UHGV virus genome: UHGV-0187309 | DNA length: 44,350 bases | DNA from: a virus | Direction: 5' to 3' (one strand) | In this document: positions 1 through 44,350 of the stretch, in pieces | Position numbering within the stretch: position 1 is the first letter of the stretch | Layout: each line of letters starts with the position of its first letter | Translations under genes and position numbers: made by a program | The notes under the pieces: generated by a model | What the model was told of the DNA's origin: nothing | Databases searched by the model: none | What the model saw: the letters and a program-made list of their open reading frames with translations, nothing else

Positions 1-344
1 TTACCTTTCTTAGAGATAACAGTGAGGACTCGACACTGCGATAATGATGCAGTTTTTAATCCTAAACCAAATCTTCCAAGGTCATTTGTAGCTCTTATAT
101 CTAATGGATTTCTGCTTCCATATTGCATAGCTTTATCAATTTCAGGTGCATCCATACCGTTACCATTATCTAGCACAGCTATGTAAGCATCACCGACAGG
201 GAAGAAAAATATATCTATATTCTCAGAGCAGGCAGCAATACTATTATCGATAATATCTGCTATTGCTGCATCTAACGTATAACCGATTGCCCTTGTAGAT
301 TCAATCAATGTGGGTGCATATGGCGGTAGTTCTATAGTGTGCAT
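1..344 (-). CDS. GHKL-type ATPase (histidine kinase-like ATPase fold), N-terminal part only; gene runs off the left edge of the window
   Basis: Reverse-strand translation from ATG at 342-344 reads MHTIELPPYAPTLIESTRAIGYTLDAAIADIIDNSIAA...VLDNGNGMD...GRFGLGLK, matching the N-box, G1 and G2 motifs of GHKL ATPases; GGAGGG RBS upstream on minus strand. Not in ORF track because truncated. Confidence 0.55.
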   Translation of the reverse strand, partial: MHTIELPPYAPTLIESTRAIGYTLDAAIADIIDNSIAACSENIDIFFFPVGDAYIAVLDNGNGMDAPEIDKAMQYGSRNPLDIRATNDLGRFGLGLKTASLSQCRVLTVISKKG

Positions 345-400
345 ATTTTCTCCCTCCAGTATAGATATAATTTGCGAACGGGTAAAATACCCCATAATCT

Positions 401-429
401 ACTATACCACAATCTGCTGATTTTTTCAA
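401..429 (-). promoter_or_regulatory. sigma70-like promoter for the GHKL ATPase gene (TTGAAA-17-TATAGT on minus strand)
   Basis: Reverse complement of 401-429 gives TTGAAA, 17 nt spacer, TATAGT, about 55 nt upstream of the ATG at 344. Confidence 0.4.
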
Positions 430-519
430 TACACGATCCGCACTTTTTCAGAAAAAAGTAGGTGTTTTGTTTCCTTTCATTTTGTAAAGAGTTACTTTTT
501 TCTCTTGACAAATCATGAT

Positions 520-573
520 AAGATGCGAAAAACTCTGTGCAAGCATCGGACATCAGTGTCCATTTGCACAGAG
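520..573 (-). terminator. Rho-independent terminator downstream of the HExxH protein gene
   Basis: Perfect 10 bp inverted repeat CTCTGTGCAA / TTGCACAGAG (533-542, 564-573) with a nested GGACA/TGTCC palindrome, followed on the minus strand by a T-run. Confidence 0.55.
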
Positions 574-607
574 TCTTATTCTATGATTTACTTTCTCTAC
601 GGACTTA

Positions 608-1705
608 TCACTCCGAATACTCTCTCGCCATCTCTTTTATCTTCTCAACCATCATATCGCTGATGCAGCTTCCGATCTTCTCTAAAGTGTCCTCGTCCAT
701 CAACCAGAAACCTTTCTTATTAAGGTGTGCATCAAGTATCTTATACATTTTCCACATATGCGGCTGATAACACTCTGGTATATCGCTGATGCAGGTCGGC
801 TCTATGTTTTCATCGGGATAAACGCCGCCATTGATCTTCAGCTTACCCTCGTTAGCGGCATTTACAAATAATATCGTCAGATCGTCTGTGAGCAATTTTG
901 CGAAGTAGTGGGCAAGCGCATACTCATCAATGGTGTGCGAATAGTAGTAAAGCGTTGCTTCAAGAAAATCCTCTAACTGATTTACTATCCCGCCCCATAC
1001 ATCTGTTGTCCAGTCGAGCATTTCCGGATGATAGCTGTCACCGCCGGAGCGAATCGTATAGCTGACATGGTTTGCGATTACTTCTGCGATAAACTCCTGC
1101 CAGAACCAGTAGCCTTCCTGCTTTCGGCGTTCACTGCTGTATCTGCAGCCGTCGATTGCTGCATCATATAAAGGAGAATCATCTATCAGACCGGGTTCAT
1201 TATAACGGTGCAGATCATCTACCTCTGCATTGATAGTGTAGAAATGCCCAAGTTCATGCCAGAAGAAATGTTCAAAATAAACACGCAGCTCGAAGTCGTC
1301 ATGCACAGGCAAGTCTGCCACAAGCTCCCTGCGAATCAGAATCGCATTGCCTTTCTCACCGTGTATGTATTCCATGATGGAGTCAGGCGGTTCCTCTGTA
1401 TGAGGACAGCCGATGCTTTTGATGATCTTCTTTCTTGTCCGGGAATAACTGCTTGCAGTTGAAGTATACACCGGCGGAAACGGAATGCCGAGATCAGGCA
1501 TGATCTGCTCAAACTGCATCTTTGCCATTTCAGCCCAGTAAAGAATCGTTGCTTCGGGTATCGGGCGCGGCTTTGGCAGTTCAGCAGGATGTGCGGTATC
1601 TTCGCCGTTAGTACGCTCGGCAAATTCAAGCATACTCTTTACAAAATCAAGCGGCAAGCCTTTTTCTTCTGCCAGCTTCTGTGCTTCGACTTCAAGTTCA
1701 TTCAT
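608..1705 (-). CDS. Hypothetical protein with HExxH zinc-metallopeptidase-like motif (WHELGH)
   Basis: 365 aa ORF; HELGH motif in FEHFFWHELGHFY; no other recognisable family by eye. Confidence 0.75.
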   Translation of the reverse strand: MNELEVEAQKLAEEKGLPLDFVKSMLEFAERTNGEDTAHPAELPKPRPIPEATILYWAEMAKMQFEQIMPDLGIPFPPVYTSTASSYSRTRKKIIKSIGCPHTEEPPDSIMEYIHGEKGNAILIRRELVADLPVHDDFELRVYFEHFFWHELGHFYTINAEVDDLHRYNEPGLIDDSPLYDAAIDGCRYSSERRKQEGYWFWQEFIAEVIANHVSYTIRSGGDSYHPEMLDWTTDVWGGIVNQLEDFLEATLYYYSHTIDEYALAHYFAKLLTDDLTILFVNAANEGKLKINGGVYPDENIEPTCISDIPECYQPHMWKMYKILDAHLNKKGFWLMDEDTLEKIGSCISDMMVEKIKEMAREYSE

Positions 1706-1851
1706 GCGCTTTACTCCTTGTAAAATAGTACAATAATTTATTTTTTATTATAGCACAATTGCCGCCTGTTTTCAAGCCTTTAGAGAGCGTTTTCATATAA
1801 AAACTCAGGCTCTGTGAGAAGACACTATACCTCTCACAGAGCCTCTATTCA

Positions 1852-2487
1852 TTATACAGCCTTTTCCATCACTACCTCAGTCAAAGCCCTCTTGCATATC
1901 TCAGCAGGATTCCCGTTCGGCTTTATCCAGCTTTCAACGTCCTCTCTACTCAGTATCACCGGCATTCGGTCGTGGATGCTTCTCAGTTCCTCGGTTGCGT
2001 CCCGTGTGATTACCGCAAACACCGGGCAATTAACTCCGTTTCTCTCCTCGATCCTATACAACAGCCCAGCAAGCAGCGTAGATTCGGCTCCTTTCGGCTG
2101 TATCAGGTATTTATCGCCAACCTTCTTCTTTTTCCCGTCCGGACTCCTGAAATGCTCCCATTCAAAGTACCAACTGCTCGGAATTACGCATCTACTTCGG
2201 AACCATGAGTCCTTCCACATTTCCTTCTGGTCAGCCGTTTCGAGGCGGCAGTTCACGATTGGAGCATCGGTCGCGTCATGACTGAAACCCCAGAGCATCG
2301 GAAAAACTTCCATTCTTCCGTCCTTATTCGGTGCTAAAACCGCAGCAACATCAGTCGGACGCAGTTCACCGGACATAAACAGCGGTTTGCCGAGTTTTAC
2401 CATGATAGTATTCGCTAGCTCCAGTTTCTGTGCCCGTGTGATCAGCGGAGCGAACTGAGCAGGCTCTACATAGAAGCGTGTACACAT
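1852..2487 (-). CDS. SOS-response-associated peptidase (SRAP / YedK / HMCES-like, DUF159) abasic-site processing protein
   Basis: 211 aa; N-terminal MCTRF with Cys2 (catalytic Cys of SRAP family), overall SRAP-like length and motif pattern. Confidence 0.8.
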   Translation of the reverse strand: MCTRFYVEPAQFAPLITRAQKLELANTIMVKLGKPLFMSGELRPTDVAAVLAPNKDGRMEVFPMLWGFSHDATDAPIVNCRLETADQKEMWKDSWFRSRCVIPSSWYFEWEHFRSPDGKKKKVGDKYLIQPKGAESTLLAGLLYRIEERNGVNCPVFAVITRDATEELRSIHDRMPVILSREDVESWIKPNGNPAEICKRALTEVVMEKAV

Positions 2488-2501
2488 AAGACCACGACCT
2501 T

Positions 2502-3059
2502 TCAGCCTTCGATCATTCTCAGCTTATAGTGTTTTCGGCAGAGTGCTGTATAACTCTCATTACCGCCGAGCTGTACCTGTTCTCCCTCTGTGACCATTTC
2601 ACCGTTCAGGAGTCTTGCATTGAAGTGCGCTCTTTTGCCGCACCAGCAGATGGTCTTGATCTGCTCAATATCGTCTGCAAGCTCCATGAGCCGCTGTGCG
2701 CCGGGAAACAGATGACTCTGGAAGTCTGTCCGCAGGCCGTAGCAGATAACTGTGATGCCATGAAAATCCACAAGATCACTGAGCTTGTCTATCATTTCAG
2801 GTGACAGGAACTGCACCTCGTCAACGATGATACAGTCATAATGCTCACCATTATAGTCAGCAAGGAAGTTTTCAGCAAACTCGCAGGGTTCTTCAAGTCC
2901 GATGCGGGATTTTAGGTTCTTCGCACCGTCCCTGTCCTCGCATCTCGGCTTCAGCAGAAGCACTTTTTTGTCTCTCTCATAGTAGTTATATCGAACCATA
3001 AGCGCATTGGCGGTCTTGGAGCTGCCCATTGCGCCGTATCTGAATATCAGTTTTGCCAT
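2502..3059 (-). CDS. tdk: Thymidine kinase
   Basis: 185 aa; P-loop YGAMGSSKT, IIVDEVQF Walker B, C-terminal Cys cluster (CWCG...C) typical of type II thymidine kinases. Confidence 0.9.
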   Translation of the reverse strand: MAKLIFRYGAMGSSKTANALMVRYNYYERDKKVLLLKPRCEDRDGAKNLKSRIGLEEPCEFAENFLADYNGEHYDCIIVDEVQFLSPEMIDKLSDLVDFHGITVICYGLRTDFQSHLFPGAQRLMELADDIEQIKTICWCGKRAHFNARLLNGEMVTEGEQVQLGGNESYTALCRKHYKLRMIEG

Positions 3060-3064
3060 CTGCC

Positions 3065-3955
3065 TTACTCCTCATCGTCCTCGTGCATGACTTCATATCG
3101 CTTGATATCTCTCTTGCTTGCAATGGAAGCGGGTTCAAGGATACCGAGAACGCGCCCGATCAGAGTGACATTGTCATATTCTGTGAATGTCATGGTATCA
3201 TACTTATCATTAAACGATACCAGACCTTCTTCCTCATATATCTTTATGTATGTACTGTTTCCAACCATGAAAGCGCCGACCTCATCGTATTGCAGCTCCG
3301 GACAGCCGGGATACTTCTCCACAAGAACAAGGTCGCCGTCATGATACTCAGGCTCCATACTGTCGCCGTTGACAGGAAACACAAGGTCTGCCTGCCGTAT
3401 TGCTGTGTTCGTATTCGGATACAGATAGATCGGTGTTCCGTTGTCCTCAAACTCCGCCCCGCCGTCAAAGCCTGCTGCAAGCCCCTTGTCGCAGAGTGTC
3501 AGTTTGATGATCTCCGGGAAGCTGCCGACAGTCTCTGCCGCTTCAAGCGAGGATAGCAGACTGTCCATTGCAAGCTGGTGCGGATACGACAGTCCACGGT
3601 ATCTCTCTACCATAGACTTTTCCTTATCAGTATAGGTATCTTGCTTGTTTTCGATGCCATATAGTTCATACAGCGTGATACCAAGTGCGTCACATAGCTT
3701 AGGAACAACGCTGAAATCCGGGCGGGTTCTTCCGTTCTCCCAGTTACTGATAGCATTTGAGGTCACGCCGATTTTTTCTGCAATCACTTTCTGATCTAAT
3801 TTTAGACGCTCCCTGTAGTATTTGATGCGACCGCCAACCGCGTGAGCGTCCTTACGGTGGGCAGGATCAGAGATGTTACTCTTAATATCCTTGCCTCCCT
3901 GTGAGACTGAGATATTCGGTTTCTTACGCTGTTTCATTACAAAGCTCTCCTTCAA
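3065..3955 (-). CDS. Phage CI/LexA-like repressor (XRE-type HTH plus S24 peptidase domain)
   Basis: 296 aa; N-terminal HTH (QKVIAEKIGVTSNAISNWENGRTRP), C-terminal S24 signature GDSMEP and a downstream Lys; divergent from the next gene with intervening promoters. Confidence 0.9.
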   Translation of the reverse strand: MKESFVMKQRKKPNISVSQGGKDIKSNISDPAHRKDAHAVGGRIKYYRERLKLDQKVIAEKIGVTSNAISNWENGRTRPDFSVVPKLCDALGITLYELYGIENKQDTYTDKEKSMVERYRGLSYPHQLAMDSLLSSLEAAETVGSFPEIIKLTLCDKGLAAGFDGGAEFEDNGTPIYLYPNTNTAIRQADLVFPVNGDSMEPEYHDGDLVLVEKYPGCPELQYDEVGAFMVGNSTYIKIYEEEGLVSFNDKYDTMTFTEYDNVTLIGRVLGILEPASIASKRDIKRYEVMHEDDEE

Positions 3956-4097
3956 GAATGTATGGGATAGTCAATCCTCAAAACGAACAAATATTCTTAT
4001 TGAAATCTGTGCAACCCTACAAAGTTTATCAAAGACTTTTCAACGCTGAAAACGTTAGAAATGCGAAATTTGGCGTAGGCATTGCATCTTTGATCAC

Positions 4098-4126
4098 ATT
4101 ATAGCACACAATCGGTGTTTTGTCAA
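4098..4126 (-). promoter_or_regulatory. Repressor promoter (TTGACA-17-TATAAT on minus strand)
   Basis: Reverse complement of 4098-4126 reads TTGACA, 17 nt, TATAAT with TGn extended -10. Confidence 0.6.
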
Positions 4127-4131
4127 TACAA

Positions 4132-4147
4132 AATTGCACTTGCAATT
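4132..4147. promoter_or_regulatory. Palindromic candidate operator AATTGCA-CT-TGCAATT overlapping the -35 of the rightward promoter
   Basis: Perfect 7 bp inverted repeat with 2 bp centre, located between the two divergent promoters. Confidence 0.5.
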
Positions 4148-4168
4148 CGTTTGACGGTGTGATATAAT
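4140..4168 (+). promoter_or_regulatory. Rightward promoter (TTGCAA-17-TATAAT) for the ImmA-like gene
   Basis: TTGCAA at 4140-4145, 17 nt spacer, TATAAT at 4163-4168; about 200 nt leader before ATG at 4370. Confidence 0.55.
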
Positions 4169-4369
4169 AGCAATGTCGGTATTCCGCCTACAGGAAAATG
4201 AGACCGAAGGCTGGTGCAGTGTGTCCGTCTTAAGGTGTGTGACAGGACAGACTGCCGGTCAGAGTACCGACAACTTCGCCATCAACCCACTTCGCCACGA
4301 TAGATATACAGAACAATAGAATGGAGCTAATGTTGGAAATACCATAAGTTGCGAAACAGGAGGGCGTAA

Positions 4370-6298
4370 ATGACTATATATCTTGATAGAGGACCGTTTC
4401 TCACCATTCCCGACAAGCTGCATTCGGGGCAGTACAGAGTGATCCGCAACCCCGACTGGCACGGAGTACTGCCGGAGATCGTGTCCTTCACCGATTTTCT
4501 CAAATGGAATTACACACTGGAGTATGGTCAGTATATCCGCAAATTGCACTACTACCACCAGCTTCCGCTGCCGTGGGTCGTTCCACAGGATGCCGAGATA
4601 GAAACTGTCATCATCGAGGAAGGCAGATATGACCGCATTGATCACAATTCCTTTGATATGTATGTGATATGCGATGTCGTGTTCGAGATGAACGGCTGCC
4701 GGCAGTGCCAGAAGTATATCGTACACGGCTTTTACTGCTCTTACGGCGGTTCAGACTTTCTGTGCGGTGCGGAGCTCTACAATGGTCAGTTTATCCGGCT
4801 GAACAATCCCTTAGATGAGTTTCTGGTTCCCATCCTTTCAAAGAAAGAATTTGCAAGCATTGCACAAGCAATCATCGACCACTACTATTCATACAAATCG
4901 AATTATCCCTGCCGCATCAATACTGCTTCAATTGCAAAGGCAATGGGTCACGATATAAAGTATGCCAGACTGTCAAAAAACGGAAATGTCAAGTCCAAGC
5001 TGATCCTGGACAAGCGGGATACGACCGTCTATGATAAGGAATACAAAGCTGTCAAAATGCGGATCGACAGTCCTACGATCCTTGTGGACGAGTCATTGGA
5101 GGAGGATGAAGCGCAGAACGCCATTATTCATGAGTGCGTTCACGCTTACCTTCACAACCTCTTCTATGAGCTGCAGAGCTACTATCGGAAAATGGTCGGC
5201 AGGAAGATGCCGGAGTTCAATGACTACTTCTATTCCAAGACGCAGCGTAGCTGCCTGAAATGGATGGAAACACAGGCAAATGCCATCCCACGCTTTATTC
5301 AGATGCCGGAGGAGCAGGCATCCGATGTCATCCTGAACTTCTTCGAGCGACTCCCCGGAGAGCCTGACTGGGACGATTACAGAGAACTGATCGACCTTGT
5401 GAAATGGAAGTTCGGAGTATCCCGCAATGCTGCGAAGAAGCGTATCATTGAGCTTGGCTGGCCGGAGGTGCGCGGTGTGTATGTCTACAACACCACAGGA
5501 TATGTTGAGGACTACGATGTAGAGCTAAGATTCCCGCAGGACTATACCTATACACTGTCATTCCGCCAAATCTCTGATGTGTTTGCATCCTGCGAGACCT
5601 TCGCAGAGCTTGTCCGTTCCAAGAAGTTCATCTATCTGGACGGTCATGTTGTGATCAACAGCGACAGGTATATCCGCAAGGAACACGGCTTAGCTATGGG
5701 CTTGACAGAGTATGCTAGACACCACATGGCAGAGTGCTGTCTGGATTTCAAGCGTATCTACGCAGAATTCGACTACAGCTATACCTATGGCGAGCTACAC
5801 AAGGATGACCTGACCGAGATCACGGCCGAAAACCGTTCGTTCAGCGATGAACAGCGAAAGAAGATCCGCATGGCAATGTATGAGATCACAGAAGAAAACT
5901 ATAAACTGACCGTTCCTTCAGATGTCAACGAATTCGGCAAGGCGGTGCGTTTCCATATGGAGAGATGCGGTCTCACCTCGGATCTGGTTGCAGACCGCAG
6001 CGGCATGGGTGTGAACACTGTCAATAAGATGCGCAGTGGCAAGAGAGTGAAGCTCGAAACAGTGCTAGCTTTTTGTGTCGCTTTGGAGCTTGAAGAGTCG
6101 TTCCGCATTGACCTTATGCAGAAAGCGAAGGTTGATTATGATATGAGCAATCCTGCCCATCGGCTCTATGTCACGATCTTTGAGCTGATGCCGAAGGCAA
6201 ATGTCTTTCAGATCAACGATCTGCTGAAGGCAGAAGGCTTTACGCCGTGGACGAGGGACTGCGAGGAAAAGAAGCGGTATGCTAAGAAAAGTATGTAA
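4370..6298 (+). CDS. Large ImmA/IrrE-like HExxH metallopeptidase-domain protein with C-terminal XRE-type HTH
   Basis: 642 aa; HExxH in IIHECVHAYLH; C-terminal HTH-like segment RSGMGVNTVNKMRSGKRVKLETVLAFCVALEL; AGGAGGG RBS. Confidence 0.8.
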   Translation: MTIYLDRGPFLTIPDKLHSGQYRVIRNPDWHGVLPEIVSFTDFLKWNYTLEYGQYIRKLHYYHQLPLPWVVPQDAEIETVIIEEGRYDRIDHNSFDMYVICDVVFEMNGCRQCQKYIVHGFYCSYGGSDFLCGAELYNGQFIRLNNPLDEFLVPILSKKEFASIAQAIIDHYYSYKSNYPCRINTASIAKAMGHDIKYARLSKNGNVKSKLILDKRDTTVYDKEYKAVKMRIDSPTILVDESLEEDEAQNAIIHECVHAYLHNLFYELQSYYRKMVGRKMPEFNDYFYSKTQRSCLKWMETQANAIPRFIQMPEEQASDVILNFFERLPGEPDWDDYRELIDLVKWKFGVSRNAAKKRIIELGWPEVRGVYVYNTTGYVEDYDVELRFPQDYTYTLSFRQISDVFASCETFAELVRSKKFIYLDGHVVINSDRYIRKEHGLAMGLTEYARHHMAECCLDFKRIYAEFDYSYTYGELHKDDLTEITAENRSFSDEQRKKIRMAMYEITEENYKLTVPSDVNEFGKAVRFHMERCGLTSDLVADRSGMGVNTVNKMRSGKRVKLETVLAFCVALELEESFRIDLMQKAKVDYDMSNPAHRLYVTIFELMPKANVFQINDLLKAEGFTPWTRDCEEKKRYAKKSM

Positions 6299-6312
6299 TA
6301 ACGGCATTTTCA

Positions 6313-6337
6313 GGAGGCTTTCGAGCCTCCTTTTTTT
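6313..6337 (+). terminator. Rho-independent terminator
   Basis: GGAGGCT-TTCG-AGCCTCC hairpin followed by TTTTTTT. Confidence 0.8.
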
Positions 6338-6946
6338 ATGCCCTGAAATATTTTCATGAAGCCCCCAGAAAAAATGGGGGCGATTTGCGTTTTTGAAATA
6401 GTTTAGAGACAGAATGTTCATAGAATATCCATTTAATTTAGATGATATGAACAAGTGAAGATGATATATCAAAGTTGAGATAAGCACAGTGCATAAAAAG
6501 CAGCCCCCATTTTTTATGTATGTAAAAGAAGATTCGGATATGTTATGATATAGACACGGTCAAGGACAGGCACCACCTTCCAAGACTGAAACACCACAAT
6601 GCCGGATGCATACGGCAGAGGATGTTCATATGATATCTGAACAGAATGCCATAGGTATACCCTGTGGTCGGAAGCCGATGTCATATGTCTACTCTGTGCT
6701 ATGCATCCGGCTATTTTTTTTGCCGCGGCATTCGGAGCATGGCAATTAGATCATTACATTTGTTAGTCAGGGCGCGCACTGGCGGACAGATGCTCATAGC
6801 GGAAATAACATCACGATTTGGAGTCTGTATAGACTGACAAGGTGTATTTCGTGTGGACATCGTCCCCTGCGTGCCTTTTTCTCTGGGACAGCAGTCGCGT
6901 TATGGGCATCTGCCGCTTGGTGTGTTCCTTGCAGAAAGGAACGATT

Positions 6947-7669
6947 ATGGAAAACGCAAATGTTCAGAATGCTGCCGCTATCACCGATAAGACCACCCTC
7001 GGCGAACTGCTTGCAATGCTTGACCTCGCTGATAAGGCAGGCAAGATGCCGACACCGAGAGAACTGTTTGAGACTGCCGGTTCGCCGATAGCCGATATGA
7101 ATGGCTGCACTCTCTTCAGCAACGGCTTCGCCATCTATCAGAATGTCACTGGGCGCACTGTTGTCTGGCTGCCGTACTGCAAGAGCTTCACCTATTACTT
7201 CGGCAAGCTCCGTGATTCCGAGAAAGACACGCTGACAGAGACCTATGAGCTGCCGGATGGATTTCTGGAAACACAGCCGTGGGTGATCGCAGTAACACTG
7301 ATCGGCGACCATCGTGTGGAGGCAAACAGCATGAACCGCACCGGCAGCCGCAAGGATACCACAGATTATGACAGCGCCGATAACGGCGATAAAGACGGTG
7401 ATGCAGAGGAGGCTTTGGCAGATCCGTATCGCAGGGCATTCAACTGGTATGACGGACGCATGGGCGAGAATCCGCAGGATGCCGTGGAGCGCAGAGAGAC
7501 ACGCGAGGAGATGCTTGCAGACATGACGGACAAGCAGCGTGAAGCCTTTATTATGTACTTCAGGGATGGTATGACGCAGGAAGAGATTGCTTCATATATA
7601 GGGGTAAGCCGTGATTCCATAAATGACAGGCTTGAAGGTGCTTTGAAAAAAGCAAAAAAATATTTTTAG
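6947..7669 (+). CDS. Sigma-70 region-4-like DNA-binding regulator
   Basis: C-terminal QREAFIMYFRDGMTQEEIASYIGVSRDSINDRLEGALKKAKK resembles sigma region 4 HTH; start at ATG 6947 (AAAGGAAC RBS) rather than the longer ORF start at 6842. Confidence 0.7.
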   Translation: MENANVQNAAAITDKTTLGELLAMLDLADKAGKMPTPRELFETAGSPIADMNGCTLFSNGFAIYQNVTGRTVVWLPYCKSFTYYFGKLRDSEKDTLTETYELPDGFLETQPWVIAVTLIGDHRVEANSMNRTGSRKDTTDYDSADNGDKDGDAEEALADPYRRAFNWYDGRMGENPQDAVERRETREEMLADMTDKQREAFIMYFRDGMTQEEIASYIGVSRDSINDRLEGALKKAKKYF

Positions 7670-7711
7670 GATACCCACAAAAAGACCTCTCCCACGACAG
7701 TATATGAGAGG
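7669..7711 (+). repeat. Copy 1 of a ~43 bp direct repeat (GGATACCCACAAAA-GCC-CTCTCCCACGACAGTATATGAG-GGG) containing a hairpin
   Basis: About 90 percent identical to 21496-21537; both copies lie just 3' of a gene end and are preceded by an A/T-rich run. Confidence 0.7.
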
Positions 7712-7806
7712 GCTTGAAAAGAAACCAAACCGCAAGCGGCTGCAAAGCCCTCGCAGCCGAACCATTATTACATCGGTCGAAAGACCTGAACAGAAAGGAA
7801 ATGCTT

Positions 7807-8169
7807 ATGCCTATGGAAAACAGAGTCCCGAAAAACCGCTACAACGGCGGTGCCGCAACCGATGCCGACAAGCAGGACAAGCCCGATGTGCTGAAGATGA
7901 TCGAAACGGCAATGGACAAGCGTGCGGCGGGCATCGCACAGACGGTCACGGATATGTTCCGTTTCATGTCGATGGCATCTGCCATGCTCCCGAATATGGA
8001 GATGGATGTCGGTGTGTTCCGTCTGAAGATCGACGATGACGGCATCTTTTTCGAGATCAACCATCCGTTCCGCAAGCGCAAGCAGCGTGATATCTCCAAT
8101 GACTGCTGTGCCGAGGAGCCGGACAACTATGATGATGACGAGGAGGGACTGATTTATGACGGAGACTGA
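7807..8169 (+). CDS. Hypothetical protein
   Basis: ORF 7714-8169; start placed at ATG 7807 after AAAGGA RBS; acidic C-terminus. Confidence 0.55.
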   Translation: MPMENRVPKNRYNGGAATDADKQDKPDVLKMIETAMDKRAAGIAQTVTDMFRFMSMASAMLPNMEMDVGVFRLKIDDDGIFFEINHPFRKRKQRDISNDCCAEEPDNYDDDEEGLIYDGD

Positions 8170-8650
8170 AAAGAAATTCCCTGTGCCGGGACCGCTTCCC
8201 GTAGACGCAAAGAAGCTGATCGATGGGCTTGGCACGATCTTCGGCGGCGTGATCCAGCTTCTGGCAGCAATGGAGCCGAACATGGCAAAGGAGCTGGCGG
8301 ACATGGCGATCAACGGTGTGCCAAAGGAGACTGCGCCGGAGGAAATCAATCCGGACGATTTCGAGGAGATCATCACCGCTGACGATCTGCCGTGGGATAC
8401 AGAGCCGGAGCAGCCCGAAGAGCCGAAACCTGCGGAAAAGCCCAAACCGAAGAAGGCGGCAAAGAGGGCGGAGCCTGCATCGGAGCTGACCGCTGATGAC
8501 CTCATCCGCGTGGTGACGCAGAAGATCAAGCAGAACCGTGCCAACAAGGACAAAGTGCTGGCGCTGCTGAAATCCTACGGTGCGGCAAAAGTCAGCGATA
8601 TACCTGCGGACAAGTACGAAGCGTTTCTCACTGACCTGTCGCAGCTCTGA
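8156..8650 (+). CDS. Hypothetical protein (Pro/Glu/Lys-rich central linker)
   Basis: 164 aa ORF with GAGGAGGGA RBS 7 nt upstream; overlaps previous stop. Confidence 0.7.
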   Translation: MTETEKKFPVPGPLPVDAKKLIDGLGTIFGGVIQLLAAMEPNMAKELADMAINGVPKETAPEEINPDDFEEIITADDLPWDTEPEQPEEPKPAEKPKPKKAAKRAEPASELTADDLIRVVTQKIKQNRANKDKVLALLKSYGAAKVSDIPADKYEAFLTDLSQL

Positions 8651-8664
8651 TCGGAGGTGGCACG

Positions 8665-9912
8665 ATGCCGGATGTTCATGCACTTCTGAGTGCATCCAGT
8701 TCCAAGCAATGGCTTCACTGTCCGCCGTCCGTCCGCCTGCAGGAGAACTTTCCGAACGAGAGCTCCGTGTATGCCGCCGAGGGAACATTCGCTCATGAGG
8801 TCTGCGAGTACAAGGTCCGCAAGTATCTGAAGGAGCGTGTGAAACGTCCGCAGTCCGAGGAATATGACACCGAGGAAATCGAGCAGATCACAGATGTGTA
8901 TGCGGAGTTCGTGATCTCCATCATTGAGCAGATGAAGGAGAACGGCTGTGAGTCGCTTGCTTTTGTTGAGGAGCGTGTGGACTACAGCCACATTGCCCCT
9001 TCCGGCTTTGGCACGGCAGATATGCTCATCATCGGTAAGGACGAGCAGGGACGCGGAATCCTTCATGTATGCGATTTCAAGACGGGTGCAGGCGTGTTTG
9101 TGGATGCAGACCACAACAGCCAGATGATGCTCTATGCGATCGGAGCTTTAGCCGCCTACGGCTTTTTGTATGATATTGAGATCGTGCGTATGAGCATCAT
9201 TCAGCCTCGTCTGGATAATATCAGCACATTCGAGTGCAGCAGAGCCGAGCTTGAGGAATGGGGCGAGAGCATCAAGCCCATTGCGAAACTTGCCTACGAG
9301 GGCAAGGGCGAACAAAGCCCCGGCGACTGGTGTCGGTTCTGCCGTGCAAAGCCTGTTTGCAAAGCGTGTGCCAATGAAGCACTGGCACTCTGCCGTGAGG
9401 ATTTCCTTGACCTCGATGCCGGAGCATTCGATGATACTGCGGAGGAAAGCGATATGACCGCACCCTACGAAGCGGATATACAGACTGCCGTATTCAAGCA
9501 GCCGGGACTGATTCCTATCAGCGAACTTGCGGAGATCCTGCCGACTCTGAACCGCATCAGCTCTTGGATCGAGGCGGTATTCGCATTCGTATCCTCCGAG
9601 GCGATCAATCACGGTGTACCGATTCCCGGCTATAAGGTGGTCGAAGGGCGCAGCAAGCGTGTATTCACAGATACAAAAGCTGTGGTCGATACCGCTGTTC
9701 AGAACGGGTACACCGACCTTTACAAGCAGACGCTCATCACGCTGACGGAATTTGAAAAGATGATGGGCAAGAAAAAGTTCAACGAGCTGCTCGGTGAGTA
9801 TGTCGCCAAGCCACCCGGAAAGCTGGCACTTGTGCCGGAGAGCGATCCGAGAGAACCCGTTGATCTCACAACACCCGGTCAGGAATTTGAAGTTCTCTCT
9901 GATGATGAGTGA
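8665..9912 (+). CDS. DUF2800-like PD-(D/E)xK nuclease (Cas4/RecB-like) with C-terminal Cys cluster
   Basis: 415 aa; CDFKTG nuclease-like core and CRFCRAKPVCKAC Cys cluster; sits in the phage replication arrangement DUF2800-DUF2815-PolA. Confidence 0.8.
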   Translation: MPDVHALLSASSSKQWLHCPPSVRLQENFPNESSVYAAEGTFAHEVCEYKVRKYLKERVKRPQSEEYDTEEIEQITDVYAEFVISIIEQMKENGCESLAFVEERVDYSHIAPSGFGTADMLIIGKDEQGRGILHVCDFKTGAGVFVDADHNSQMMLYAIGALAAYGFLYDIEIVRMSIIQPRLDNISTFECSRAELEEWGESIKPIAKLAYEGKGEQSPGDWCRFCRAKPVCKACANEALALCREDFLDLDAGAFDDTAEESDMTAPYEADIQTAVFKQPGLIPISELAEILPTLNRISSWIEAVFAFVSSEAINHGVPIPGYKVVEGRSKRVFTDTKAVVDTAVQNGYTDLYKQTLITLTEFEKMMGKKKFNELLGEYVAKPPGKLALVPESDPREPVDLTTPGQEFEVLSDDE

Positions 9913-9985
9913 GGATCATACAATAATGCCGCAATTATTCTGTTTGGTGAATACGCAAAATTGAATGAAATATAGGAGGTATACT

Positions 9986-10561
9986 ATGGCAAACACAACA
10001 CCCGCGACTAAAGTGGTTATTCCCTGTCGCATTTCTTTTGCGAACATCTGGGAGCCAAAATCAATTAATGGCAGCGAAGAGAAGTATTCCGTTTCCCTAC
10101 TGATCCCGAAGGATGACAAGGCAACGCTCGCCAAGATCAAGAAGGCAATTGAGGCGGCAAAGGAAGCGGCGAAGGAGAAGAAGTGGGGCGGCAAGATCCC
10201 GCCGAACCTCAAGCTGCCGATGCATGACGGCGACATCGACCGTCCTGATGACGAGAACTATGCCGGTCACTTCTTCTTCAATGCCACGAGCAAGGATGCA
10301 CCGCAGATCGTTGACCGCCATGTGCAGCCGATTCTCGATCCGATGGAGTGCGGCAGCGGTGACTATTGCAATGTCAGCGTGAACTTCTACGGTTTTGCAG
10401 CATCCGGCAACAAGGGCATCGCAGCAGGACTCCAGAACATCCAGCTTGTCCGCCACGGTGAGCGTCTTGCGGGCAGACCGACCGCAGCATCCGACTTCGT
10501 TGAGGTCGAGGGCGATGACACGGATGATCTCGCAGACGATGATCTGGATTTCCTGAACTGA
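9986..10561 (+). CDS. DUF2815-like phage protein (putative ssDNA-binding)
   Basis: About 191 aa from ATG 9986 (AGGAGGT RBS); acidic DDLDFLN tail typical of SSB-like proteins; conserved position between nuclease and polymerase. Confidence 0.75.
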   Translation: MANTTPATKVVIPCRISFANIWEPKSINGSEEKYSVSLLIPKDDKATLAKIKKAIEAAKEAAKEKKWGGKIPPNLKLPMHDGDIDRPDDENYAGHFFFNATSKDAPQIVDRHVQPILDPMECGSGDYCNVSVNFYGFAASGNKGIAAGLQNIQLVRHGERLAGRPTAASDFVEVEGDDTDDLADDDLDFLN

Positions 10562-10601
10562 CGCATAAGGGAGGCTTGCCTCCCTGTACATACACAAACA
10601 G

Positions 10602-13487
10602 GTGGTGATTTTATTGAGCAGACGTGTACTTTCCATCGACTTAGAGACCTATTCGGATGTAGACCTCCCGAACTGCGGTGTGTACCGCTATGTTGAGGGA
10701 GATTTCCATATCCTGCTGTTCGCATATGCATTTGACGATGAGGAGACAAAATGCGTGGATATGGCCTGCGGGGAGCAGCTCCCGGCAGAGGTCGTGGATG
10801 CGCTGCAGGATGACAGTATTATCAAATCGGCATGGAACGCACAGTTTGAGCGTACCTGCCTTTCAAAATATCTCGGTACGCAGATTTCTCCGGACTCGTG
10901 GCAATGCACGATGGTATGGGCGGCATCGCTTTCACTTCCGCTGAAGCTGGCAACGGCTGCACAGGCACTGAAAACTGCACAGCAGAAGGACGCTGTCGGT
11001 GAGCGTCTTATCCGTTATTTCTCTCTGCCCTGTAAGCCCACCAAAGCAAACGGCGGCAGAACAAGAAATCTGCCGGAACACGCCCCCGAAGACTGGAAGC
11101 TGTTCAAAAGCTACTGCATACAGGACGTGGAAACCGAGCGGGATATCCGCCGCAGGCTTGAAAAGTTCCCCCTGCTCCCGCAGGAATGGGACTACTACCA
11201 CATGGATCAGCGGATCAATGATCGCGGTATCCTGATCGACAAAGAGCTTGTGCAGCAGGCTATTATCTGCAATATGGCAATGTCCGAAGAAATGACAAAA
11301 CGTGCATACGCTCTGACAGGACTTGAAAATCCGAATTCCGTATCACAGCTCAAGGGATGGCTTGAGGAGCGTGGCATTGAGGTGGATTCCCTCGGCAAAA
11401 AGAATGTCGCTTCTCTTATCACAGACCTCGACAGGCACAGCGCAGACGGTGAGGCTCTGGATATGATGAAGCTGCGGTTGCAGATGGCAAAGTCCTCTGT
11501 GAAAAAGTATCAGGCGGCAGAGAGATACATCTGTCAGGACGGCAGGGCGCACGGACTGTTTCAGTTTTCCGGAGCTCAGCGAACACAGCGCTGGTGTCTT
11601 ACCGGCGATCATGAAATACTGACAGATAAAGGCTGGCTCAGGCTTGATAATTGGCAGGGCGGTAAGATTGCTTGTTGGAATCCTAATCAGGAAATGGTCT
11701 CGTTCCAGAAAGCGAACGTATTGTGCTTTGAATATGACGGTCCTATCTACCGCTATGAGGACAAACGGATCGATCAGATCAGCACGCCGGATCACAAAAT
11801 GCGTGTAAAGAAACGGTATAACGGCGAGTGGACGGATGACACTGTTGGCAATATGGAAAAGTATCGTCCTTCTATTCCGTTTACCGGACGCAGACAAACG
11901 ATGCCCGGCTTGGAGCACGCAGAACTGAGGGTACTGGTGATGACGCAGGCTGACGGCAGCTATAAAGAAGATGGAATGCTCTGCTTCCATTTCAAGAAGA
12001 AAAGGAAAATAGAACGGTGCAAACATCTGCTCAGACAGGCGGGCATTTATTTCACAGTGAATGAATGCAGGACAGATGGAACAACGCAGATCAAGATTCC
12101 TTCCCGTGAGCAGCCGATGTATCTAAGAATGTTTCATAACAAGACATTTGGAATGTGGCTTCTCGATGAAAGCCCGGATGTTTTCTTTGATGAGCTTCGG
12201 TATTGGGACGGATCGCAAAGCGCCAAAAACAGTATCCAATATACCACAACGAACAAAGTGAATGCCGATATTGTTCAGGCTTTTGCTCATACAAGTGGTC
12301 GCTGTGCAAAAATGAAAACGGTCATCCGGGATAAAGAACACCCGAATTGGAGCGATGCATACTATCTCGATATATGGCTCACTCCGAAAAACTGTCATGA
12401 AATCAGAGTGAAGCCGACTATCTCGCAATTCAGCGGCAAAATATACTGTGCTGAAACCCCAACCGGATACTTCCTTGTAAGACGTAATGGTAAAGTGTGG
12501 GTAACAGGAAACAGCGGGCGCGGCATTCAATTACAGAACCTGCCGCAGAACCACATCTCTACCCTCGATGAAGCAAGAGAACTTGTCAAAATGGGCTGCT
12601 TTGACATGATCGAAGCACTGTACGGCAATACGCCGGATATCCTGTCACAGCTTATCCGCACGATGCTCATTCCGAAGGACGGCTGTGAATTTATCGTGGC
12701 AGACTTCTCCGCCATTGAAGCGAGAGTACTTGCGTGGCTTGCCGGAGAACAGTGGCGGCTCGATGCCTTCAAGCGTGGCGAGGATATTTACTGTGCATCC
12801 GCATCGCAAATGTTCGGTGTTCCGGTCGTGAAGCACGGCATCAATGGAGAACTGCGGCAGAAAGGCAAGGTCGCTGAGCTTGCCTGTGGTTACGGAGGTG
12901 GCAGCGGTGCGCTGATCTCTATGGGTGCGCTGGATATGGGACTGAAAGAGGATGAACTTCCCGACATCATTTCAAGCTGGCGCGATGCAAACCCGGAGAT
13001 CGTGAAATTCTGGTATGCCGTGGAGAAAGCGGCGATCGAAACAGTCAAGGACCACGCGGAAAGAACGGTCGGCAGGATCGGTTTTCAGTTCTCTGCAAAT
13101 ACACTGTGGATCGTGCTGCCGTCCGGGCGCAGACTTGCCTACATCAAGCCGAGGTTACAGCCGAACCGTTTCGGGCGTATGGCGCTGACCTTTGAAGGAC
13201 TCGGTGCAAACAACAAATGGACGCGCGGTGAGACATACAGCGGCAAGCTGACGGAGAACATCACACAGGCGACCGCCCGTGACCTGCTTGCAGAGGCAAT
13301 GCACCGAATGGAGCTTGCGGGACTTGACATAGTCGGTCATGTGCATGATGAGGTCATTTTGGAAGTGCCGAAAAGACAATATACGGTCGATGATGTGTGC
13401 AATATCATGAATCAAAATCCGAGATGGGCAGACGGTCTGCCCTTATCATCTGCCGGATATACCGGCAATTACTACTTCAAAGACTGA
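10602..13487 (+). CDS. Family A DNA polymerase (3'-5' exonuclease plus polymerase domains) interrupted by an intein
   Basis: N-terminal LSIDLETYS exonuclease motif; after conceptual intein removal RTQRW|SGRGIQLQNLPQN resembles the PolA TGRLSSxxPNLQNIP motif; downstream HVHDEV motif C. Confidence 0.85.
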   Translation: MVILLSRRVLSIDLETYSDVDLPNCGVYRYVEGDFHILLFAYAFDDEETKCVDMACGEQLPAEVVDALQDDSIIKSAWNAQFERTCLSKYLGTQISPDSWQCTMVWAASLSLPLKLATAAQALKTAQQKDAVGERLIRYFSLPCKPTKANGGRTRNLPEHAPEDWKLFKSYCIQDVETERDIRRRLEKFPLLPQEWDYYHMDQRINDRGILIDKELVQQAIICNMAMSEEMTKRAYALTGLENPNSVSQLKGWLEERGIEVDSLGKKNVASLITDLDRHSADGEALDMMKLRLQMAKSSVKKYQAAERYICQDGRAHGLFQFSGAQRTQRWCLTGDHEILTDKGWLRLDNWQGGKIACWNPNQEMVSFQKANVLCFEYDGPIYRYEDKRIDQISTPDHKMRVKKRYNGEWTDDTVGNMEKYRPSIPFTGRRQTMPGLEHAELRVLVMTQADGSYKEDGMLCFHFKKKRKIERCKHLLRQAGIYFTVNECRTDGTTQIKIPSREQPMYLRMFHNKTFGMWLLDESPDVFFDELRYWDGSQSAKNSIQYTTTNKVNADIVQAFAHTSGRCAKMKTVIRDKEHPNWSDAYYLDIWLTPKNCHEIRVKPTISQFSGKIYCAETPTGYFLVRRNGKVWVTGNSGRGIQLQNLPQNHISTLDEARELVKMGCFDMIEALYGNTPDILSQLIRTMLIPKDGCEFIVADFSAIEARVLAWLAGEQWRLDAFKRGEDIYCASASQMFGVPVVKHGINGELRQKGKVAELACGYGGGSGALISMGALDMGLKEDELPDIISSWRDANPEIVKFWYAVEKAAIETVKDHAERTVGRIGFQFSANTLWIVLPSGRRLAYIKPRLQPNRFGRMALTFEGLGANNKWTRGETYSGKLTENITQATARDLLAEAMHRMELAGLDIVGHVHDEVILEVPKRQYTVDDVCNIMNQNPRWADGLPLSSAGYTGNYYFKD
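11595..12512 (+). mobile_element. Intein (about 306 aa) within the DNA polymerase
   Basis: Begins CLTGDHEILT (block A-like), ends YFLVRRNGKVWVTGN followed by Ser as +1 residue (block F/G-like); flanking exteins rejoin into a conserved polymerase motif. Confidence 0.65.
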
Positions 13488-13500
13488 GGAGGATATTCTT

Positions 13501-14550
13501 ATGAAACAGGGACGAGCATTACCGGAAGTGCTGACAGAGCTTCAGAGACAGAATGCAGCAAAGCAGGATTATATTGGCACGGCAGAGGCGTTCCGTCTGG
13601 ACGAGGACGGCAGCACCTTCCGGATCGGTGACGATCACAGCTTTGGTACCACACAGCTTTTCCATCGTCAGGTGGCATCGGCACTCGGCATTCCGGCGAA
13701 GTATTACGACATGATGCAGAAACAGAAGCCTGACCTTCTGGCAGACAATGTGAATGCATGGTTCAGTGACAAGGGCAGCAGCTACATGGTGCGTACCCTT
13801 GATTACGGCAGCGGACAGGTTGCGAGAGCCTTTCTGTCTGACCGTTACCGCCGTATCGATAACCTTGAAATTGCCTCGGCTGTTCTCCCGATTTTCGCCG
13901 GACAGGAAGGCATGGAGGTCATGAGCTGCGAGGTCACAGAGAATAAGCTGTATCTGAAGATCGTCAATCACCGTCTGGAAATGGCGTGTGTCGGTGACCG
14001 TGTGCAGGCAGGTGTCATCATCTCCAATTCGGAGGTTGGACTCGGTGCTGTGTCTGTTCAGCCGCTTGTCTATACACTTGCCTGCACCAACGGCATGGTG
14101 GTCAACAGTATGGGCGAACGCCGTACCCATGTCGGCAGGGCGGCGAAAGCACTGGAAGACAGCTTCAATATCTACACAAATGAAACCCTCGAAGCCGAAG
14201 ATAAGGCATTCATGCTGAAGCTCCGTGATACCACAATGGCAGCAATTGAAGAGGCTCGTTTCGCACAGATCATCGGTGTGTTGGAGCAGAGCCACGGCGC
14301 AAAGATCACAGGACGTGTGCAGGATGTCATCGAACTGACCGGCAAGGCGTATGACCTGAATCAGTCGGAACAGGACAGCATTCTGAACTATCTCATCAAG
14401 GGCGGCGATCTTTCCCTCTATGGTCTGAGCAATGCCATCACACGCGCTTCGCAGGATGTAGATTCCTACGACAGAGCCACTGCGTTAGAGGGCATCGGCT
14501 GGCAGGTGGCGACCATGCCTGCAAATCAGTGGAAGGAGATCAACGCATGA
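13501..14550 (+). CDS. Hypothetical phage protein (possibly DUF932-like)
   Basis: 349 aa, GAGGAGGA RBS; family assignment is from memory only. Confidence 0.75.
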   Translation: MKQGRALPEVLTELQRQNAAKQDYIGTAEAFRLDEDGSTFRIGDDHSFGTTQLFHRQVASALGIPAKYYDMMQKQKPDLLADNVNAWFSDKGSSYMVRTLDYGSGQVARAFLSDRYRRIDNLEIASAVLPIFAGQEGMEVMSCEVTENKLYLKIVNHRLEMACVGDRVQAGVIISNSEVGLGAVSVQPLVYTLACTNGMVVNSMGERRTHVGRAAKALEDSFNIYTNETLEAEDKAFMLKLRDTTMAAIEEARFAQIIGVLEQSHGAKITGRVQDVIELTGKAYDLNQSEQDSILNYLIKGGDLSLYGLSNAITRASQDVDSYDRATALEGIGWQVATMPANQWKEINA

Positions 14551-14780
14551 GCAGAACCTGGAAAGACAGAAAAGGATATAAAACACGCAGAAAACGACAC
14601 GGATATCCTGTGCCGGAGATCTGCAATTACACACGCGGCAGCTATGAAGATTATGACCACAGCGATGAGGAACTGTATGTCGATGACCAGTGCTGCGAGA
14701 ACTGCCGCTTTTGCGGATGTTGCCGTCATACACCGTTCCCGTCGGGCTGGTGCGAATACTGGAAGGACGGCACACATTGA
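14547..14780 (+). CDS. Small Cys-rich protein (putative zinc-binding)
   Basis: 77 aa from ATG 14547 overlapping previous stop; CCENCRFCGCCRH...WCEYW Cys cluster; GGAAGGAG RBS. Confidence 0.5.
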   Translation: MSRTWKDRKGYKTRRKRHGYPVPEICNYTRGSYEDYDHSDEELYVDDQCCENCRFCGCCRHTPFPSGWCEYWKDGTH

Positions 14781-15217
14781 GAGAATATGTTGTCGAAAAC
14801 GAGTTTGTCAAGGCGGTAAAAGCGGCAGGCGGTGTGGCATACAAGCTGACATCGCAGACCGCAAACGGACTGCCGGACAGACTCGTTCTGTTCCCGGCGG
14901 CAAAGACGATTTTCGTGGAGCTGAAAGCACCGGGGAAAATGATGCGACCGTTGCAGCGTAAAAGACGGTATCAGCTTATGAAACTCGGCTTTCCGGTGCT
15001 GTGCATTGACAGGATGCCGCAGATCAAGCCGTTCATATCAGCAGCATTGTCATGGACACCCGGTGAGCCGTTCCCGGAAGGCATCGGTGCGAAGATACCC
15101 GATCTGGAAAGGGCAACGCTGCCGACGGATATGGATAACTTCGGGGAAACGCTTGAACCCATCGATCCAGACAATCTGATAGAGTTTTATGAAATAGAGG
15201 ACGGTGATGATGCATGA
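14777..15217 (+). CDS. VRR-NUC domain nuclease
   Basis: ENEFVKAVKAAGGVAYKL...GLPDRLVLFP...FVELKAPGK pattern typical of VRR-NUC; likely TTG start at 14777 after GGAAGGACGG. Confidence 0.7.
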   Translation: MREYVVENEFVKAVKAAGGVAYKLTSQTANGLPDRLVLFPAAKTIFVELKAPGKMMRPLQRKRRYQLMKLGFPVLCIDRMPQIKPFISAALSWTPGEPFPEGIGAKIPDLERATLPTDMDNFGETLEPIDPDNLIEFYEIEDGDDA

Positions 15218-15711
15218 TTAACCCTAAACGCAGAGCTGTGAGAAAAAGCTGCTCATACTGCGGAACTGTCTTTACCTATGTCGGAAGTCATGGTACAAGA
15301 AATAAGCATTTTTTCTGTTCTCATGAATGCTATATTGCCTTTAAGACAAAGAAAGCAGAAGTGAAATGCGATTGGTGCGGCAAATCAATGCTGAAAAAAC
15401 GCTCTGATATATGGAGAACGGATCACAATTTCTGCTGCCCCGAATGCTGTTTACTGTATAGGCAAAAGCAAGGCGAAACTTCATGGAATCATCGTGTGAA
15501 TGGAATAACCGTACACAGGGGCATTTTGGAGAAGAAGCTCGGACGAGAACTGCGTGCGGATGAAGAAGTACACCTTATCGATGGTAACCATTTCAATAAT
15601 GATCCGGACAATCTCATCGCCCTTTCCAAATCGGAACACGCCAAAATTCATTCTTCTTGGAAAGCGAGGGACGAGTATGGAAAATACGTTAAAACGCAGT
15701 CAGATTCATGA
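15214..15711 (+). CDS. HNH homing-type endonuclease
   Basis: 165 aa; multiple CxxC pairs plus HLIDGNHFNNDPDNLIALSKSEHAKIH HNH motif. Confidence 0.85.
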   Translation: MINPKRRAVRKSCSYCGTVFTYVGSHGTRNKHFFCSHECYIAFKTKKAEVKCDWCGKSMLKKRSDIWRTDHNFCCPECCLLYRQKQGETSWNHRVNGITVHRGILEKKLGRELRADEEVHLIDGNHFNNDPDNLIALSKSEHAKIHSSWKARDEYGKYVKTQSDS

Positions 15712-17059
15712 ATACCAAAAATACTGTGTTGACTTTATTAAGTCTCATCCCGTATCAGCACTCTTTTTGGATTGCGGACTTGGAAAGACGATCATTTCAT
15801 TGACTGCAATATATGATCTAATGTTTGATGAGCTGAAGGTATCTAAAGTTCTTGTAATTGCCCCTCTAAGAGTGACAAATGTCTGGAAAGCGGAGGTTCA
15901 GAAATGGAGTCATCTGCAAGATGTTGATGTTGCGATAGTAGTCGGAACTGTAAAACAGCGGATTGCTGCGATTAACAGTAACGCTCTTGTTTACGCTGTC
16001 AACCGTGAAAATGTGAAGTGGCTCGTAGAGTATTACGAGAAGAACGGTCTTCGCTGGGATTACGATATGATCGTCATTGACGAGCTGAGTTCCTTCAAAA
16101 ACTACCAGTCACAGCGGTTCAAATGGTTGCGTAAGGTTCGGCCTTTCGTGAAGCGCTGGGTAGGATTGACAGGAACGCCGACTTCCAACGGTCTCATGGA
16201 CCTGTGGGCAGAGATCGGTATCCTTGACGGCGGTGAGCGGCTCGGACGGTTTATAGGCAGATTTCGTGAAAGCTATTTCAAGCCTGCGTCCATGAATCCG
16301 TCAACCGGTGTTGTTTTCAGCTACACCCCACGTCCCGTCGCAGAGGAGCAGATCTATAACAAAATCTCCGACATTACGATTTCCATGAAGGCACTGGATT
16401 ATCTGGATATGCCGGAATGTATCTTCGTCAATCATGAGGTCGAGATGAATGCAGCAGAGCGAAAACTATACGATCAGCTGAAACAGGATCTTATCATTCC
16501 GCTTGAGGACGGAGATATCGATGCTGCCAACGCTGCCTCTCTCTCCAACAAGCTGCTCCAGATGGCTAACGGCGCGGTCTATGACGAAAACAAGGAAGCC
16601 CGAATCATTCACAGCCGGAAACTGGAAATGCTGGAAGACCTGATCGAAGCCGCAAACGGACAGCCTGTTCTGGTCGGCTACTGGTTCAAGCATGACCGCA
16701 CTCGCATCATGGAGCATCTAACCGCCTGCGGTTACAGCCCTCGTGATATAAAGGATTCCGCCGACATCACAGACTGGAACGCCGGAAACATCCCGGTCGC
16801 TCTTATACACCCCGCTTCGGCAGGACACGGTCTGAACATTCAGTCCGGTGGCCATATCATGATCTGGTTCGGTCTGACATGGAGCTTAGAGCTTTATCAG
16901 CAGACAAATGCGCGTTTGTGGAGGCAGGGACAGAAGCACACTGTCACGATCCACCACATCGTAACAAAAGACAGTGTCGATGAGGATGTGCTTGCTGCTT
17001 TGGCCAATAAGGATGTAACACAGGAGAAATTGATCGCCGCTGTCAAGGCGAGATTATAG
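15677..17059 (+). CDS. SNF2-family (DEAD/DEAH-box type) helicase
   Basis: LDCGLGKT Walker A, VIDELSSFKN DExx box, C-terminal helicase motifs; commonly paired with VRR-NUC in phages. Confidence 0.85.
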   Translation: MENTLKRSQIHEYQKYCVDFIKSHPVSALFLDCGLGKTIISLTAIYDLMFDELKVSKVLVIAPLRVTNVWKAEVQKWSHLQDVDVAIVVGTVKQRIAAINSNALVYAVNRENVKWLVEYYEKNGLRWDYDMIVIDELSSFKNYQSQRFKWLRKVRPFVKRWVGLTGTPTSNGLMDLWAEIGILDGGERLGRFIGRFRESYFKPASMNPSTGVVFSYTPRPVAEEQIYNKISDITISMKALDYLDMPECIFVNHEVEMNAAERKLYDQLKQDLIIPLEDGDIDAANAASLSNKLLQMANGAVYDENKEARIIHSRKLEMLEDLIEAANGQPVLVGYWFKHDRTRIMEHLTACGYSPRDIKDSADITDWNAGNIPVALIHPASAGHGLNIQSGGHIMIWFGLTWSLELYQQTNARLWRQGQKHTVTIHHIVTKDSVDEDVLAALANKDVTQEKLIAAVKARL

Positions 17060-17144
17060 GATCATACTCTCCGTATGATCCGCACTGAAAAGACGACAAA
17101 GCGGCGACAAAACGGTTACACCGCACTCTATGGAGGTGAAAACT

Positions 17145-17648
17145 ATGGCGCGTAAGAACAAACGCCTGAAAACAGAATACCACAGAGGTCTCGGTTTTGA
17201 TCCGCGAAAGTATATGACTTCCTACTCCCACCAAACTCGCTGTGAATCAATTCCGACTCCCGACCGTGCTCCAAAGCGCGGCGATATCTGGTTTGCGCGG
17301 CTCGGCACACATCCGAATTCCAGTGTGCAGGGCGGCACCCGTCCCGTTATCATCATTTCTAACGACCTCGGCAACGAACACGCTGACACCGTCAATGTTG
17401 TGCCGATGACCAGACACCTGAAAAAGCCGGAGCTGCCTTGTCACACTCCGCTTTCTCCCGGCAGCATTACCGATAGCAGACAGCCGCTTGAACTGTCAAT
17501 GGTGCTGGCGGAGCAGCTCACAACTGTCAGCAAGAACGCACTTCGCTATTATGCAGGTCATATTTCCGATGACGAAGCTATGAACCGCATCGAAACCGCT
17601 GTTATTGCGCAGCTCAGTCTTGAAAGGAGATATTCCAAATGCCTGTGA
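17145..17648 (+). CDS. MazF/PemK-like endoribonuclease-fold protein with ~45 aa N-terminal extension
   Basis: KRGDIWFARLGTHPNSSVQGGTRPVIIISNDLGNEHADTVNVVPMT matches the PemK/MazF core pattern (GDIW...G.EQ.G.RPV.V.S...N....V.V.P.T); GGAGGTGA RBS. Confidence 0.65.
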   Translation: MARKNKRLKTEYHRGLGFDPRKYMTSYSHQTRCESIPTPDRAPKRGDIWFARLGTHPNSSVQGGTRPVIIISNDLGNEHADTVNVVPMTRHLKKPELPCHTPLSPGSITDSRQPLELSMVLAEQLTTVSKNALRYYAGHISDDEAMNRIETAVIAQLSLERRYSKCL

Positions 17649-20068
17649 ATTTTGTCAATATCCCAGATGTTCTGAAGCAGACCGCTTCTTTCTGTGTCTG
17701 GAAGCTGGAAAAGAGATCCGGCAGACCGACCAAAGTACCGTATAACCCTCGCACCGGTGCAATGGCGAGAACCAACGATCCGTCTACCTTTGCAGACTTC
17801 AATACAGCAATGAAATCCTATGCCATCGGCGGATGGGACGGTATCGGCTATCGTGTCAGCGAAGGCATCGGTGCAATCGACATCGACCACTGCATCCGTG
17901 AGGACGGCAGTCTCAATGATGTTGCAGCATCCATTCTCGGTATCTTCCCCGATGCGTACTTTGAGCGCAGCCCCTCTGGTACCGGCTTGCGCGGCTTTTT
18001 TCGCCTTTCTCCTGATTTCGCCTACGATAAGACTGTGTACTACATCAACAACCGAAAGCACGGTCTGGAGGTCTATCTTCCCGGTGTGACGAACCGCTTT
18101 GTGACTGTTACAGGAGATATGTTCCGCAATGGTGCAGTTACCCGAAATGACGGTTCCCTGCGCACACTACTTGATACCTTCATGAAGCGCAGCACCCGTG
18201 TATCTTCCAAGACTGTCGAGCCTGTGTCCTATCTCGATGATGACGGTGTTATCGCTCACGCATCGGCATCTGAATCCGGCGACAAGTTCAAAGCACTGTA
18301 TGCCGGTAACTGGGAGGAAGGCTACGATTCCCAGTCCGATGCAGATATGGCGCTTGTGTCTATCCTTGCATTCTGGTGCGGTAATGTCGAGGAGCAGATC
18401 GACCGTATCTTCCGAACTTCCGGTCTGATGCGTGATAAGTGGGATCGTATGACCGGAGACAGAACTTACGGACAGATCACGATCCGCAATGCTGTCGCTA
18501 CCAATTCCGCTGTCTATACACCGATTCAGGATTCTACGGCAGAAGATGACTTTGACGATATCGAGGGCGATGCGGAAAATGAGCAGCTTATGTTTGAGCC
18601 TGATCTCACCCATGTTTCCCTGACGCTGGAAGAAATGCAGCCGCACACGAATCCCCGCTATCAGCGTGACGAGATCGGCATCGGATATGCATTTGCGGAT
18701 TATTATAAGCCCATCGCTCGTTTTGACCGTGAGCGCGGCATCTGGTATGTCTTTGACGGGAAGGTGTGGCAGCCGGACGAGAATGCGCTTGCCGTGGCGG
18801 AGCTTGCAAAGCGTCTGGCAGACAGGCTGTATACCTTTGCCCTTCAGATCAAGGATGAGGACACACGCAACCGCTATATCAAGCGAGTGCAGAAGCTGCA
18901 AATGCGGAAGAACCGCCGCACCATGATCGAAGATGCGAAATCCGTGTATCCAGTGCCGCACGCTATCTTTGACCGCAATACCTACCTTTTCAACTGTCAG
19001 AACGGGACACTGAACCTCACCACAGGTGAATTCCGTCCGCACGATCCGGCAGACTTTCTCACCATGATGTCCGGTGTCACTTATGATCCGAACGCCACCT
19101 GTCCACGATGGGAGCAGTTCATTTCCGAAGTTATGTGTAATGATGCTGACCTCGCATTATACTTGCAAAAAGCCCTCGGATATGCGCTTACCGGCGACAC
19201 ATCACTGGAATGCCTGTTCATCCTCTACGGTGCAACATCCAGAAACGGCAAAGGCACCACAATGGAGACCTTTCTCAAAATCATGGGCGACTACGGCAAA
19301 ACCTCCAATCCGGAGATGCTGTCTACGAAATTCGGCAACACCAATGCTTCCGGACCGTCCGAAGAGATCGCCCGGCTTGCGGGTGTCCGTTTTGTCAATA
19401 TCTCCGAGCCGGAGAAGAAGATCACCTTCAATGCGGCACTGGTAAAGCGTATGACGGGTAATGATACACTGAATGCACGTTTCCTGCATGAGAATTCCTT
19501 CGACTTCCGACCGAATTTCAAGATCTTCATCAATACGAATTACAAACCGTCCGTTTCTGATATGACACTGTTTTACTCCAACCGTCTGAAGCTCATTCCG
19601 TTCAAACGCCATTTTGAGGAGCATGAGCAGGACAAAGGTCTGAAAGCATTTTTCAGTACGTATGTCTGCCTCTCTGCCATCTTCAACTGGTGCTATGAAG
19701 GATATAAGCGGTTCCGTTCCGAAGATCTGGAAGATCCGGCTGCTGTATCTCAAGCAACCAAGGAGTATCAGGAGGAGTCTGACCGTATCGGGCAGTTTGT
19801 GGATGCGTGGCTCGAAGAAGGCGAAGCATTTGAAGTCCGTACCTCTGCGGCATATAAGCTGTACGGTGAATGGTGCGATAAATATGGCTACCGCAAGGAA
19901 AACAGCACCAACTTCAATAACGCGATCCAGCGTTTCTTCCCCATCGTGCGTAAGCGCCCGAACGATACTAAGGGTGCGCAGAAAACAACGATGCTTGTGG
20001 GCTGTCGTTTTCTGGAGCATGAAAACGGCGAAGCTGACGAACCAGAGGAGTTTGCAGCTTTGGAGTAA
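17639..20068 (+). CDS. Phage/plasmid primase (prim-pol N-terminal domain plus D5-like SF3 helicase region)
   Basis: 809 aa; Walker A YGATSRNGKGT, primase C-terminal region, typical phage replication-module position. Confidence 0.85.
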   Translation: MPVNFVNIPDVLKQTASFCVWKLEKRSGRPTKVPYNPRTGAMARTNDPSTFADFNTAMKSYAIGGWDGIGYRVSEGIGAIDIDHCIREDGSLNDVAASILGIFPDAYFERSPSGTGLRGFFRLSPDFAYDKTVYYINNRKHGLEVYLPGVTNRFVTVTGDMFRNGAVTRNDGSLRTLLDTFMKRSTRVSSKTVEPVSYLDDDGVIAHASASESGDKFKALYAGNWEEGYDSQSDADMALVSILAFWCGNVEEQIDRIFRTSGLMRDKWDRMTGDRTYGQITIRNAVATNSAVYTPIQDSTAEDDFDDIEGDAENEQLMFEPDLTHVSLTLEEMQPHTNPRYQRDEIGIGYAFADYYKPIARFDRERGIWYVFDGKVWQPDENALAVAELAKRLADRLYTFALQIKDEDTRNRYIKRVQKLQMRKNRRTMIEDAKSVYPVPHAIFDRNTYLFNCQNGTLNLTTGEFRPHDPADFLTMMSGVTYDPNATCPRWEQFISEVMCNDADLALYLQKALGYALTGDTSLECLFILYGATSRNGKGTTMETFLKIMGDYGKTSNPEMLSTKFGNTNASGPSEEIARLAGVRFVNISEPEKKITFNAALVKRMTGNDTLNARFLHENSFDFRPNFKIFINTNYKPSVSDMTLFYSNRLKLIPFKRHFEEHEQDKGLKAFFSTYVCLSAIFNWCYEGYKRFRSEDLEDPAAVSQATKEYQEESDRIGQFVDAWLEEGEAFEVRTSAAYKLYGEWCDKYGYRKENSTNFNNAIQRFFPIVRKRPNDTKGAQKTTMLVGCRFLEHENGEADEPEEFAALE

Positions 20069-20374
20069 AAGTAGACTTTTCTCCGTATTTACGCTGTTTT
20101 CCGCAGTTGGGGCAGCGTGGGGCAAGTTTTTTCGGTGGTTATTATTATTACTTCTCTTTATATATATTACTATTTTTACTTGCCCCTACTTGCCCCAAAT
20201 AAATAAAAACAATAGAAAAGATAAGAAGAATAGAGGATTTTCACTGATTTGAACCATTACCCATTTTGCACTGTTTTGAACCTTGCCCGATGCTGTCACT
20301 GACAAAGAGTGTGTAAGCGACAAAGCGTGGCAAGGTCAAAATCCAATAAACAATCATACAGGAGGAACACGAAT

Positions 20375-21469
20375 ATGAGAATCATTACTTCAGAACAGGT
20401 ATCCGCAGGACATCCCGACAAGATCTGTGACCAAATCGCGGATGCCATCGTGACAGACTGCCTTCAGCATGACCGCAGCAGTCGTGTTGCGATAGAGTGT
20501 CTTTTCAAGAACCGCTGTCTTGTGATCGCCGGTGAGCTGACCAGTACCCATGAGCCGGACTACAAGGCTCTGGTGCAGCAGGTGTTCGACCGTATCAACA
20601 ACGGCGGAGCTGAGAACAGCGATGCGGGACTTGACTACAAGCTGGACTTCACCGCCGATGATCTGGACATTGCGATTCTGGTCGATCACCAGAGCAATGA
20701 CATTGCGCTCGGTGTGAATGTCGGCGGTGCAGGAGATCAGGGTATGATGTACGGCTATGCGACCAACGAAACGCCGGAGATGCTCCCGATCCCCTTCGTG
20801 CTGGCTACCAGATTTCTGGAACTGCTGAAAGCCTACCCCTGCCGTATGCTGAAAGCCGATGCAAAGGCACAGGTCAGCTATGACTATGACAGCGGTCGCA
20901 TTACCACCTTCCTCTGCTCGGTGCAGCATACACACGATGTGGATGTTGAGGACTTCAAGCCCATCATCGAAAAGCTGATGGTGAGAACGGCAACCGAATA
21001 CGGGCTGAATACAGACTTTGCAAAGCTCGTCAACCCGACCGGCAGATTTGTCATAGGCAGTTCCTTTGCGGACTGCGGCGTTACCGGACGCAAGCTCGCC
21101 TGCGATACCTATGGCGGTATCGGGCATATCGGCGGCGGTGCAATGTCCGGCAAAGATCCGTCTAAGGTTGACCGCAGCGGCGCATATGCAGCAAGAAAAA
21201 TCGCAAGGGATATCGTCAGCGCCGGATATTCAGACAAGGCAGAGGTGCAGATCGCATACGCCATCGGTGTGGCAGAGCCCGTATCCGTGTATGTAGAGAC
21301 TTTTGGCACGGAGCATCAGGATACGGAGTTCATCAACCAGTATGTTCGTGAGAATTATGACCTCACGCCGAGGGGAATCATCGAAGGGCTGCATCTGCTC
21401 GATGTGGACTATAACGCCATTTCCGCATACGGACACTTCGGAAAACAGAACCTTCCGTGGGAACTATAA
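20375..21469 (+). CDS. metK: S-adenosylmethionine synthetase
   Basis: GHPDKICDQIADAI, GGGAMSGKDPSKVDRSGAYAAR and overall MetK architecture; AGGAGGA RBS. Confidence 0.9.
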   Translation: MRIITSEQVSAGHPDKICDQIADAIVTDCLQHDRSSRVAIECLFKNRCLVIAGELTSTHEPDYKALVQQVFDRINNGGAENSDAGLDYKLDFTADDLDIAILVDHQSNDIALGVNVGGAGDQGMMYGYATNETPEMLPIPFVLATRFLELLKAYPCRMLKADAKAQVSYDYDSGRITTFLCSVQHTHDVDVEDFKPIIEKLMVRTATEYGLNTDFAKLVNPTGRFVIGSSFADCGVTGRKLACDTYGGIGHIGGGAMSGKDPSKVDRSGAYAARKIARDIVSAGYSDKAEVQIAYAIGVAEPVSVYVETFGTEHQDTEFINQYVRENYDLTPRGIIEGLHLLDVDYNAISAYGHFGKQNLPWEL

Positions 21470-21495
21470 TAAATTTTTTGAAATTTTTTTTGATT

Positions 21496-21537
21496 GGATA
21501 CCCACAAAATGCCCTCTCCCACGACAGTATATGAGGG
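21496..21537 (+). repeat. Copy 2 of the ~43 bp direct repeat seen at 7669-7711
   Basis: GGATACCCACAAAATGCCCTCTCCCACGACAGTATATGAGGGG; lies between metK and the HNH gene. Confidence 0.7.
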
Positions 21538-21632
21538 GCGTTGTTCAGACCGACCACAAACACACTACAAACCAAGCGGGACTGACCGCCCCTATCACTA
21601 TGCAACACCACTGTGGAAAGGAGGCAGAGACA

Positions 21633-21992
21633 ATGCCAAGCAGACCAAAAACACCATGCAGACACCCCGGCTGTGCTGCGCTCGTACCTTATGGCACCAA
21701 GTATTGTGACAAGCACCGTTCTCTCCATCCGGAGGACACACGCTCCGCAGGCAGTCGAGGCTATGGCACCACATGGAACAAGACCCGCAAGCGTTACCTT
21801 GAGACGCATCCGCTGTGCGTGGAGTGCATGAAGCAAGGGCGCTATATCAAGGCGACCGATGTCGATCACATCATGCCGCACCGAGGAGACAATGTTCTCT
21901 TCTGGGATCAGAGCAACTGGCAGAGCCTCTGCCACCGACACCACAGCATCAAGACCCGAAATGAGGATCACACCCCCGAGTACAAGTACTAA
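21633..21992 (+). CDS. HNH endonuclease
   Basis: 119 aa; CxxC pairs plus DVDHIMPHRGDNVLFWDQSNWQSLCHRHH HNH core; AAAGGAGG RBS. Confidence 0.8.
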   Translation: MPSRPKTPCRHPGCAALVPYGTKYCDKHRSLHPEDTRSAGSRGYGTTWNKTRKRYLETHPLCVECMKQGRYIKATDVDHIMPHRGDNVLFWDQSNWQSLCHRHHSIKTRNEDHTPEYKY

Positions 21993-22450
21993 ACGCAAGC
22001 CACACTCACTATCGTTGCAGTTCAGGCAGTCTCAGGGGTGTACCTATGGGCGGGGCTGGGGGCTGGGGTTGCCCGCCGGGGCGGGTTCACTTCTCTGTGT
22101 GAAAGCGAACACAAGACCGTCGGCCCCTCTCGTGTGAAAAAACGCGAATTTGCAAGGGCCCCGGTCATTTGGGACCCTGACAGAGATATATTAGCTGTAA
22201 ATGAAATACTGTGCAGAAAACAGAAAACGCAGATTTTTCGTGCTTTTCCATATGCTGCCGTAGGAAACTGCGGCGGCAGGATACATACAGAGTTTCGTTA
22301 CAAAATGCACTGTAAAACGGCGAATTTACGTCAAAAAGCGATAGAATTAGCACATTTTTAGCGCCAAACCGCATTTTACAGTTTTATTCTTGGCGGAGCC
22401 CGTGTGGATACCGAAAACCGCATAAAATCAGAAGTTTCGAGGTGAATCAG

Positions 22451-22756
22451 ATGACAGATTCTCAAAAATATCAAGTACGAATTATGCGGATGCAGGGCAT
22501 TGGATATAAGGCAATAGCAAGGTCGCTGGGCTTGAAAACCAATCAGGTGCAGCTCTTTTGCAAGGCTCACGGTCTTGCAGGAGACAATCATCTGGTCGAT
22601 GTCAACTATCAAATCTGGTGTCAGCAAAACAACCGCTGTCCGGTCTGCGGTGCAAAGGTCACCCAGCCGAGGACAGGACGGCGAAAACGCTTCTGTTCCG
22701 GACGGTGCAGAACAAGATATTATCGTGAAAAACTGGAGGAATCAAAATGCTTGTAA
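22451..22756 (+). CDS. Small HTH plus zinc-ribbon DNA-binding protein
   Basis: HTH-like GIGYKAIARSLGLKTNQVQLF and Cys4 ribbon CPVCG...CSGRC; GAGGTGA RBS. Confidence 0.65.
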   Translation: MTDSQKYQVRIMRMQGIGYKAIARSLGLKTNQVQLFCKAHGLAGDNHLVDVNYQIWCQQNNRCPVCGAKVTQPRTGRRKRFCSGRCRTRYYREKLEESKCL

Positions 22757-22932
22757 CCGTTTTGTGCCTTACTTACATGATGATCATCATCCTGATCCAT
22801 GCGATCTGGATATCTTCGATCATCAAGCATGACGGGAAATGCCACTACAACGACTGCGGTCACTGTCCGTATGACGCCTGGTGTCCGATGCAGGAGGAAA
22901 AACATGACACTGACAGAGAACTTCATTCGTGA
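22747..22932 (+). CDS. Small hydrophobic/Cys-containing hypothetical protein
   Basis: 61 aa ORF overlapping neighbours; hydrophobic N-terminus LVTVLCLTYMMIIILIHAIWI; weak support. Confidence 0.35.
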   Translation: MLVTVLCLTYMMIIILIHAIWISSIIKHDGKCHYNDCGHCPYDAWCPMQEEKHDTDRELHS

Positions 22933-23389
22933 TGCGATACAGCTTGACAGCGGTGCAGAGGTCATGTACGGCAGCGATCAGATCTATGACACCTACCCCT
23001 GCCGCTTTCCGACTGTCGAGTTCCAGCTCATGGCAACGGATGCACTTGCGGAGGTCGCAGACCGCATCCGAATGGAGAAAGGCTATCTCCCGATGCATCC
23101 GAGGGACGGGCGCACGGACGATGTTGACAATGACGGCTGGTACGACTTTTATATCGGGATTAGCAAGCTCCCCAGCGATCATAAGGAATGCAAACTTGAC
23201 AGCAGCATTAGTTTCGTGGTCGTCAATTCAGATTCCGATGACAACGAGGATATGTACAGCATTGACCTGACTGAAACAGAGCAGGCGTATGTGTATGAAA
23301 TACTGAACCGGCAATGCCGGAGATATCACGGGAAGGACTGTGCCACGCTTCTGGCAGAGTCTGAAAAGGAGCTGATGGATACAGCATGA
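22904..23389 (+). CDS. Hypothetical protein
   Basis: 161 aa from ATG 22904 with CAGGAGGAAA RBS; stop overlaps nrdD start. Confidence 0.65.
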   Translation: MTLTENFIRDAIQLDSGAEVMYGSDQIYDTYPCRFPTVEFQLMATDALAEVADRIRMEKGYLPMHPRDGRTDDVDNDGWYDFYIGISKLPSDHKECKLDSSISFVVVNSDSDDNEDMYSIDLTETEQAYVYEILNRQCRRYHGKDCATLLAESEKELMDTA

Positions 23390-25527
23390 GGATAATAAAA
23401 CGAAACGGCGCTGAGGTGCCGTATGACTGCGAAAAGATACGAGCCGCAATATCAGCGGCAAATGATGAAGTGCCGGAGAAGATATCAGATACAGTGATCG
23501 GATTCATTGTCGGGAATGTAGAAAAACGCTGTCATGCCCTTGCAAGACCTGTCCATGTCGAAGAAGTCCAGGACATGGTTCTTGATGAACTGGACAAGGC
23601 CGAGGCTTACAAACTTGCACGGCACTACAGTGAGTACCGCCTGTGGCATGAGCAGCAGCGCCGTATGAACACCACCGACGGCAAGATTCTCAGTCTGCTG
23701 GAACGCAACAACGAGGAGGCAAAGCAGGAGAACGCCAACAAGAACCCCATCATCAACAGCACGCTCCGTGACTATATGGCGGGAGAAGTCAGTCGGGATA
23801 TATGTCGGCGCTTCCTGTTTCCGGAGGATGTGATCGCCGCCCATGATGACGGCATCATTCATGTGCATGACCTCGACTACATCGCAGAGCCGATGCACAA
23901 TTGCTGTCTGGTGAATCTGGAGGATATGCTTCAAAACGGCACAGTGGTATCCGGTACTATGATTGAGAAGCCGCACAGCTTTTCGACTGCCTGCAATATC
24001 GCAACGCAGATCATTGCACAGGTGGCATCAAATCAGTACGGCGGACAGACGGTATCTCTGGCACATCTTGCGCCTTTCGTGGATATCAGCCGACAGAAAA
24101 TTCGTGCCGAGGTGTTCGAGGATGTGAACTGCGACTGCGGTGCAAAGCTGTCTGAAAAAGAACTGGACTACATCGTAGAAAAGCGCGTGCGACGGGAAGT
24201 CAAGCGAGGCGTACAAACGATCCAGTATCAGATCAACACGCTCCTGACAACCAACGGTCAGACACCGTTCGTGACGGTATTCATGTATCTGGACGAGGCA
24301 CCGGAGGGACAGACCAGAGATGACCTTGCACTCATTATCGAGGAAACGCTGCTTCAGCGTATCGAGGGCGTGAAAAACGAGAAGGGCGTGTGGATCACAC
24401 CGGCATTCCCGAAGCTGATCTATGTTCTCGATGAGGACAACATTCAGCCCGGTTCCAAGTATTACTACCTCACCGAGCTTGCGGCGAAGTGTACCGCAAA
24501 GCGTATGGTTCCCGACTATATTTCCGCAAAGGTGATGAAACGTCTGAAGGGTGATGTGTATGCCTGCATGGGCTGCCGGTCATTCCTGACACCTTCTGCC
24601 GACCACAAATACTACGGCAGATTCAATCAGGGAGTCGTCACGATCAACCTTGTGGATGTTGCGTGTAGCGCAGGCGGAGACGAAGATAAATTCTGGCAGC
24701 TTCTTGATGAACGCTGCGAACTGTGCCGCAAGGCTCTGATGTGCAGGCATGAACGTCTGAAAGGTACGCCGTCCGATGTTGCACCGATCCTCTGGCAGTA
24801 TGGCGCACTTGCGAGACTGAAGAACGGTGAGGTCATTGACAATTTGCTGTATAACAACTACAGCACGATCTCCCTCGGCTATGCCGGCATCGCGGAAATG
24901 ACCTACCGCATGACAGGCTGTTCGCATACAGAGTCGGAGGGAAAATCCTTCGCCATTTCAGTGATGCATTTTCTGAACGATAAGTGCAGCAAATGGAGAG
25001 CTGAAAGCAATATCTCGTTCTCGCTATACGGCACGCCGATGGAATCTGTGACCTACAAATTTGCAAAGTGTCTGCAAAGGCGGCATGGTATTATTCCGCA
25101 CGTCACGGACAGGAGCTACATTACCAACAGCTATCATGTCCATGTGACAGAGCCGATCGACGCCTTCAGCAAGTTGTCCTTTGAAGCGGAGTTTCAGGAG
25201 CTTTCTCCCGGCGGTGCGATTTCGTATGTAGAAGTGCCGAACCTTCAGAACAACATTCCTGCGGTTCTGGCACTCATGAAACACATTTACGAAACGATTT
25301 TATATGCTGAACTCAACACTAAGTCCGACTACTGTCAGGCTTGTGGCTATGACGGGGAGATGCAGATCGTGGAAGAGGACGGCAAGCTGATCTGGGAATG
25401 CCCGAACTGCGGCAACCGTGACCAGCGGACAATGAATGTCTGCCGCCGCACCTGCGGATATCTCGGAACGCAGTTCTGGAATCAAGGGCGCACACAGGAG
25501 ATCGCAGAAAGGGTGATGCACCTGTGA
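23386..25527 (+). CDS. nrdD: Anaerobic ribonucleoside-triphosphate reductase (class III RNR)
   Basis: N-terminal ATP-cone, C-terminal Zn ribbon CQACGY...CPNCG, glycyl-radical motif RRTCGYLG. Confidence 0.9.
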   Translation: MRIIKRNGAEVPYDCEKIRAAISAANDEVPEKISDTVIGFIVGNVEKRCHALARPVHVEEVQDMVLDELDKAEAYKLARHYSEYRLWHEQQRRMNTTDGKILSLLERNNEEAKQENANKNPIINSTLRDYMAGEVSRDICRRFLFPEDVIAAHDDGIIHVHDLDYIAEPMHNCCLVNLEDMLQNGTVVSGTMIEKPHSFSTACNIATQIIAQVASNQYGGQTVSLAHLAPFVDISRQKIRAEVFEDVNCDCGAKLSEKELDYIVEKRVRREVKRGVQTIQYQINTLLTTNGQTPFVTVFMYLDEAPEGQTRDDLALIIEETLLQRIEGVKNEKGVWITPAFPKLIYVLDEDNIQPGSKYYYLTELAAKCTAKRMVPDYISAKVMKRLKGDVYACMGCRSFLTPSADHKYYGRFNQGVVTINLVDVACSAGGDEDKFWQLLDERCELCRKALMCRHERLKGTPSDVAPILWQYGALARLKNGEVIDNLLYNNYSTISLGYAGIAEMTYRMTGCSHTESEGKSFAISVMHFLNDKCSKWRAESNISFSLYGTPMESVTYKFAKCLQRRHGIIPHVTDRSYITNSYHVHVTEPIDAFSKLSFEAEFQELSPGGAISYVEVPNLQNNIPAVLALMKHIYETILYAELNTKSDYCQACGYDGEMQIVEEDGKLIWECPNCGNRDQRTMNVCRRTCGYLGTQFWNQGRTQEIAERVMHL

Positions 25528-25991
25528 ATTACTGCGGTCTGAATAAAAACGATATTGCCAACGGTGAAGGTGTGCGTGTGTCGCTGTTCGTGTCCGGATG
25601 CCGGAATCACTGCATCGGCTGTCACAATCCCGAAGCATGGGATTTCGGCTACGGTCAGCCGTTTACCAAAGAAACCGAAAAAGAGATCATCGAAGCCCTG
25701 CGTCCTTCTTGGATACAGGGCATTTCTATACTCGGCGGTGAACCCTGCGAGGAGGAAAACGAGCGTGTTCTGATACCGTTTCTGAAACGGATAAAACTTG
25801 AGTCTCCGAATTCGGACACTTGGCTGTTCTCCGGATACACCTACGAAATGCTTCAGAATGATGAGATTCTCAAATACATTGATGTGCTTGTGGACGGGCC
25901 GTTCCTGATGGAACAGAAGAACATCTCCCTTGCATTCCGGGGCAGTCGGAATCAACGAATCCTCCGATTAAGAAATGGGGTGCGTGTATGA
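25524..25991 (+). CDS. nrdG: Anaerobic RNR activating protein (radical SAM)
   Basis: CRNHCIGCHN radical-SAM-type Cys motif; size and position immediately after nrdD. Confidence 0.85.
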   Translation: MNYCGLNKNDIANGEGVRVSLFVSGCRNHCIGCHNPEAWDFGYGQPFTKETEKEIIEALRPSWIQGISILGGEPCEEENERVLIPFLKRIKLESPNSDTWLFSGYTYEMLQNDEILKYIDVLVDGPFLMEQKNISLAFRGSRNQRILRLRNGVRV

Positions 25992-26305
25992 GAGCCAGAC
26001 TGAAACCGCCGGGAGATGCTGTCCGCTGCGATGCCTGCGGATGTGCCTTTGTGCCGGAGCCGAAAATGCAGCGTGAGGGAGAGATCGAATACAGCTTCCT
26101 CAACTGTGATTACTGTGGCAAAGCGTATATCGTGTCTGTGACCGATGCCGCACTCCGCCGGAGCATCCGCAAGTACCGGACGCTTGCCGAAAAGCTGAAG
26201 GGCAAGCCGTTGAGTGAAGATACGCTCCGTGAGGTCACGGCGCTGAAGGATGCGAACACAAAAAGAGCCGCAGAGCTGCGGCAGATGTATATTCGGGAGG
26301 GATGA
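25988..26305 (+). CDS. Small zinc-ribbon hypothetical protein
   Basis: CDACGC...CDYCG Cys4; translationally coupled between nrdG and the methyltransferase. Confidence 0.6.
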   Translation: MRARLKPPGDAVRCDACGCAFVPEPKMQREGEIEYSFLNCDYCGKAYIVSVTDAALRRSIRKYRTLAEKLKGKPLSEDTLREVTALKDANTKRAAELRQMYIREG

Positions 26306-26306
26306 G

Positions 26307-27578
26307 ATGAAAACAGCAGAACTTCGCATGATCCCTGTCTCGGAGCTGAAGCCTGCGGAATACAATCCGCGTAAAAAGCTGAAGCCCGGCGACAAGGAAT
26401 ACGAGAAGATCAAAAACAGCATCGAGGAATTCGGCTTTGCCGACCCGCTTGTTGTCAACGCCGACATGACGATCATCGGCGGACACCAGAGACTGACCGT
26501 AGCAACGGCGCTCGGTTACACGGAAGTTCCGTGTGCGGTGGTGGACATCGACAAAGTCCGTGAGAAGGCACTGAACATTGCGCTGAATAAGATCACGGGT
26601 GCATGGGACGAGAATCTTCTGGCGGAACTTCTCGAAGATATCCAGAGCAGCGATTTCGACCTCGGCAAGACCGGCTTTGATCCGCCGGAGATCGAGCAGC
26701 TTTTCAATGCCGTTCATGACAAGCAGGTCAGTGAGGACAGCTTCGATGTGGAGGAGGAGCTGCAAAAGCCGACATTCTCGCAGCCGGGAGATATCTGGAT
26801 TCTCGGCAGGCACAAAGTCATCTGCGGCGATAGTACAATCGCAGAGACATACACCAAGCTGATGGACGGGCAGAAGGCAAACCTCGTCCTGACCGATCCT
26901 CCGTACAATGTGGATGTTGAGGAAACTGCCGGAAAGATCATGAATGACAACATGAGCGACAGTGATTTCTATAGCTTCCTGCTTTCCGCTTACAAGTGTA
27001 TGTATGACAGTCTTGCCGATGACGGCAGCATTTATGTATGGCACGCCGACACCGAGGGGCTGAACTTCCGCAGAGCGTTCAAGGAGGCAGGCTTCCAGCT
27101 TTCTGGCTGCTGTATCTGGAAGAAGAATTCTCTGGTGCTGGGCAGAAGCCCCTATCAGTGGATTCATGAGCCGTGTCTCTTCGGGTGGAAACAGAAGGGC
27201 AAGCATCAGTGGTATGCCGACCGCAAGCAGACAACTGTATGGGAGTATGACAAGCCCAAGAGCAGCCCCGATCATCCGACCACAAAGCCTATCCCGCTGA
27301 TGGCGTACCCGATCAAGAACAGCACCATGACCAACGGCATCGTTCTCGATCCGTTCCTCGGCAGCGGTTCGACACTGATCGCCTGTTGCGAGACAGACCG
27401 TGTTTGTCGGGGCATCGAGCTTGATCCGAAGTTCGTGGATGTCATTGTCAAGAGGTATCTGGCATGGTGCCAAGAGAAGCAGACCGCCGAGGTCGCATAT
27501 GTCATTCGTGATGGACAGAAGCTCACCTATGAGGAGGCTATCGCAGCGATGCCGCAGGGCGGTGATGCAGTTGAGTGA
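26307..27578 (+). CDS. ParB-like nuclease-domain / DNA amino-methyltransferase fusion (N6-adenine or N4-cytosine)
   Basis: N-terminal ParB-like segment (IPVSELKPAEYNPRK...GGHQR); methyltransferase motif IV TDPPY and motif I DPFLGSGST near the C-terminus. Confidence 0.85.
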   Translation: MKTAELRMIPVSELKPAEYNPRKKLKPGDKEYEKIKNSIEEFGFADPLVVNADMTIIGGHQRLTVATALGYTEVPCAVVDIDKVREKALNIALNKITGAWDENLLAELLEDIQSSDFDLGKTGFDPPEIEQLFNAVHDKQVSEDSFDVEEELQKPTFSQPGDIWILGRHKVICGDSTIAETYTKLMDGQKANLVLTDPPYNVDVEETAGKIMNDNMSDSDFYSFLLSAYKCMYDSLADDGSIYVWHADTEGLNFRRAFKEAGFQLSGCCIWKKNSLVLGRSPYQWIHEPCLFGWKQKGKHQWYADRKQTTVWEYDKPKSSPDHPTTKPIPLMAYPIKNSTMTNGIVLDPFLGSGSTLIACCETDRVCRGIELDPKFVDVIVKRYLAWCQEKQTAEVAYVIRDGQKLTYEEAIAAMPQGGDAVE

Positions 27579-28350
27579 TGTGAAGTGTGTATTATATCAC
27601 GACAACTTCCAAAACTTCAAAGGCTACAGCATCCCGAAAGCGCAGCTCGTCATCGCTGACATCCCGTACAACATCGGCGGCGATTTTTACGCAAGCCGCC
27701 CCGACTGGTATGTGGACGGTGACAATCAGAACGGCGAAAGCAGCAAAGCACATAAGGCGGCATTCCATACAGATTACAGCTTTAACATTGCTGAATACTT
27801 CGCCTTCTGCAACCGACTGCTCAAAAAAGAGCCGCCAAAAGGTGAAAAGGATGCGCCGTGCATGATCGTGTTCTGTGCCTTTCAGCAGATACCGGAAGTC
27901 ATCCGGCAGGCGGAGAAATACGGCTTCAAGAAGTATCAGTTTTTGTGTTTTATGAAGAATTACAGTCCGCAGGTGTTGAAGGCGAACATGAGGATCGTGG
28001 GCGCAACGGAATACGCTCTGGTGCTGTACCGGGGCAAGCTGCCGAAATTCCGAAACACGGATGAGAATGGCAAACACCACATGATCTTCGACCATTTTGA
28101 CTGGATGCGGGACGGCAAGGATATCCCGAAGATACATCCTTCGCAGAAGCCGGTAAATCTCCTGAAACGGCTGATCGGGATATTTACCGACGAGGGTGAT
28201 GTGGTCATCGATCCCTGCGCCGGTTCCGGCTCAACGCTGCGTGCGGCGAGGGAGCTTGGCAGACACAGCTACGGCTTTGAAGTCAGCCGGGATTTTTATA
28301 ATAAAGCCTGTGAACTGATGCTTGGGGAGGATACCGATGACGAAGCATGA
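27565..28350 (+). CDS. DNA amino-methyltransferase (N6-adenine or N4-cytosine)
   Basis: ADIPYN (DPPY-like motif IV), C-terminal DPCAGSGST motif I; start ATG 27565 overlapping the upstream gene. Confidence 0.8.
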   Translation: MQLSDVKCVLYHDNFQNFKGYSIPKAQLVIADIPYNIGGDFYASRPDWYVDGDNQNGESSKAHKAAFHTDYSFNIAEYFAFCNRLLKKEPPKGEKDAPCMIVFCAFQQIPEVIRQAEKYGFKKYQFLCFMKNYSPQVLKANMRIVGATEYALVLYRGKLPKFRNTDENGKHHMIFDHFDWMRDGKDIPKIHPSQKPVNLLKRLIGIFTDEGDVVIDPCAGSGSTLRAARELGRHSYGFEVSRDFYNKACELMLGEDTDDEA

Positions 28351-28582
28351 ATGTGCGGTCGTGACCGCTTACACAGAGATTTCTATGCTCAAGGGCGACG
28401 ATCTGAAATATCTGTATGACTATCTTTCCGGCTTTATCGGCAGACCGGTGTATACACACGAGATTTCTGCTGTGGTGATGGCTTACAGAGAGCAGATCAG
28501 GGAGGACTTCCTCGATCTGTGCAGGAACGCAAAGGAGGCGGATGATGGATCAGAAACACTTGACTCTCGGCAGCTTATTTGA
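28337..28582 (+). CDS. Small hypothetical protein
   Basis: 81 aa ORF from ATG 28337; overlaps both neighbouring genes; no recognisable motif. Confidence 0.45.
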   Translation: MTKHECAVVTAYTEISMLKGDDLKYLYDYLSGFIGRPVYTHEISAVVMAYREQIREDFLDLCRNAKEADDGSETLDSRQLI

Positions 28583-31145
28583 CGGCTCCGGTGGCTTTCC
28601 GCTTGGCGGCATCCTTGCAGGGATCGAGCCGAAGTGGAGCAGCGAAATTGAACCATTCCCGGTGCTTGTCACGCACAAGCGGCTGCCGCAGGTGAAGCAC
28701 TACGGCGATGTATCCAAACTGAACGGAGCAGAGCTTCCGCCGGTGGATATCATCACCTTCGGCAGCCCGTGTCAGGATCTGTCCATAGCGGGCAAGCGCG
28801 CCGGAATCCATGACGGTGATCGGTCAAACCTGTTCTTTCAGGCGATCCGCATCATCAAAGAAATGAGGGATGCAACAAATGGACGATATCCGCGATACTG
28901 CGTCTGGGAAAATGTCCCCGGCGCTTTCTCATCCAACGGAGGAAACGACTTCAAGGCTGTCCTCGAAGCAGTTATCGGAGTTAAAGAAAAAGGGATCGAG
29001 GTGCCTGCGCCTGAAAATCACAGATGGGCAAAATCAGACGTATATCTGGGAGACGGATGGAGCGTGGCTTACCGAGTTTTCGATGCTCAATACTGGGGTG
29101 TCCCCCAACGCAGAGCAAGAATCTACCTTGTCGCAGATCTTGCTGGTGGAAGTGCCGGAGAAGTATTATTTAAGTCCGAAGGCGTGTCTGGGTATACTCC
29201 GCAGGGCTTCCGTGCGTGGCAAGGAGCTGCCGGAGGTGCTGAAGAAGGCACTGGAGAGACAGGCGGGCGGTCTGACGCTGGAGGTGGAACCCTCTGCCTG
29301 AATACACAGGGCAACAGCGGCGTCGGCATCACCGAGAACAAGGCTCTCGCACTGGTCGCACAGGATCATGGCAATCATCCGGCTGTGCTTCATGCGGTCG
29401 GTATCGACGGCTACAATGCTGCGGTCACCGATGATACGGCAGCAACGCTTGGTGTGAACTGCGGAATGTCCACAGGCAGAAACGGTGTCCTGCAGGCGGC
29501 GGGATTTTCCACAGAACACAGTGCAAAAGCAAGGAGCATCGGCTACGAGGAAGAGGTATCTCCCACACTTCGAGCCGGTGTTGTTCCGGCGGCAATGGAG
29601 TTATATGAAAATCATGGGCAGGACAGCAGATTCAGAGGACCTTTGGATGTAGCACAGCCTGTGACTGCTACCTACGGCATGGGCGGCAACAATCAGCCGC
29701 TTGTGGTAGAGAACAATCCCACGGACGGCAGAGCGAAGATCAATCCCGACGGTGTGTTTCAGACGCTCTGCGGACGAGCCGGAACAGGCGGAAACAACAC
29801 GCCGCTTGTTGCTGAACCGGTCACGCTGAAAATCAGGTCGGGATGTGAGGGCGGTGGCAAGGGTGCTTTATGGCAGACCGACAAGTCTGCTACGCTCGGC
29901 ACAAACAATGACCAGAGTGTATTTGTTCCGTTCGTCAAGGGAACACGTCCGCACTCTGCTGAAGAGGGGCAAACATGGAAACCCGGCGAGGTCGCCAATA
30001 CACTGAATACCTTTGATGTCGGTGAAAGTCGCTGCAATGAACTTGTGGTGGAAGAGCCGCAGATCAGGGCTTTCGGTGTATGCAGCAAGCATTCCAATGC
30101 GATGATGTCCGACAATCCGCACAGCGGATTCTATGAGGCGACCACAAGCAGAACGCTCGACCAAAGTGGTGGAAATTCTGTGACATCGAATCAGGGCGGC
30201 ATCTGCGTGGTAGCACCTGCGCCTGAAACCTTCGATGTGCGTTTCACATCAGACGGTACAAAAAACGCTCGTGGGCATTGCTATCCGACAGACATCTCCC
30301 GATGCCTTGATACGAGCGAGGGATCGCCAGACTCGAATCACGGCGGTGTCGCTGTGGTGGCTCTTGAACCGGGGGCTGCATCACGTGTCGGCGGTCATGT
30401 ATACAGTGACGGCAAAAGCGGTACGCTTCGAGCCAATGCCGGCGATAATCAGCAGGCTGTTGTGGTCGCCGAGCCGGAGACCTATGCTCTGCAAGGCTCG
30501 ATGATCGGTCGTGCCGACAAGAACGGTCCGCAGGGTGATGGCATCAACGAGGATGTGTGCTTTACGCTCAATACATCGGACAGACACGCCATTGCCGCAC
30601 CTGATCCGTCCTTCACAATTTCCCGCGACAACCATTTTGCCGTTTCGGAGGATGTATCCGTTACAGCCGTGGCAAGAGGCCCTGCGGCAGTCGCAGCACC
30701 GGCAGACCACTATTGCACCAGTAAGAATTCGCATCATACGGTCGCCGCCCATGAGCAGGCAAACACGCTGGTCGCTTCCGACTGGAAGGATCCGCCGCTT
30801 GTGAACGACCTTCCGAATGACGAGCCAGTATATATCGTTCGCCGCTTGACTCCGGTTGAGTGCGCCAGATTGCAGGGATTCCCTGACTGGTGGTGTGCCG
30901 ACCTTGCAATTACTGATCCTTCCGATGAGGAGATCGCCTTCTGGACGGAGGTCTGGGAGACATGGCGGCAGGTCACAAATCCCAAGGGCAAGCCGAAAAC
31001 GGAAAAGCAGATCCGCAAATGGCTGGCTGATCCGTACACGGATTCAGCGGAGTACAAGCTGTGGGGCAACGGTGTCTCAGAGCCGGTCGTATACTTCGTG
31101 CTTTCCGGCATCGCATGGGCAGCGCAGAGAGATACACAAAAGTGA
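28542..31145 (+). CDS. DNA cytosine-5 methyltransferase with an unusually long, internally repetitive variable (target-recognition) region
   Basis: Motif I LFDGSGGF, motif IV GSPCQDLS, motif VI ENVPG in first ~130 aa; motifs IX/X (RRLTPVECARLQGFPDWW ... LWGNGVSEPVVYF) only in the last ~100 aa; ~600 aa in between with recurring TL-containing modules. True start may be ATG 28545. Confidence 0.85.
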   Translation: MMDQKHLTLGSLFDGSGGFPLGGILAGIEPKWSSEIEPFPVLVTHKRLPQVKHYGDVSKLNGAELPPVDIITFGSPCQDLSIAGKRAGIHDGDRSNLFFQAIRIIKEMRDATNGRYPRYCVWENVPGAFSSNGGNDFKAVLEAVIGVKEKGIEVPAPENHRWAKSDVYLGDGWSVAYRVFDAQYWGVPQRRARIYLVADLAGGSAGEVLFKSEGVSGYTPQGFRAWQGAAGGAEEGTGETGGRSDAGGGTLCLNTQGNSGVGITENKALALVAQDHGNHPAVLHAVGIDGYNAAVTDDTAATLGVNCGMSTGRNGVLQAAGFSTEHSAKARSIGYEEEVSPTLRAGVVPAAMELYENHGQDSRFRGPLDVAQPVTATYGMGGNNQPLVVENNPTDGRAKINPDGVFQTLCGRAGTGGNNTPLVAEPVTLKIRSGCEGGGKGALWQTDKSATLGTNNDQSVFVPFVKGTRPHSAEEGQTWKPGEVANTLNTFDVGESRCNELVVEEPQIRAFGVCSKHSNAMMSDNPHSGFYEATTSRTLDQSGGNSVTSNQGGICVVAPAPETFDVRFTSDGTKNARGHCYPTDISRCLDTSEGSPDSNHGGVAVVALEPGAASRVGGHVYSDGKSGTLRANAGDNQQAVVVAEPETYALQGSMIGRADKNGPQGDGINEDVCFTLNTSDRHAIAAPDPSFTISRDNHFAVSEDVSVTAVARGPAAVAAPADHYCTSKNSHHTVAAHEQANTLVASDWKDPPLVNDLPNDEPVYIVRRLTPVECARLQGFPDWWCADLAITDPSDEEIAFWTEVWETWRQVTNPKGKPKTEKQIRKWLADPYTDSAEYKLWGNGVSEPVVYFVLSGIAWAAQRDTQK

Positions 31146-31222
31146 ACGCATAACGTGCCCGTTTTGAAACGATGAAACGAAAACTCCCGAATCTGCGTTA
31201 CTTTGATTTCGCAAAGATACAC

Positions 31223-31405
31223 TCATTCAGATTTCTTGTCTCCGCCAAGCTCGATCTTTCCGTGCTTTTCCTCATATTTTTCAATGCAGTCACGGATCAG
31301 GATCAGAACCTGACTGTTGGCAGAACGACCTTCGTAATCGGCAACAACGTGAAGTTTATCAAGCATCTCCTGTTCGATACGGATGGATACACTTTTAATA
31401 GCCAT
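31223..31405 (-). CDS. Ribbon-helix-helix (CopG/Arc/MetJ-like) DNA-binding protein
   Basis: 60 aa; MAIKSVSIRIEQEMLDKL N-terminal beta-strand plus helices typical of RHH; only minus-strand gene in a long plus-strand block. Confidence 0.7.
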   Translation of the reverse strand: MAIKSVSIRIEQEMLDKLHVVADYEGRSANSQVLILIRDCIEKYEEKHGKIELGGDKKSE

Positions 31406-31518
31406 AAAACAACTTCCTTTCAGATATATTATGACTTTATTTTAGACCTGTTTTGTGGTATAATGTTTGAAATGGATATAAAGTGTATCTAAAATATATC
31501 TATAAGAAGTTGTACGAT

Positions 31519-31857
31519 ATGAAAATAGCAATTATTGGCTCACGGGGACTTCATGTGAATGACCTTGAACGGTATCTTCCGGAAGATGTCACAGAAATCG
31601 TCAGCGGAGGAGCAAGGGGCATTGATTCGGATGCGCGGGCATACGCACAGGCACACGGCATTCCGCTGAAGGAGTTTCTGCCGGATTATGAACGCTTCGG
31701 CAGGAGCGCCCCGCTGAAACGGAATCTTGAGATCATCGCTTATGCCGATGTGGTGCTTGCATTCTGGGACGGACAGTCACGCGGCACGAAATATGTGATA
31801 GACCATTGCCGGGAACAGCACGTTCCGGTCAGGGTTTTCGCACCGAGAAAGAAATAG
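31519..31857 (+). CDS. SLOG-superfamily (DprA/LOG-like, DUF2493-like) small Rossmann-fold protein
   Basis: KIAIIGSRG ... VSGGARGIDSDA ... AFWDGQSRGT pattern shared with DprA/LOG-type domains; extended -10 TGGTATAAT promoter just upstream. Confidence 0.65.
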   Translation: MKIAIIGSRGLHVNDLERYLPEDVTEIVSGGARGIDSDARAYAQAHGIPLKEFLPDYERFGRSAPLKRNLEIIAYADVVLAFWDGQSRGTKYVIDHCREQHVPVRVFAPRKK

Positions 31858-31861
31858 TAAT

Positions 31862-31935
31862 AAAGAAGCCATGCAGCAAATTGTGAACATTCTGATACTA
31901 AATCAGATGTTCTGCCGCAGGGCTTCTTTCTATTC
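31862..31935 (+). terminator. Long hairpin terminator after the SLOG gene
   Basis: AAAGAAGCC ... GGCTTCTTTC inverted repeat with inner CTGAT/ATCAG hairpin, followed by T-rich tract. Confidence 0.5.
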
Positions 31936-31991
31936 TGTACTATGCACAATCTAAAGGGCAGACACGCCCCGTACATTCTCCGTTTTACAGT

Positions 31992-32035
31992 CTTGCATTC
32001 CGGGGCAAAAGACGGTAATATGTGACTACGAAAAC
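31992..32035 (+). promoter_or_regulatory. Cassette promoter P1 (CTTGCA-18-TAATAT) with conserved GTGAC downstream box
   Basis: First of nine near-identical promoter units; precedes ATG 32090. Confidence 0.6.
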
Positions 32036-32089
32036 GCCGCAGCCCAACGCACAAGGCTGAGGGGCGGCAGTAAAAACGGAGGTAATCAT

Positions 32090-32998
32090 ATGGAAATCAA
32101 GTTCAATATTGAAAAGAGCCAGCGCAAGGCACTGGCACAGAAAATCGGCGAGCTGACAGGAGCAGAGGTCAAGTACCTCGGTGTACCGGGCTGCAGATAC
32201 CAGATCGACTTCTTCACCCTGGACAAAAACGCAGTCCTCAGTTTCAGCGACCGCATCGACACAGATATCGTGGAGAAGGTACTGAATGGGCTTGCAGAGG
32301 CAGGATATGAAAGCAAAACAGTAGCACCGCCGGAAGAAACGGATGCTTCGGCTGAATCAGAGCCGGATATCCCTGACGAACCGAGCAGCGGATTTCCGCT
32401 GCTCGCAAGCATCAGCTTCCCGATTGCAGAGCACACGGTGCAGAGCCTTACAAACCTTATCTGCATGATCCACTCCCGCGGCGCACTTCTCAGCAAGGCG
32501 ACCGGCGGACAGTTCTTCGCAGACAAGAGCCTCGCCGATGCGATCCTCGATGACAAGACCTTCCGCAGCATCCACGAGCTTATCGCCTACATCAGAGTAT
32601 GGGAGGAAACGAATCCCGAACTGAAGGGCATCCGTTTCGCCGATGACAAGCTGATCTTTGACGGCTTCGGTGCAGCGCAGGATGCCGAAACGGTGCAGAC
32701 CTTCACCAAGCTCGCCACAGCCATGAACAGGATGGCGATCACGCAGAAACGTGTGCAGGCAAAGGATGTCGATGACAGCAACGAAAAGTACGCACTCCGC
32801 ATCTGGCTGATCCGCCTTGGGCTGAACGGCGCAGACTGCAAGGTTGACCGCAAGCGCCTCATGGCTCCGCTTTCCGGACACACCGCATTCCGCAACGATG
32901 CGGAGCGTGTGCGCTGGGAGGCAAAGCAAAAGGCAAAGCGTGATGCTGCCAGAACCGAACTGACCGAGGAGGATGAAAACGATGCAGTTTCCGAATGA
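32090..32998 (+). CDS. Hypothetical protein
   Basis: 302 aa; ACGGAGGTAA RBS; no recognisable motif. Confidence 0.75.
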   Translation: MEIKFNIEKSQRKALAQKIGELTGAEVKYLGVPGCRYQIDFFTLDKNAVLSFSDRIDTDIVEKVLNGLAEAGYESKTVAPPEETDASAESEPDIPDEPSSGFPLLASISFPIAEHTVQSLTNLICMIHSRGALLSKATGGQFFADKSLADAILDDKTFRSIHELIAYIRVWEETNPELKGIRFADDKLIFDGFGAAQDAETVQTFTKLATAMNRMAITQKRVQAKDVDDSNEKYALRIWLIRLGLNGADCKVDRKRLMAPLSGHTAFRNDAERVRWEAKQKAKRDAARTELTEEDENDAVSE

Positions 32999-33230
32999 AA
33001 GACAGCTCAGAGCCTTGCGGGAGCGTTATCCCGCAGGCACCCGCATCCGACTGAAGCATATGGATGACCCTTATGCACCCGTACCGCCCGGCACGGTCGG
33101 CGAGGTTCAGATGGTTGATGACGGCGGCAACATACACATGGTCTGGGAGAATGGCAGAACGCTCTCCCTTATAGACGGTGTCGATGATTTCCAGGTCATT
33201 TCTGACCGCAATGGGGGCTCCGGAAAATAA
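32982..33230 (+). CDS. DUF4314-like small protein
   Basis: PAGTRIRLKHMDDPYAPVPPGTVGEVQMVDDGGNIHMVWENGRTLSLIDGVDDF matches the DUF4314 pattern as I recall it; start at ATG 32982. Confidence 0.65.
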   Translation: MQFPNERQLRALRERYPAGTRIRLKHMDDPYAPVPPGTVGEVQMVDDGGNIHMVWENGRTLSLIDGVDDFQVISDRNGGSGK

Positions 33231-33341
33231 GAGATCCTATTCCATTGTATCCGAGTATACCATAGAATTTCAAGTATATCAAGTGTACACATACACCAGA
33301 TATGAGCAATGTATTTTCCTCGATATTCTGTGGTTTTAGCG

Positions 33342-33402
33342 GCTTGCTATATCCTCCGAAAGACGGTAATATGTGACACAACGGAAGGGCAAACGCCCAC
33401 CG
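33342..33402 (+). promoter_or_regulatory. Cassette promoter P2 (CTTGCT-19-TAATAT) plus conserved leader hairpin
   Basis: TAATATGTGACACAACGGAAGGGCAAACGCCCACCGAAAA leader. Confidence 0.6.
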
Positions 33403-33427
33403 AAAAACCGAATCGGAGGATACCAAA

Positions 33428-34372
33428 ATGACTGAGAAAACCGCACAGCAGATCAACAGAATGAAGGAGCAGACCATCGGGGTTGAGATCGAGATGAACA
33501 ACATCACCCGCAAGGCTGCCGCAAAGCTCGCCGCCGACTTCTTCGGCACGAACCGCTACGAGGACACGGCCTGCCGCAACGGCTACGAAACCTACAGTGC
33601 TTGGGACGCACAGGGACGCGAGTGGAAATTCCAGAAGGACGTCAGCATCGCAGGCCCCGACAGCGAAAAGTGCGAACTGGTCACACCGATCCTGCACTAC
33701 GCAGACATCGAAACCCTGCAGGAGCTTGTGAGAAGGCTCAGAAAGGCAGGAGCGCGCAGTGATTACACGCGGGGATGTGGAGTCCACTGCCACATTGGAG
33801 CCCAGGGACACACACCGCAGAGCCTCAGAAACCTCGCAAACCTTATGGCAAGCCACGAAACCCTGATCGCCGAGGCAATCAGAGTAGACCAGAGCAGAAT
33901 GCACCGCTACTGCAGAACAGTTGACCCGAGATTCCTTGAACAGCTCAACCGCAAAAAGCCCACCACGATGGCACAGCTTGCGGACATCTGGTACGGCGCA
34001 CAGGGCTGCGAATACGGCAGAACCCACCACTACAACGACAGCCGCTATCACATGCTCAACCTCCACGCTACCTTCACCAAAGGCACGGTCGAGTTCAGAC
34101 TTTTCCAGTTCGCACCGCCTTCCAACGGCAAGCAGAACGGGCTCCACGCAGGCAAGCTCAAGAGCTACATTCAGCTCTGCCTCGCAATGAGCCAGATGGC
34201 AAAGGACCTGCGGAGCGCCAGCCCCAAGGAACAGCAGAAGGAAAACAAAAAGTTCGCCATGCGGACTTGGCTGATGAGAATGGGATTCATCGGGGATGAA
34301 TTCGCAACGGCGAGAGAGGTCCTCACTGAGAACCTTACGGGCGACAACAGCTTCCGCTTCGGCAGATCTTAA
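33428..34372 (+). CDS. Putative amidoligase (glutamine-synthetase-like fold, Amidoligase_2-type)
   Basis: 314 aa; GVEIEMNN (ExE motif) and GCGVHCHIGAQGH (HxH motif) as in GS-like amidoligases of phages and conjugative elements; family call from memory. Confidence 0.7.
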   Translation: MTEKTAQQINRMKEQTIGVEIEMNNITRKAAAKLAADFFGTNRYEDTACRNGYETYSAWDAQGREWKFQKDVSIAGPDSEKCELVTPILHYADIETLQELVRRLRKAGARSDYTRGCGVHCHIGAQGHTPQSLRNLANLMASHETLIAEAIRVDQSRMHRYCRTVDPRFLEQLNRKKPTTMAQLADIWYGAQGCEYGRTHHYNDSRYHMLNLHATFTKGTVEFRLFQFAPPSNGKQNGLHAGKLKSYIQLCLAMSQMAKDLRSASPKEQQKENKKFAMRTWLMRMGFIGDEFATAREVLTENLTGDNSFRFGRS

Positions 34373-34636
34373 AGGCCTGCCCTTCGGGGCGGAAGAACAA
34401 GCGGAACGGCACGGCGGCGCACACAGCCGCCACGGTCTCGGCTCTCGCCTCGGTCGGTGCTTCTGCTTCGCAGAGGTTGCCACTGGCAACCCGCACCCCC
34501 GTGTGTGGCGGAAAGGGTATCCTCCGAATCGGTATCCCATCTCAGTCAACCGCGCCACACAGCGCAAATGTAGGCAAGGCATAAAATGCACAACATACGG
34601 CACAGAATCGCCCTCGATGATCTGTTCATTTACCCG

Positions 34637-34666
34637 CTTGATAATGCCGCCGAAATGAGTTAACAT
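34637..34666 (+). promoter_or_regulatory. Cassette promoter P3 (CTTGAT-18-TAACAT)
   Basis: Same -35/18/-10 geometry as other cassette promoters; precedes ATG 34706. Confidence 0.5.
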
Positions 34667-34705
34667 AGCACTACCGCAAGGAAAAAACGCAAAGGAGAAC
34701 ATAGC

Positions 34706-35173
34706 ATGAACAAGAAAAAATACTACATAGCCTACGGCAGCAACCTCAACATCCGCCAGATGCGATTCCGCTGCTCAGGCGCAAAGCCCATCGGCATTTC
34801 CGCGATTCCTGACTACGAACTGCTCTTCAAGGGCAGCAAGACGGGAGCGTACCTCACCATCGAGCCGAAGGACGGCGGGCTTGTTCCGGTCGCCGTGTGG
34901 GAAGTGACAGCCGACGATGAGAAGCACCTCGACATCTACGAGGGCTACCCGAACTTCTACTACAAGAAGGAAGTCCGCCTGCCAATCAGGCTGGCAAACG
35001 GCAAGACCAAAAAGGTCACGGCATTTGTCTACATCATGCACGAGGAGCGTGAGATTGCGATCCCGTCAATGACCTACATCCGCACCTGCGAGGAAGGCTA
35101 CCGCAACTTCGGCTTCGACACCAAGTTCCTTGATGCCGCCTACGAGATCAGCGCAAAGGAGGTACAGCGATGA
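34706..35173 (+). CDS. Gamma-glutamyl cyclotransferase-like (GGCT/AIG2-like) protein
   Basis: N-terminal YYIAYGSNLN signature and YEGYP Glu-containing motif. Confidence 0.8.
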   Translation: MNKKKYYIAYGSNLNIRQMRFRCSGAKPIGISAIPDYELLFKGSKTGAYLTIEPKDGGLVPVAVWEVTADDEKHLDIYEGYPNFYYKKEVRLPIRLANGKTKKVTAFVYIMHEEREIAIPSMTYIRTCEEGYRNFGFDTKFLDAAYEISAKEVQR

Positions 35174-35370
35174 AAGACCGCAACAAAGAGCCGCACATCT
35201 GCCCGAAATGCGGGCAGGCGTACACCGCCCGACCAGCTCTTTCCCGCGTGGATAACAGCCCAATCTGCCCCGACTGCGGAACGCGTGAAGCGCTTGAAAG
35301 CATCGGCGTCGGACGCGAGGAACAGGACAAGATTCTCGGCATCATCCACGAGAAGTACGAAGGCGAATAA
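35170..35370 (+). CDS. Small zinc-ribbon protein
   Basis: 66 aa; CPKCG...CPDCG Cys4; start overlaps the GGCT-like stop (ATGA). Confidence 0.6.
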   Translation: MKDRNKEPHICPKCGQAYTARPALSRVDNSPICPDCGTREALESIGVGREEQDKILGIIHEKYEGE

Positions 35371-35378
35371 GTCGGCAC

Positions 35379-35402
35379 AAAGGGGCGTTACAGCCCCTTT
35401 CC
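35379..35402 (+). terminator. Hairpin AAGGGGC-GTTACA-GCCCCTT after the zinc-ribbon gene (candidate terminator)
   Basis: 7 bp GC-rich stem with weak T-tract. Confidence 0.4.
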
Positions 35403-35526
35403 GCATTCTCAGGGATAACTTATCCCCCACTTTCCGGGCGTGACACGGCGCGTTCTGGCGCAAACTATGTACCTGTTCAGCTTGCTGAAAACGGCGATTC
35501 TTCTACGATTTATTTTGCACATAGGC

Positions 35527-35590
35527 GTGGACTTTTCAGGCAAAAGGCGGTAGTATGTGACACAACGGAAGGGCAGACAGCCCACCGGAA
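35527..35590 (+). promoter_or_regulatory. Cassette promoter P4 (GTGGAC-18-TAGTAT) plus conserved leader hairpin
   Basis: TAGTATGTGACACAACGGAAGGGCAGACAGCCCACCGG. Confidence 0.55.
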
Positions 35591-35613
35591 TTCATAACAT
35601 GGAGGATACGAAC

Positions 35614-36084
35614 ATGAACGACAGCTACTTTGAGGAGATGACCTTCCAGTGCGCCGCCTATGAACGCGCCAAAAAGGAGCGCGCCGAGCGCAAGGCTCAG
35701 ATTGCCGAAGCCCACGGCTACGACAGCCCGGAGGTGGACGCTTGGTACGCTGAGGAGAAGGCGGCAGGTCCTTACCCCTACAGCGGCAATGAGATGAAAG
35801 CCTACTGGGTGTACAAGATGCGCCGCGAGAACGACGGTGACGAGTTCGAGATGAGCGATTACTGCTGGGACAAGGAATTCCACGATTTCATCGAAACGCT
35901 CCGCAAGCTAGGCATCACCGAGTTCACGATCACCAATCAGAGCACGGCGCTGATGGAGAACATCTACGGATTTATTGCAGAAGGCTGCACGATGGTCGGA
36001 ACGCACACCATCACCAAGAAGAGCCTGCGCTGGGGCGAGGAAGAATACGAAACGGCACAGGGCATCCTTTTCAAGGTGAACTGA
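35614..36084 (+). CDS. Hypothetical protein
   Basis: 156 aa from ATG 35614 (GGAGGATACGAAC RBS). Confidence 0.7.
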   Translation: MNDSYFEEMTFQCAAYERAKKERAERKAQIAEAHGYDSPEVDAWYAEEKAAGPYPYSGNEMKAYWVYKMRRENDGDEFEMSDYCWDKEFHDFIETLRKLGITEFTITNQSTALMENIYGFIAEGCTMVGTHTITKKSLRWGEEEYETAQGILFKVN

Positions 36085-36092
36085 TATCGACA

Positions 36093-36130
36093 GGAGCAGG
36101 GCTTCGGCTCTGCTCCCCTCCCCCTTTTCC
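36093..36130 (+). terminator. Rho-independent terminator-like hairpin (10 bp stem, TTCG loop)
   Basis: GGAGCAGGGC-TTCG-GCTCTGCTCC followed by CCTCCCCCTTTTCC; near-identical hairpin also after 38529. Confidence 0.55.
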
Positions 36131-36200
36131 TCATGTGTAAATCCTACAATACGAAAGGCTGAGATCGGCGATTCTTCTACGTTTTATTTTGCACATAGGC

Positions 36201-36270
36201 GTGGACTTATCAGCAGGATCATGGTAATATGTGACACAACGGAAGGGCAGAACGCCTACCGAAAAACGAA
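36201..36270 (+). promoter_or_regulatory. Cassette promoter P5 (GTGGAC-18-TAATAT) plus leader hairpin
   Basis: TAATATGTGACACAACGGAAGGGCAGAACGCCTACCGAAAA. Confidence 0.55.
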
Positions 36271-36285
36271 ACGGAGGATAACACC

Positions 36286-36606
36286 ATGAACCCCTACACA
36301 CTGAGAAAGAGCCTGAACCTGATTGATGCCAACACGGCGATCACCCGCGAGGACTTCGAGAGCCTCTTCTGCAAGACTGCAGAGCGTGTCACCTTTACCT
36401 TCAACGGTTGGGACGGCAAGAGCTATGATGGCGAGAGGCGCAGCGGTTACGTTTACCGCACCATCATCGAGGGCTACGAGAATGTGAGATTCGTTAAGGT
36501 CGGCAAGGGACTGCATTACATCGATGAGGACAGCAGCATTACCGAGAAGGCTACGGGCATCGCCCACAAGGAAGCAGAGTGGCTGGTCGATGTGAAGAGA
36601 GCATAA
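36286..36606 (+). CDS. Hypothetical protein
   Basis: 106 aa; ACGGAGGATAA RBS. Confidence 0.7.
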   Translation: MNPYTLRKSLNLIDANTAITREDFESLFCKTAERVTFTFNGWDGKSYDGERRSGYVYRTIIEGYENVRFVKVGKGLHYIDEDSSITEKATGIAHKEAEWLVDVKRA

Positions 36607-36672
36607 GCAAAACAGCGGAGCCCTTCCTGCGGGGAGGGCTTACCGCAGAAAAAAACATGGAGGTTTACGAAC

Positions 36673-37056
36673 ATGAGTACGAATTCAAGAGTCGGAATTC
36701 TGCATCAGGACGGCGTCACGGAGACAATCTACTGCCATTGGGACGGCTACCCCGAACACCAGATGCCCATCCTCACCGAGCATTATAACACCGCCGAGAA
36801 GGTCAAGGCACTGCTTGCCCTTGGAGACATCAGCATCCTCGGCGAGCGCCTTGCTCCCGATGCGGATGAGCCGCACAGCTTTGAAAAGCCTGCCGATGGT
36901 GTGACGGTTGCTTACCACCGCGACCGCAAAGAGCCGATGCAGCCTGCGGTCACCCACAAGAGCGTTGTTTCCCTGATGAGCGATGACTGGGGCATTCCGT
37001 ATTACTACCTTTTCGATGAGGAAAAAGGAGCATGGCTTCCGCCGACCGAGGACTGA
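36673..37056 (+). CDS. Hypothetical protein
   Basis: 127 aa; GGAGG RBS; co-transcribed position after 36286 gene. Confidence 0.7.
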   Translation: MSTNSRVGILHQDGVTETIYCHWDGYPEHQMPILTEHYNTAEKVKALLALGDISILGERLAPDADEPHSFEKPADGVTVAYHRDRKEPMQPAVTHKSVVSLMSDDWGIPYYYLFDEEKGAWLPPTED

Positions 37057-37235
37057 TAGGTTCAGCCCTGCGGGGCTGACTTGCCCCACGTTGTCCTTTG
37101 TGCGGTTTTCCTGCGATAAGCTTGCCCCTGCGGAAAGCCGCCTCACACGGCGCGTTTGTGTGCCTCCTGTGGGCTTGGTGCTATGTATACAACAAATGGC
37201 GCAGATACGCCGATTTTGTTCTGAACATTTAGCCG

Positions 37236-37300
37236 CTTGCTATTCCGGAAAGATCATGGTAATATGCTACACAACGGAAGGGCAAACGCCCACCGAATAC
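37236..37300 (+). promoter_or_regulatory. Cassette promoter P6 (CTTGCT-18-TAATAT) plus leader hairpin
   Basis: TAATATGCTACACAACGGAAGGGCAAACGCCCACCGAATAC. Confidence 0.55.
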
Positions 37301-37321
37301 AAAACACGGAGGTAAACCACC

Positions 37322-37687
37322 ATGACAAAGAAGGAAATGAAAGCCGCAGTTGCCAAGCTGAAGATGCTGCAGAACGGCAAAGCCGCCCTTGAGGGAATGA
37401 CCGAAGCGGACTGCCTTGAGCTTTTCGGGATCAGCAGAGCGCAGGCACTTGCAAACACAAACGCCGCCCTTGCCAAAACCGAGCAGGAGATTTTCAGAGC
37501 CGAGCATCCGCTGACAGGCATCGACAAACAGCTCTTCGAGATCGCAGCAAAGCACCTGATCACGGTGCAGGAGCGCGGAGACCTTGAAGCCCGCCACTGC
37601 GACAGCGAGGACTTCATCGAGGGTTCGGTCTGGGGGCTGGAAGCCGCCCTCAAGGATGCCTACGAGGCAGGACGCAAGAGCAAGTAA
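37322..37687 (+). CDS. Hypothetical protein
   Basis: 121 aa; ACGGAGGTAAACC RBS. Confidence 0.7.
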   Translation: MTKKEMKAAVAKLKMLQNGKAALEGMTEADCLELFGISRAQALANTNAALAKTEQEIFRAEHPLTGIDKQLFEIAAKHLITVQERGDLEARHCDSEDFIEGSVWGLEAALKDAYEAGRKSK

Positions 37688-37749
37688 CCAAACGGAACAG
37701 CGCAGCCCTTCCGCAGGGAGGGGCTGCCAATCCCGAAGGAGGAAAGAAC

Positions 37750-37929
37750 ATGGATACATACGCACAGCTTGAAATGCTGACCGCAGTCATCGCAAACCTG
37801 TCGGCCACGGGAACATGGACGGAGCGAGAAGTGATGGAAACGCTGCTGGATGTCTTTGAACCGAAGGAGCTTGAACAGCTCGGCTACGGCGACTGCGTGA
37901 ACGCATACTTGGAAGAGTACGGCGGATAG
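37750..37929 (+). CDS. Small hypothetical protein (59 aa), absent from the supplied ORF track
   Basis: ATG 37750 preceded by GAAGGAGGAAAG RBS; translation MDTYAQLEMLTAVIANLSATGTWTEREVMETLLDVFEPKELEQLGYGDCVNAYLEEYGG; TAG at 37927-37929. Confidence 0.55.
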   Translation: MDTYAQLEMLTAVIANLSATGTWTEREVMETLLDVFEPKELEQLGYGDCVNAYLEEYGG

Positions 37930-38098
37930 CGACGACACACGCACCACGTTGCCTCGTGTGGGGCGGTGCCGGGGAGATGCGTACAGCTTGCCCCTGCGAA
38001 AAGCCGCCTTACACGGCGCGTTCTGGCGCGTCCTATACGATGTACAATTCCGCCCGACTTCCCGCCTCATGTTTGTCACATTTATTTTGCAGACAGAC

Positions 38099-38135
38099 GT
38101 GGACTTTTCTGCGAAAAGACGGTAATATGTGACTA
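38099..38135 (+). promoter_or_regulatory. Cassette promoter P7 (GTGGAC-18-TAATAT)
   Basis: GACGGTAATATGTGACTAC core as in P1. Confidence 0.55.
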
Positions 38136-38175
38136 CCGCAAGAGAAGCGGAATCAATCAAAAGGAGCGAATCTAC

Positions 38176-38529
38176 ATGAAAATTCTGGTATGCGAACCCG
38201 GCAAGCACCCCTACGTCAAGGACATCGAGTCGGGGCTGGAGAACCTTCAGCACGAGGTGGACGGACTGATTCAGGCCCTCTACCCATTTTCCGAAGAGGC
38301 GGCTGTTGTGTGCAACGAAGAAGGGCTGTTCCGCGATGACCTCGAATGGAACAGAACGGTCGATCCCTATGGTCCGATCAAGGGAACATTCTTCATTTGT
38401 GGGCTCGGCTTTGAAGATTTTACAGGACTGACCGATGAACAGATCGAAAAGTACACTAAGCTCTTCTGGCCTCCTGAGCTTTTCATCCCGACACCGAACG
38501 GCATGGTGGTGCTTCACATTGTGGAATGA
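38176..38529 (+). CDS. Hypothetical protein
   Basis: 117 aa from ATG 38176 (AAAAGGAGCG RBS). Confidence 0.7.
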   Translation: MKILVCEPGKHPYVKDIESGLENLQHEVDGLIQALYPFSEEAAVVCNEEGLFRDDLEWNRTVDPYGPIKGTFFICGLGFEDFTGLTDEQIEKYTKLFWPPELFIPTPNGMVVLHIVE

Positions 38530-38631
38530 CCGCAACAGGGGCAGGGCTTCGGCTCTGCTCCGCACTATTCCCCGGTCATAATGTACACAACTGAACGCCG
38601 AAAAATGCAGAAATGATCGTGATTACTCACG

Positions 38632-38695
38632 CTTGATAATGTAGGCAAGAAGAGTTATACTGTGTACAACGGAAGGGCGGAAAGCCCAGCCGAAA
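38632..38695 (+). promoter_or_regulatory. Cassette promoter P8 (CTTGAT-18-TATACT) plus leader hairpin
   Basis: TATACTGTGTACAACGGAAGGGCGGAAAGCCCAGCCGAAAA. Confidence 0.55.
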
Positions 38696-38718
38696 ACGAA
38701 AATGCGGAGGTACACACC

Positions 38719-38898
38719 ATGAAAACGAAGCAGGAACTGATCGAGAAGGCAAAGAAAGAGTGGGGCGAGACTTGGAACGAGGGCATGATCGAGTACGATG
38801 CCGAGTACAACGAGTACATCGTCTGGGTAGGCAAGCCGGACATCTACAAAGCCTTCTTCGATGCCGACACCCTCAGATGCATTGGCACGAAGTGCTGA
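38719..38898 (+). CDS. Small hypothetical protein (59 aa)
   Basis: ATG 38719 with GCGGAGGTACAC RBS. Confidence 0.6.
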   Translation: MKTKQELIEKAKKEWGETWNEGMIEYDAEYNEYIVWVGKPDIYKAFFDADTLRCIGTKC

Positions 38899-38953
38899 GA
38901 ACAACCGCCGCCCTTCGGGGCGGCACAACACCAATACTAAGGAGGACATTTAC

Positions 38954-39226
38954 ATGAGCGAGAACACAGAAAAGCGCGATGCAGCCGAAGAACTAGAACT
39001 TACCGATGCACAGGCAGACCGCAACGATGACATCTACGAGGCAGCTTTTGAATTCTGCAAGGTGCTGACCGAGAACCCCGACCTCGAATGGGACATGGCG
39101 TTCCTCGGTGAGATCGCCGACCTTGCCGCTGGCATCATGACCGAGCAGGGACACAAGGTGCGGTTCCCCAGTGTGGTCACCGAGCAGGACGGCACGCAGT
39201 ACATTGAAGAATACTACGGCGGCTGA
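38954..39226 (+). CDS. Small acidic hypothetical protein (90 aa)
   Basis: ATG 38954 with AAGGAGGACA RBS; highly acidic. Confidence 0.65.
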   Translation: MSENTEKRDAAEELELTDAQADRNDDIYEAAFEFCKVLTENPDLEWDMAFLGEIADLAAGIMTEQGHKVRFPSVVTEQDGTQYIEEYYGG

Positions 39227-39426
39227 TCGGCAAAACGGAGCAGTCCTTCTGCGGAGGGGCTGTTCCACGCCACGTTCGCTTGTGTGGGGGGCTTACGGCT
39301 TTCTGCGGATATCTTGCCCCGCGATAAAAGCCGCCCACACGGCGCATTTGTGTGCCTCCTGTGGCAAGGCATAATATGTACAACAACCGACAAAAAATCG
39401 CCTTGCACATTCTGGTAGTTTAGCCG

Positions 39427-39490
39427 CTTGATATATCTGCCGAAAAGAGTTATAGTGTGTACAACGGAACGGGAAACCGAGCCGAAAACT
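39427..39490 (+). promoter_or_regulatory. Cassette promoter P9 (CTTGAT-18-TATAGT) plus leader hairpin
   Basis: TATAGTGTGTACAACGGAACGGGAAACCGAGCCGAAAA. Confidence 0.55.
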
Positions 39491-39512
39491 ACGAAAGAAC
39501 GAGGTAAACACT

Positions 39513-39749
39513 ATGTGGCACGAAGGCACGATTCTGGCACCGACCAAGGAAGGCAAGACGGTGGTTCACTACTGGGCAAAGGTCTACGACGAGGGCAGCC
39601 AGTACGGCATCAACGAGGGCAGAATCAGTAAACTGACACTCAAGGAGAATGGCAAGGTCATCTACAACTATGACAGAGGCGAGGATGTACCCGAGCAGAA
39701 CGAGGCTGCGGAGATTGCCCTTGCGATCCTGATGTACGAGTACAAGTAA
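39513..39749 (+). CDS. Small hypothetical protein (78 aa)
   Basis: ACGAGGTAAACACT RBS. Confidence 0.65.
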   Translation: MWHEGTILAPTKEGKTVVHYWAKVYDEGSQYGINEGRISKLTLKENGKVIYNYDRGEDVPEQNEAAEIALAILMYEYK

Positions 39750-39834
39750 ATAGAACGGTCGGTAGGCGGTAGCATTAAGCCGCCCATCCAAACCAAGACG
39801 GACACACATATAAATTCAAGGTGGATATACATAG

Positions 39835-39870
39835 GAGAGGCTTGCAGCACGCAGGCCTTTTCTTTATGCA
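39835..39870 (+). terminator. Candidate terminator hairpin before the packaging genes
   Basis: AGGCTTGC-AGCAC-GCAGGCCT stem-loop followed by TTTTCTTTAT. Confidence 0.45.
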
Positions 39871-39897
39871 GATTTTTTGAGAAAAGGAGTGATGCGG

Positions 39898-40371
39898 ATG
39901 GCTCAGAGAGGCAGAAAACCGACGCCGACAGCAATCAAGGAACTGGAAGGCAATCCCGGAAAACGACCGCTGAATGATGCAGAGCCGAAGCCGGAACGCA
40001 AGGCACCGCCCTGTCCGAAGTGGCTGGAGCCCGAAGCAAAAAAGGAATGGCGCAGGCTGTCAAAGCAACTGGAGCAGATTGGTGTGCTGACCGAGGTCGA
40101 TCAGGCGGCATTCGCATCCTACTGTCAGGCATACGCACGATGGAAAGAAGCCGAGGAATTCATGACCCAGCACGGCACGATCGTAAAAACAAAATCAGGT
40201 TACTGGCAGCAGGTTCCGCAGGTATCCATTGCGCAAACTTATCTGAAGATCATGAACAAGATCGCAGAGCAGTTTGGCCTGACCCCGGCGGCAAGAAGCC
40301 GTATCACTGCCGGCGCAGATATGAAAAACGCTGCCGTTGACGATATGGATGAACTTCTCGGAGGTGGCTGA
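39898..40371 (+). CDS. Terminase small subunit (P27-family-like)
   Basis: MAQRGRKPTPTAIKELEGNPGKRP N-terminus and FGLTPAARSRI near the C-terminus; immediately upstream of and overlapping terminase large subunit. Confidence 0.8.
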   Translation: MAQRGRKPTPTAIKELEGNPGKRPLNDAEPKPERKAPPCPKWLEPEAKKEWRRLSKQLEQIGVLTEVDQAAFASYCQAYARWKEAEEFMTQHGTIVKTKSGYWQQVPQVSIAQTYLKIMNKIAEQFGLTPAARSRITAGADMKNAAVDDMDELLGGG

Positions 40372-43037
40372 TGGCGAGAACGGCAAAGGCAAGAGAAAGA
40401 CCTGCCAACTATCCGAAACTGAAGGATTATAAACCGACACGCTTTATGCTGCCGGAATCGCACTACGATGCGGCAAAGGCTGACCGAGCTGTGCGGTTCA
40501 TCGAGAATCTCTGCCATACCAAAGGACGCTGGGCAGGCAAACCGTTCTGGCTGCTTCCGTGGCAGGAACAGATCATCCGGGATATTTTCGGCATCGTCAA
40601 AGAGGACGATATGCGGCAATTTCGTACCGCCTATGTCGAAATTCCAAAGAAAAATGGGAAGCAGCTTGCACTGGATACACCGATCCCGACTCCGCAGGGA
40701 TTCACCAATATGGGAGATCTGAAGGTCGGAGATACAGTATTCGATGAAAACGGCATTCCGTGCCATGTGGTTGCGAAAAGTCCTGTGGATGATACAGAGC
40801 AAGCCTACAAGCTGACCTTCAAGGACGGCACCTCGATCATTGCCGGGGAAAGGCATCTGTGGAACTGTCAGTATATTTACGGCAAACGCAAGGATGTTCT
40901 CTGGACGACCGGCGAGATCTATCGCAGGACAACGGAATACAGACAGCGTTTTTCCGACAGACCACAGACAAAGCGGGATTCCCTTATCCGAATTCCGGTG
41001 TGCGGTGTCCTTCAGACAGAAGCGGCAGTTTTACCGATTGATCCGTATCTGTACGGCTACTGGCTCGGAAACGGTAATGTGACCATGCCGGAGATCACTG
41101 TTCGGACGGAGGATGTCGAGGATATCATCTCGAATATTCCGTATAAGGTACACAACCGTTATCCGCAGAAATGCGGCGGCAGTGAGATCATAAAGTACAA
41201 TGAACTGAAAGCAGTACTACTTGACAGCTTCCGTGAAAAGAAGATCCGACCAGAATATCTGAGGGCATCCGCAGAGCAGAGATGGGCATTACTGCAAGGG
41301 CTTATGGATTCGGACGGCTGTATCGGCGAACGCAAAGGGCAAAGTGTGTATGTCACAACGCTGCGAGAGCTGGCGCTTTCCGTCAGAGAACTGCTGTGGT
41401 CACTCGGCATCAAAAATGCAGTGAAATGTGAGCCTTCTACACGGCATGGGTGGCCGACCGGCGAGATTTTGTATATCGTCCGTTTTACAACCTTTGATGG
41501 CCAACCGACATCAAGGCTTAAACGCAAAAATACACGCACACAGGCGCGGTTAAAGGAAACTCGCTCCTGTTTTCATTATCTGCTGGATATTCAACCTGTA
41601 AATCATCCTGTAAAAATGCAGTGCATTCAGGTGGACAGTCCGAGTCACCAATATCTCGCAGGACCGTCATTTGTGCCTACGCACAACAGTGAGCTTGCAG
41701 CGGCAATTGCACTGTATCTGCTCTACGCCGACAACGAGCCGTCTGCTGAGGTCTACGGCGCTGCTGCTGATCGTGGGCAGGCATCCATTGTATTCGATGT
41801 CGCCAAAAGAATGGTTGAGATGACACCGGCACTTCTGAAACGCTCAAAAATCATGGCGGCGACAAAGCGTCTGGTGAATTACAGTAATGTTGGCTTTTAT
41901 CAGGTGCTTTCAGCGGAAGTCGGTACAAAGCACGGATTGAATGTATCCGGTCTGGTTTTGGATGAACTTCATGCCCAACCGAACCGCAGCCTTGTGGATG
42001 TTCTCACAAAGGGTTCCGGTGATGCCCGTACTCAGCCGCTGTACTTCCTGATCACAACCGCCGGAACGGATCGCAACAGCATCTGCTACGAGTATCACAC
42101 GAAAGCAAAAGATATTCTGGACGGCAGGCGCATTGATCCGTCCTTCTATCCTGTGATCTACGGCTTGAACGATGATGACGACTGGAACGCAGAGGAGTCA
42201 TGGTATAAGGCAAATCCCTCGCTCGGATACACTATCGCCATCGACCGAGTCCGCGATGCTCACCGGGAAGCCCTTACAAATCCCGCTGAAGAAAATGTAT
42301 TCCGTCAGCTGAGGCTTGACCAGTGGGTAGGCAGTGCGGTGGCATGGATTCCGGAGCATATCTACGACAGGGGCAATCTTCCGATCGACCTCGAAAAGCT
42401 CCGGGGACGGGAGTGCTACGCAGGTCTTGACCTATCCAGCACATCGGATATCACGGCATTTGTGCTGGTGTTCCCTCCGCTGCATGACGGCGAGAAATAC
42501 ATCGTTGTCCCGCACTTCTGGCTGCCGAGAGAAACGCTCGATTTGCGAGTACGGCGAGACCATGTTCCCTACGATGTATGGGAGCGCATGGGATTATTTC
42601 ATATCACCGAGGGCAATGTGGTCGATTACAATTTCGTGCGGAAAACGATCAACGAGCTGCACACGATGTACAACATCAAGGAAATTGCTGCCGACCGCTG
42701 GAATGCCACACAGCTTATCACAGACCTTGAGGGAGACGGATTTACCGTTGTTCCGATGGGTATGGGCTTCAAGGATATGTCCCCGCCGATGAAGGAACTG
42801 TACAAGCTCATACTCGAGGGGCAGTTTATCCACGGCGGCAACCCTGTACTCCGCTGGATGGCAGGAAATGTGGTCGCTGAAATTGATGCAGCGGAGAACA
42901 TCAAACCAAGTAAAAAGAAAAGTACAGAAAAGATTGACGGTATCGTGGCATGGATCATGGCACTTGACCGCTGCATCCGCCACGAAATGCAGGGCAGTGT
43001 CTATGACGAACCCGGCCACGATCTTGTGGTCATCTGA
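40371..43037 (+). CDS. Terminase large subunit interrupted by an intein in the Walker A P-loop
   Basis: N-extein ends YVEIPKKNGK and C-extein resumes SELAAAIALYLLYADNEPSAEVYGAA, together restoring PKKNGKS; downstream VLDELH Walker B and nuclease domain. Confidence 0.9.
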   Translation: MARTAKARERPANYPKLKDYKPTRFMLPESHYDAAKADRAVRFIENLCHTKGRWAGKPFWLLPWQEQIIRDIFGIVKEDDMRQFRTAYVEIPKKNGKQLALDTPIPTPQGFTNMGDLKVGDTVFDENGIPCHVVAKSPVDDTEQAYKLTFKDGTSIIAGERHLWNCQYIYGKRKDVLWTTGEIYRRTTEYRQRFSDRPQTKRDSLIRIPVCGVLQTEAAVLPIDPYLYGYWLGNGNVTMPEITVRTEDVEDIISNIPYKVHNRYPQKCGGSEIIKYNELKAVLLDSFREKKIRPEYLRASAEQRWALLQGLMDSDGCIGERKGQSVYVTTLRELALSVRELLWSLGIKNAVKCEPSTRHGWPTGEILYIVRFTTFDGQPTSRLKRKNTRTQARLKETRSCFHYLLDIQPVNHPVKMQCIQVDSPSHQYLAGPSFVPTHNSELAAAIALYLLYADNEPSAEVYGAAADRGQASIVFDVAKRMVEMTPALLKRSKIMAATKRLVNYSNVGFYQVLSAEVGTKHGLNVSGLVLDELHAQPNRSLVDVLTKGSGDARTQPLYFLITTAGTDRNSICYEYHTKAKDILDGRRIDPSFYPVIYGLNDDDDWNAEESWYKANPSLGYTIAIDRVRDAHREALTNPAEENVFRQLRLDQWVGSAVAWIPEHIYDRGNLPIDLEKLRGRECYAGLDLSSTSDITAFVLVFPPLHDGEKYIVVPHFWLPRETLDLRVRRDHVPYDVWERMGLFHITEGNVVDYNFVRKTINELHTMYNIKEIAADRWNATQLITDLEGDGFTVVPMGMGFKDMSPPMKELYKLILEGQFIHGGNPVLRWMAGNVVAEIDAAENIKPSKKKSTEKIDGIVAWIMALDRCIRHEMQGSVYDEPGHDLVVI
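40662..41687 (+). mobile_element. Intein (about 342 aa) with LAGLIDADG-like homing endonuclease region, class-3-like features
   Basis: Begins QLALDTPI (block A-like, Gln not Cys/Ser at position 1), block B GTSIIAGERHLW, LAGLIDADG-like LLQGLMDSDGCIGE, block F/G MQCIQVDSPSHQYLAGPSFVPTHN then Ser. Confidence 0.65.
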
Positions 43038-43052
43038 CAGGAGGTAATGTTT

Positions 43053-44350
43053 ATGAGCTTTTTAAGCTGGCTCGGCATCAGCAAGCCGAGAGATGCGCCG
43101 ATGCTGCCTGATATTCAGGACAATGTCCGTGATTCTGGAAATCTGTTCGTATTCGGCATGACGCACAGCGGTGAACGTGTCGATGAGCGCACGGCGATGC
43201 AGATCGTGACTGTTTACGCCTGTGTTCGACTGCTCTCCAACACCATCGCAGGACTGCCGCTGCACCTATACAGATACACCGGCAAAGGCGATGATAAGGA
43301 ATTAGCCATTGACCATCCGCTGTACAAAATACTCTATCGGCAGCCGAATCCCGAAATGAGTTCATTCTCGTTCTGGGAAGCACTGATGTGCCACCTTTTA
43401 CTATGGGGCAACGCCTATGCACAGATTGTCCGGGACGGCAAAAACGGCATCCTCGGTCTCTATCCCCTGCTTCCCGAAAATGTCGAGATCGACCGTGATC
43501 CGAAATCCGGCGACCTGATCTACACTTACCACGCCTACACCGACGAAAAGCCCGGTGAGCATGACAAGGATATTATCTTCCGCAGGGATGAAATCTTACA
43601 CATCCCCGGTCTGGGATTCAATGGACTGGTCGGTTTCTCACCGATAGCGATGATGAAAAATGCACTCGGTGCGGTCATGGCAGTAGAGCGATACGGCAGC
43701 GCCTTCTTCAAAAACGGAGCGCAGCCTGCCGGAGTTCTCGAACATCCGGGCGTGCTGAAGGATCCGCAGAAGATCCGCGACAACTGGACAAAGGCATACG
43801 GCGGCGCACGGAACGCACACCGCATCGCAGTCCTCGAAGAAGGTATGCAGTATAAGCCAATCTCCCTGCCGCCGGAGGATTCGCAGTTTCTGTCCACAAG
43901 AGAATTCGATGTGGAGGAAATCTGCCGGATGTTTCAGGTTCCGCCGCATCTGGTACAAGACCTCAAACGCAGTACCTTCAATAACATCGAGCATCAGGGT
44001 ATTGCATTTGTGCAGTATTCTCTTATGCCGTGGATCATTCGCATCGAAAAGGGCATCATGAAAGACCTTCTTCTGGAGGAAGAACAGAATGTATATTTCC
44101 CGAAATTCAATGTGGACGGTCTGATGCGCGGCGACTACCAGAGCCGAATGAACGCCTACGCTATCGGTGTCGGCAACGGCTTTATGTCGCCCAATGATGT
44201 GCGCCGTCTTGAAAATATGGACTTGATCCCTGACGATCAGGGCGGCAACGACTACTACCTGAACGGCTCGTATAACAAGCTGGAGGATGCAGGTGCGGCA
44301 TATGCTCTGAATCAGCCGCAGGAACAGCCGGATACCGAGGAACAGGATGA
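43053..44350 (+). CDS. Portal protein (HK97-family-like); 3' end beyond window
   Basis: ATG 43053 with ACAGGAGGTAA RBS; open to the end of the window; position right after terminase large subunit. Confidence 0.8.
   Translation, partial: MSFLSWLGISKPRDAPMLPDIQDNVRDSGNLFVFGMTHSGERVDERTAMQIVTVYACVRLLSNTIAGLPLHLYRYTGKGDDKELAIDHPLYKILYRQPNPEMSSFSFWEALMCHLLLWGNAYAQIVRDGKNGILGLYPLLPENVEIDRDPKSGDLIYTYHAYTDEKPGEHDKDIIFRRDEILHIPGLGFNGLVGFSPIAMMKNALGAVMAVERYGSAFFKNGAQPAGVLEHPGVLKDPQKIRDNWTKAYGGARNAHRIAVLEEGMQYKPISLPPEDSQFLSTREFDVEEICRMFQVPPHLVQDLKRSTFNNIEHQGIAFVQYSLMPWIIRIEKGIMKDLLLEEEQNVYFPKFNVDGLMRGDYQSRMNAYAIGVGNGFMSPNDVRRLENMDLIPDDQGGNDYYLNGSYNKLEDAGAAYALNQPQEQPDTEEQD

Follow-up and report, generated by a model that had tools for sequence, protein, structure and literature searches.

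The MZA system, encoded by mzaABCDE and named for MutL, Z1 and AIPR, reportedly goes back to Gao et al. 2020 and was described from Salmonella and E. coli. Restriction of T4 has been shown for the E. coli mzaABCDE operon, along with DNA cleavage in vitro by its purified MzaD (bioRxiv 10.1101/2022.06.16.496414); MzaA is a small, sigma-factor-like protein, and mzaA is found in only few of the related systems (PMC9523054). Operons that join a paraMORC GHKL ATPase to an SFII helicase, a RE-fold nuclease and DCM/AIPR components have been predicted to be restriction-modification (R-M) systems (Iyer, Abhiman and Aravind 2008, PMC2292703), and an MzaA-less, dcm-coupled variant is implicit in that 2008 analysis and has previously been noted in Listeria. 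In the R-M systems CglI and NgoAVII cleavage is activated by ATP-driven dsDNA translocation (PMC5861437, PMC4267653), with Z1 constituting the second RecA-like lobe of the dsDNA-translocating motor in CglI (PMC5861437).

In this study, we analysed a gene fragment at the left edge of a 44,350-nt stretch of viral DNA, referred to as the window, which is, judged from its sequence, the start of mzaB in an MzaA-less, dcm-linked member of the known MZA/paraMORC restriction-like family. Sequence to the left of the window could be obtained from ENA contig ERZ27262483:k119_75777 (82,189 nt; L009), which was found via the identity of a 365-aa protein. L009 1-11705 corresponds to window 11705-1 at 100% identity with zero mismatches or gaps, so that by arithmetic the window is the reverse complement of positions 1-44350 of ERZ27262483:k119_75777. 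Since L009 reads on beyond this point, with 11706-21098 as the true continuation, the left edge of the window is an arbitrary cut. A contig break at an A-tract was rejected as explanation for the edge, as L009 crosses it uninterrupted and the sequence here is AAGAAA and not a homopolymer. Exact-match scans with window-specific and conserved 26-42-mers gave no match in viral_contigs or genome_contigs, and matches in the metagenome scan were limited to the relatives L006 and L007.

On the extended sequence, mzaB opens a translationally coupled five-gene operon, mzaB-mzaC-mzaD-mzaE-dcm. The mzaB-like GHKL ATPase gene (486 aa, minus strand in the window, Pfam HATPase_c_3) is followed in L009, on the mzaB strand, by genes for an mzaC-like Z1 motor (918 aa, Pfam Z1), an mzaD-like nuclease (310 aa, Pfam DUF4420, PD-(D/E)XK) and an mzaE-like AIPR protein (693 aa, Pfam AIPR_N+AIPR), and finally by the gene for a Dcm-type C5 methyltransferase (550 aa, Pfam DNA_methylase, PF00145). 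The junctions comprise an ATGA overlap between mzaB and mzaC, 8-nt overlaps between mzaC and mzaD and between mzaE and the methyltransferase gene, and one 12-nt gap with its own GGAG; no strong internal terminator was found within the mzaB-dcm operon. The preliminary description had taken the gene to be stand-alone, which does not hold, the gene being separate solely from the transcription units of its upstream neighbours; its suggestion that the gene might open a defence system extending leftwards out of the window is borne out by the MzaB/C/D/E and C5 methyltransferase genes of L009.

Within the window, the 5' part of mzaB occupies positions 1..344 on the minus strand (codons 1-114 of 486 plus 2 nt), starting with an ATG at 344-342 and with a frame that is open as far as window position 1. 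This amounts to 23% of the gene, with the remainder located at L009 11706-12822. Already this fragment of 114 codons matches Pfam HATPase_c_3 at E=1.6e-25 (90.2 bits against a cut-off of 25), PADLOC MzaB at 1e-35 and NCBIfam NF041932 ('MZA anti-phage system associated ATPase MzaB') at 2.5e-37. The N-box, G1 and G2 motifs that had been noticed beforehand are all present, which together with the Pfam score above gathering assigns the product to the GHKL/Bergerat fold. From alignment to human MORC2, the N-box was located at D30-x3-N34, corresponding to MORC2 E35/N39, G1 at D59-x-G61-x-G63 and G2 at G90-x2-G93-x-G95-K97, and these residues are invariant in 43/43 full-length MzaB-like homologues. 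This includes D30 (window 255-257), an Asp at the position of the catalytic general-base Glu of the N-box (MORC2 E35, MutL E29). The dN/dS of the 114 codons versus relatives is 0.02-0.05, so the fragment belongs to a real coding gene, which is under purifying selection. A homologue search with the 114-aa fragment returned matches that were all short and mostly edge-cut proteins; the MzaB-type family comprises at least 8,000 clusters.

For the complete proteins, the PADLOC MzaA-E models and the NCBIfam models NF041932-35 with their equivalog cut-offs were used. The 486-aa MzaB matches PADLOC MzaB at 2.2e-92 over profile positions 7-490 of 500 and NF041932 at 3.3e-110 over positions 1-478 of 480, with 368.7 bits against a cut-off of 850. 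For MzaC the matches are 9.2e-121 (PADLOC) and 2e-148 (NCBIfam, 495.8 bits versus 1500), for MzaD 3.2e-20 and 9.1e-30 (103.9 bits versus 420) and for MzaE 9.2e-74 and 7.8e-96 (321.9 bits versus 1050). The profiles of both collections align end to end with all four proteins, and the NCBIfam scores reach about 25-43% of the equivalog cut-offs, all four lying below; being so far under these cut-offs, the proteins are homologues, not equivalogs, of the enterobacterial prototypes, and the putative anti-phage function is extrapolated from these distant prototypes. The methyltransferase matches TIGR00675 (dcm) with 177.6 bits against a cut-off of 100.65 and PADLOC MTase_II at 2.3e-127. Neither the 365-aa ORF, the sigma-70-like protein of the phage nor other nearby products matched an MzaA model of PADLOC or NCBIfam, and the sigma-70-like gene was thus rejected as a substitute for mzaA. 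The locus is a real but ordinary new addition to the known MZA family.

In comparison to MZA of Salmonella and E. coli, the four core proteins (GHKL, Z1, DUF4420 PD-(D/E)XK and AIPR) are found in the same order and on the same strand, whereas mzaA is missing here and the Dcm-type methyltransferase is translationally coupled as a fifth gene; furthermore, the host is here a Firmicutes-type anaerobe, and the cassette lies within a temperate phage or at its edge. Like the paraMORC/MORC operons, the locus joins an ATPase of putative GHKL+S5 type to a helicase-like motor, to a nuclease of the PD-(D/E)XK kind, to a cytosine methylase and to AIPR; Vsr (in the relative L022) and the sporadic, laterally mobile occurrence of the operons are shared as well. 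That study (PMC2292703) was computational only, and MzaB could not be matched to a particular one of its subfamilies paraMORC1-5. The combination of a DEAD-Z1 motor, a nuclease on a subunit of its own and a methyltransferase is also that of CglI and NgoAVII (PMC5861437, PMC4267653), yet CglI consists of three genes without GHKL ATPase and without AIPR, and MzaC is, with 918 aa, much larger.

The AF2 model of a 94%-identical MzaB homologue has a moderate mean pLDDT of 65.7 and is poor over residues 270-360; the transducer domain is poorly resolved because the model is only moderate. The best fold matches obtained with Foldseek, at E~1e-11, are the ATPase modules of MORC3, MutL-NTD, MORC2, TRAP1 and SMCHD1; the alignments to MORC3, MutL-NTD and MORC2 extend over 350-440 columns of a model with pLDDT below 50 at residues 275-362. 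The Bergerat-fold motifs of MzaB align with those of the MORC2/MORC3 and MutL N-terminal modules, whereas identity to these proteins is 13-17% and the catalytic Glu is replaced by Asp. In contrast to MORC2 and MORC3, MzaB carries neither a CW zinc finger nor a coiled coil, and unlike MutL it has neither a C-terminal endonuclease nor a dimerisation domain. By sequence, the solved relatives of MzaB in the PDB are MORC2 and MORC3 only (E~1e-3), and PDB sequence searches gave no solved homologue of MzaC, MzaD or MzaE.

Upstream of mzaB, a Shine-Dalgarno element GGAGGGAG, which is kept in relatives, was read from the sequence at 350..357 (minus strand), 5 nt 5' of the ATG. It is preceded at 401..429 on the same strand by the sigma-70-type promoter-like site TTGAAA-17-TATAGT with a TGn extended -10, which matches 10/12 positions plus TG, bearing in mind that such matches are commonplace (10 observed at 9/12 or better versus 5.1 by chance). 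The pattern (TTGAAA, TGnTATA[G/A]T) is kept in the window and in L001, L007, L023 and L019, in the presence of three differing upstream contexts, and the hexamers are kept across the upstream contexts compared, with exception of the most divergent one. This conservation despite differing upstream DNA is what argues most strongly for a promoter that is part of the cassette. Transcription of mzaB would accordingly start near 394, with a 5' UTR of about 50 nt. Just 5' of the -35 hexamer, the repeat search located an A/T palindrome without strand, ACTTTTT-N4-AAAAAGT (442..459), which could serve as UP element or operator or mark a recombination boundary. Further upstream, an intrinsic-terminator-like hairpin with U-tract was found by folding and repeat search at 529..577 (minus strand), beginning 30 nt past the stop of the 365-aa ORF, which it closes, and identical in L006. 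It features a 14-bp stem (577-564/542-529) with an inner hairpin followed by UUUUUCG, with a centroid energy of -25.1 kcal/mol and a minimum free energy of -25.3 kcal/mol (z=-3.0, 0/200 shuffles as stable), and is predicted to insulate the mzaB promoter from the 365-aa gene. Both the promoter and the strong terminator of the preliminary description are therefore found again, as is the insulation; the supposed upstream operon, in contrast, turned out to be the single 365-aa gene with its own promoter-like site. An Rfam scan of window 1-2000 gave no family at gathering score.

The window is phage DNA, encoding exonuclease, PolA, helicase, primase, NrdD, three methyltransferases, TerS and TerL, and the phage is a temperate one from gut or rumen with a Ruminococcus/Oscillospiraceae-type host. 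PolA (961 aa, 10602-13487, plus strand) and TerL (888 aa, 40371-43037, plus strand) are unusually long, and their extra segments, matching PhoH/ribonucleotide-reductase-like and DnaC-like PHROGs, suggest inteins or inserted domains. The anaerobic ribonucleotide reductase NrdD is located at 23386-25527, and the phage methyltransferases within 26250-31145 (plus strand) include a ParB-methyltransferase fusion (442 aa) and an 867-aa methyltransferase. The lysogeny module lies in the left part of the window, so that the position of mzaB beside prophage lysogeny genes, as noted before, could be confirmed. It holds an HTH-S24 repressor (3955-3065, minus strand) and a divergent ImmA-like/HTH gene; directly behind the repressor, thymidine kinase (TK) and SRAP (SOS-response-associated peptidase/abasic-site crosslinking) are encoded at 1852-3059 (minus strand), followed by the SRAP terminator (1844-1807), the 365-aa ORF and MZA. 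Thymidine kinase and SRAP keep 74-91% amino acid identity even in combination with a different repressor (L026). The 365-aa ORF (608-1705, minus strand, promoter-like site at 1775-1747 and terminator at 577-529) is a separate transcription unit inserted between the SRAP terminator and the mzaB promoter, and is confined to the window lineage (L006, L009-L018), being absent in L001, L007, L023 and L026. It carries a HELGH (HExxH) motif and could be another accessory or defence-related gene; it matched no Pfam, PADLOC or NCBIfam family, and its single-sequence AF2 model was uninformative (pLDDT 36).

The cassette measures about 9 kb from promoter to methyltransferase stop. Homology between contexts covers L009 11257-20253, starting about 105 nt 5' of the mzaB ATG (window ~449-457), where the palindrome coincides with the boundary, and stopping about 14 nt 3' of the methyltransferase stop. 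These sharp boundaries hold in at least four genomic contexts, the flanks differing in L019, L022, L023 and L020, and no flanking repeats or recombinase were identified at them. In L019 the cassette is found behind an HTH/AAA_25 pair, in L022 it resides in an integrase-bearing island of an Oscillospiraceae MAG with Vsr, AAA_15 and DarT-Macro, in L023, a human-gut relative of the phage, the same lysogeny module and MZA are followed by host polysaccharide genes, and in L020, from the window lineage, by small ORFs, a NUDIX gene and dockerin/CHAP proteins. The cassette is thus modular and mobile, and the sharp boundaries in four unrelated contexts suggest that it moves as a unit. The complete order of repressor, TK, SRAP, 365-aa ORF, MZA and dcm recurs in at least seven other assemblies at 95-99.99% identity; in the distant relatives L001, L007 and L023 (75-83% nucleotide identity) the SRAP terminator abuts the mzaB promoter because the 365-aa gene is missing. 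Seven IMG/VR viral contigs encode MzaB at 60-96% identity, usually outermost on a phage lysogeny arm. MzaC-E follow in five of these seven, among them L026; L029 ends right after mzaB, and in L030 MzaC-E were undetected after MzaB. In a 96%-identical viral contig, L033 (IMG/VR UViG_3300010270_000164), genes for a PT-HINT polymorphic-toxin-like protein of 667 aa and for an HD-domain protein follow the cassette at 11189-13857; what lies past the methyltransferase is variable cargo or host sequence. Among deposited phage genomes, matches consisted of three unannotated metagenomic fragments only, at 33-40% identity.

We propose a model in which the cassette, P-mzaB-mzaC-mzaD-mzaE-dcm, is a self-contained, R-M-like defence cassette that occupies the outer end of a temperate phage's lysogeny arm, a reading we consider likely. 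In this model the Dcm-type C5 methyltransferase would mark resident DNA as self, the DEAD-Z1 motor MzaC would translocate along unmarked DNA, like the Z1 motor subunit of CglI, and the putative GHKL+transducer module of MzaB would dimerise upon ATP binding and thereby clamp or loop DNA, as MutL and MORC do, while MzaD, the PD-(D/E)XK nuclease, would make the cut; MzaE (AIPR) is assigned no step. With its own constitutive-looking promoter, and being read in the direction of the repressor, the cassette would be expressed in the lysogen, where its activity would protect the lysogen and the prophage against other phages. Expression in the lysogen, discrimination of self from non-self by methylation and this division of labour among the proteins are predictions of the model. 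The tight coupling of the methyltransferase to mzaBCDE is directly visible in the operon, and its role would be a protective one; since E. coli MZA is active with no associated methyltransferase described, self-protection by methylation is something that we infer for the locus presented here.

Several other readings have to be weighed against this model. That the gene encodes a stand-alone or housekeeping GHKL protein such as MutL, a GyrB-like protein or a histidine kinase, with no part in defence, has practically no probability left: the mutL model does match weakly (E 6e-06 to 5e-03), as does HATPase_c, but the mutL score (TIGR00585) of 22.8 bits against a cut-off of 180 is not that of a canonical MutL, HATPase_c stays at 20.4 versus a gathering score of 26.4, and no HisKA was found in the full-length relative, so it is not a histidine kinase either. 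The sole Pfam call of the 486-aa protein is HATPase_c_3, with neither a MutL C-terminal domain nor a HisKA domain, and the translational coupling of mzaB to the Z1, DUF4420 and AIPR genes in L009 refutes this reading altogether. A different question is to whom the cassette belongs. No integrase or att site was found between repressor and cassette or just beyond, 10 further window ORFs included no integrase, and searches of the window, L009, L020, L019 and L001 gave no tRNA; we therefore infer phage carriage from the conserved linkage with changing outer flanks, and the cassette is probably carried by the phage rather than by the host. If it were instead part of a defence island of the host chromosome, the prophage would end beside it, at the SRAP or the 365-aa gene, and the missing integrase and att site, the host-like DNA past the methyltransferase in L020 and L023 and the occurrence of the cassette outside this phage family, in the integrase-bearing island of L022 and in L019, would fit. 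We regard this as unlikely, as phages with the same TK-SRAP arm hold the cassette in the same place while the outer DNA differs (L009/L020 versus L023), L026 combines a repressor of 28% identity with the same TK-SRAP-MZA block, IMG/VR classes seven such contigs as viral, and the cassette shares its direction with the lysogeny genes, with no junction feature between them.

The phage-linked cassette might also work in a way that is not based on methylation, in which case the methyltransferase gene would be independent, with a role in anti-restriction or epigenetics, and MzaB-E an infection sensor with an abortive or DNA-degrading output via AIPR and the nuclease. AIPR proteins are named for abortive infection, MzaE also matches PADLOC AbiU (6e-24), the phage already has three other methyltransferases, and activity of E. 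coli mzaABCDE was reported with the methyltransferase unmentioned (bioRxiv 10.1101/2022.06.16.496414), making this possible but rather unlikely. It is at odds with the overlap of methyltransferase start and mzaE stop, with the location of this gene inside the cassette boundaries in 4/4 contexts, with the Vsr gene after the methyltransferase in L022 and with DCM linkage being the rule in paraMORC operons (PMC2292703); moreover, E. coli MZA cells showed no growth arrest upon infection, and MzaD cut DNA directly (bioRxiv 10.1101/2022.06.16.496414). The integrity of the cassette has to be considered as well. Five independent metagenome assemblies (L001-L005, five samples) carry an A7 tract in mzaB (L001 4233-4239), where the intact relatives L007, L019 and L023-26 have A6 and the window lineage AAGAAA, and the resulting frameshift splits mzaB into ORFs of 134 and 352 aa while mzaC-E remain intact; the site, codons 111-114, is precisely where the window ends. 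In L006, a 96%-identical relative, mzaD (5005-5686) is split, compared to L009, by a change of A6 to A5 and a 2-nt deletion beside another A tract. From such frameshifts in close relatives it follows that the cassette is not always kept intact, and the tract changes in mzaB and mzaD may represent phase variation, decay or assembly error, the A7 in mzaB possibly slip-strand switching or a fixed pseudogene. That the cassette is a decaying, non-functional remnant in this genome as well is nevertheless very improbable, given five full-length ORFs in L009 and at least seven near-identical assemblies, the dN/dS of the mzaB fragment and its intact promoter and RBS. More speculatively, and in our view doubtful, the 9-kb MZA-dcm block could be autonomous, exchangeable superinfection-exclusion cargo of temperate Oscillospiraceae/Ruminococcus phages, toggled by slippage at the poly-A tracts of mzaB (A6/A7) and mzaD. 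If true, this would amount to a phase-variable phage-borne immunity, with the methyltransferase on while restriction is off.

Returning to the R-M-like defence cassette as the preferred reading, current views are not overturned by this locus, since the carriage of defence systems by prophages is already accepted, as are paraMORC-DCM operons. For annotation, the gene labelled merely 'ATP-binding protein' in public sources can now be correctly named as the start of mzaB. For the family, the locus means that MZA circulates among Firmicutes of gut and rumen in the form of a compact cassette that brings its own promoter and dcm and often adjoins the lysogeny genes of temperate phages. Such a natural MzaA-less, methyltransferase-coupled version could help to test MZA as a true restriction-modification machine.

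Follow-up and report, generated by a model that had tools for sequence, protein, structure and literature searches.

The locus examined here raises the question of whether a putative metalloprotease, encoded next to an SRAP (YedK/HMCES-type abasic-site crosslinking) protein and a thymidine kinase (TK), resolves the crosslinks that SRAP forms with DNA. This was the role suggested in the preliminary description, and such an enzyme would be the first protease, bacterial or phage, dedicated to SRAP–DNA crosslinks; the evidence presented below runs against it. The window, by which we mean the whole 44,350-nucleotide stretch of viral DNA analysed (UHGV-0187309), corresponds to the lysogeny side of a temperate gut/rumen Clostridia phage (Oscillospiraceae/Ruminococcus-type). 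The features considered are collected in Table 1.

Table 1. Coordinates and assignments of the features discussed, in order along the window
Feature	Position (nt)	Strand	Remarks
mzaB, 5' part (HATPase_c_3)	1..344	-	first gene of Mza defence system; runs past window edge
Promoter-like site of mzaB	429..401	-	
Hairpin then UUUUU, terminator-like	529..577	-	inverted repeat I9; after protease stop, 3' cassette boundary
365-aa protein	608..1705	-	soluble and acidic; zincin (gluzincin-type) metallopeptidase, family undescribed
Glu204 of 365-aa protein	1096..1094	-	putative third zinc ligand
HELGH of 365-aa protein	1258..1244	-	codons 150–154
Predicted sigma-70-type promoter of protease gene	1747..1775	-	TTGAAA, 17 nt, TATAAT; TG extended -10
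Predicted intrinsic terminator	1807..1844	-	15-bp stem then UUUUU; after SRAP, 5' boundary of protease cassette
SRAP, 211 aa	1852..2487	-	Pfam SRAP 6e-34
Thymidine kinase, 185 aa	2502..3059	-	Pfam TK 1e-40, phrog_592 2e-65
CI/LexA-like repressor	3065..3937	-	XRE helix-turn-helix + S24 peptidase; first gene of operon
Predicted promoter of repressor operon	4126..4098	-	12/12 consensus
Palindrome ATTGCA-CT-TGCAAT	4133–4146		operator candidate, between the two divergent promoters
Predicted promoter of 642-aa gene	4140..4168	+	in divergent region 4098..4168
642-aa protein	4370..6298	+	M78/IrrE-like HExxH (HECVH), C-terminal helix-turn-helix; divergent from repressor

The proposal that the 365-aa protein is an HExxH metalloprotease was borne out, and because it was found to have a zincin fold whose active site is conserved, the objection that would follow from lack of a metalloprotease fold does not apply. 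The WHELGH motif occupies residues 149–154, of which W149, H150, E151, G153 and H154 are invariant across 45 homologues, down to 36% identity; by this sequence evidence the HExxH is not fortuitous. Zinc ligands were assigned from residue co-variation instead of ligand geometry in the model. Glu204 is kept in all 43 HExxH-intact family members (Asp replacing Glu in one), and it is lost jointly with the His pair, as all 10 of the distant members without the histidines are also without Glu204. The protein was modelled with AF2 (pLDDT 91.8), and it fits the arrangement of gluzincins (clan MA), in which the HExxH helix packs on a beta-sheet and a Glu ligand lies on a later helix. With a pI of 4.7 and a net charge of about -33 (family pI range 4.5–5.2), the protein is predicted from sequence and model to be a cytoplasmic acidic zincin metallopeptidase with His150, His154 and Glu204 as ligands.

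Searches with the 365-aa protein gave no family match in Pfam (to E = 0.1), NCBIfam, PHROGs or PADLOC, and a PDB profile search returned spurious matches to designed repeat proteins only. A single sub-threshold PhageMetallopep match was seen when ten distant family members were scanned against Pfam, and scattered zincin matches, all sub-threshold, when all 54 aligned members were. The closest comparisons were with PDB 3CMN (a putative hydrolase of Chloroflexus aurantiacus) and with the gluzincin cores of M1, M13, thermolysin and DPP III, at ~10% sequence identity and with roughly half of the 365-aa protein aligned. Because of this low identity and partial alignment, and because Foldseek against PDB and BFVD gave no significant whole-chain match, the family is best regarded as a separate gluzincin branch with its own C-terminal domain; it is small, undescribed and limited to mobile elements. 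The SprT/Wss1-like family that had been put forward as a candidate was not recovered, since sequence searches revealed no SprT-like/WLM domain, nor did one rank first among structural matches. The DNA–protein crosslink proteases SprT, Spartan and Wss1 have the HExxH zincin core in common with the 365-aa protein, but the latter is acidic, its third ligand is Glu rather than His, and no counterpart of their DNA-binding module (zinc-binding subdomain, basic region) was detected in it by Pfam scan.

Upstream of the protease gene, the other two assignments of the preliminary description were confirmed. SRAP begins MCTRF and so carries Cys2, and alignment with Escherichia coli YedK keeps the catalytic residues N79, E109 and H172, which match the IN(A)R, FEW and IHDR motifs of YedK. 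The gene directly upstream is indeed tdk, its product scoring 139.9 bits with Pfam TK (cut-off 20.6) and 207 bits with the NCBIfam equivalog NF003300 (cut-off 195). TK starts 5 nt past the end of a repressor gene, and SRAP, the final gene of this repressor operon, starts 14 nt past the end of TK. The repressor matches Pfam HTH_3 (2e-15), Peptidase_S24 (3e-13) and phrog_4, transcriptional repressor (1e-37); its translation shows a GDSM serine motif, a Lys in YIKIY and an AAG candidate cleavage site, and its start is probably ATG 3937 (the 290-aa gene call in the source contig), although the open reading frame reaches TTG 3955. On sequence predictions, a perfect-consensus promoter drives this tightly packed repressor–TK–SRAP operon, with a strong terminator at its end. 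The divergent 642-aa gene (Pfam Peptidase_M78 1.4e-4, HTH_31 1.5e-4, phrog_4031 1e-76), in whose product H254, E255, H258 and E300 are invariant across 22 relatives, is a conserved neighbour of the lysogeny operon within this phage group.

In 17 related loci SRAP holds the same place after the repressor, TK being present or not, and in 12 of these SRAP-anchored loci a TK–SRAP pair lies in a predicted operon with a CI/LexA-like repressor. What is conserved is the succession of CI/LexA-like repressor, TK and SRAP, with variable cargo after it. In the window SRAP is tied to an S24 LexA/CI-like repressor, and it is from this association that the SRAP family takes its name. SOS-linked operons with SRAP were described by Aravind et al. 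(2013), and SRAP in temperate phages was known earlier (PMC3765255). Compared with YedK/HMCES and those operons, SRAP of the window differs in being paired with TK in a Clostridial phage repressor operon, a pairing for which no earlier description was found in the SRAP literature.

SRAP, the protease gene and TK had been placed in one operon. All three are co-directional on the minus strand, as stated, but the single operon did not stand, because a terminator and an extended -10 promoter separate SRAP from the 365-aa gene. By consensus and energy predictions, on which all of these elements are based, the hairpin after SRAP folds as RNA with -29.8 kcal/mol (z -7.2), the promoter matches consensus at 11 of 12 positions, and the hairpin after the protease stop folds with -25.3 kcal/mol (z -4.9). 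An AAGGAG ribosome-binding site and then the protease ATG at 1705 follow the promoter. Some read-through of the upstream terminator from the repressor operon is possible. The promoter is kept upstream of the protease gene in five further loci (L051, L017, L054, L031 and L058) with four different upstream neighbours. Both hairpins are built on the stem core CTCTGTG..CACAGAG, these being its sole two matches in the window (0.01 expected), and such hairpins were restricted to the surroundings of the protease gene (4 of 340 loci, 4.0 Mb). In L031 the hairpin again lies upstream of the protease gene, there behind another gene; it was not found after SRAP in loci L112–L128. The 365-aa gene forms a unit of its own, made up of hairpin, promoter, ribosome-binding site, open reading frame and second hairpin, that recurs behind varied neighbours.

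Conservation of the SRAP–protease neighbourhood had been suggested as a check on a partnership, and no recurrent linkage emerged: of the 28 family loci left after dereplication, just 1 has SRAP within 5 kb of the protease gene, and the protease is absent from all 17 SRAP-anchored relatives, where its slot is filled by restriction-modification systems. When the SRAP HMM was run over the family loci, matches were confined to the window's own contig (L029) and one 95%-identical relative (L051), and in L051 SRAP is interrupted by an IS element while the protease gene is intact. Crosslinks of YedK/HMCES are, moreover, resolved mostly by self-reversal (PMC9436759, PMC10505908, PMC10842721) and thus need no protease of their own. 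With these counts, and with a terminator and promoter between the genes, the idea of a crosslink-resolving partner is not supported: the 365-aa protease most likely does not serve SRAP specifically, and nothing ties it to removal of SRAP–DNA crosslinks. That the gene is an autonomous zincin cassette rather than a partner of SRAP is, in our judgement, highly probable.

What the protease does instead was considered against several readings, one of which makes it a DNA-damage-response enzyme that works with SOS-like phage cargo, processing or degrading either a component of the Y-family polymerase mutasome (p96, or the YolD-like protein as UmuD analogue) or, as the preliminary description suggested, SRAP–DNA crosslinks, in the manner of SPRTN/Wss1. 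SRAP adjoins the protease gene in the window, and a Y-family polymerase (IMS) was found within 5 kb in 12 of the 28 dereplicated family loci, with YolD-like genes in 11 and p96 in 10. Several lineages even carry the protease within the polymerase operon, in the order p96, protease, IMS, YolD-like with gaps of 17 and 50 nt, and one has an S24 repressor, RecA and, further on, the protease, with IMS divergent. SRAP and zincin peptidases (DUF955) have been tied to SOS/mutagenic polymerase operons (PMC3765255), a partnership of SRAP-like proteins with PolY has been suggested (PMC12926913), and faint SprT-like Pfam matches occur in 3 of 54 family members (best E = 0.029). A base rate for the polymerase was taken from 29 control loci anchored on a PDDEXK replication gene unrelated to the protease, which was used instead of the 642-aa neighbour because the latter yielded 6 loci from a single-protein scan with a divergent alignment. 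IMS lies upstream in 10 of the 29 control loci (34%) as against 43% of protease loci, which is no enrichment, and the protease was present in just 2 of 126 newly fetched IMS-anchored loci. The polymerase linkage was consequently rejected as a specific sign of a DNA-damage role, the Y-family cassette being very common in this phage group. The SRAP linkage was seen in a single lineage, across a terminator and promoter; the family is acidic throughout, has a Glu third ligand rather than His and shows no detected DNA-binding domain; and self-reversal leaves no need for a dedicated protease. A DNA-damage-response function is judged unlikely on this evidence, and the stricter version, in which the family is dedicated to DNA-damage tolerance as a functional counterpart to SPRTN/Wss1 or to UmuD processing, acting on SRAP–DNA adducts or p96/YolD-like subunits, very unlikely indeed. 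The 365-aa scaffold would in that version be a zincin unrelated to SPRTN/Wss1. Pfam scans of p96, p160/p186, p166, p246 and p639 gave weak matches only, to YolD (E = 0.05) and HipA_C (E = 0.015).

Two further readings start from the genes around the protease. As a lysogeny-switch protease it would be an anti-repressor of the ImmA/IrrE kind, cleaving its own or a competitor's repressor and so controlling induction. ImmA/IrrE proteins (Peptidase_M78, formerly DUF955) are likewise zincins beside repressors in mobile elements, and DUF955-type zincins were already noted as SOS-associated (PMC3765255). Many loci have a repressor gene near the protease (S24 in 8 of 28, XRE in 6 of 28); in L017 and L054–57 the protease gene and that of a LexA-like repressor are divergently oriented, and one family member has a faint Peptidase_M78 match (E = 0.007). 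However, HHalign against 11 ImmA-like M78 proteins of related phages gave 6.6% probability with only the HExxH helix aligned, and the 365-aa protein is about twice the length of ImmA/IrrE, with a helical C-terminal half and no Pfam M78 match. It also occurs together with a genuine ImmR/ImmA pair or with S24 repressors that cleave themselves, and in neither case is an extra protease needed; in ICE-like and other settings it is found with no repressor close by. The idea that the protease promoter shares an operator with the switch region was considered and rejected, as no copy of ATTGCA-NN-TGCAAT was found near that promoter; repeats in the promoter/switch region are at chance level. A switch function is judged very improbable. 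The other reading keeps the protease in genetic conflict, either as an anti-defence protease or as half of a two-gene module with the kinase-like p246, of which the window copy would be a partner-less remnant. An order of WYL regulator, protease and p246, with a protease–p246 gap of 10 nt, recurs in L002, L032–35, L058, L062 and L101, in relatives whose identity with the protease of the window ranges from ~29% to ~80%; L051 too has a p246-like gene, one subclade of the family is without catalytic residues, and the weak HipA_C match noted above is that of p246. The module might be imagined as toxin–antitoxin-like or as sensor–effector. On the other hand, p246 is missing from most family loci, the window included, and the window protease retains all catalytic residues and its own predicted promoter, while anti-defence functions are mostly encoded by early lytic genes, not by lysogeny-side morons. 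Both forms of this reading together are considered improbable.

The explanation we favour is that the protease is a defence or conflict protein expressed in the lysogen. Its cassette has the features of a moron, namely a predicted promoter of its own with hairpins, unrelated flanks and patchy presence, the gene being missing from the 29 replication-gene-anchored relatives as it is from those anchored on SRAP; the 365-aa gene may thus be cargo expressed in the lysogen from its own promoter. The cassette would occupy a cargo hotspot downstream of the repressor operon, which in relatives appears to hold restriction-modification systems and in the window the protease cassette and then Mza, the Mza defence system following immediately downstream in the source contig. 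Other family members have as neighbours Lamassu LmuB (9e-175) and LmuA, PDC-S06 (1e-175) and PD-T7-4, as well as AbiEi/AbiEii, AbiLi, AriA-like, MkoA-like and several PDC candidates, and in one lineage a WYL regulator lies directly upstream of the protease gene. Since prophage cargo regions commonly carry defence systems in any case, this adjacency is descriptive only; more generally, adjacency in a prophage cargo hotspot is a weak sign of functional coupling unless compared with a base rate.

A precedent for such a role is Lit of the e14 prophage of E. coli (peptidase U49), a zinc protease of abortive infection with EF-Tu as its substrate. By analogy, the 365-aa protein may act in conflict between mobile elements by cleaving a protein of the phage or the host, so that superinfection is excluded or aborted. 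Both would be stand-alone cytoplasmic HExxH zinc proteases of a prophage, expressed in the lysogen amid accessory or defence cargo, although no sequence relation was found with Pfam (E ≤ 0.1) or PADLOC, both libraries being assumed to hold a Lit model. A conflict role is judged the most likely of the readings because of the position of the gene, its autonomy, its patchy distribution and its repeated adjacency to known defence systems; as an assignment by analogy it is nonetheless tentative, and we would put it no higher than a reasonable possibility. The statement taken as a whole, i.e. an autonomous cassette beside the repressor operon, not partnered with SRAP and with an inferred defence or conflict function, comes close to an even chance without quite reaching it. 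Given its defined active site, self-contained cassette and defence-island habitat, the 365-aa family is a reasonable single-gene candidate for phage-defence screens. The locus is also an example of how the lysogeny operon is built in widespread gut/rumen Clostridial phages, with the repressor followed by DNA-damage cargo and then a defence-cargo hotspot; the DNA-damage cargo after the repressor in these phages is either TK and SRAP, as in the window, or p96, PolY and YolD-like.

Four open reading frames run in the same direction on the minus strand within positions 608–3955. Their delimitation, Pfam and NCBIfam matches, and an alignment with E. coli YedK bore out the coordinates and gene identifications of the preliminary description. 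The SRAP protein keeps Asn-79, Glu-109, and His-172, which align with the corresponding catalytic residues of YedK, and the product of the first gene is, as judged from its domains, a CI/LexA-like self-cleaving repressor. The 365-amino acid protein had no match in Pfam, NCBIfam, PHROGs, or PADLOC. On the 3′ side of the divergent 642-amino acid gene lie a sigma-like gene, a DNA polymerase A replication module, NrdD, methyltransferases, and a terminase, which together with the repressor side indicate a temperate phage. Two amidoligase-like genes (phrog_2443; 32090–32998 and 33428–34372) are also present, and AT skew of up to 0.19–0.27 with GC of ~0.55 was seen across 32000–40000.

Features of the protease cassette and the adjoining repressor operon
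Feature	Position	Strand	Basis
mzaB, part (window starts inside gene)	1–344	-	PADLOC; complete Mza system in source contig L029, 11362–20239
3′ hairpin and U-run past protease stop codon, predicted	577..529	-	-25.3 kcal/mol, z -4.9
365-aa protein, WHELGH at residues 149–154	1705..608	-	ORF and motif
Protease promoter, predicted, TTGAAA-17-TATAAT, TG extended -10	1775..1747	-	AAGGAG ribosome-binding site next
5′ hairpin, 15-bp stem then UUUUU, predicted terminator	1844..1807	-	-29.8 kcal/mol, z -7.2
SRAP	2487..1852	-	Pfam 6e-34; N terminus MCTRF
Thymidine kinase (TK)	3059..2502	-	Pfam 1e-40; NCBIfam equivalog above cut-off
XRE helix-turn-helix and Peptidase_S24 repressor, 290–296 aa	3955/3937..3065	-	Pfam 2e-15 and 3e-13; phrog_4 "transcriptional repressor" 1e-37
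Repressor-operon promoter, predicted	4126..4098	-	12/12 consensus
642-aa M78-like and HTH protein, divergent from repressor	4370–6298	+	phrog_4031

A search of 5.8 billion proteins returned 150 homologues of the 365-amino acid protein, none with a Pfam domain or informative name; their main sources were metagenomes of rumen and gut and MAGs of Ruminococcus, Oscillospiraceae, and Lachnospiraceae. The family is small: when 1.84 billion cluster representatives were searched with a profile, only 256 relatives reached E ≤ 1e-3. Across 45 homologues (down to 36% identity), Trp-149, His-150, Glu-151, Gly-153, His-154, Gln-196, Gly-198, Tyr-199, and Trp-202 are invariant, and Glu-204 nearly so. AlphaFold2 gave a high-confidence model (pLDDT 91.8, pTM 0.84), which places a small β-sheet (79–82, 111–115, and 120–125) before the HELGH helix (137–159) and the Glu-204 helix (191–220), with a helical C-terminal half. 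In a wider alignment, Glu-204 is kept in all 43 HExxH-bearing members (Asp in one) and absent from all 10 that lack the HExxH histidines; this co-variation identifies Glu-204 as the predicted third zinc ligand and the protein as a putative gluzincin-type enzyme. Those ten distant members (P0168, P0185, P0192, P0194, P0195, P0198, P0201, P0202, P0213, and P0219) have lost both zinc-binding His residues and Glu-204 together, still carry the other parts of the fold signature (GYW, AILI), and look like pseudo-proteases.

The model and the co-variation uphold the metalloprotease fold expected in the preliminary description; the protein represents an undescribed family with that fold. With Foldseek, neither the PDB nor predicted viral structures yielded a significant match over the whole chain, and profile–profile comparison with ImmA-like M78 proteases from the same phages gave a probability of 6.6%. 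Scanning 54 members yielded only scattered, sub-threshold zincin matches (SprT-like in three; M78, PhageMetallopep, DUF5700, and MPTase-PolyVal in one each), and no test run on the protease placed it in SprT/Wss1, M78, or Lit. The family itself is new and belongs to a known kind, zincins of clan MA that mobile elements carry as cargo. The family is acidic throughout (pI 4.5–5.2; 66 Asp + Glu versus 33 Lys + Arg in the window protein), and neither a signal peptide, a membrane segment, nor a DNA-binding domain was indicated by Pfam scan and N-terminal sequence. One degenerate locus (L091, 8037–11977) carries a zincin 5′-truncated to 248 amino acids, a 121-amino acid ORF with a ClpX-type zinc-finger motif (judged by eye from sequence), and a Y-family polymerase broken into 154- and 325-amino acid ORFs, with a YolD-like gene next.

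The preliminary description had suggested that this protease might resolve SRAP–DNA crosslinks. In all, 111 loci encoding family members were fetched from genomes, viral contigs, and metagenomes and dereplicated at 90% identity, and linkage was counted in the 28 clusters flanked on each side by 3 kb or more. SRAP or TK lay within 5 kb of the protease in one cluster, the window's own lineage, and a SRAP HMM run on every ORF of the family loci matched only in L029 and in L051, a relative at 95% identity whose SRAP gene is interrupted by an IS3-type insertion and whose protease gene is intact. In the reverse direction, all 17 loci anchored on SRAP genes 74–84% identical showed a divergent 642-amino acid-like gene and an XRE-S24 repressor followed by SRAP, with TK in between in 12; the protease was found in none, the genes after SRAP being restriction-modification (Dcm with HinfI-like, or MmeI/Eco57I-like) or other cargo. 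With 1/28 and 0/17, linkage is not recurrent, and the crosslink-resolving partnership is refuted on its own terms. YedK and HMCES crosslinks moreover self-reverse (PMC9436759, PMC10505908, PMC10842721), so a dedicated protease is not needed. The L051 locus (4994–7849) has its IS3-type transposase ORFs at 6464–7643 on the minus strand and an additional 290-amino acid kinase-like gene between TK and SRAP.

Gaps of 5 and 14 nt separate the repressor, TK, and SRAP genes, and 146 nt separate SRAP from the protease; from the predicted promoter and terminators, SRAP and the protease are probably separate transcription units. The stem core CTCTGTG..CACAGAG is common to both hairpins, which are its sole two sites in the window (0.01 expected). 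Among 340 fetched loci (4.0 Mb) it occurs around the protease gene only, in L029, L030, L051, and L031, the last with a gene other than SRAP upstream. The protease promoter is kept behind four neighbours: SRAP, IS-disrupted SRAP, a divergent LexA-like repressor, and a 166-amino acid ORF. With its own predicted promoter and hairpins behind different neighbours, the gene behaves as an autonomous cassette, a putative moron inserted 3′ of the repressor operon, and it is very probably this rather than a SRAP partner. The stem-core hairpins (1810–1841 and 533–573) flank the cassette exactly; besides their predicted terminator role, they may also mark recombination boundaries. A perfect 6-2-6 palindrome (ATTGCA-CT-TGCAAT, 4133–4146) is placed exactly between the two divergent promoters, of the repressor and of the 642-amino acid gene, and is a likely operator candidate; no copy was found at the protease promoter. 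One-mismatch copies occur at 4859 and 4931, both within the 642-amino acid gene.

A DNA-damage role was also considered by way of a cassette of p96 (96 amino acids), the Y-family polymerase IMS, and a YolD-like gene (E = 0.05), which adjoins many family members. IMS lies within 5 kb of the protease in 12/28 clusters, the protease gene sometimes sits within the polymerase operon (gaps of 17 and 50 nt), and one lineage has the order S24–RecA–...–protease. As SRAP and Y-family polymerase modules are known associates (PMC3765255, PMC12926913), this proximity seemed to favor such a role. However, among 29 control loci that had an unrelated replication gene (PDDEXK/DUF2800) as anchor and 7 kb or more upstream, IMS was present in 10 (34%), versus 43% of protease loci; of the 126 viral loci newly fetched with these polymerases as anchor, only 2 carried the protease. 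Co-occurrence not above base rate, with so little reverse linkage, was rejected as specific evidence for this role. In this phage group the repressor-proximal slot is simply occupied most often by the polymerase cassette, and two loci with the order S24, TK, p96, IMS, YolD-like fit a slot model of repressor, optional TK, SRAP or polymerase cassette, and variable cargo. In most related phages the cassette comes after the repressor (L039 7694–11015; L031 4765–7151; L129–L254), with a YolD-like gene in 119/126 IMS-anchored loci (L129–L254); p96 received no family assignment.

It is the S24–TK–SRAP operon whose DNA-damage logic is coherent: in it, a RecA-sensitive repressor would be co-expressed with an abasic-site shield (SRAP) and thymidine salvage (TK). 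SRAP behind an S24 repressor, and in temperate phages, has already been described (PMC3765255); the TK–SRAP pairing is a recurrent detail of the present phage group. The 642-amino acid protein, at the Cro/antirepressor position of the switch, has an M78-like HECVH site and a C-terminal helix-turn-helix (phrog_4031), with His-254, Glu-255, His-258, and Glu-300 invariant in 22 relatives (~20% identity).

The analysis shows a catalytically intact, soluble gluzincin with its own predicted promoter, carried by mobile elements; what remains from the refuted SRAP idea is an orphan candidate defence protease. In the source contig it lies next to an Mza defence system (PADLOC MzaB 2e-92, MzaC 9e-121, MzaD 3e-20, MzaE 9e-74) joined by a C5 DNA methylase gene. 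Other members adjoin Lamassu (LmuB 9e-175, LmuA), PDC-S06 (1e-175), or a PD-T7-4-like DUF4145 protein, and more neighbours match AbiEi/AbiEii, AbiLi, AriA-like, MkoA-like, and several PDC candidates. For further members the surroundings are ICE-like and include serine recombinases, topoisomerase, YodL/LPD18, and a faint match to ArdA. No constant partner was found across the family loci, and the defence-gene association is descriptive. By analogy with Lit, the zinc protease of prophage e14, we tentatively suggest a conflict protease that would be made in the lysogen and cleave a protein target in mobile-element conflict, the outcome being superinfection exclusion or abortive infection.

Positions 429..401, by mzaB, hold a promoter-like site. 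In one lineage a WYL regulator is directly upstream of the protease and a kinase-like 246-amino acid gene (p246; weak HipA_C match, E = 0.015) follows 10 nt downstream; zincin and p246 may form a two-gene module. The WYL–zincin–p246 order recurs at L002 (6997–9824), L032–L035, L058, L062, and L101, with zincins ~29% to ~80% identical to the window protein.

Follow-up and report, generated by a model that had tools for sequence, protein, structure and literature searches.

A 642-residue protein joining an ImmA/IrrE-type protease domain to an XRE helix-turn-helix at the repressor locus of a Ruminococcus prophage

The window analysed here is the whole 44,350-nucleotide stretch of the viral genome UHGV-0187309, and the element to which it belongs is a Ruminococcus prophage. 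Two divergent open reading frames were confirmed at the locus under study (Table 1), namely a repressor frame at 3065-3955 on the minus strand and, 414 bp away, a frame at 4370-6298 on the plus strand that encodes a large multidomain protein, here called BIG. Counted from its first TTG (3955), the repressor frame encodes 296 residues, and the true start is likely the ATG at 3937, which is preceded by GGAGAG and would yield a product of 290 residues. The description of this protein as a CI/LexA-like repressor with an S24 domain, made in the initial annotation, is borne out by Pfam matches to HTH_3 (56.8 bits, residues 44-98 of the 296-residue frame) and Peptidase_S24 (49.8 bits, residues 177-269), as well as by a match to PHROG 4, 'transcriptional repressor' (E 1e-37). 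When it is aligned with E. coli LexA, LAA/GFD falls on the VAA/GEP cleavage site (A84-G85), GDSM on GMSM (Ser119), and TYIK on VTVK (Lys156). With an HTH, an S24 domain, an Ala-Gly site, and a Ser/Lys dyad all present, the repressor fits the autocleaving class as far as its sequence goes and, since it possesses its own intact S24 autoprotease, an external protease would not be needed.

Two sigma-70-like promoters stand back-to-back between the genes, and BIG is, as previously proposed, the first rightward gene of this phage and divergent from the repressor gene. The leftward promoter, whose -35 box is kept in relatives, would drive an operon composed of the repressor, thymidine kinase, SRAP, and HELGH protein genes. 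The same interval contains the palindromes ATTGCA-N2-TGCAAT (4133-4146) and TTTTCA-N4-TGAAAA (4037-4052). Megablast found nothing similar to the region among 50,697 phage records, and its relatives are detectable at the protein level only.

Table 1. Features of the repressor-BIG locus (positions refer to the window)
Feature	Position	Strand	Residues	Basis or remarks
CI/LexA-like repressor	3065..3937	-		XRE HTH + S24 autopeptidase; Pfam, PHROG, LexA alignment
Leftward promoter-like site	4098..4126	-		TTGACA-17-TATAAT, extended -10 TG; 12/12 consensus match
Rightward promoter-like site	4140..4168	+		TTGCAA-17-TATAAT with TG; 10/12 match
BIG leader, ~200 nt, conserved	4169..4369	+		5' stem + two ACTTCGCCA repeats
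BIG, multidomain M78-XRE protein	4370..6298	+	642 aa	PHROG 4031; RBS AGGAGGG 4358-4364
BIG N-terminal alpha+beta domain	4370..4789	+	1-140	Cystatin/latexin/NTF2-like fold
BIG ImmA/IrrE-type (Peptidase_M78/COG2856) domain	4790..5449	+	141-360	
BIG middle beta-rich domain + linker	5450..5929	+	361-465; linker 466-520	Invariant columns, pLDDT
BIG XRE-type HTH + C-terminal helices	5930..6295	+	HTH 521-590; helices 595-621	
Two tandem intrinsic-terminator-like hairpins	6312..6381 (6312-6331, 6361-6381)	+		Immediately 3' of BIG
Regulatory region upstream of sigma-like gene	6415..6721	+		Palindromes, rod-like hairpin, T8 run; repeat search
Sigma-70 region-4-like HTH protein	6947..7669	+	240 aa from ATG 6947	Pfam, PHROG, PDB

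The central part of BIG contains the motif HECVH (residues 254-258, nt 5129-5143), followed by H262 and by the segment WMETQAN with E300 (nt 5267-5269), which we take, from the family signature, to be the M78 E-x-x-A-N motif that provides the third-ligand glutamate. H254, E255, and H258 are invariant in two alignments of 21 and 58 homologues, the former of which extends to 22% identity. E300, Q302, and A303 are likewise invariant among the 21 sequences, while among the 58, Q302 shows no variation and E300, A303, and N304 are each retained in at least 90%. The Pfam match of BIG to Peptidase_M78 (PF06114, residues 228-359) barely exceeds the cut-off (22.1 versus 22.0 bits), and the family is matched in 8 of 21 BIG family members at E<=0.01 (best 9.8e-8). 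Moreover, the predicted structure of the domain displays an IrrE-like fold, with IrrE among the BFVD matches and CapP as a close structural match. BIG has an IrrE/CapP-like putative zinc-protease domain with its catalytic motif intact, and the initial annotation was right in its union of an ImmA/IrrE-type HECVH motif with a C-terminal HTH. A conserved Cys, C256, lies inside the metal motif.

The remaining parts of BIG differ in their conservation. Residues 1-140 constitute the least conserved portion, whereas the HTH ranks among the best-conserved parts; it exhibits the five-helix XRE fold and weak Pfam matches to HTH_31, HTH_26, and HTH_3 at residues 521-576. The middle domain (residues 361-465) has no family match. 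H426, T446, A449, and F460 are invariant in both alignments, and C456 is invariant among the 21 sequences and retained by at least 90% of the 58; the His and Cys residues of the domain (H426, C456/C457) are highly conserved. In the predicted model, a flexible linker with pLDDT below 50 at residues 465-485 and 502-519 connects the protease domain to the C-terminal XRE HTH. This disordered segment is conserved among close relatives only and, thus, no conserved self-cleavage site is evident in BIG. In PHROG, the BIG family is listed as being of 'unknown function', and searches of NCBIfam and PADLOC returned no family for BIG.

The transcript of BIG would begin with a structured leader. Its 5' stem is formed by 4174-4184 and 4262-4272, and the two ACTTCGCCA repeats (4273-4281 and 4289-4297) are predicted to pair with GCGAAAC..AGGAGGG (4351-4364), whereby the RBS would be sequestered. 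The leader is retained in relatives down to 60% protein identity, RNAalifold yields 34 pairs with compensatory changes at 6, and the minimum free energy is -58.6 kcal/mol (z -2.25). Rfam gave nothing at the gathering score across the whole window and one sub-threshold chance match in 3900-7000. ACTTCGCCA shows no enrichment elsewhere in the window (with at most 1 mismatch allowed, 13 matches versus 11.3 expected). A 48-residue open reading frame within the leader (4173-4319) was considered as a gene and is unlikely to be one, since neither its start codon nor its reading frame is conserved in relatives.

At its 3' end, BIG is followed by the tandem hairpins, the first of which is kept in the related loci L004, L010, L016, L017, and L023. 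At least one terminator follows BIG in 94 of 123 family loci, compared with 63 of 592 control ORFs, and at least two do so in 44 of 123 versus 5 of 592. The sequence features show BIG in this phage as a predicted monocistronic transcription unit closed by terminators. However, antitermination may carry transcription past them and, thus, co-transcribe BIG with the early operon; a precedent for a terminator following the first early gene is tR1 after cro in phage lambda.

Beyond the terminators, a sigma-70 region-4-like gene opens the replication/early block. Its product matches Sigma70_r4_2 (38.5 bits, Pfam), PHROG 1740, and, in the PDB, SigF region 4. This gene is the strongest conserved gene association of BIG, being located 3' of it on the same strand in 100 of 151 family loci (66%), including the ICE locus L008, and being missing from this position in about a third; the intervening gap has a median of 406.5 nt in an earlier set of 123 loci. 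Upstream of the gene lie TGTTCA..TGAACA palindromes at 6415-6453 and 6623-6643, the latter being TGTTCA-N9-TGAACA, and a rod-like hairpin of 111 nt (6601-6711; -59.6 kcal/mol, z -5.72) that is followed by a T8 run (6714-6721). The hairpin is also present in L010 and L016, and the L004 version is even more stable. Palindromes and repeats of the BIG promoter/leader were compared with those preceding the sigma-like gene, and no operator motif was common to both regions.

The BIG family comprises about 950 clusters (50% identity, E<=1e-30), nearly all of 600-700 residues, which occur in gut phages of the Ca. Heliusvirales type, in phi-SsUD.1-like prophages of Streptococcus, and in some ICEs. In R. 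flavefaciens 007c, BIG is 90% identical. A divergent XRE gene within 800 bp of BIG is found in only 46 of 141 family loci (~33%), among them those of S. suis phages whose switch region spans 130 bp. In 47 of the 141, BIG lies directly 3' of same-strand cargo genes, e.g., restriction-modification (R-M) systems; in L142, a gap of 5 bp separates it from an LlaJI-type R-M operon, and so close a coupling in other lineages is an argument for BIG being expressed during lysogeny. Canonical pairs also coexist with BIG: an ImmR (131 residues) and ImmA (163 residues) pair is divergent from it in L006/L007, and an ImmA adjoining an ImmR likewise stands beside it in L105-L107. A literature search on the family (Heliusvirales, m46.1 repressors, COG2856 fusions) did not find a functional study.

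The comparison of mosaic relatives bears directly on the relationship between BIG and CI. In the hetero-immune relatives L015, L097, and L099, BIG is 90-96% identical, with an identical recognition helix, whereas CI falls to about 49% (48-52% in its HTH region). A Cro protein that shares operators with CI should co-vary with it, which BIG does not; its HTH remains constant while CI is swapped, terminators follow the gene, and a divergent XRE gene accompanies it in only about a third of the family loci. A Cro-like role, which the initial annotation suggested from the position of BIG, is, thus, not supported. In relatives, a different CI type comes with a different -35 box and spacer of the rightward promoter, and the breakpoint of the mosaic falls at the -10/transcription start of the BIG promoter (alignment of the window, L010, L016, L097, L015, and L099). 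The swapping of this region with CI fits a promoter belonging to a CI-specific immunity module, and the co-variation suggests that CI controls it, in which case lysogens may lack BIG, and it may act solely as an early gene once CI has been lost.

M78 and XRE domains are often found in combination. Over half of all COG2856 domains occur in fusions with an Xre domain, for which a likeness to LexA has been pointed out (Makarova et al. 2009, PMC2701414) and, thus, the premise of ImmA-type proteases being invariably small, separate proteins was mistaken. The initial reading of the locus as an unusual switch is, then, partly supported: the repressor type, the domains, and the divergent arrangement stand, and the swapping of the promoter with CI agrees with it, whereas its premise does not stand and the Cro role is not supported. 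[quoted passage not shown] A further report describes many immune operons as regulated by CapP together with CapH (PMC13228613).

Among known systems, ImmR/ImmA of the Bacillus subtilis element ICEBs1 resembles BIG in combining an HExxH...ExxAN COG2856/M78 protease with an XRE HTH in the regulatory border region of a mobile element. However, ImmA is a separate small protein of about 170 residues encoded after immR in one operon, whereas BIG is monocistronic, has 642 residues and its own HTH, and carries the protease N-terminal to that HTH in one chain with two extra domains; it is, thus, distinct from the canonical two-gene immR-immA module, a true copy of which can coexist beside it. IrrE (PprI)/DdrO of Deinococcus and CapP/CapH of CBASS and other defence operons consist of two proteins with a GAF-like accessory domain, while in BIG the XRE domain is fused, a small beta-rich module follows the protease, and the N-terminal domain is cystatin/NTF2-like. 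Relative to M. tuberculosis Rv2515c-type fusions and PrpR/RamB, BIG is larger and has the reverse domain order, since fused Xre-COG2856 and PrpR/RamB-type regulators are smaller proteins with an N-terminal HTH; to our knowledge, none of them has been linked with a sigma-like early gene of a phage. Rir/Crh of the Streptococcus thermophilus phage TP-J34 and Listeria MpaR are M78-type systems that inactivate CI-like phage repressors during induction, but these proteins are small and separate, whereas BIG often lacks a CI neighbour and does not co-vary with CI. Finally, BIG of the window phage shares with lambda-type Cro its place as first rightward gene and a promoter back-to-back with that of the repressor, yet it is about ten times larger, contains a protease domain, is followed by terminators, and has an HTH that does not co-vary with the CI/operator module.

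BIG is probably a regulator that senses stress and not a Cro analogue. The best explanation of these observations, held at less than even confidence, is that it is a core regulator of its phage lineage and operates as a one-polypeptide switch composed of an ImmA/IrrE-type protease and an XRE repressor. This tentative proposal has to be weighed against several others. A somewhat unlikely alternative, which refines the model of the initial annotation, is that BIG is a CI-controlled early anti-repressor, a DNA-tethered protease that cleaves the remaining CI-like/XRE repressor and makes induction irreversible, with the HTH serving for localisation or autoregulation. Such a role would agree with the divergent gene and back-to-back promoters, with a promoter region that travels with the CI type, with the minority of loci, S. 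suis phages included, that have a divergent XRE gene, and with the XRE/CI-like targets of the characterised M78 proteins in the cited reports. Nevertheless, CI owns an intact S24 autocleavage machinery, L006/L007 and L105-L107 already have ImmA and ImmR beside BIG, two thirds of the loci are without a neighbouring XRE gene, BIG is unchanged where CI shifts to about 49% identity, and the R-M coupling elsewhere argues for expression in the lysogen. The conserved linkage with the sigma-like gene, which extends to the ICE locus, and the long non-sigma N-terminal part of the encoded proteins, in which only region 4 is recognisable, could instead mean that the protease processes or degrades the sigma-like protein, as in pro-sigma processing, or that both form a regulator/anti-regulator pair with an autoregulatory HTH. 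This is very doubtful, since transcriptional control explains the adjacency equally well, the sigma-like gene is missing in one third of loci, and in L015 its product is only 34% identical while BIG is 94% identical, which indicates independent swapping; moreover, the processing of a sigma factor is not known for any M78 protease.

A place outside the lysis-lysogeny decision, as a CapP/CapH-like regulator or part of defence or cargo genes (superinfection exclusion, damage-induced defence), would accord with the structural proximity to CapP and with the immune operons that the report cited above places under CapP and CapH. However, cargo varies around a constant BIG and is absent in phi-SsuSSJ27, no PADLOC match was obtained, and BIG keeps a constant place with respect to the early/replication block and the sigma-like gene, which renders this role distinctly improbable. 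It is slightly less probable still that the M78 domain serves for binding and has no catalytic role, as has been suggested for Rir of TP-J34 and for PrpR/RamB, and that BIG is an ordinary ligand-responsive transcription factor. Rir does block its repressor without cleavage (PMC6868357), and H426, C456/C457, and C256 could bind a cofactor, but HExxH and the ExxAN glutamate, invariant in the 21 sequences and kept in at least 90% of the 58, constitute the signature expected of retained catalysis.

On the proposal of a one-polypeptide switch, the best reading of the sequence features is a terminator-insulated protease-repressor sensor that would gate the sigma-like activator. As a stand-by sensor, BIG would be present in small amounts: its gene would be read from its own promoter or, in relatives, be co-transcribed with cargo genes of the prophage, and the leader of the mRNA would occlude the RBS. 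Bound to conserved phage DNA by its invariant HTH, it would keep the sigma-like early activator switched off. The protease would then be activated by damage or stress, through signals such as those that act on IrrE, CapP, and ImmA (ssDNA, metal, or redox), and would cut an XRE-type module. Most likely this module is the C-terminal part of BIG itself, which bears the HTH and would be cut in cis or between the members of an oligomer; the protease may additionally cut the neighbouring repressor. This cleavage would free a second lock on lytic development that, in the window phage, would exist alongside the putatively RecA-sensitive CI-like repressor, resulting in two-key induction. Against a stand-by sensor stand the CI-type-linked promoter of BIG, the lack of a shared operator motif, the lambda precedent for a terminator behind a first early gene, the conservation of the linker among close relatives only, and the absence of the sigma-like gene from about one third of loci. 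In its fullest form, the proposal would make BIG the conserved master induction sensor of Ca. Heliusvirales/phi-m46.1-type phages, a single-chain ImmA-ImmR that a structured leader and a double terminator hold in readiness during lysogeny and that senses a signal other than RecA* and unlocks the sigma-like factor by self-cleavage in a hitherto undescribed two-key (CI plus BIG) or BIG-only switch; taken as a whole, this is unlikely.

BIG represents a conserved, uncharacterised gene at the regulatory boundary of Ca. Heliusvirales/phi-SsUD.1-type prophages. Ca. Heliusvirales are reported to be the most prevalent viral family-level cluster in one human gut cohort (2026 GuFi preprint), and the cargo of streptococcal relatives of the phi-SsUD.1/phi-m46.1 type includes tet(W) and further resistance genes. 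If BIG were a mere accessory regulator, the usefulness of the present work would be largely confined to the annotation of about a thousand protein clusters. By contrast, if the proposed switch is real, the ImmA/IrrE/CapP damage-sensing proteases would gain a fused, reverse-order, multidomain form, and BIG, as an induction sensor, would offer a handle to predict or manipulate prophage activation and the transfer of resistance genes.

The 642-aa protein encoded divergently from the CI-like repressor, here BIG, carries an ImmA/IrrE-type protease with a HExxH motif and a C-terminal XRE HTH, as the initial annotation had proposed, and qualifies by sequence, profile and fold both as M78/COG2856 and as an XRE HTH protein. 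Its match to Pfam Peptidase_M78 barely reaches the gathering score (22.1 bits against 22.0), and the HECxH, H262 and ExQAN motifs are invariant in 21 homologues with identities down to 22%; in a set of 58 they are either invariant or conserved to at least 90%. PF06114 is matched by 8 of the 21 family members and XRE HTH families by 12, while the top BFVD matches of BIG are small phage 'IrrE proteins'. The sequence evidence for M78 membership of the family is solid. The supposition that the protease always stands apart from its DNA-binding partner was wrong, because COG2856-Xre fusions are common. What distinguishes BIG is the reversed order, with the protease before the HTH, a length of ~630 aa that includes two additional domains, and a constant position upstream of a terminator and a sigma-like gene within a major phage lineage; no description of these marks was found in the searchable literature.

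Features of the window and domains of BIG
Feature	Location	Remarks
CI-like repressor gene	3065-3955 (-)	HTH_3 and Peptidase_S24 matches; likely start ATG 3937
Palindrome TTTTCAACGCTGAAAA	4037-4052	Within 5' untranslated region of repressor transcript
Repressor promoter	4126..4098 (-)	Near-consensus
Region of recombination breakpoint	4090-4175	Relative to L015, L097, L099
BIG promoter	4140..4168 (+)	Near-consensus, back-to-back with repressor promoter
BIG leader	4169-4369 (+)	~200 nt, conserved down to 60% protein identity
BIG gene	4370-6298 (+)	
Terminator-like hairpins	6312-6331 and 6361-6381	After BIG
Rod-like hairpin, then U8	6601-6721 (+)	111 nt, just upstream of sigma-like gene
Sigma-like gene	6947-7669 (+)	Heads replication genes
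Family-A DNA polymerase ORF	10602-13487 (+)	961 aa
Large terminase	40371-43037 (+)	888 aa
BIG domain	aa 1-140	Cystatin/NTF2-like alpha+beta
BIG domain	aa 141-360	M78 protease
BIG domain	aa 361-465	Beta-rich, His and Cys residues highly conserved
BIG linker	aa 466-520	Low confidence
BIG domain	aa 521-590	XRE HTH
BIG C-terminus	aa 595-621	Helices

Searching 1.84 billion representative proteins with a profile returned 951 clusters at E<=1e-30; of the 150 best, almost all measure 600-700 aa and align nearly from end to end. BIG corresponds to phrog_4031 in PHROGs ('unknown function', E 1e-76), NCBI labels its relatives 'helix-turn-helix transcriptional regulator', and a literature search for papers about the family found none. 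The hosts include Streptococcus sanguinis, S. australis, S. lactarius and S. suis as well as Ruminococcus, Lachnospiraceae, other Clostridia, Acholeplasma and Izemoplasmatales. The window represents a temperate phage or prophage of the Ruminococcus flavefaciens type, and its BIG is 96% identical to a protein of an R. flavefaciens MAG and 90% to the copy of strain 007c. Downstream of the BIG locus lie a DUF2800/PD-(D/E)XK nuclease and a family-A DNA polymerase, further on an SNF2 helicase, a D5-type primase, SAM synthetase and NrdD, and also DNA methylases and the large terminase, a gene order common to Ca. Heliusvirales gut phages (NatCom records) and Streptococcus suis phi-SsUD.1-type prophages. 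L004 and L010, two relatives with this order, have an Enc34-type ssDNA-binding protein gene between nuclease and polymerase. Their polymerases have 651-652 aa, and that of the window therefore contains an insertion of ~300 aa; the large terminase holds a LAGLIDADG_3 domain, and both insertions look like inteins or homing-endonuclease types.

BIG is insulated from the genes that follow it. At least one terminator-like hairpin occurs within 250 nt of its stop codon in 94 of 123 loci, against 63 of 592 control ORFs from the same loci, and at least two in 44 of the 123, against 5 of the 592. A sigma-70 region-4-like gene follows on the same strand in 100 of 151 loci, with a median gap of 406.5 nt (123-locus set). 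The region upstream of this gene contains TGTTCA/TGAACA palindromes, one of which (TGTTCA-N9-TGAACA) is overlapped by the rod-like hairpin (dG -59.6 kcal/mol, z -5.7). L010 and L016 share this hairpin, and L004 has a more stable one (-74 kcal/mol); together with its U8, the structure resembles a conditional terminator or a target of antitermination. Ahead of the BIG gene, the leader is predicted to form a 5' stem, in which some of the changes are compensatory, and its two invariant ACTTCGCCA repeats are predicted to base-pair with the region of the RBS; statistical support is modest (z -2.25), and the invariant part is free of covariation. This leader, which gave no match in an Rfam search, could exert translational control, or the ACTTCGCCA repeats could be protein-binding DNA sites.

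The divergent gene is indeed a CI/LexA-like repressor with an S24 domain. In an alignment with E. coli LexA, it has the Ala-Gly site of cleavage as well as the catalytic dyad, formed by the serine of GDSM and a lysine, and for this reason the repressor looks like a self-cleaving, RecA-responsive CI type. The palindrome TTTTCAACGCTGAAAA is kept in L010, L016 and L023, which makes it a candidate autoregulatory operator. In L003 (S. suis phi-SsuJS7), the role of the CI-like repressor seems to be divided between two adjacent genes at 2391-3063 (-), both divergent from BIG, for an XRE HTH protein (~104 aa) and a separate S24-like protein (~124 aa).

Mosaicism separates BIG from the repressor. In L015, L097 and L099, BIG is 90-96% identical to that of the window and its HTH recognition helix GVNTVNKMRSGK is identical, while the CI-like repressor is only ~49% identical; L023 presents the opposite pattern (CI 82%, BIG 60%). 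BIG therefore does not share the immunity specificity of CI, unlike a Cro. The breakpoint in these three relatives falls exactly at the -10/start of the rightward BIG transcript. What swaps as a module among hetero-immune relatives comprises the repressor gene, the -35 boxes and the spacers of both promoters; the leader, the coding sequence and everything to the right of the leader are kept. The -35 box and spacer of the BIG promoter, with all sequence to their left, travel with CI; the rightward promoter probably carries CI-specific operators, so CI may control BIG in the window phage. This observation speaks most strongly for the initial annotation.

The neighbourhood of BIG was surveyed in 165 distinct loci using our own ORF calls and ad hoc HMMs. 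A divergent XRE gene within 800 bp of BIG is limited to 46 of 141 loci; the 123-locus set has 38 such loci, 18 of them with an S24 domain. A same-strand gene precedes BIG by at most 60 bp in 47 of 141 loci, and Pfam-identified cargo in this position includes NgoFVII, LlaJI, BpuSI and EcoO109I restriction systems. In L142, BIG comes 5 bp behind a compact block of four cargo genes, which ends in the AAA_5 and LlaJI restriction-endonuclease genes that were identified in the same contig as L054, and no terminator was found along the cargo-BIG stretch until after BIG. One member resides within a conjugative element, behind a WYL-domain gene. A CapP/CapH-like role of BIG in the regulation of cargo or defence genes is considered improbable.

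These surroundings speak against a simple 'Cro plus anti-repressor', and BIG fits neither a Cro-like protein nor a canonical two-gene ImmA module. The main alternative, a refined form of the initial annotation that is rated rather unlikely, holds that BIG is a CI-controlled early anti-repressor protease, with the promoter elements that swap together with CI on its side. Relatives at ~50-55% identity (L006/L007 and L105-L107) carry a complete canonical ImmR (131 aa) and ImmA (163 aa) pair divergent from BIG, accompanied by a Y-family polymerase gene, and BIG is therefore no substitute for ImmA. Very little probability is assigned to an action of BIG on the sigma-like protein encoded downstream, and equally little to a non-catalytic, ligand-binding regulator, the M78 motifs being conserved as described. 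Tentatively, and as one possibility, we favour a single-chain protease-repressor, because of the analogy with IrrE/DdrO, CapP/CapH and ImmA/ImmR, where a damage signal activates a pre-made protease and an XRE repressor is cut (PMC6868357 and abstracts), and with fused COG2856-Xre proteins, which have been likened to LexA (PMC2701414). The identity of the domains, the conservation of the catalytic motif, the terminator insulation, the conserved partner downstream and the independence from CI are shown. For this protease-repressor we infer expression state, DNA targets, substrate and signal alike: BIG would be kept at a low level, transcriptionally insulated from the lytic genes, its invariant HTH would bind conserved phage DNA and gate the sigma-like early activator, and proteolysis would inactivate BIG itself or a partner. 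In the window phage, BIG would act as a second key alongside the RecA-sensitive CI.

BIG matters mainly because its phage lineage is highly prevalent in the gut and, in streptococci, carries resistance genes.

Follow-up and report, generated by a model that had tools for sequence, protein, structure and literature searches.

The 71 bp at positions 4098-4168 of a 44,350-nucleotide stretch of a viral genome (UHGV-0187309; the whole stretch is called the window below) carry two promoter-like sequences facing away from each other and a perfect palindrome overlapping one of them. This raises two questions, namely whether the locus is a genetic switch and whether the palindrome is the operator at which its repressor acts, as an earlier note on this DNA had proposed. 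Judged by sequence, the segment forms the central part of the region that controls lysis and lysogeny in a temperate phage or prophage from rumen Ruminococcus/Oscillospiraceae. The explanation we favor, with a probability of roughly 0.7, is a divergent switch built from two TGTG-extended promoters, in which the palindrome is most likely fortuitous and the repressor probably binds elsewhere. A blastn search of deposited phages with positions 3000-6400 returned no match, and a literature search on prophage switches of rumen Ruminococcus found nothing specific.

Divergent promoters between a repressor gene and an early operon

Promoters were called from a -35 element near TTGACA, a spacer of 17 ± 1 nt and a -10 element near TATAAT, with an extended -10 called where TG (in Firmicutes, TRTG) precedes the -10 by one base. 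The leftward promoter, PL, lies on the reverse strand at 4126..4098 and matches the consensus at 12/12 positions (TTGACA at 4126..4121, a 17-nt spacer, TATAAT at 4103..4098), with an extended -10, TGTGcTATAAT, at 4108..4098 and a predicted start near 4091. The rightward promoter, PR, on the forward strand at 4140-4168, matches at 10/12 (TTGCAA at 4140-4145, a 17-nt spacer, TATAAT at 4163-4168) and has an extended -10, TGTGaTATAAT, at 4158-4168, with a start predicted near 4175. Both promoters are thus where the earlier note had put them, and their close back-to-back spacing holds with a small correction, the -35 hexamers being 13 bp apart (4127-4139) rather than about 14 bp.

The promoters exceed chance. 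PL and PR have the top two promoter scores in 40 kb, with PL the best, and TGTGnTATAAT with at most one mismatch occurs 8 times in the window against 1.84 expected, a count reached in 0/100 shuffles. We footprinted the region in 26 non-redundant homologous switch regions, 18 of which come from relatives whose repressors share an identical recognition helix. One 90% relative (L016) is found on a contig of Ruminococcus flavefaciens 007c. The promoter hexamers were essentially invariant across all 26, and among the 18 relatives the hexamers and TGTG extensions had entropies of 0-0.24 bits, compared with 0.48 bits for the whole intergenic region and 0.68-1.26 bits for flank and spacer segments. 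Both PL hexamers were unchanged in 18/18 relatives, and TGTCAA, the PL -35 read on the forward strand, was the same in each of the 15 sequences aligned first; for PR, the -10 was invariant and the -35 took three forms in the 18 relatives (TTGCAA, TTGCAT and TTGAAA).

The divergent arrangement of a repressor gene and a lytic operon on adjacent promoters is present, as given by gene orientations and promoter positions: a leftward CI/LexA-like repressor gene, the promoter pair, and a rightward gene for a 642-aa protein. The repressor (290 aa, 3065..3937, reverse strand; ribosome binding site GAAGGAGAG) has an N-terminal HTH_3 domain (Pfam, 2.3e-15, residues 38-92) and a C-terminal Peptidase_S24 domain (Pfam, 3.1e-13), matches the transcriptional repressor family phrog_4 at 2.6e-37, and has 483 homologues. 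It is of the CI/LexA type and predicted to be self-cleaving, from an Ala155-Gly156 bond, Ser193 (in GDSM, 191-194) and Lys232 recognized by sequence, and such cleavage would be expected on SOS induction.

The first product of PR is predicted to be the 642-aa protein (4370..6298, forward strand), which has a C-terminal HTH and a weak Peptidase_M78 (ImmA/IrrE-like) match that is marginal at 22.1 bits against a cut-off of 22; it belongs to phrog_4031, a PHROG without assigned function. Its gene stands beside the switch in most relatives. A terminator scan placed tandem intrinsic terminators on the forward strand 3' of this gene (6312-6331 and 6361-6381), which relatives retain even at 58-61% identity, and no promoter scoring at least 9/12 was found on the forward strand of 6300-6842. 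Early genes further downstream encode a sigma-like protein, an exonuclease, an annealing protein and a DNA polymerase. PL and PR would act as near-consensus housekeeping-sigma promoters with TGTG-extended -10s, back to back, with PL driving the repressor gene and, after it, the genes for thymidine kinase and SRAP, and PR driving a structured leader RNA and the 642-aa gene, which ends at the tandem terminators.

The layout of a genetic switch, which the earlier note had expected from the promoters and palindrome, is upheld by the type of the repressor gene, the conservation of the hexamers and the back-to-back arrangement in distant relatives. Since the hexamers are near-invariant and the arrangement recurs with repressors of only 44-59% identity, the promoter and switch reading is well supported.

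The palindrome and other candidate repressor sites

The palindrome AATTGCA-CT-TGCAATT (4132-4147) is an exact 7-N2-7 dyad, and it overlaps the rightward -35 as had been claimed, its right arm consisting of the PR -35 plus 2 nt. Its proposed role as an operator fared less well. Perfection of this kind is not beyond chance, as 5 perfect inverted repeats of the 7-N2-7 type occur in the window against ~2.6 expected, and 35 when spacers of 0-6 are allowed. TTGCAA, the -35 hexamer, reads the same on both strands, and the conserved right arm is inseparable from it. The left arm sits within the 13 variable bp that separate the -35 hexamers and is among the most variable stretches of the region despite an identical recognition helix, with 11 variants in 18 relatives and a central 4 nt reaching 1.11 bits against the intergenic average of 0.48. 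In one relative, L078, TTGCA of the left arm reads TTATA. The perfect dyad is kept in only 3/26 homologous regions, is single-copy within the intergenic region and ranks third among the region's conserved dyads. The HTH domains of the repressor and of the 642-aa protein are identical across one group of relatives (group A) while the left arm varies, and no co-variation of the palindrome with either HTH was found. Operators are preserved in TP901-1 and phi13 switches that share a CI N-terminal domain (PMC7250872, PMC8516035), which supports the logic of this conservation test.

The perfect palindrome is therefore, on these patterns of variation, most likely a chance feature. It would consist of a self-complementary -35 and a drifting A/T-rich stretch upstream, which may serve as an UP-like element shared by the two promoters. 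The case cautions that a conspicuous, perfect palindrome across a -35 is not necessarily an operator.

It is rather unlikely that the palindrome is nonetheless a genuine operator, at which a repressor dimer would cover the PR -35 between the promoters, like OR of TP901-1-type switches, and for which the degenerate left arms of relatives would be tolerated weaker sites. Besides the exact dyad over the -35, this reading can draw on a known case of a CI operator placed between two divergent promoters (PMC7250872) and on residual symmetry, as relatives retain a mean of ~4.6/7 pairs about the same axis versus 1.75 expected at random, and the outer AAT/ATT positions are conserved, likewise A4132, A4133 and A4138-C4139. 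The commonest left-arm variant, AATTGCAC, is found in 7/26 regions across lineages and may therefore be ancestral. As natural operators can be pseudo-symmetric, one half being degenerate, and the conserved right arm is indistinguishable from the -35, weak binding to the palindrome is possible in this phage. Against this, the changes in the left arm are mostly transitions, as drift would give, and distant relatives with the same architecture do not have the central dyad. The further TTGCA half-sites that the earlier note suggested looking for do exist (TTGCA/TGCAA, 5 in 432 bp against 1.2 expected), yet they are conserved only at 4010 and at 4140, the -35 itself. Lineage-specific central dyads were not found in the distant switches either, and several apparent ACA...TGT dyads seen there were rejected because they arise from the promoter elements TGTG and TTGACA.

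If the repressor binds outside the palindrome, as is probable, two sets of positions are the better, if unproven, operator candidates, both of them picked post hoc. The first is an invariant block in the PR spacer, TTCGTTTGA (4146-4154, forward strand), with 0.03 bits and 2 variants in 18 relatives, around which spacer and flank positions 4155-4156 and 4169-4173 vary (0.94-1.26 bits). It is the best positional candidate for a repressor site, and a repressor bound there would occlude PR. The second is a cluster of related CTTTGWW/WWCAAAG heptamers, three on the reverse strand (3938-3944, 4018-4024 and 4028-4034) and one on the forward strand over the PL start (4088-4094), making 4 in 157 bp where the window-wide rate predicts ~0.11; repressor binding at these sites, both over the PL start and within its leader, would give autoregulation. 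They lie in a conserved leader of the repressor transcript (~155 nt, 3938..4094) made up of conserved blocks, where the best-conserved dyad of the region is also found (4021-4039) and where RNA folding was not significant (z = -0.51). No clear repeated dyad or set of homologous repeated operators was identified in the switch region, and no operator common to the phage's four TGTGnTATAAT promoters was found.

The same leader includes a LexA-box-like sequence, CGAACAAATATTCT (3984-3997). The Firmicutes LexA consensus is CGAAC-N4-GTTCG, and host LexA would enter the switch if CGAACAAATATTCT were a Firmicutes-type SOS (Cheo) box over a weak proximal promoter of the repressor-thymidine kinase-SRAP operon, which we consider quite improbable. 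The block is conserved at 0.07 bits, its two halves change in complementary fashion between lineages (GAAC...ATTC in group A and in relatives at 63-69%, GCAC...GTTC in the 73% group), and the operon includes the SRAP (SOS response associated peptidase) gene. However, CGAACAAATATTCT has two mismatches to the 14-mer, a consensus from Firmicutes that may not be that of the host, and the window holds 18 such sites against 20 expected, a frequency indistinguishable from chance on sequence alone, so that the box is a lead only. No promoter scoring at least 9/12 was found at CGAACAAATATTCT, and the phage repressor might bind this block just as well as host LexA.

A very improbable reading is that the palindrome core at 4133 and two further exact copies of ATTGC-N4-GCAAT in the 642-aa gene (4859-4872 and 4931-4944, forward strand) form a set like OR/OL/OD that an oligomeric repressor would bridge: three copies fall in an 812-bp stretch, with no other in 44 kb (0.07-0.10 expected per window), and TP901-1 and phi13 each use three operators, including a distal one (PMC8516035, PMC7250872), but we rejected the two copies as distal operators because both are in-frame codons for I-A-x-A-[I/M] (IAQAI and IAKAM) and their DNA is unconserved. 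Site 1, at 4859, is unique to the window, relatives having IAQ[D/E/G/K]I; site 2, at 4931, is lost in close relatives through synonymous GCA-to-GCT changes, and the promoter-proximal core copy is not conserved either. The chance of both copies matching the motif given their peptides is ~0.01, for a motif defined post hoc, and we regard them as by-products of coding. The two copies lie 72 bp apart.

A conserved structured leader RNA downstream of PR

Compared with the palindrome, the more unusual element of the region is the leader of the rightward transcript, which is a conserved, covarying structured RNA. It occupies 4172-4274 on the forward strand, beginning at the 5' end of the PR transcript, and its minimum free energy fold has a closing stem (4174-4184 with 4262-4272), an outer helix (4216-4220 with 4251-4255) and a hairpin (4222-4229 with 4241-4249) whose loop carries an invariant GGUGUG (4234-4239), as well as an A-rich single strand and nested helices. 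Because indels shift the stems out of register in a plain MAFFT alignment (RNAalifold), we relied on folding each sequence separately, on swapping stems as a control and on a covariance model. Relatives folded independently gave the same architecture, and cognate stems were more stable than swapped ones (-9.3 vs -5.0 and -11.5 vs -7.2 kcal/mol). Double changes were found at 12 of the 22 pairs, 91% of them paired, which was matched in 0/500 shuffles. A covariance model built from close relatives found copies in relatives at 47-59% and nothing in unrelated loci. Rfam gave no match at E ≤ 1 in 3800-4500 and none at the gathering score over the whole window, and four divergent loci likewise had no match at E ≤ 1.

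Directly after the structured domain follows a direct repeat, ACTTCGCCA-N7-ACTTCGCCA (4273..4297, forward strand), an exact 9-mer in conserved columns. The repeat is present in most relatives, reduced to a single copy in the 73% group and absent in two (L013 and L106), which have a different downstream gene. The ribosome binding site lies ~85 nt past the leader domain in a weakly folded region. The conserved domain lacks the directly coupled expression platform (an intrinsic terminator or a helix sequestering the ribosome binding site) of a riboswitch or attenuator; no terminator-like site was found on the forward strand of 4170-4370, and there is no U-tract after the closing stem.

The leader may belong to a class of phage cis-regulatory RNA not described before, joined to the early lytic promoter. 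Its most novel function would be a put-like one, in which it would modify the RNA polymerase that transcribes it, so that PR transcripts continue past the tandem terminators at 6312-6381 into the replication and late genes; alternatively, it may sense a ligand or a protein and so gate lytic development. We hold this reading to be distinctly unlikely, and a literature search on put-like leaders found nothing specific. If either function is true, part of the switch decision is made at the RNA level and not at an operator.

The switch is an ordinary temperate-phage control region, from poorly studied hosts (rumen Ruminococcus/Oscillospiraceae). Its practical value is as a compact, well-footprinted divergent pair of predicted strong promoters for anaerobes that are hard to manipulate. 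The structured leader could matter more than the switch itself. Should it govern the stability of the lytic transcript or its read-through, prophage induction in gut and rumen Firmicutes would have a new RNA element.

Comparison with known switches

Among the closest known systems are the CI/Cro-type switches of Firmicutes temperate phages (the Staphylococcus phi11/80alpha class and CI-like repressors of Streptococcus prophages), with which the locus shares a repressor combining HTH_3 and Peptidase_S24 with the Ala-Gly, Ser and Lys residues, divergence of the repressor gene from the early lytic operon, a short intergenic region and two promoters facing away from each other. The nearest deposited phage matches of the repressor (127 records from Staphylococcus and 166 from Streptococcus) carry annotations of a transcriptional or CI-like repressor; all deposited phage repressors are below 35% identity to it. 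Unlike this class, the locus has no small Cro-like gene, the first rightward gene instead encoding the 642-aa protein, and its conserved leaders are unusually long (~155 nt leftward and ~195 nt rightward, the rightward one being the covarying structured RNA). In phi11, three homologous operators lie between the divergent repressor genes (PMC3991615), whereas homologous repeated operators were not identified in our region.

In Lactococcus TP901-1 and Staphylococcus phi13, a CI operator lies between divergent PR and PL promoters and is accompanied by further operators, including a distal one (PMC7250872, PMC8516035). The divergent pair is also present here, but the central candidate operator is not conserved. 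The half-site consensus AGTTCAYR, which occurs at OR, OL and OD of these phages (PMC8516035), is absent from 3938-4369; in the window it occurs 8 times against 5.2 expected, a chance level, with the nearest copy at 3663 inside the repressor gene. TP901-1 CI ends in multimerization domains and not in an S24 protease domain (PMC4941734, PMC7250872), unlike the repressor here, which has S24. A small MOR-like gene is also lacking, the first gene being that of 642 aa, and the locus thus lacks both the AGTTCAYR operators and the MOR gene of a TP901-1/phi13-type switch.

Lambda PRM/PR is alike in that a pair of divergent promoters separates the repressor gene from the lytic operon, and the lambda repressor has a LexA-like self-cleaving C-terminal domain. 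In lambda, three related 17-bp operators (OR1-OR3) bridge the promoters, whereas there is no such repeat set here; lambda PRM is weak and activator-dependent, whereas PL has a perfect consensus; and a Cro homologue is absent from our locus. The ImmR/ImmA (ICEBs1) and DdrO/IrrE systems, in which a protease cleaves the repressor, likewise set an XRE-family repressor beside a protein matching Peptidase_M78. Unlike in those systems, the gene with the M78 match is divergent here, on the lytic promoter and not co-transcribed with the repressor gene; the repressor carries its own S24 domain, and the M78-matching protein is much larger (642 aa).

The leader bears comparison with the put RNAs of the lambdoid coliphage HK022, which act in cis to give processive antitermination by making RNA polymerase terminator-resistant. 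The likeness is one of position only, a structured RNA right after an early promoter with terminators further along; unlike put, the leader here is a single closed domain of ~100 nt with an invariant GGUGUG loop.

Promoter architecture and gene context

Both promoters of the divergent pair proposed in the earlier note at 4098-4168 are present. The leftward promoter (PL, − strand), which serves the repressor operon, has −35 TTGACA at 4126..4121 and −10 TATAAT at 4103..4098 and matches the consensus at 12 of 12 positions, while the rightward promoter of the early or lytic operon (PR, + strand; −35 TTGCAA at 4140-4145, −10 TATAAT at 4163-4168) matches at 10 of 12. Each has a 17-nt spacer and TGTG directly before the −10, and 13 bp separate the two −35 hexamers. 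They were the top two promoter matches in the 40 kb scanned. TGTGnTATAAT was enriched in the window (8 occurrences with at most one mismatch vs. 1.84 expected; 0 of 100 shuffles as high), and further promoters with this extended −10 lie at 1747-1775 (−), 31454-31464 (+) and 401-429 (−). The one at 1775..1747 (TTGAAA-17-TATAAT, 11/12) is preceded by a strong terminator (1844..1807) and followed by a 365-aa gene (608-1705) without a family match.

We gathered homologous switch regions through repressor protein homologues and by scanning viral contigs and metagenome contigs, the latter with the promoter scaffold as query; of the metagenome matches, only those with an adjoining repressor homologue were retained. 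This yielded 26 non-redundant regions. Eighteen of these (group A; repressor identity 81-98%) share the recognition-helix region IGVTSNAISNWENGRTRPDF with the window. Mean segment entropy in group A (n = 18) was 0 bits for both −10 hexamers and the PL −35, 0.24 bits for the PR −35, 0.05-0.19 bits for the extended −10 elements (4104-4109, 4157-4162) and 0.48 bits for the whole intergenic region (3938-4369). The back-to-back design, with near-consensus hexamers and the TG extension, recurs where repressors are only 44-59% identical, the −35s there being 12-13 or 23 bp apart. The conserved hexamers and the retention of the design in distant relatives are strong comparative evidence for the function of both promoters, and we infer that both are active; the genetic-switch layout proposed earlier is likewise strongly supported by these comparisons. 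In three distant switch loci (L007, L023 and L030) the divergent promoters are near-perfect mirror copies, spacers included, with CACGAAAATGTCAA...TTGACATTTTCGTG forming a perfect 14-bp inverted repeat in L007, which suggests either that both spacers contain lineage-specific sites or that the pair arose by inverted duplication.

The leftward repressor gene (3065-3937, −) encodes 290 aa with HTH_3 and Peptidase_S24 domains (PHROG 4, transcriptional repressor), and the self-cleavage hallmarks Ala155-Gly156, Ser in GDSM (191-194) and Lys232 can be read from its sequence. Thymidine kinase and SRAP (SOS response associated peptidase) genes come next on the same strand and in the same operon. In place of a small Cro-like gene, the first gene of PR (4370-6298, +) codes for 642 aa. 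Its product, a member of PHROG 4031 (unknown function), has a C-terminal HTH and matches Peptidase_M78 (ImmA/IrrE) marginally; it could act on XRE-type repressors as a protease or antirepressor. Genes for a sigma-like protein, an exonuclease, a single-strand annealing protein and a DNA polymerase lie farther right, and the gene content on both sides of the promoters thus identifies this as a temperate phage's immunity and early region.

The palindrome and other operator candidates

The palindrome AATTGCA-CT-TGCAATT occurs exactly at 4132-4147, its right arm overlapping the PR −35, and had been proposed as the repressor operator. By itself it is statistically unremarkable: perfect inverted repeats of the 7-N2-7 form number 5 in the window, where ~2.6 are expected, and allowing any spacer from 0 to 6 gives 35. 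The PR −35 hexamer TTGCAA is also its own reverse complement. In TP901-1-type switches, for which a half-site consensus and binding data are available (PMC8516035), the OR operator is reported to persist in all those that have the CI N-terminal domain in common (PMC7250872). If 4132-4147 were the repressor operator, phages sharing one recognition helix should keep both half-sites.

The operator proposal failed this conservation test. The perfect dyad is kept in 3 of 26 regions (the window and the relatives' loci L064 and L140), and mean retention is ~4.6 of 7 pairs, chiefly from the outer AAT/ATT positions. Within group A the left arm (4132-4138; 0.75 bits) has 11 variants in 18 regions, entropy rises to 1.11 bits at its central TGCA (4135-4138), and 4127-4131, on the left side of the stretch separating the −35s, has 1.18 bits; variants of the arm's center, mostly transitions, include TTATA, TTGTG, TTGTA, TTACA, TCACA, TTCCA, ATACA and ACACA. 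The left arm did not co-vary with the repressor HTH or with that of the 642-aa protein, which is identical throughout group A, and loci L078 and L140 share both HTH regions yet have left arms AATTATA and AATTGCA. Distant switches of the same architecture have no lineage-specific dyad between their −35s; what recurs in them is the mirroring of PL and PR, sometimes including spacers. Among short dyads in 3938-4200 the palindrome ranked third in conservation, after 4021-4039 and 4038-4051, and its conserved right arm is inseparable from the −35 hexamer. On these comparisons the palindrome is most likely fortuitous. That it is instead a weak or pseudo-symmetric repressor site seems unlikely, the points in its favor being the prevalence of AATTGCAC as the most frequent left-arm variant and the conservation of A4132, A4133 and A4138-C4139, which we read instead as a putative shared A/T-rich UP-like element.

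A search for TTGCA half-sites, suggested in the earlier note, gave modest enrichment (5 vs. 1.2 expected), with conservation only at 4010 and at the −35 itself. The core ATTGC-N4-GCAAT has exactly three copies in the window (4133, 4859 and 4931; span 812 bp; 0.07-0.10 expected), calling to mind the OR/OL/OD arrangement of TP901-1. We rejected the latter two as distal operators: both are in frame within the 642-aa gene, share one phase and encode IAQAI and IAKAM. Relatives have IAQ[D/E/G/K]I at the first, so the DNA site at 4859 is unique to the window, and the second is lost in close relatives through synonymous GCA-to-GCT changes. Given the peptides and phage codon usage, the chance of both intragenic matches is ~0.01 for a motif that was defined post hoc.

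Three alternative candidates, all identified post hoc, are prominent among conserved positions outside the hexamers. Promoter spacer sequence is normally free to vary. The block TTCGTTTGA (4146-4154) within the PR spacer has 0.03 bits while adjacent spacer positions vary, and its location, where a PR-occluding repressor would be expected, makes it a candidate site. CTTTGWW/WWCAAAG heptamers at 3938-3944, 4018-4024 and 4028-4034 (−) and 4088-4094 (+) all fall in conserved blocks of the repressor leader; these 157 bp contain 4, against ~0.11 predicted by the rate over the whole window. One of them adjoins the start codon of the repressor gene, that at 4088-4094 lies over the predicted PL start, and GTTTGAC (4148-4154) in the PR spacer block is a heptamer with one mismatch; they could be real operator half-sites or RNA-level sites. 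RNA folding of the leftward leader gave nothing significant. The conserved CGAACAAATATTCT (3984-3997) resembles the Firmicutes LexA (Cheo) box, though such likeness is to be read against two-mismatch matches in the window that are not above chance; the perfect half is not the same one in every lineage (GAAC...ATTC vs. GCAC...GTTC). The SRAP gene is in the same operon as this box. The TP901-1 half-site AGTTCAYR has no copy in the intergenic region.

A structured leader RNA downstream of PR

The item deserving follow-up is a conserved, covarying structured leader of ~100 nt (4172-4274, +), predicted to fold as a closed domain from the predicted PR start. It comprises a closing stem (4174-4184 with 4262-4272), an outer helix (4216-4220 with 4251-4255), a hairpin (4222-4229 with 4241-4249) and an A-rich single strand, GAAAAUGAGAC; the hairpin loop GGTGTG (RNA GGUGUG; 4234-4239) is invariant in 23 of 23 aligned leaders. 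Independently folded leaders of relatives share this architecture but differ in stem sequence (GUCCGUC/GACAGGAC, CUGCC/GGCAG, CAGCC/GGCUC, CCUAC/GUGGG, CUGCUG/CAGCAG, AGACCA/UGGUCU), and cognate stems were more stable than lineage-swapped ones in the hairpin (−9.3 vs. −5.0 kcal/mol) and the closing stem (−11.5 vs. −7.2 kcal/mol). With the structure defined manually, 93% of cells in the group A alignment were paired, against 25-50% with slid partners.

A covariance model built from group A alone matched at the equivalent position in loci with repressors 47-59% identical (L022, 6e-9; L007, 1.5e-6; L021, 1.6e-4). Across ~1.1 Mb of fetched, mostly unrelated sequence it gave only two marginal hits; L045 (E = 0.43) is an unrelated locus, and the other hit (E = 0.26) lies antisense to a true one. 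The lineage with 73% relatives was not detected at E ≤ 1, and its leaders nevertheless showed the same architecture in independent folds. The model-derived alignment, which is biased towards structure through being fitted to the model, had double compensatory changes in 12 of 22 pairs and 91% of cells paired; 0 of 500 shuffles reached any measure, and slid partners gave at most 6 such pairs. G-U pairs favored the + strand. The region is non-coding, since indel lengths between relatives are not divisible by three, and the leader had no Rfam match. It travels with the promoter, because loci L013 and L106 retain it beside a different downstream gene. Possible functions are a 5′ stabilizer, a protein- or ligand-binding leader or, with low probability, a put-like antitermination element, the most novel of these readings.

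Right after the leader lies a conserved direct repeat, ACTTCGCCA-N7-ACTTCGCCA (4273-4297, +), which is a single copy (CCTTCGCC) in the 73% lineage and absent where the downstream gene differs; it may bind a protein, either as DNA or as RNA. The 63-73% lineages (L005, L164, L154, L071) carry CAATTGCAATGTCGG or CATTGCAATAG in the rightward leader, ~110 nt past PR. These resemble AGCAATGTCGG, directly after the −10 in the window, so promoter-proximal sequence may be partly duplicated there. Tandem strong intrinsic terminators (6312-6331 and 6361-6381, +), conserved in relatives, stand directly 3′ of the 642-aa gene, and the ~550-bp AT-rich gap between them and the sigma-like gene (6842-7669) has no consensus promoter, which poses the question of how transcription reaches the early genes beyond it.

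Relation to known phage switches

The repressor has 483 homologues. Loci related to this one occur in genomes of Ruminococcus flavefaciens, other Ruminococcus and Oscillospiraceae, mostly of rumen or gut, and in IMG/VR prophages. No DNA similarity to 3000-6400 was found among deposited phages. The closest deposited phage repressors, at <35% identity, belong to phages of Streptococcus, Staphylococcus and Clostridium and carry annotations as CI-like or transcriptional repressors. The switch, a CI/LexA-type repressor with divergent promoters, is of an already known kind, here from an under-studied host group.

Follow-up and report, generated by a model that had tools for sequence, protein, structure and literature searches.

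The leader in front of the early gene for an ImmA/IrrE-like protein in a Ruminococcus prophage is a real, probably functional and lineage-specific cis-acting RNA. It lies in the virus genome UHGV-0187309, whose 44,350 nucleotides are referred to as the window, and its parts are listed in Table 1. That it works as a cis-acting RNA of some kind we consider likely, and control of translation or of mRNA stability is our best guess at the mechanism. The transcription start, the masking of the ribosome-binding site, the existence of a binding partner and an effect on stability are what we infer from the features described below.

The window belongs to a temperate phage or prophage of the Ruminococcus flavefaciens group, a name borne by the closest loci in their records (hosts named in related records are R. 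flavefaciens and Ruminococcus sp.). A sequence-only reading of the region had proposed a rightward transcript with an untranslated leader of about 200 nt. This agrees with the distance between the near-consensus promoter-like site and the ATG at 4370, which gives about 195 nt for a predicted start near 4174–4175. The gene behind the leader is a member of PHROG 4031, a family of unknown function; its product gives a borderline match to Peptidase_M78 (ImmA/IrrE; 22.1 bits versus a cut-off of 22) and carries HECVH, the HECxH motif being invariant. Thirteen nucleotides past its stop codon stands an intrinsic terminator (AGGAGGCT-TTCG-AGCCTCCT followed by seven T), and because this strong and conserved signal lies directly behind the gene, we regard the M78/HTH gene as a one-gene transcription unit. 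The terminator is kept in relatives with the leader and in those without it (L005, L025 and L026). A second hairpin follows at 6361–6381. After a gap of 540 nt comes an ORF of 275 aa (6842–7669, plus strand) with a sigma-70 region 4 domain (Pfam; PHROG sigma-factor families), whose product is possibly a phage sigma factor or late regulator.

On the other side, the LexA-like repressor gene (3065–3937, minus strand, ATG at 3937) encodes HTH_3 and Peptidase_S24 domains and is served by a perfect consensus promoter, TTGACA-17-TGnTATAAT (4126..4098, minus strand). The repressor gene has a leader of its own of about 150 nt (3938–4126 region, minus strand), and a repressor-side block at approximately 4008–4047 (TGTGCAACCCTACAAAGTTTATCAAAGACTTTTCAACG) is kept across loci with different promoter types. 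Beyond the repressor, the minus strand holds a thymidine kinase-like ORF (2502–3059), a SRAP-like ORF (1852–2487) and a 365-aa ORF (608–1705) with a HELGH metalloprotease-like motif, all three read from ORF translations only.

Table 1. Features of the leader and its surroundings in the window
Feature	Position	Strand	Remarks
Divergent unit	3065–4126	−	consensus promoter and LexA-like repressor gene
Rightward promoter-like site TTGCAA-17-TG-n-TATAAT	4140–4168	+	near-consensus; 17-nt spacer
−35 TTGCAA	4140–4145	+	
TG before the −10 box	4160–4161	+	
−10 TATAAT	4163–4168	+	
5′-terminal structured RNA domain, closed by P1	4174–4272	+	covariance-model match 4172–4280
P1 5′ arm UGUCGGUAUUC	4174–4184	+	inverted repeat I1
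Conserved junction strand CCGCCUACAGGAAAAUGA	4184–4201	+	fixed length in all relatives, no indels (alignment A3)
Long irregular hairpin P3/P4	4202–4260	+	variable stem, conserved loop
Apical loop UUAAGGUGUGU	4230–4240	+	GGUGUG invariant (columns G63–G68)
P1 3′ arm GAGUACCGACA	4262–4272	+	inverted repeat I1
Direct repeat 1 ACTTCGCCA	4273–4281	+	family D1, spacing 16
Direct repeat 2 ACTTCGCCA	4289–4297	+	family D1, spacing 16
Variable purine-rich spacer	4298–4345	+	indels, variable columns
Near-invariant ribosome-binding block AAGUUGCGAAACAGGAGGGCGUAAAUG	4346–4372	+	
Shine-Dalgarno (SD) AGGAGG	4358–4363	+	
Start codon ATG	4370–4372	+	
Downstream gene	4370–6298	+	642-aa protein, M78/ImmA-IrrE-like domain, C-terminal XRE-type HTH
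Intrinsic terminator	6312–6338	+	hairpin 6312–6331 and T tract; closes one-gene transcription unit

Homologous leaders were gathered by protein-based searches and by scanning viral and metagenome collections for the motif TTCGCCATCAANCCANTTCGC, and the covariance model R1 recovered locus L030, which has no exact copy of that motif. Viral, genome and metagenome collections together yielded 39 distinct full leaders in addition to L030. Model R1 scores 100.6 bits on the window, where it finds a single copy, and gives 51 strong matches among related loci. The conserved ribosome-binding block and an ATGAC start come behind the element in L030 and in each of the distinct full-length leaders. The leaders form about 6–8 types, distinguished by substitutions and by insertions in the 5′ domain that reach ~45 nt; the promoter/operator regions before them are of at least two unrelated kinds, and the leaders precede two protein types with a mutual identity of 21–24%. 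The sequence-only reading had named a lack of conservation in related phages as a result that would speak against it; about 40 distinct relatives keep the leader.

Wherever the element was found, it precedes a PHROG 4031 gene of a single Ruminococcus prophage group. No such leader was found in the close relatives of the gene at L005, L025, L026 and L028; nor was the RNA element found before 74 more distant IMG/VR relatives of the gene, in three annotated phages or in 76 unrelated viral loci, and the intergenic region had no DNA match among INPHARED phages. Since it is missing from both close and distant relatives, the leader is dispensable for the gene family and, judged by these comparisons, is an optional module of one lineage.

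Three further sequence features were noted in the course of these searches. Two of the leaderless relatives, L026 (~2455–2500) and L025 (~1160–1224), contain a stretch of ~45 nt (CATACCGGATTCGCAC..CATCAAC..AGGAGG) that resembles the P1 3′ arm plus one repeat and would be what is left of the long leader or else its precursor. In type-E relatives a perfect inverted repeat of 16 bp (ATCACGAAAATGTCAA/TTGACATTTTCGTGAT) extends across both divergent −35 boxes (L008 ~3270–3330, minus strand; L030 1700–1750; also L020, L022 and L029), likely the operator of a different immunity type; it is absent from the window. Finally, the loose pattern GGTATY-N12-AAAYGAKMC-N(5-35)-GGTGTG occurs in ~98 unrelated viral contigs (IMG/VR, L086–L161); nearly all of these matches have the same 57-nt length and none fits the RNA model; these contigs share some other conserved sequence.

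The helix that closes the 5′ domain, P1, had been noticed as complementarity between two distant segments. One of them, GTCGGTATT, lies exactly at the 4175–4183 assigned to it; the other, AGTACCGAC, is indeed complementary but occupies 4263–4271 rather than 4262–4270. The pairing extends further than had been claimed, to 11 bp (4174–4184 with 4262–4272), including one U·G. In a single sequence a stem of this kind is within chance: in shuffles of 4169–4369, with uninterrupted stems scored and G·U allowed, at least 11 bp were reached in 8% and at least 9 bp in 55%. The 5′ part of the leader (4173–4275, 103 nt, plus strand) folds with −41.4 kcal/mol (z = −4.2; none of 200 shuffles as good). Because the opposite strand folds equally well (z = −4.1), folding energy alone leaves the strand unidentified. 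The whole leader gives z = −1.8 and does not surpass all of its shuffles, and the 5′ domain has values between −4.3 and +0.3 depending on the sequence type, exceptional in only about half of the types.

P1 is therefore accepted as real on account of pairing kept across homologues and not from single-sequence statistics. In an unfitted MAFFT alignment of 37 distinct 5′ domains it is paired in 96.3% of cells, and controls with slid partners reach at most 56%. In this alignment, both sides have changed in 36 cells, compared with 15.5 ± 4.5 in shuffles, none of 500 of which attains 36. The model-fitted alignment agrees, with 96–98% of P1 cells paired across the two. At its third position the pair is C-G, U-G or U-A; U-A and C-G alternate at the inner end, type D provides a further U-A/C-G pair, and G-C/G-U is also seen in the helix. 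L083 has four transitions next to one another in the 3′ arm, and all leave the pairing intact. Independent compensatory events are few, the sequences representing perhaps 6–8 related lineages. All-against-all column covariation is swamped by this relatedness and uninformative, and RNAalifold on the MAFFT alignment recovers the P1 core alone, the inner region being misaligned between types. The covariation in homologous phages that the sequence-only reading had proposed as a check is thus present, in P1 and also in helix P4 (see below), and the long-range pairing it suggested is borne out.

These results bear on the view that the leader is recently shared, drifting non-coding sequence with chance complementarity and no function. 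Its narrow distribution among closely related sequences would agree with this, as would the near-zero folding z of several types and the chance-level helix of the single sequence. We nevertheless regard it as quite improbable: 96% pairing stands against at most 56% with slid partners, the both-side changes exceed all 500 shuffles, the conserved blocks are retained even where promoter and ORF on either side can no longer be aligned, and the spacing to the −10 box is fixed.

The kind of variation in P1 also has a bearing on the strand. G·U pairs account for 45 of ~296 P1 cells, and the other strand would read them as A·C mismatches. This indicates that the element would act as plus-strand RNA and not as a DNA feature or an antisense RNA.

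Within P1, the junction strand leading to P3 reads CCGCCUAC.GGAAAAUGA, with AAA.GA invariant. It may contain a short UUCC/GGAA hairpin, a tentative assignment, as the register of this hairpin moves between types and it is absent in type D. The P3/P4 stem is composed of GACCG/CGGUC at the base, GCAGU/ACUGC in the middle and UGUCCGUC/GACAGGACA at the top. Between types the stem sequences are unrelated (CUGCC/GGCAG, GUCUGCC/GGCAGAC, UGCUG/CAGCA, UCCUGU/ACAGGA, GUUUCG/CGGAAC and UGUCCGUC/GACAGGACA). In the MAFFT alignment the five pairs of P4 that close the loop are 87% paired, with slid partners again at 56% or less, and three of the five change on both sides. The conserved loop has 10–13 nt across types and is open in the minimum-energy fold of nearly all of them. 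A loop–loop pseudoknot between CGCCU (4185–4189) and AGGUG (4233–4237) is speculative: it is 89% compatible, shows no double changes, and a +2 slide scores equally.

As in riboswitch-type aptamers, covarying helices (P1 and P4) surround conserved unpaired stretches (4184–4201 and 4230–4240), here in few independent lineages; a recurring link to one metabolic or transport pathway across taxa, which would also mark a riboswitch, was not seen. The 5′ domain might be a sensor aptamer of a new class, responding to a metabolite or host factor at the lysis–lysogeny switch, and we think this quite unlikely. If it were one, binding at the junction and GGUGUG would act through the CUUCGCCA repeats to expose or hide the ribosome-binding site. 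Production of the ImmA-like antirepressor protease, and with it prophage induction, would then be coupled to the physiological state of the host.

The position of P1 relative to the promoter is fixed. In every leader type, exactly 6 nt separate the −10 hexamer (TATAAT or TAATAT) from the conserved GTCGG/ACTGG that opens P1, and this constant spacing spans two different promoter/operator types (6–7 nt to the helix start). P1 would therefore begin at or beside the first transcribed base, given the predicted start. 5′-terminal stem-loops are established stabilisers of Firmicute mRNAs, and the leader could be just this: P1 would block 5′-end-dependent decay (RNase J/RppH-type), and everything else would reflect shared ancestry. 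Such a stabiliser should lie at most a few nucleotides from the 5′ end of the transcript, which is where P1 is found, at the predicted +1 in every type; P1 is moreover the best-supported helix, and no alternative pairing is conserved. A simple hairpin would suffice for this task, however, and the invariant GGUGUG, the fixed-length junction and the CUUCGCCA repeats are left unexplained, so that we consider a pure stabiliser unlikely.

These repeats belong to the 3′ half of the leader. The ACTTCGCCA copies hardly vary in any relative, and this holds for L030 too, whose discovery did not depend on the motif. Both the repeats and the ribosome-binding block stay near-invariant though the ORF behind them drops to 21–24% amino-acid identity, and the HTH regions of the two downstream protein types cannot be aligned by eye. 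In minimum-energy folds of most variants, CGCC of repeat 1 pairs with GGCG just past the SD, CC with GG of the SD, UUCGC of repeat 2 with GCGAA, and AC with GU (predicted pairs 4277–4280/4363–4366, 4286–4287/4359–4360, 4291–4295/4351–4355 and 4297–4298/4348–4349 in the window). Several G residues of the SD region have an unpaired probability of at most 0.25 in such folds of most representative variants. The ribosome-binding site would accordingly be masked via the repeats in the folding model. Folding of the 3′ half (4272–4375) is not significant (z = −0.47), and covariation was not seen for the SD-masking pairs, whose bases are invariant or nearly so. Of the few substitutions in the ribosome-binding block, most affect positions without a partner in the masking model; at L052 a G-to-A change disrupts the predicted SD-masking pairing.

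As the conserved blocks are constant before proteins with different HTH regions, their partner is less likely to be the encoded protein; a host-conserved factor, the ribosome or the RNA itself appears more likely from these comparisons.

Two relatives are recombinants in which a type-E promoter and 5′ domain are joined to a spacer and ORF of the 642-aa type (L020 2314–2500 and L022 1039–1225), the junction falling within CTTCGCC, a near-invariant block. Crossovers between phage modules may take place in the leader, and recombination of this kind could keep the invariant blocks uniform without selection at the RNA level.

This raises the question of whether the conserved blocks act as DNA, the ACTTCGCCA repeats being regulator sites or recombination joints and the helix incidental. 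Near-invariance of the repeats in place of covariation would be in line with such a role, together with the location of the recombinant junctions, the equally stable fold of the opposite strand and the chance-level helix of the single sequence. We judge it rather improbable. The changes in P1 and P4 are of the RNA type, with compensatory pairs and with G·U that would become A·C on the other strand or in a cruciform. The same repeats, moreover, accompany different promoter/operators and very different downstream HTH sequences; because of this constancy they are not an immunity operator and are unlikely to be the encoded protein's own site. Nor is the repeat motif a recurring regulatory site of the phage, with four copies in 44 kb and two expected.

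A compact 5′ domain and, behind it, two identical target-like repeats shortly before the ribosome-binding site also recall leader-derived immunity RNAs. The 5′ domain would then be excised and its loop would pair with the repeats, in cis or in another transcript, to turn the gene off; GGUG of the loop can indeed pair with CGCC in each repeat. This complementarity amounts to only 4–5 nt without covariation, the related CGCCU:AGGUG pairing does no better than its 2-column slide despite 89% compatibility, and there is no match to the Rfam C4 family. Such an RNA is highly improbable here.

A structured RNA directly past an early promoter, with a strong conserved terminator behind the first gene, could alternatively be a put-like element for processive antitermination, which would let the polymerase pass 6312–6338 and reach the sigma-like and replication genes. 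Leaderless relatives (L005, L025 and L026) have this terminator too, which weakens a link between terminator and leader; the element is found in a single copy per phage, has no sequence or Rfam similarity to any known RNA, and the near-invariant repeats beside the ribosome-binding site would have no explanation. We therefore consider antitermination very unlikely.

The sequence-only reading had suggested an attenuator or another cis-regulatory RNA, and the second of these is the best reading of the leader. Attenuation finds no support in the sequence: the leader holds no terminator-like hairpin followed by a U tract and no run of T, and no terminator-like site was found in 3800–4600. The tiny ORF MELMLEIP to which attention had been drawn is present (ATG..TAA, 4321–4347); it starts in the variable spacer and is lost or frameshifted in most relatives. 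Neither it nor a 48-aa ORF at 4173–4319 is conserved in position, frame or presence, and since no leader ORF is kept among relatives in any of these respects, a leader peptide was dismissed. With small corrections to the position of the 3′ segment and the length of the helix, the original observation is essentially right.

Other identities were examined and set aside. A switch in which the P1 5′ arm pairs with GGAAAUACC (4335–4343) is significant in few types, with z near 0 elsewhere, and pairing of AGAUAUACAG (4302–4311) with the ORF start (4374–4383, repeat I2) is not significant in any type (z near 0). A mobile element with the P1 arms as terminal inverted repeats does not fit a 5′ domain that occurs once per phage and only in this context. 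The defining nucleotides of K-turn, hammerhead, T-box, fluoride-riboswitch and tetraloop-receptor motifs are not in place by eye, and Rfam gave no match to these. A search of 3900–4500 of the window against Rfam 15 at E up to 10 returned three chance-level matches (12–15 bits) outside the element or at its edge; on six related loci Rfam gave only spurious miRNA-type matches on the promoter palindrome, i.e. the type-E inverted repeat. ARAGORN found no tRNA or tmRNA gene in the window. A search of the literature on R. flavefaciens prophage lysogeny found nothing relevant.

Taken together, we favor a combined reading, plausible and held tentatively, in which the leader of the mRNA for the ImmA/IrrE-like protease–HTH protein would act in cis, as RNA, to set the amount of protein. 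The transcript would open with a folded domain of ~97 nt, whose helix P1 at the 5′ terminus, starting at or beside the first transcribed base, would shield the mRNA 5′ end. The conserved junction (18 nt) and the loop UUAAGGUGUGU would form a docking surface for a host-conserved partner. The two CUUCGCCA repeats would pair with GCGAA and GGGCG flanking the SD and damp translation initiation. The protease/regulator would thus be kept low unless the leader structure opens, the output of the ImmA-like gene being set by 5′-end protection, docking and SD damping.

Post-transcriptional control at the temperate-phage switch is well described in a few model phages of Gram-negative hosts, where it involves antisense RNAs, nut/put sites and leader-derived immunity RNAs; to our knowledge, little has been described of it in the prophages of gut and rumen Firmicutes. 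In ICEBs1, the dose of ImmA can decide induction. Here, an uncatalogued RNA with conserved structure sits at the first early gene, opposite the repressor and before a protease of the ImmA/IrrE class. If the leader controls the dose of the ImmA-like protein, it would add a layer of control to prophage induction in an important rumen fibre degrader, and it can be tested directly in the cultured strains R. flavefaciens 007c and MA2007. These carry the element in NZ_ATAX01000017.1 (locus L021) and NZ_JHXF01000015.1 (locus L023), respectively. A leader that only stabilises the mRNA or provides a joint for recombination would be an ordinary finding.

Several known systems share parts of this arrangement. 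HK022 put RNA, an RNA for processive antitermination, and the lambda nut sites likewise provide structured RNA directly after a temperate-phage early promoter, with a terminator after the first gene; the element described here has no sequence or structural similarity to them, is present in one copy instead of two, and is followed by a terminator that relatives without the RNA also possess. The c4 RNA of P1/P7 and the CI RNA of P4 are immunity RNAs that derive from the leader of the operon they control. They resemble our element as folded RNAs in the leader of an antirepressor-like early gene, with two repeated sites between RNA and ribosome-binding site, but their loop–target complementarity is long, compared with 4–5 nt here, and the Rfam C4 model does not match. 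In Aca2-type control an HTH protein binds a hairpin in its own leader. An HTH gene downstream and a conserved structure near the ribosome-binding site are common to both cases, whereas here the HTH region differs completely between two protein types with the same leader blocks.

The stabilising stem-loops of Firmicute leaders such as aprE and ermC have a helix at most 1 nt from the predicted 5′ end and a strong SD downstream, as does the leader studied here. The latter is much larger (~97 nt), has a conserved junction and loop as well as additional near-invariant repeats, and its stabilising effect is putative. Finally, orphan cis-regulatory leader motifs and riboswitch candidates ('Cis-reg; leader' in Rfam) are also located in 5′ UTRs, where covarying helices enclose conserved unpaired nucleotides, one stem varies in length through insertions, and a conserved ribosome-binding region follows downstream. 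Compared with these, our element is confined to one prophage lineage, precedes a regulatory gene of a phage instead of one for metabolism or transport, and comes without an Rfam match or a supported mutually exclusive pairing. We conclude that it is an uncatalogued, lineage-restricted structured 5′ leader of a familiar kind.

Follow-up and report, generated by a model that had tools for sequence, protein, structure and literature searches.

A probable cis-regulatory RNA region with long terminator-type hairpins and an alternatively folding leader upstream of a sigma-like phage gene

What is the function of the gap of about 650 bp (positions 6299-6946) that separates an ImmA-like gene from a sigma-like regulator in the virus genome UHGV-0187309? 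We examined this gap within the whole stretch of 44,350 nucleotides that was available, hereafter called the window. The gap is bordered upstream by a gene for a 642-aa protein with ImmA/M78 and HTH domains (4370-6298, plus strand) and downstream by a gene for a 240-aa sigma-like protein, in which a sigma-70 region 4 at the C-terminus is the sole detectable domain.

6947-7669, plus strand: sigma-like gene, the predicted target of regulation, identified by domain and profile searches.

A profile search of PDB sequences with the sigma-like protein recovered sigma region 4 only, and an AlphaFold model based on 20 homologues had a pLDDT of 39.9 and was unusable. The closest named protein is a 'sigma-70 family RNA polymerase sigma factor [Ruminococcus flavefaciens]' with 91% identity, and the protein family comprises at least 487 clusters. 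Based on its gene content, the window represents the early region of a temperate phage. The minus strand encodes thymidine kinase and a LexA-like CI repressor with HTH and S24 domains. On the plus strand, the ImmA-like gene, the gap and the sigma-like gene are followed by two small ORFs, a DUF2800 exonuclease, a Gp2.5-like SSB and a family-A DNA polymerase, with helicase, primase, NrdD and methyltransferases further along. Relatives retrieved via the sigma-like protein have the same order, in which CI(S24) and the ImmA-like gene are followed by the long hairpin described below as HP1, the sigma-like gene and then the DUF2800, SSB and PolA genes. The genome records of these relatives are from rumen and gut metagenome-assembled genomes of Ruminococcus and Oscillospiraceae, with distant cousins in Lachnospiraceae. 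We consider it probable, at roughly 0.6, that the gap is a cis-regulatory region in which tandem attenuators and a bistable translational switch gate the sigma-like regulator.

The original prediction had described the gap as non-coding, and comparison with relatives agrees with this description. No ORF within the gap is conserved, the small ORFs being degenerate in relatives and either broken or frame-shifted in those with about 78% DNA identity. The ORFs of 47-57 aa in the gap and a 140-aa ORF on the minus strand had no PHROG match, consistent with the statement that no convincing ORF is present. The gap had no blastn match among 50,697 GenBank phages. A search of the whole window against Rfam at the gathering threshold gave no match, and a search of the gap at E <= 10 gave chance matches only, these being STnc50 and CRISPR-DR47 on the terminator T1 described below and PhotoRC-I on the wrong strand. 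No tRNA or tmRNA was detected, and a full-text literature search returned no description of the element formed by HP1 and the leader. In a catalogue of candidate RNAs mined from IMG/VR phage contigs, a Rho-independent terminator is predicted for 1,241 candidates, and 879 candidates lie upstream of genes with known domains (PMC10690425). The text of that paper does not mention sigma-like genes, and the element studied here may be one of the several thousand candidates that the catalogue leaves unnamed (PMC10690425).

The upstream half of the gap contains the following features.

6312-6338, plus strand: T1, the intrinsic terminator of the ImmA/M78+HTH gene, a stem-loop (6312-6331) followed by T7.
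6361-6394, plus strand: T2, a GCCCCC/GGGGGC hairpin with the U-rich tail GATTTGCGTTTTTG, from repeat and terminator scans and conservation in close relatives.
6415-6453, no strand assigned: 39-bp imperfect palindrome TGTTCATAGAATATCCATT/AATTTAGATGATATGAACA, from a repeat search and from relatives.
6492-6518, plus strand: A/U-rich hairpin CATAAAAA-GCAGCCCCCA-TTTTTTATG, from a repeat search and folding.

A terminator scan supports the clean terminator that had been noted after the ImmA-like gene: T1 has a stem of 8 bp with 5 GC pairs, a loop of 4 and a T-run, and is conserved in L003, L006, L035 and L040. The hairpin GCCCCC-AGAAAAAAT-GGGGGC is also real; it consists of 7 bp spanning 6361-6381, rather than extending to about 6382 as first described, and is followed by GATTTGCGTTTTTG. 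This hairpin is conserved in close relatives and looks like a second, weaker terminator. The near-inverted copy of T2 that had been proposed does exist, as 16 nt with 94% complementarity to 6366-6381, but is found at 6503-6518 instead of 6497-6514, where it forms the 3' half of the A/U-rich hairpin adjoining the -35 element of promoter P2. The long-range pairing of 6366-6381 with 6503-6518 is the minimum free energy (MFE) structure on the minus strand only and the plus strand favours local hairpins; a single 153-nt hairpin from 6366 to 6518 is thus doubtful. The palindrome at 6415-6453 lies in AT-rich surroundings approximately 90 bp upstream of the promoter and is conserved in relatives. Its left arm resembles the interior of HP1 (6411-6429 compared to 6619-6637, 84%), and 5 of the 17 ATGTTCATA-like words found window-wide fall within 6414-6968. 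Judging from its sequence, the palindrome may be an operator or the decayed remnant of a hairpin of the same family, and it is the only part of the gap to which the earlier idea of a binding site may possibly apply. The palindrome, the promoter (6522-6549) and the leader (6757-6942) were features absent from the original prediction.

The long-range inverted repeat that had been reported in the middle of the gap is part of a larger structure.

6601-6721, plus strand: HP1, a 111-nt hairpin of 38 bp (6601-6711) with a U-tract (6712-6721), from folding, homologues and covariation.

The repeat GCCGGATGCATA/TATGCATCCGGC is found at 6601-6612 and 6700-6711 as described, with arms that reach 20 nt at 85%, and constitutes the base of the continuous 111-nt hairpin HP1. 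The RNA has an MFE of -57.4 kcal/mol (z = -6.8), a value matched by none of 200 dinucleotide shuffles, and the corresponding minus-strand hairpin is weaker at -45.7 kcal/mol. The base of the stem is GCCGG/CCGGC and is directly followed by TATTTTTTTT at 6712-6721, which contains U8. We collected 22 distinct homologues from IMG/VR, and all 22 fold as single hairpins of 91-127 nt and 34-50 bp despite unlike apical sequences, each followed by a T-rich tail on the gene strand. Comparison with related prophages, which had been suggested as a check on the inverted repeats, found HP1 and the downstream leader to be conserved, with compensatory substitutions, in a large number of independent phage contigs; for HP1 this conservation extends over more than 25 distinct Ruminococcus/Oscillospiraceae phage and prophage loci, in which HP1 is always on the gene strand and between the ImmA-like gene and the sigma-region-4-like gene or genes.

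Alignment A1 of HP1 had 81.7% of its cells paired, compared to 31-48% when the partners were slid against each other. Nine pairs were changed on both sides, and none of 500 shuffles reached the covariation score. Many pairs are maintained in the form of G-U, for which the opposite strand would have A-C. R1, the covariance model that we derived from the HP1 set, scored 100.6 bits on the plus strand and 27.9 bits on the minus strand, and detected no second full copy of HP1 in the 44-kb window. Many of the homologues are closely related, and part of the set was retrieved by an exact word of 14-15 nt, GCCGGATGCATACGG, so that these 15 columns are in part invariant by construction. This sequence-pattern bias does not affect the loci that were retrieved through their protein alone; they carry GCCGGATGCATACGG or a near variant, and R1 recovers HP1 upstream of the sigma-like genes in seven such loci (L175, L177, L178, L180, L181, L185 and L186). 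HP1 has the form of an intrinsic terminator, a GC-rich stem-loop followed by a U-tract on the transcribed strand, and, like an attenuator, lies between a promoter, predicted from sequence, and an ORF on the same strand. A search for a conserved upstream partner of the HP1 5' arm, as would be expected of an antiterminator, found none, nor did the analysis bring up an effector; a small hairpin in the leader, GUCAG-N8-CUGGC, is conserved and has only 5 bp.

Upstream of HP1 we identified a candidate promoter and the predicted beginning of its transcript.

6522-6549, plus strand: P2, a predicted sigma-A-type extended -10 promoter, from consensus and conservation.
6554-6600, plus strand: predicted transcript 5' end with the motif ACACGGTCAAGGACAGG, a small hairpin and the A-rich linker AAACACCACAA, from alignment of loci.

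P2 is composed of a -35-like GTAAAA (6522-6527), a TG (6541-6542) and the -10 element TATGAT (6544-6549), with a predicted start at about 6554-6558. In most loci and lineages the best sigma-A-like site is likewise 51-67 nt upstream of HP1. The extended -10 varies among lineages (TGnTATGAT, TGnTACAAT, TGnTAAAAT or TGnTATAAT), and in an alignment of 13 divergent loci the -10 positions T-A-x-x-A-T are invariant and the flanks variable. A generic scan for promoters called no -35/-10 pair within the gap, P2 being missed because its -35 is poor; the assignment of P2 as a promoter rests on the extended -10 consensus and its conservation. In the segment that follows, positions 6557-6565 pair with 6580-6588 to form the small hairpin, and the linker AAACACCACAA directly precedes HP1. 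The CAGTCAAGGAC motif after the -10 and a linker of the AAACAAYAYC type recur in divergent loci.

The final part of the gap, between HP1 and the sigma-like gene, has the properties of a structured leader.

6757-6802, plus strand: leader segment 1, AGTCAGGGCGCGCACTGGCGGACAGATGCTCATAGCGG, with the conserved lead-in CATTTGTTAGTCA (6757-6769), from alignments and a duplex search.
6803-6854, plus strand: variable apical hairpin of the leader, from folding and alignments.
6855-6880, plus strand: leader segment 2, GGACATCGTCCCCTGCGTGCC and U5 (6876-6880), the proximal partner of segment 1, from folding and RNAalifold.
6904-6931, plus strand: leader segment 3, GGGCATCTGCCGCTTGGTGTGTTCCTTG, the distal partner of segment 1, with the anti-SD at its 3' end (6924-6930), from folding and alignments.
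6924-6942, plus strand: SD-sequestering hairpin GTTCCTT-GCAGA-AAGGAAC, from RNAalifold and covariation.

The 200 nt before the start codon of the sigma-like gene are in places more conserved than the protein itself. The Shine-Dalgarno sequence (SD), AAGGAA, occupies 6936-6941, upstream of a start codon at 6947. RNAalifold predicts a structure, fold A, in which segment 1 (6768-6795) pairs with segment 2 (6855-6876), followed by U5, and the SD (6936-6942) pairs with the anti-SD (6924-6930). In the alternative, fold B, segment 1 pairs with segment 3; this is the MFE structure of the full-length window leader at -75.2 kcal/mol, and a leader RNA that ends at the U-tract takes fold A at -45.8 kcal/mol. 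Since segment 3 ends in the anti-SD, the SD is freed in fold B. The segment 1:3 pairing thus excludes the SD hairpin and is of comparable stability: when folds A and B were each forced, their energies were 0-8 kcal/mol apart in most homologues, with the SD paired in A and mostly free in B.

Both folds are conserved. In an alignment of 17 sequences, 96.1% of the cells were paired in fold A, including the SD hairpin, and 95.9% in fold B, with slid controls at 37-52%; in an alignment of 22 sequences the values were 93.5% and 95.8%, with slid controls at 37-53%. For the SD:anti-SD helix, 94% of the cells were paired among the 17 sequences and 87% among the 22, and this hairpin also covaries, with GTTCC/GGAAC replaced by GCGTCC/GGACGC in the L010, L014b, L179 and L180 groups. 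Pairs of the leader that changed on both sides were few (3-4 of 26), and one position of segment 1 (G to A) covaries with both of its partners, giving 7 AU pairs with segment 2 and 6 with segment 3. Segment 1 is strongly conserved because it is held by two alternative partners. An unsupervised duplex search of 20 leaders recovered a strong arrangement of segments 1, 2 and 3 in most of them, the three-way complementarity being weak or non-significant in four (the first copy in L014, L047, the paralogue-A leader of L180, and L187). Among the strong cases are HP1-type hairpins immediately ahead of the gene in L010, L015, L023 and L181. Several of the groups with the three-way arrangement differ much in sequence (as does L011, by eye). 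The apical hairpin is also kept while its sequence is not, reading AGTCTGTATAGACT in the window and GGTCAGTATTGACC or GGTCTGTACAGACC elsewhere.

The terminator-like end of fold A in the window is GTGCC followed by U5. The leader U-tract is short in general (4-5 U) and is poor or absent in L035, L051 and L057, where fold A may therefore act mainly on translation. Segment 3 is downstream of the U-tract and hence cannot prevent termination of the same transcript. We also considered whether the leader is a riboswitch; the apical parts of both hairpins vary, there were no aptamer-like conserved junctions or loops, and Rfam gave no match to a known class. The lead-in UUUGUUAGUCAG...CUGGCGGACA was compared to the RAT site of BglG/LicT-type antiterminators, which it resembles, and was rejected as such a site because UUGUUA is changed to UUGAAA, with no compensating change, in the lead-in of L014, L035, L179, L180 and L182.

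HP1 and the leader hairpin appear to be related to each other, as judged by sequence comparison. The HP1 model matched the window leader (6768-6887) with 13.7 bits (E 0.07) and the leaders of L014, L017, L047, L092, L179, L180 and L182 with 15-23 bits over the full length of the model, these matches being weak (E 0.001-0.08). The arms of both hairpins have motifs in common, GGATGTTCA/GATGCTCA in the 5' arm and GGACAYC in the 3' arm. An HP1-type hairpin lies immediately before the sigma-like gene of L010, L015, L023 and L181, where it makes up the segment 1:2 portion of the switch. L180 has an HP1-type hairpin ahead of one sigma-like paralogue and a leader-type hairpin ahead of the next. In nine other relatives (L033, L035, L038, L040, L051, L055, L057, L185 and L186), a DUF7768 gene begins about 45 nt after HP1. 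By eye there is no promoter between the two, so HP1 must be read through in these relatives. The window has no DUF7768 gene and retains a short remnant, GCCGCGGC..., which suggests that the window HP1 may be an orphan copy that lost its former gene and would now be an extra upstream attenuator.

The RNA structures, their conservation, covariation and strand, the near-equal energies of the two folds, the promoter signature and the gene order were computed here; termination, the firing of P2 and control of translation by refolding are what we infer, in the following form. Transcription of the ImmA-like gene would end at T1 (and T2). P2 would start a separate transcript near 6556, the 5' UTR of which, at about 390 nt, would carry two related attenuators, and HP1 would stop most of these transcripts after about 165 nt. 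In the OFF state, pairing of segments 1 and 2 would generate the second long hairpin with its U5, and segment 3 would hold the SD. In the ON state, pairing of segment 1 with segment 3 would draw the anti-SD away and free the ribosome-binding site. Transcripts that are read through would at first be in fold A with the SD closed, such that a switch to fold B would be needed for translation. Because of the two attenuators, the regulator would be made only from transcripts that pass both hairpins and then refold. The balance between the folds could be tipped by kinetics, by a phage or host protein, or by RNase III.

A potential concern with this interpretation is that the same features might serve a different purpose. 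HP1 and its promoter could form a stand-alone gene for a trans-acting phage sRNA of about 165 nt, extending from P2 to U8, that pairs with other RNAs such as the sigma-like leader or host mRNAs, much as P4 CI RNA and P1 c4 RNA act on their own operons. A promoter 51-67 nt upstream and a strong terminator at the end are the classic layout of an sRNA gene, and in the window HP1 has no ORF directly behind it. Its 5' arm shows some pairing with leader segment 2 at -29.4 kcal/mol (z -3.4) and with segment 3 at a z of -2.2, but the 3' arm did not pair significantly with segment 1 (z -1.0), and the remaining cross-pairings are such as shared ancestry alone would give. HP1 was rejected as a trans regulator of the leader because the duplex energies are weak. 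Nearly the whole of HP1 is locked in the hairpin, at -56 kcal/mol, with no conserved single-stranded seed evident, and Rfam gave no match to C4 or to any sRNA family. A cis-acting 5'-UTR attenuator fits better than a trans-acting sRNA because an SD-bearing ORF follows HP1 within about 45 nt in nine relatives, with no intervening promoter by eye, and because the HP1-type hairpin is half of the SD-controlling switch in L010, L015, L023 and L181. The small RNA of the original prediction is thus retained in the sense of a strand-specific RNA element, for which a terminated transcript of about 165 nt is plausible because of the conserved upstream promoter and the terminator-type 3' end, whereas we regard an independent sRNA gene as unlikely. 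It is somewhat less probable still that the main role of the long hairpins lies in RNase III processing or in stability, as for the T7 R sites, the lambda N-leader and lambda sib. In that case, a cut by RNase III in HP1, or in the 26-bp duplex of segments 1 and 3, would set mRNA stability or expose the ribosome-binding site. The HP1-type stems (34-50 bp) and the near-perfect segment 1:3 duplex (-50.9 kcal/mol) are both long enough for this, and stems of such length are rarely needed by intrinsic terminators; however, the universal U-tract right after the GC-rich base of HP1 points to termination, and the switch explains the conserved three-way complementarity without cleavage. Such processing is compatible with, and not exclusive of, attenuators and a switch.

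The inverted repeats might instead act as DNA, in the form of a replication origin or cruciform, of operators, or of a recombination or attachment site. The gap is just upstream of the replication module and contains an AT-rich stretch, the 39-bp palindrome, which may well be a protein-binding site, and the cluster of ATGTTCATA-like words. On the other hand, HP1 and the leader maintain their pairing through G-U wobbles, each of which would become an A-C mismatch in the opposite strand. In addition, the covariance model scores the two strands very differently, a T-tract flanks one side alone, and the arms are 60-100 nt apart with variable spacers. A recombination site had been raised in the original prediction, but no gap sequence is repeated elsewhere in the window, where a search for att-like direct repeats of at least 14 nt involving the gap found none, and the putative integrase ORF (608-1705), which has no Pfam match and is called integrase-like by position only, is about 5 kb away. 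Action of the repeats as DNA is accordingly the most improbable of these explanations. An extension of the cis-regulatory reading, which we judge to have only a small chance of being correct, somewhat smaller than that of the sRNA gene and slightly above that of the RNase III elements, is that P2, the tandem long terminators and the bistable leader constitute the real lytic gate of these phages, a termination-based immunity system or timer that is opened by a phage protein recognising the conserved hairpin core. The core would here be GGAUGYUC/GGACAYC, and the candidates for opening the gate are the sigma-region-4-like protein, positioned at the RNA polymerase flap and RNA exit channel, or the 642-aa ImmA/HTH protein. 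If this holds, the phages would possess a new kind of antitermination system, dependent on an RNA hairpin and with positive feedback.

The reading that we prefer, tandem attenuators and a bistable leader acting in cis, can be compared to known systems. The lambda cIII mRNA, the fold-back inhibition of hok mRNA and the leader of the MS2 maturation gene, with its long-distance interaction, are examples of bistable leaders that sequester the SD. Like these, the window leader has two exclusive, nearly iso-energetic 5' folds, one pairing the SD and the other freeing it, and has no small-molecule aptamer, the balance being open to shifts by kinetics, RNase III or proteins. Unlike these, the window leader has its switching strand (segment 1) some 130 nt upstream, where in the OFF state it forms a terminator-like hairpin of 110 nt, so that a single gate may serve both transcription and translation; there is no sequence relationship, and the window element is present in tandem related copies. 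Intrinsic terminators serve as 5'-UTR attenuators in leaders of the trp, pyr and bgl type, and lambda tR1 lies between the immunity region and the replication genes. The window element shares with them the order of promoter, GC-based stem with U-tract, and regulated genes, and shares with lambda tR1 a position in a temperate phage at the boundary of the immunity module and the regulator and replication genes. It differs from known attenuators, which have stems of 5-15 bp, in its HP1-type stems of 34-50 bp, in that no upstream antiterminator was found and the alternative partner is downstream of the terminator, and in the absence of boxA. A lambda-type nut site consists of boxA, a CGCTCTTTA-like word, and a boxB hairpin downstream of a promoter; no CGCTCTTTA-like word was detected in the gap. 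The P4 CI RNA and the P1/P7 c4 RNA act by premature termination or translational block by an RNA from the same leader, and resemble the window element in having a constitutive-looking promoter, early termination, and repeated similar or complementary blocks within one leader. In contrast to these RNAs, the window element has no Rfam C4 match and weak cross-complementarity between HP1 and the leader, and we know of no processing signal for it. This element is unusual in that its hairpins are so long, that related copies occur in tandem, and that the alternative partner is located downstream of the terminator.

These data indicate that HP1 and the leader represent a real, conserved and probably cis-regulatory RNA family that lies outside Rfam and would work by a familiar type of mechanism. 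The element is suitable for inclusion in RNA family databases and for the annotation of these prophages, whose hosts (Ruminococcus, Oscillospiraceae) are major degraders of fibre in the rumen and gut. The leader provides a clean, testable case of one strand held by two alternative partners, and may couple transcription termination to translational activation. In this phage group the role of master activator probably falls to the sigma-like protein, so that the way in which this protein is silenced and then released would decide between lysogeny and lytic growth. A 22-nt motif, TCCCACGACAGTATATGAGAGG, with sites at 7691 and 21518 in the window, is invariant or near-invariant and, wherever our search detected it among related loci, lies after the sigma-like gene. 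The same motif recurs before a second gene block.

A direct repeat of 48 nt (90%), with the pattern GGATACCCACAAAA..CCTCTCCCACGACAGTATATGAG.GG and the core TCCCACGACAGTATATGAGAGG, is shared by two gene blocks of the window:

7669-7716, copy 1, at the head of the DUF2800/SSB/PolA module
21496-21543, copy 2, at the head of the NrdD/methyltransferase block

Wherever the motif search detected the core in a related locus, the core lies just 3' of the sigma-like gene, and in several of these loci GATAC occurs approximately 21 nt upstream of it. The repeat is probably where the sigma-like regulator (6947-7669) acts, as its promoter or target site. The resemblance of this protein to sigma region 4 is confined to its last ~70 residues; the N-terminal ~160 residues had no match in Pfam or among PDB sequences, and an AlphaFold model built with 20 homologues was poor (pLDDT 39.9). 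For close homologues of 326 aa, with identities of 99% and 95%, some gene callers place the start further upstream, in the would-be leader, the structured region preceding the gene.

Gene content between the RNA hairpin HP1 and this leader varies among relatives. A DUF7768 gene (~140 aa) occupies the interval in L033, L035, L038, L040, L051, L055, L057, L185 and L186, whereas the window, unlike many relatives, has none there. In L035 and L057 the same interval additionally holds a second paralogue with sigma region 4, and L014 and L180 each contain two sigma-like genes, with one leader hairpin per gene.

Two other regions contain candidate regulatory sequences:

3956-4369, divergent intergenic region between the repressor gene CI and the ImmA-like gene
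32000-39500, region with five copies (~42-82 nt each) of the cassette GGTAATATGTGACACAACGGAAGGGCAAACGCCC...GGAGGA..ATG

The intergenic region contains a near-consensus promoter, TTGACG..N..TATAAT (~4151-4170), and TTGCA-type palindromes, with ATTGCACTTGCAAT at 4133-4146; these palindromes are likely CI operators. The word ATGTTCATA from the non-coding gap (6299-6946) is absent from this region. Each cassette copy precedes one of a succession of small genes, and the cassette looks like a repeated promoter/leader module. Several further repeat families are present in this region too.
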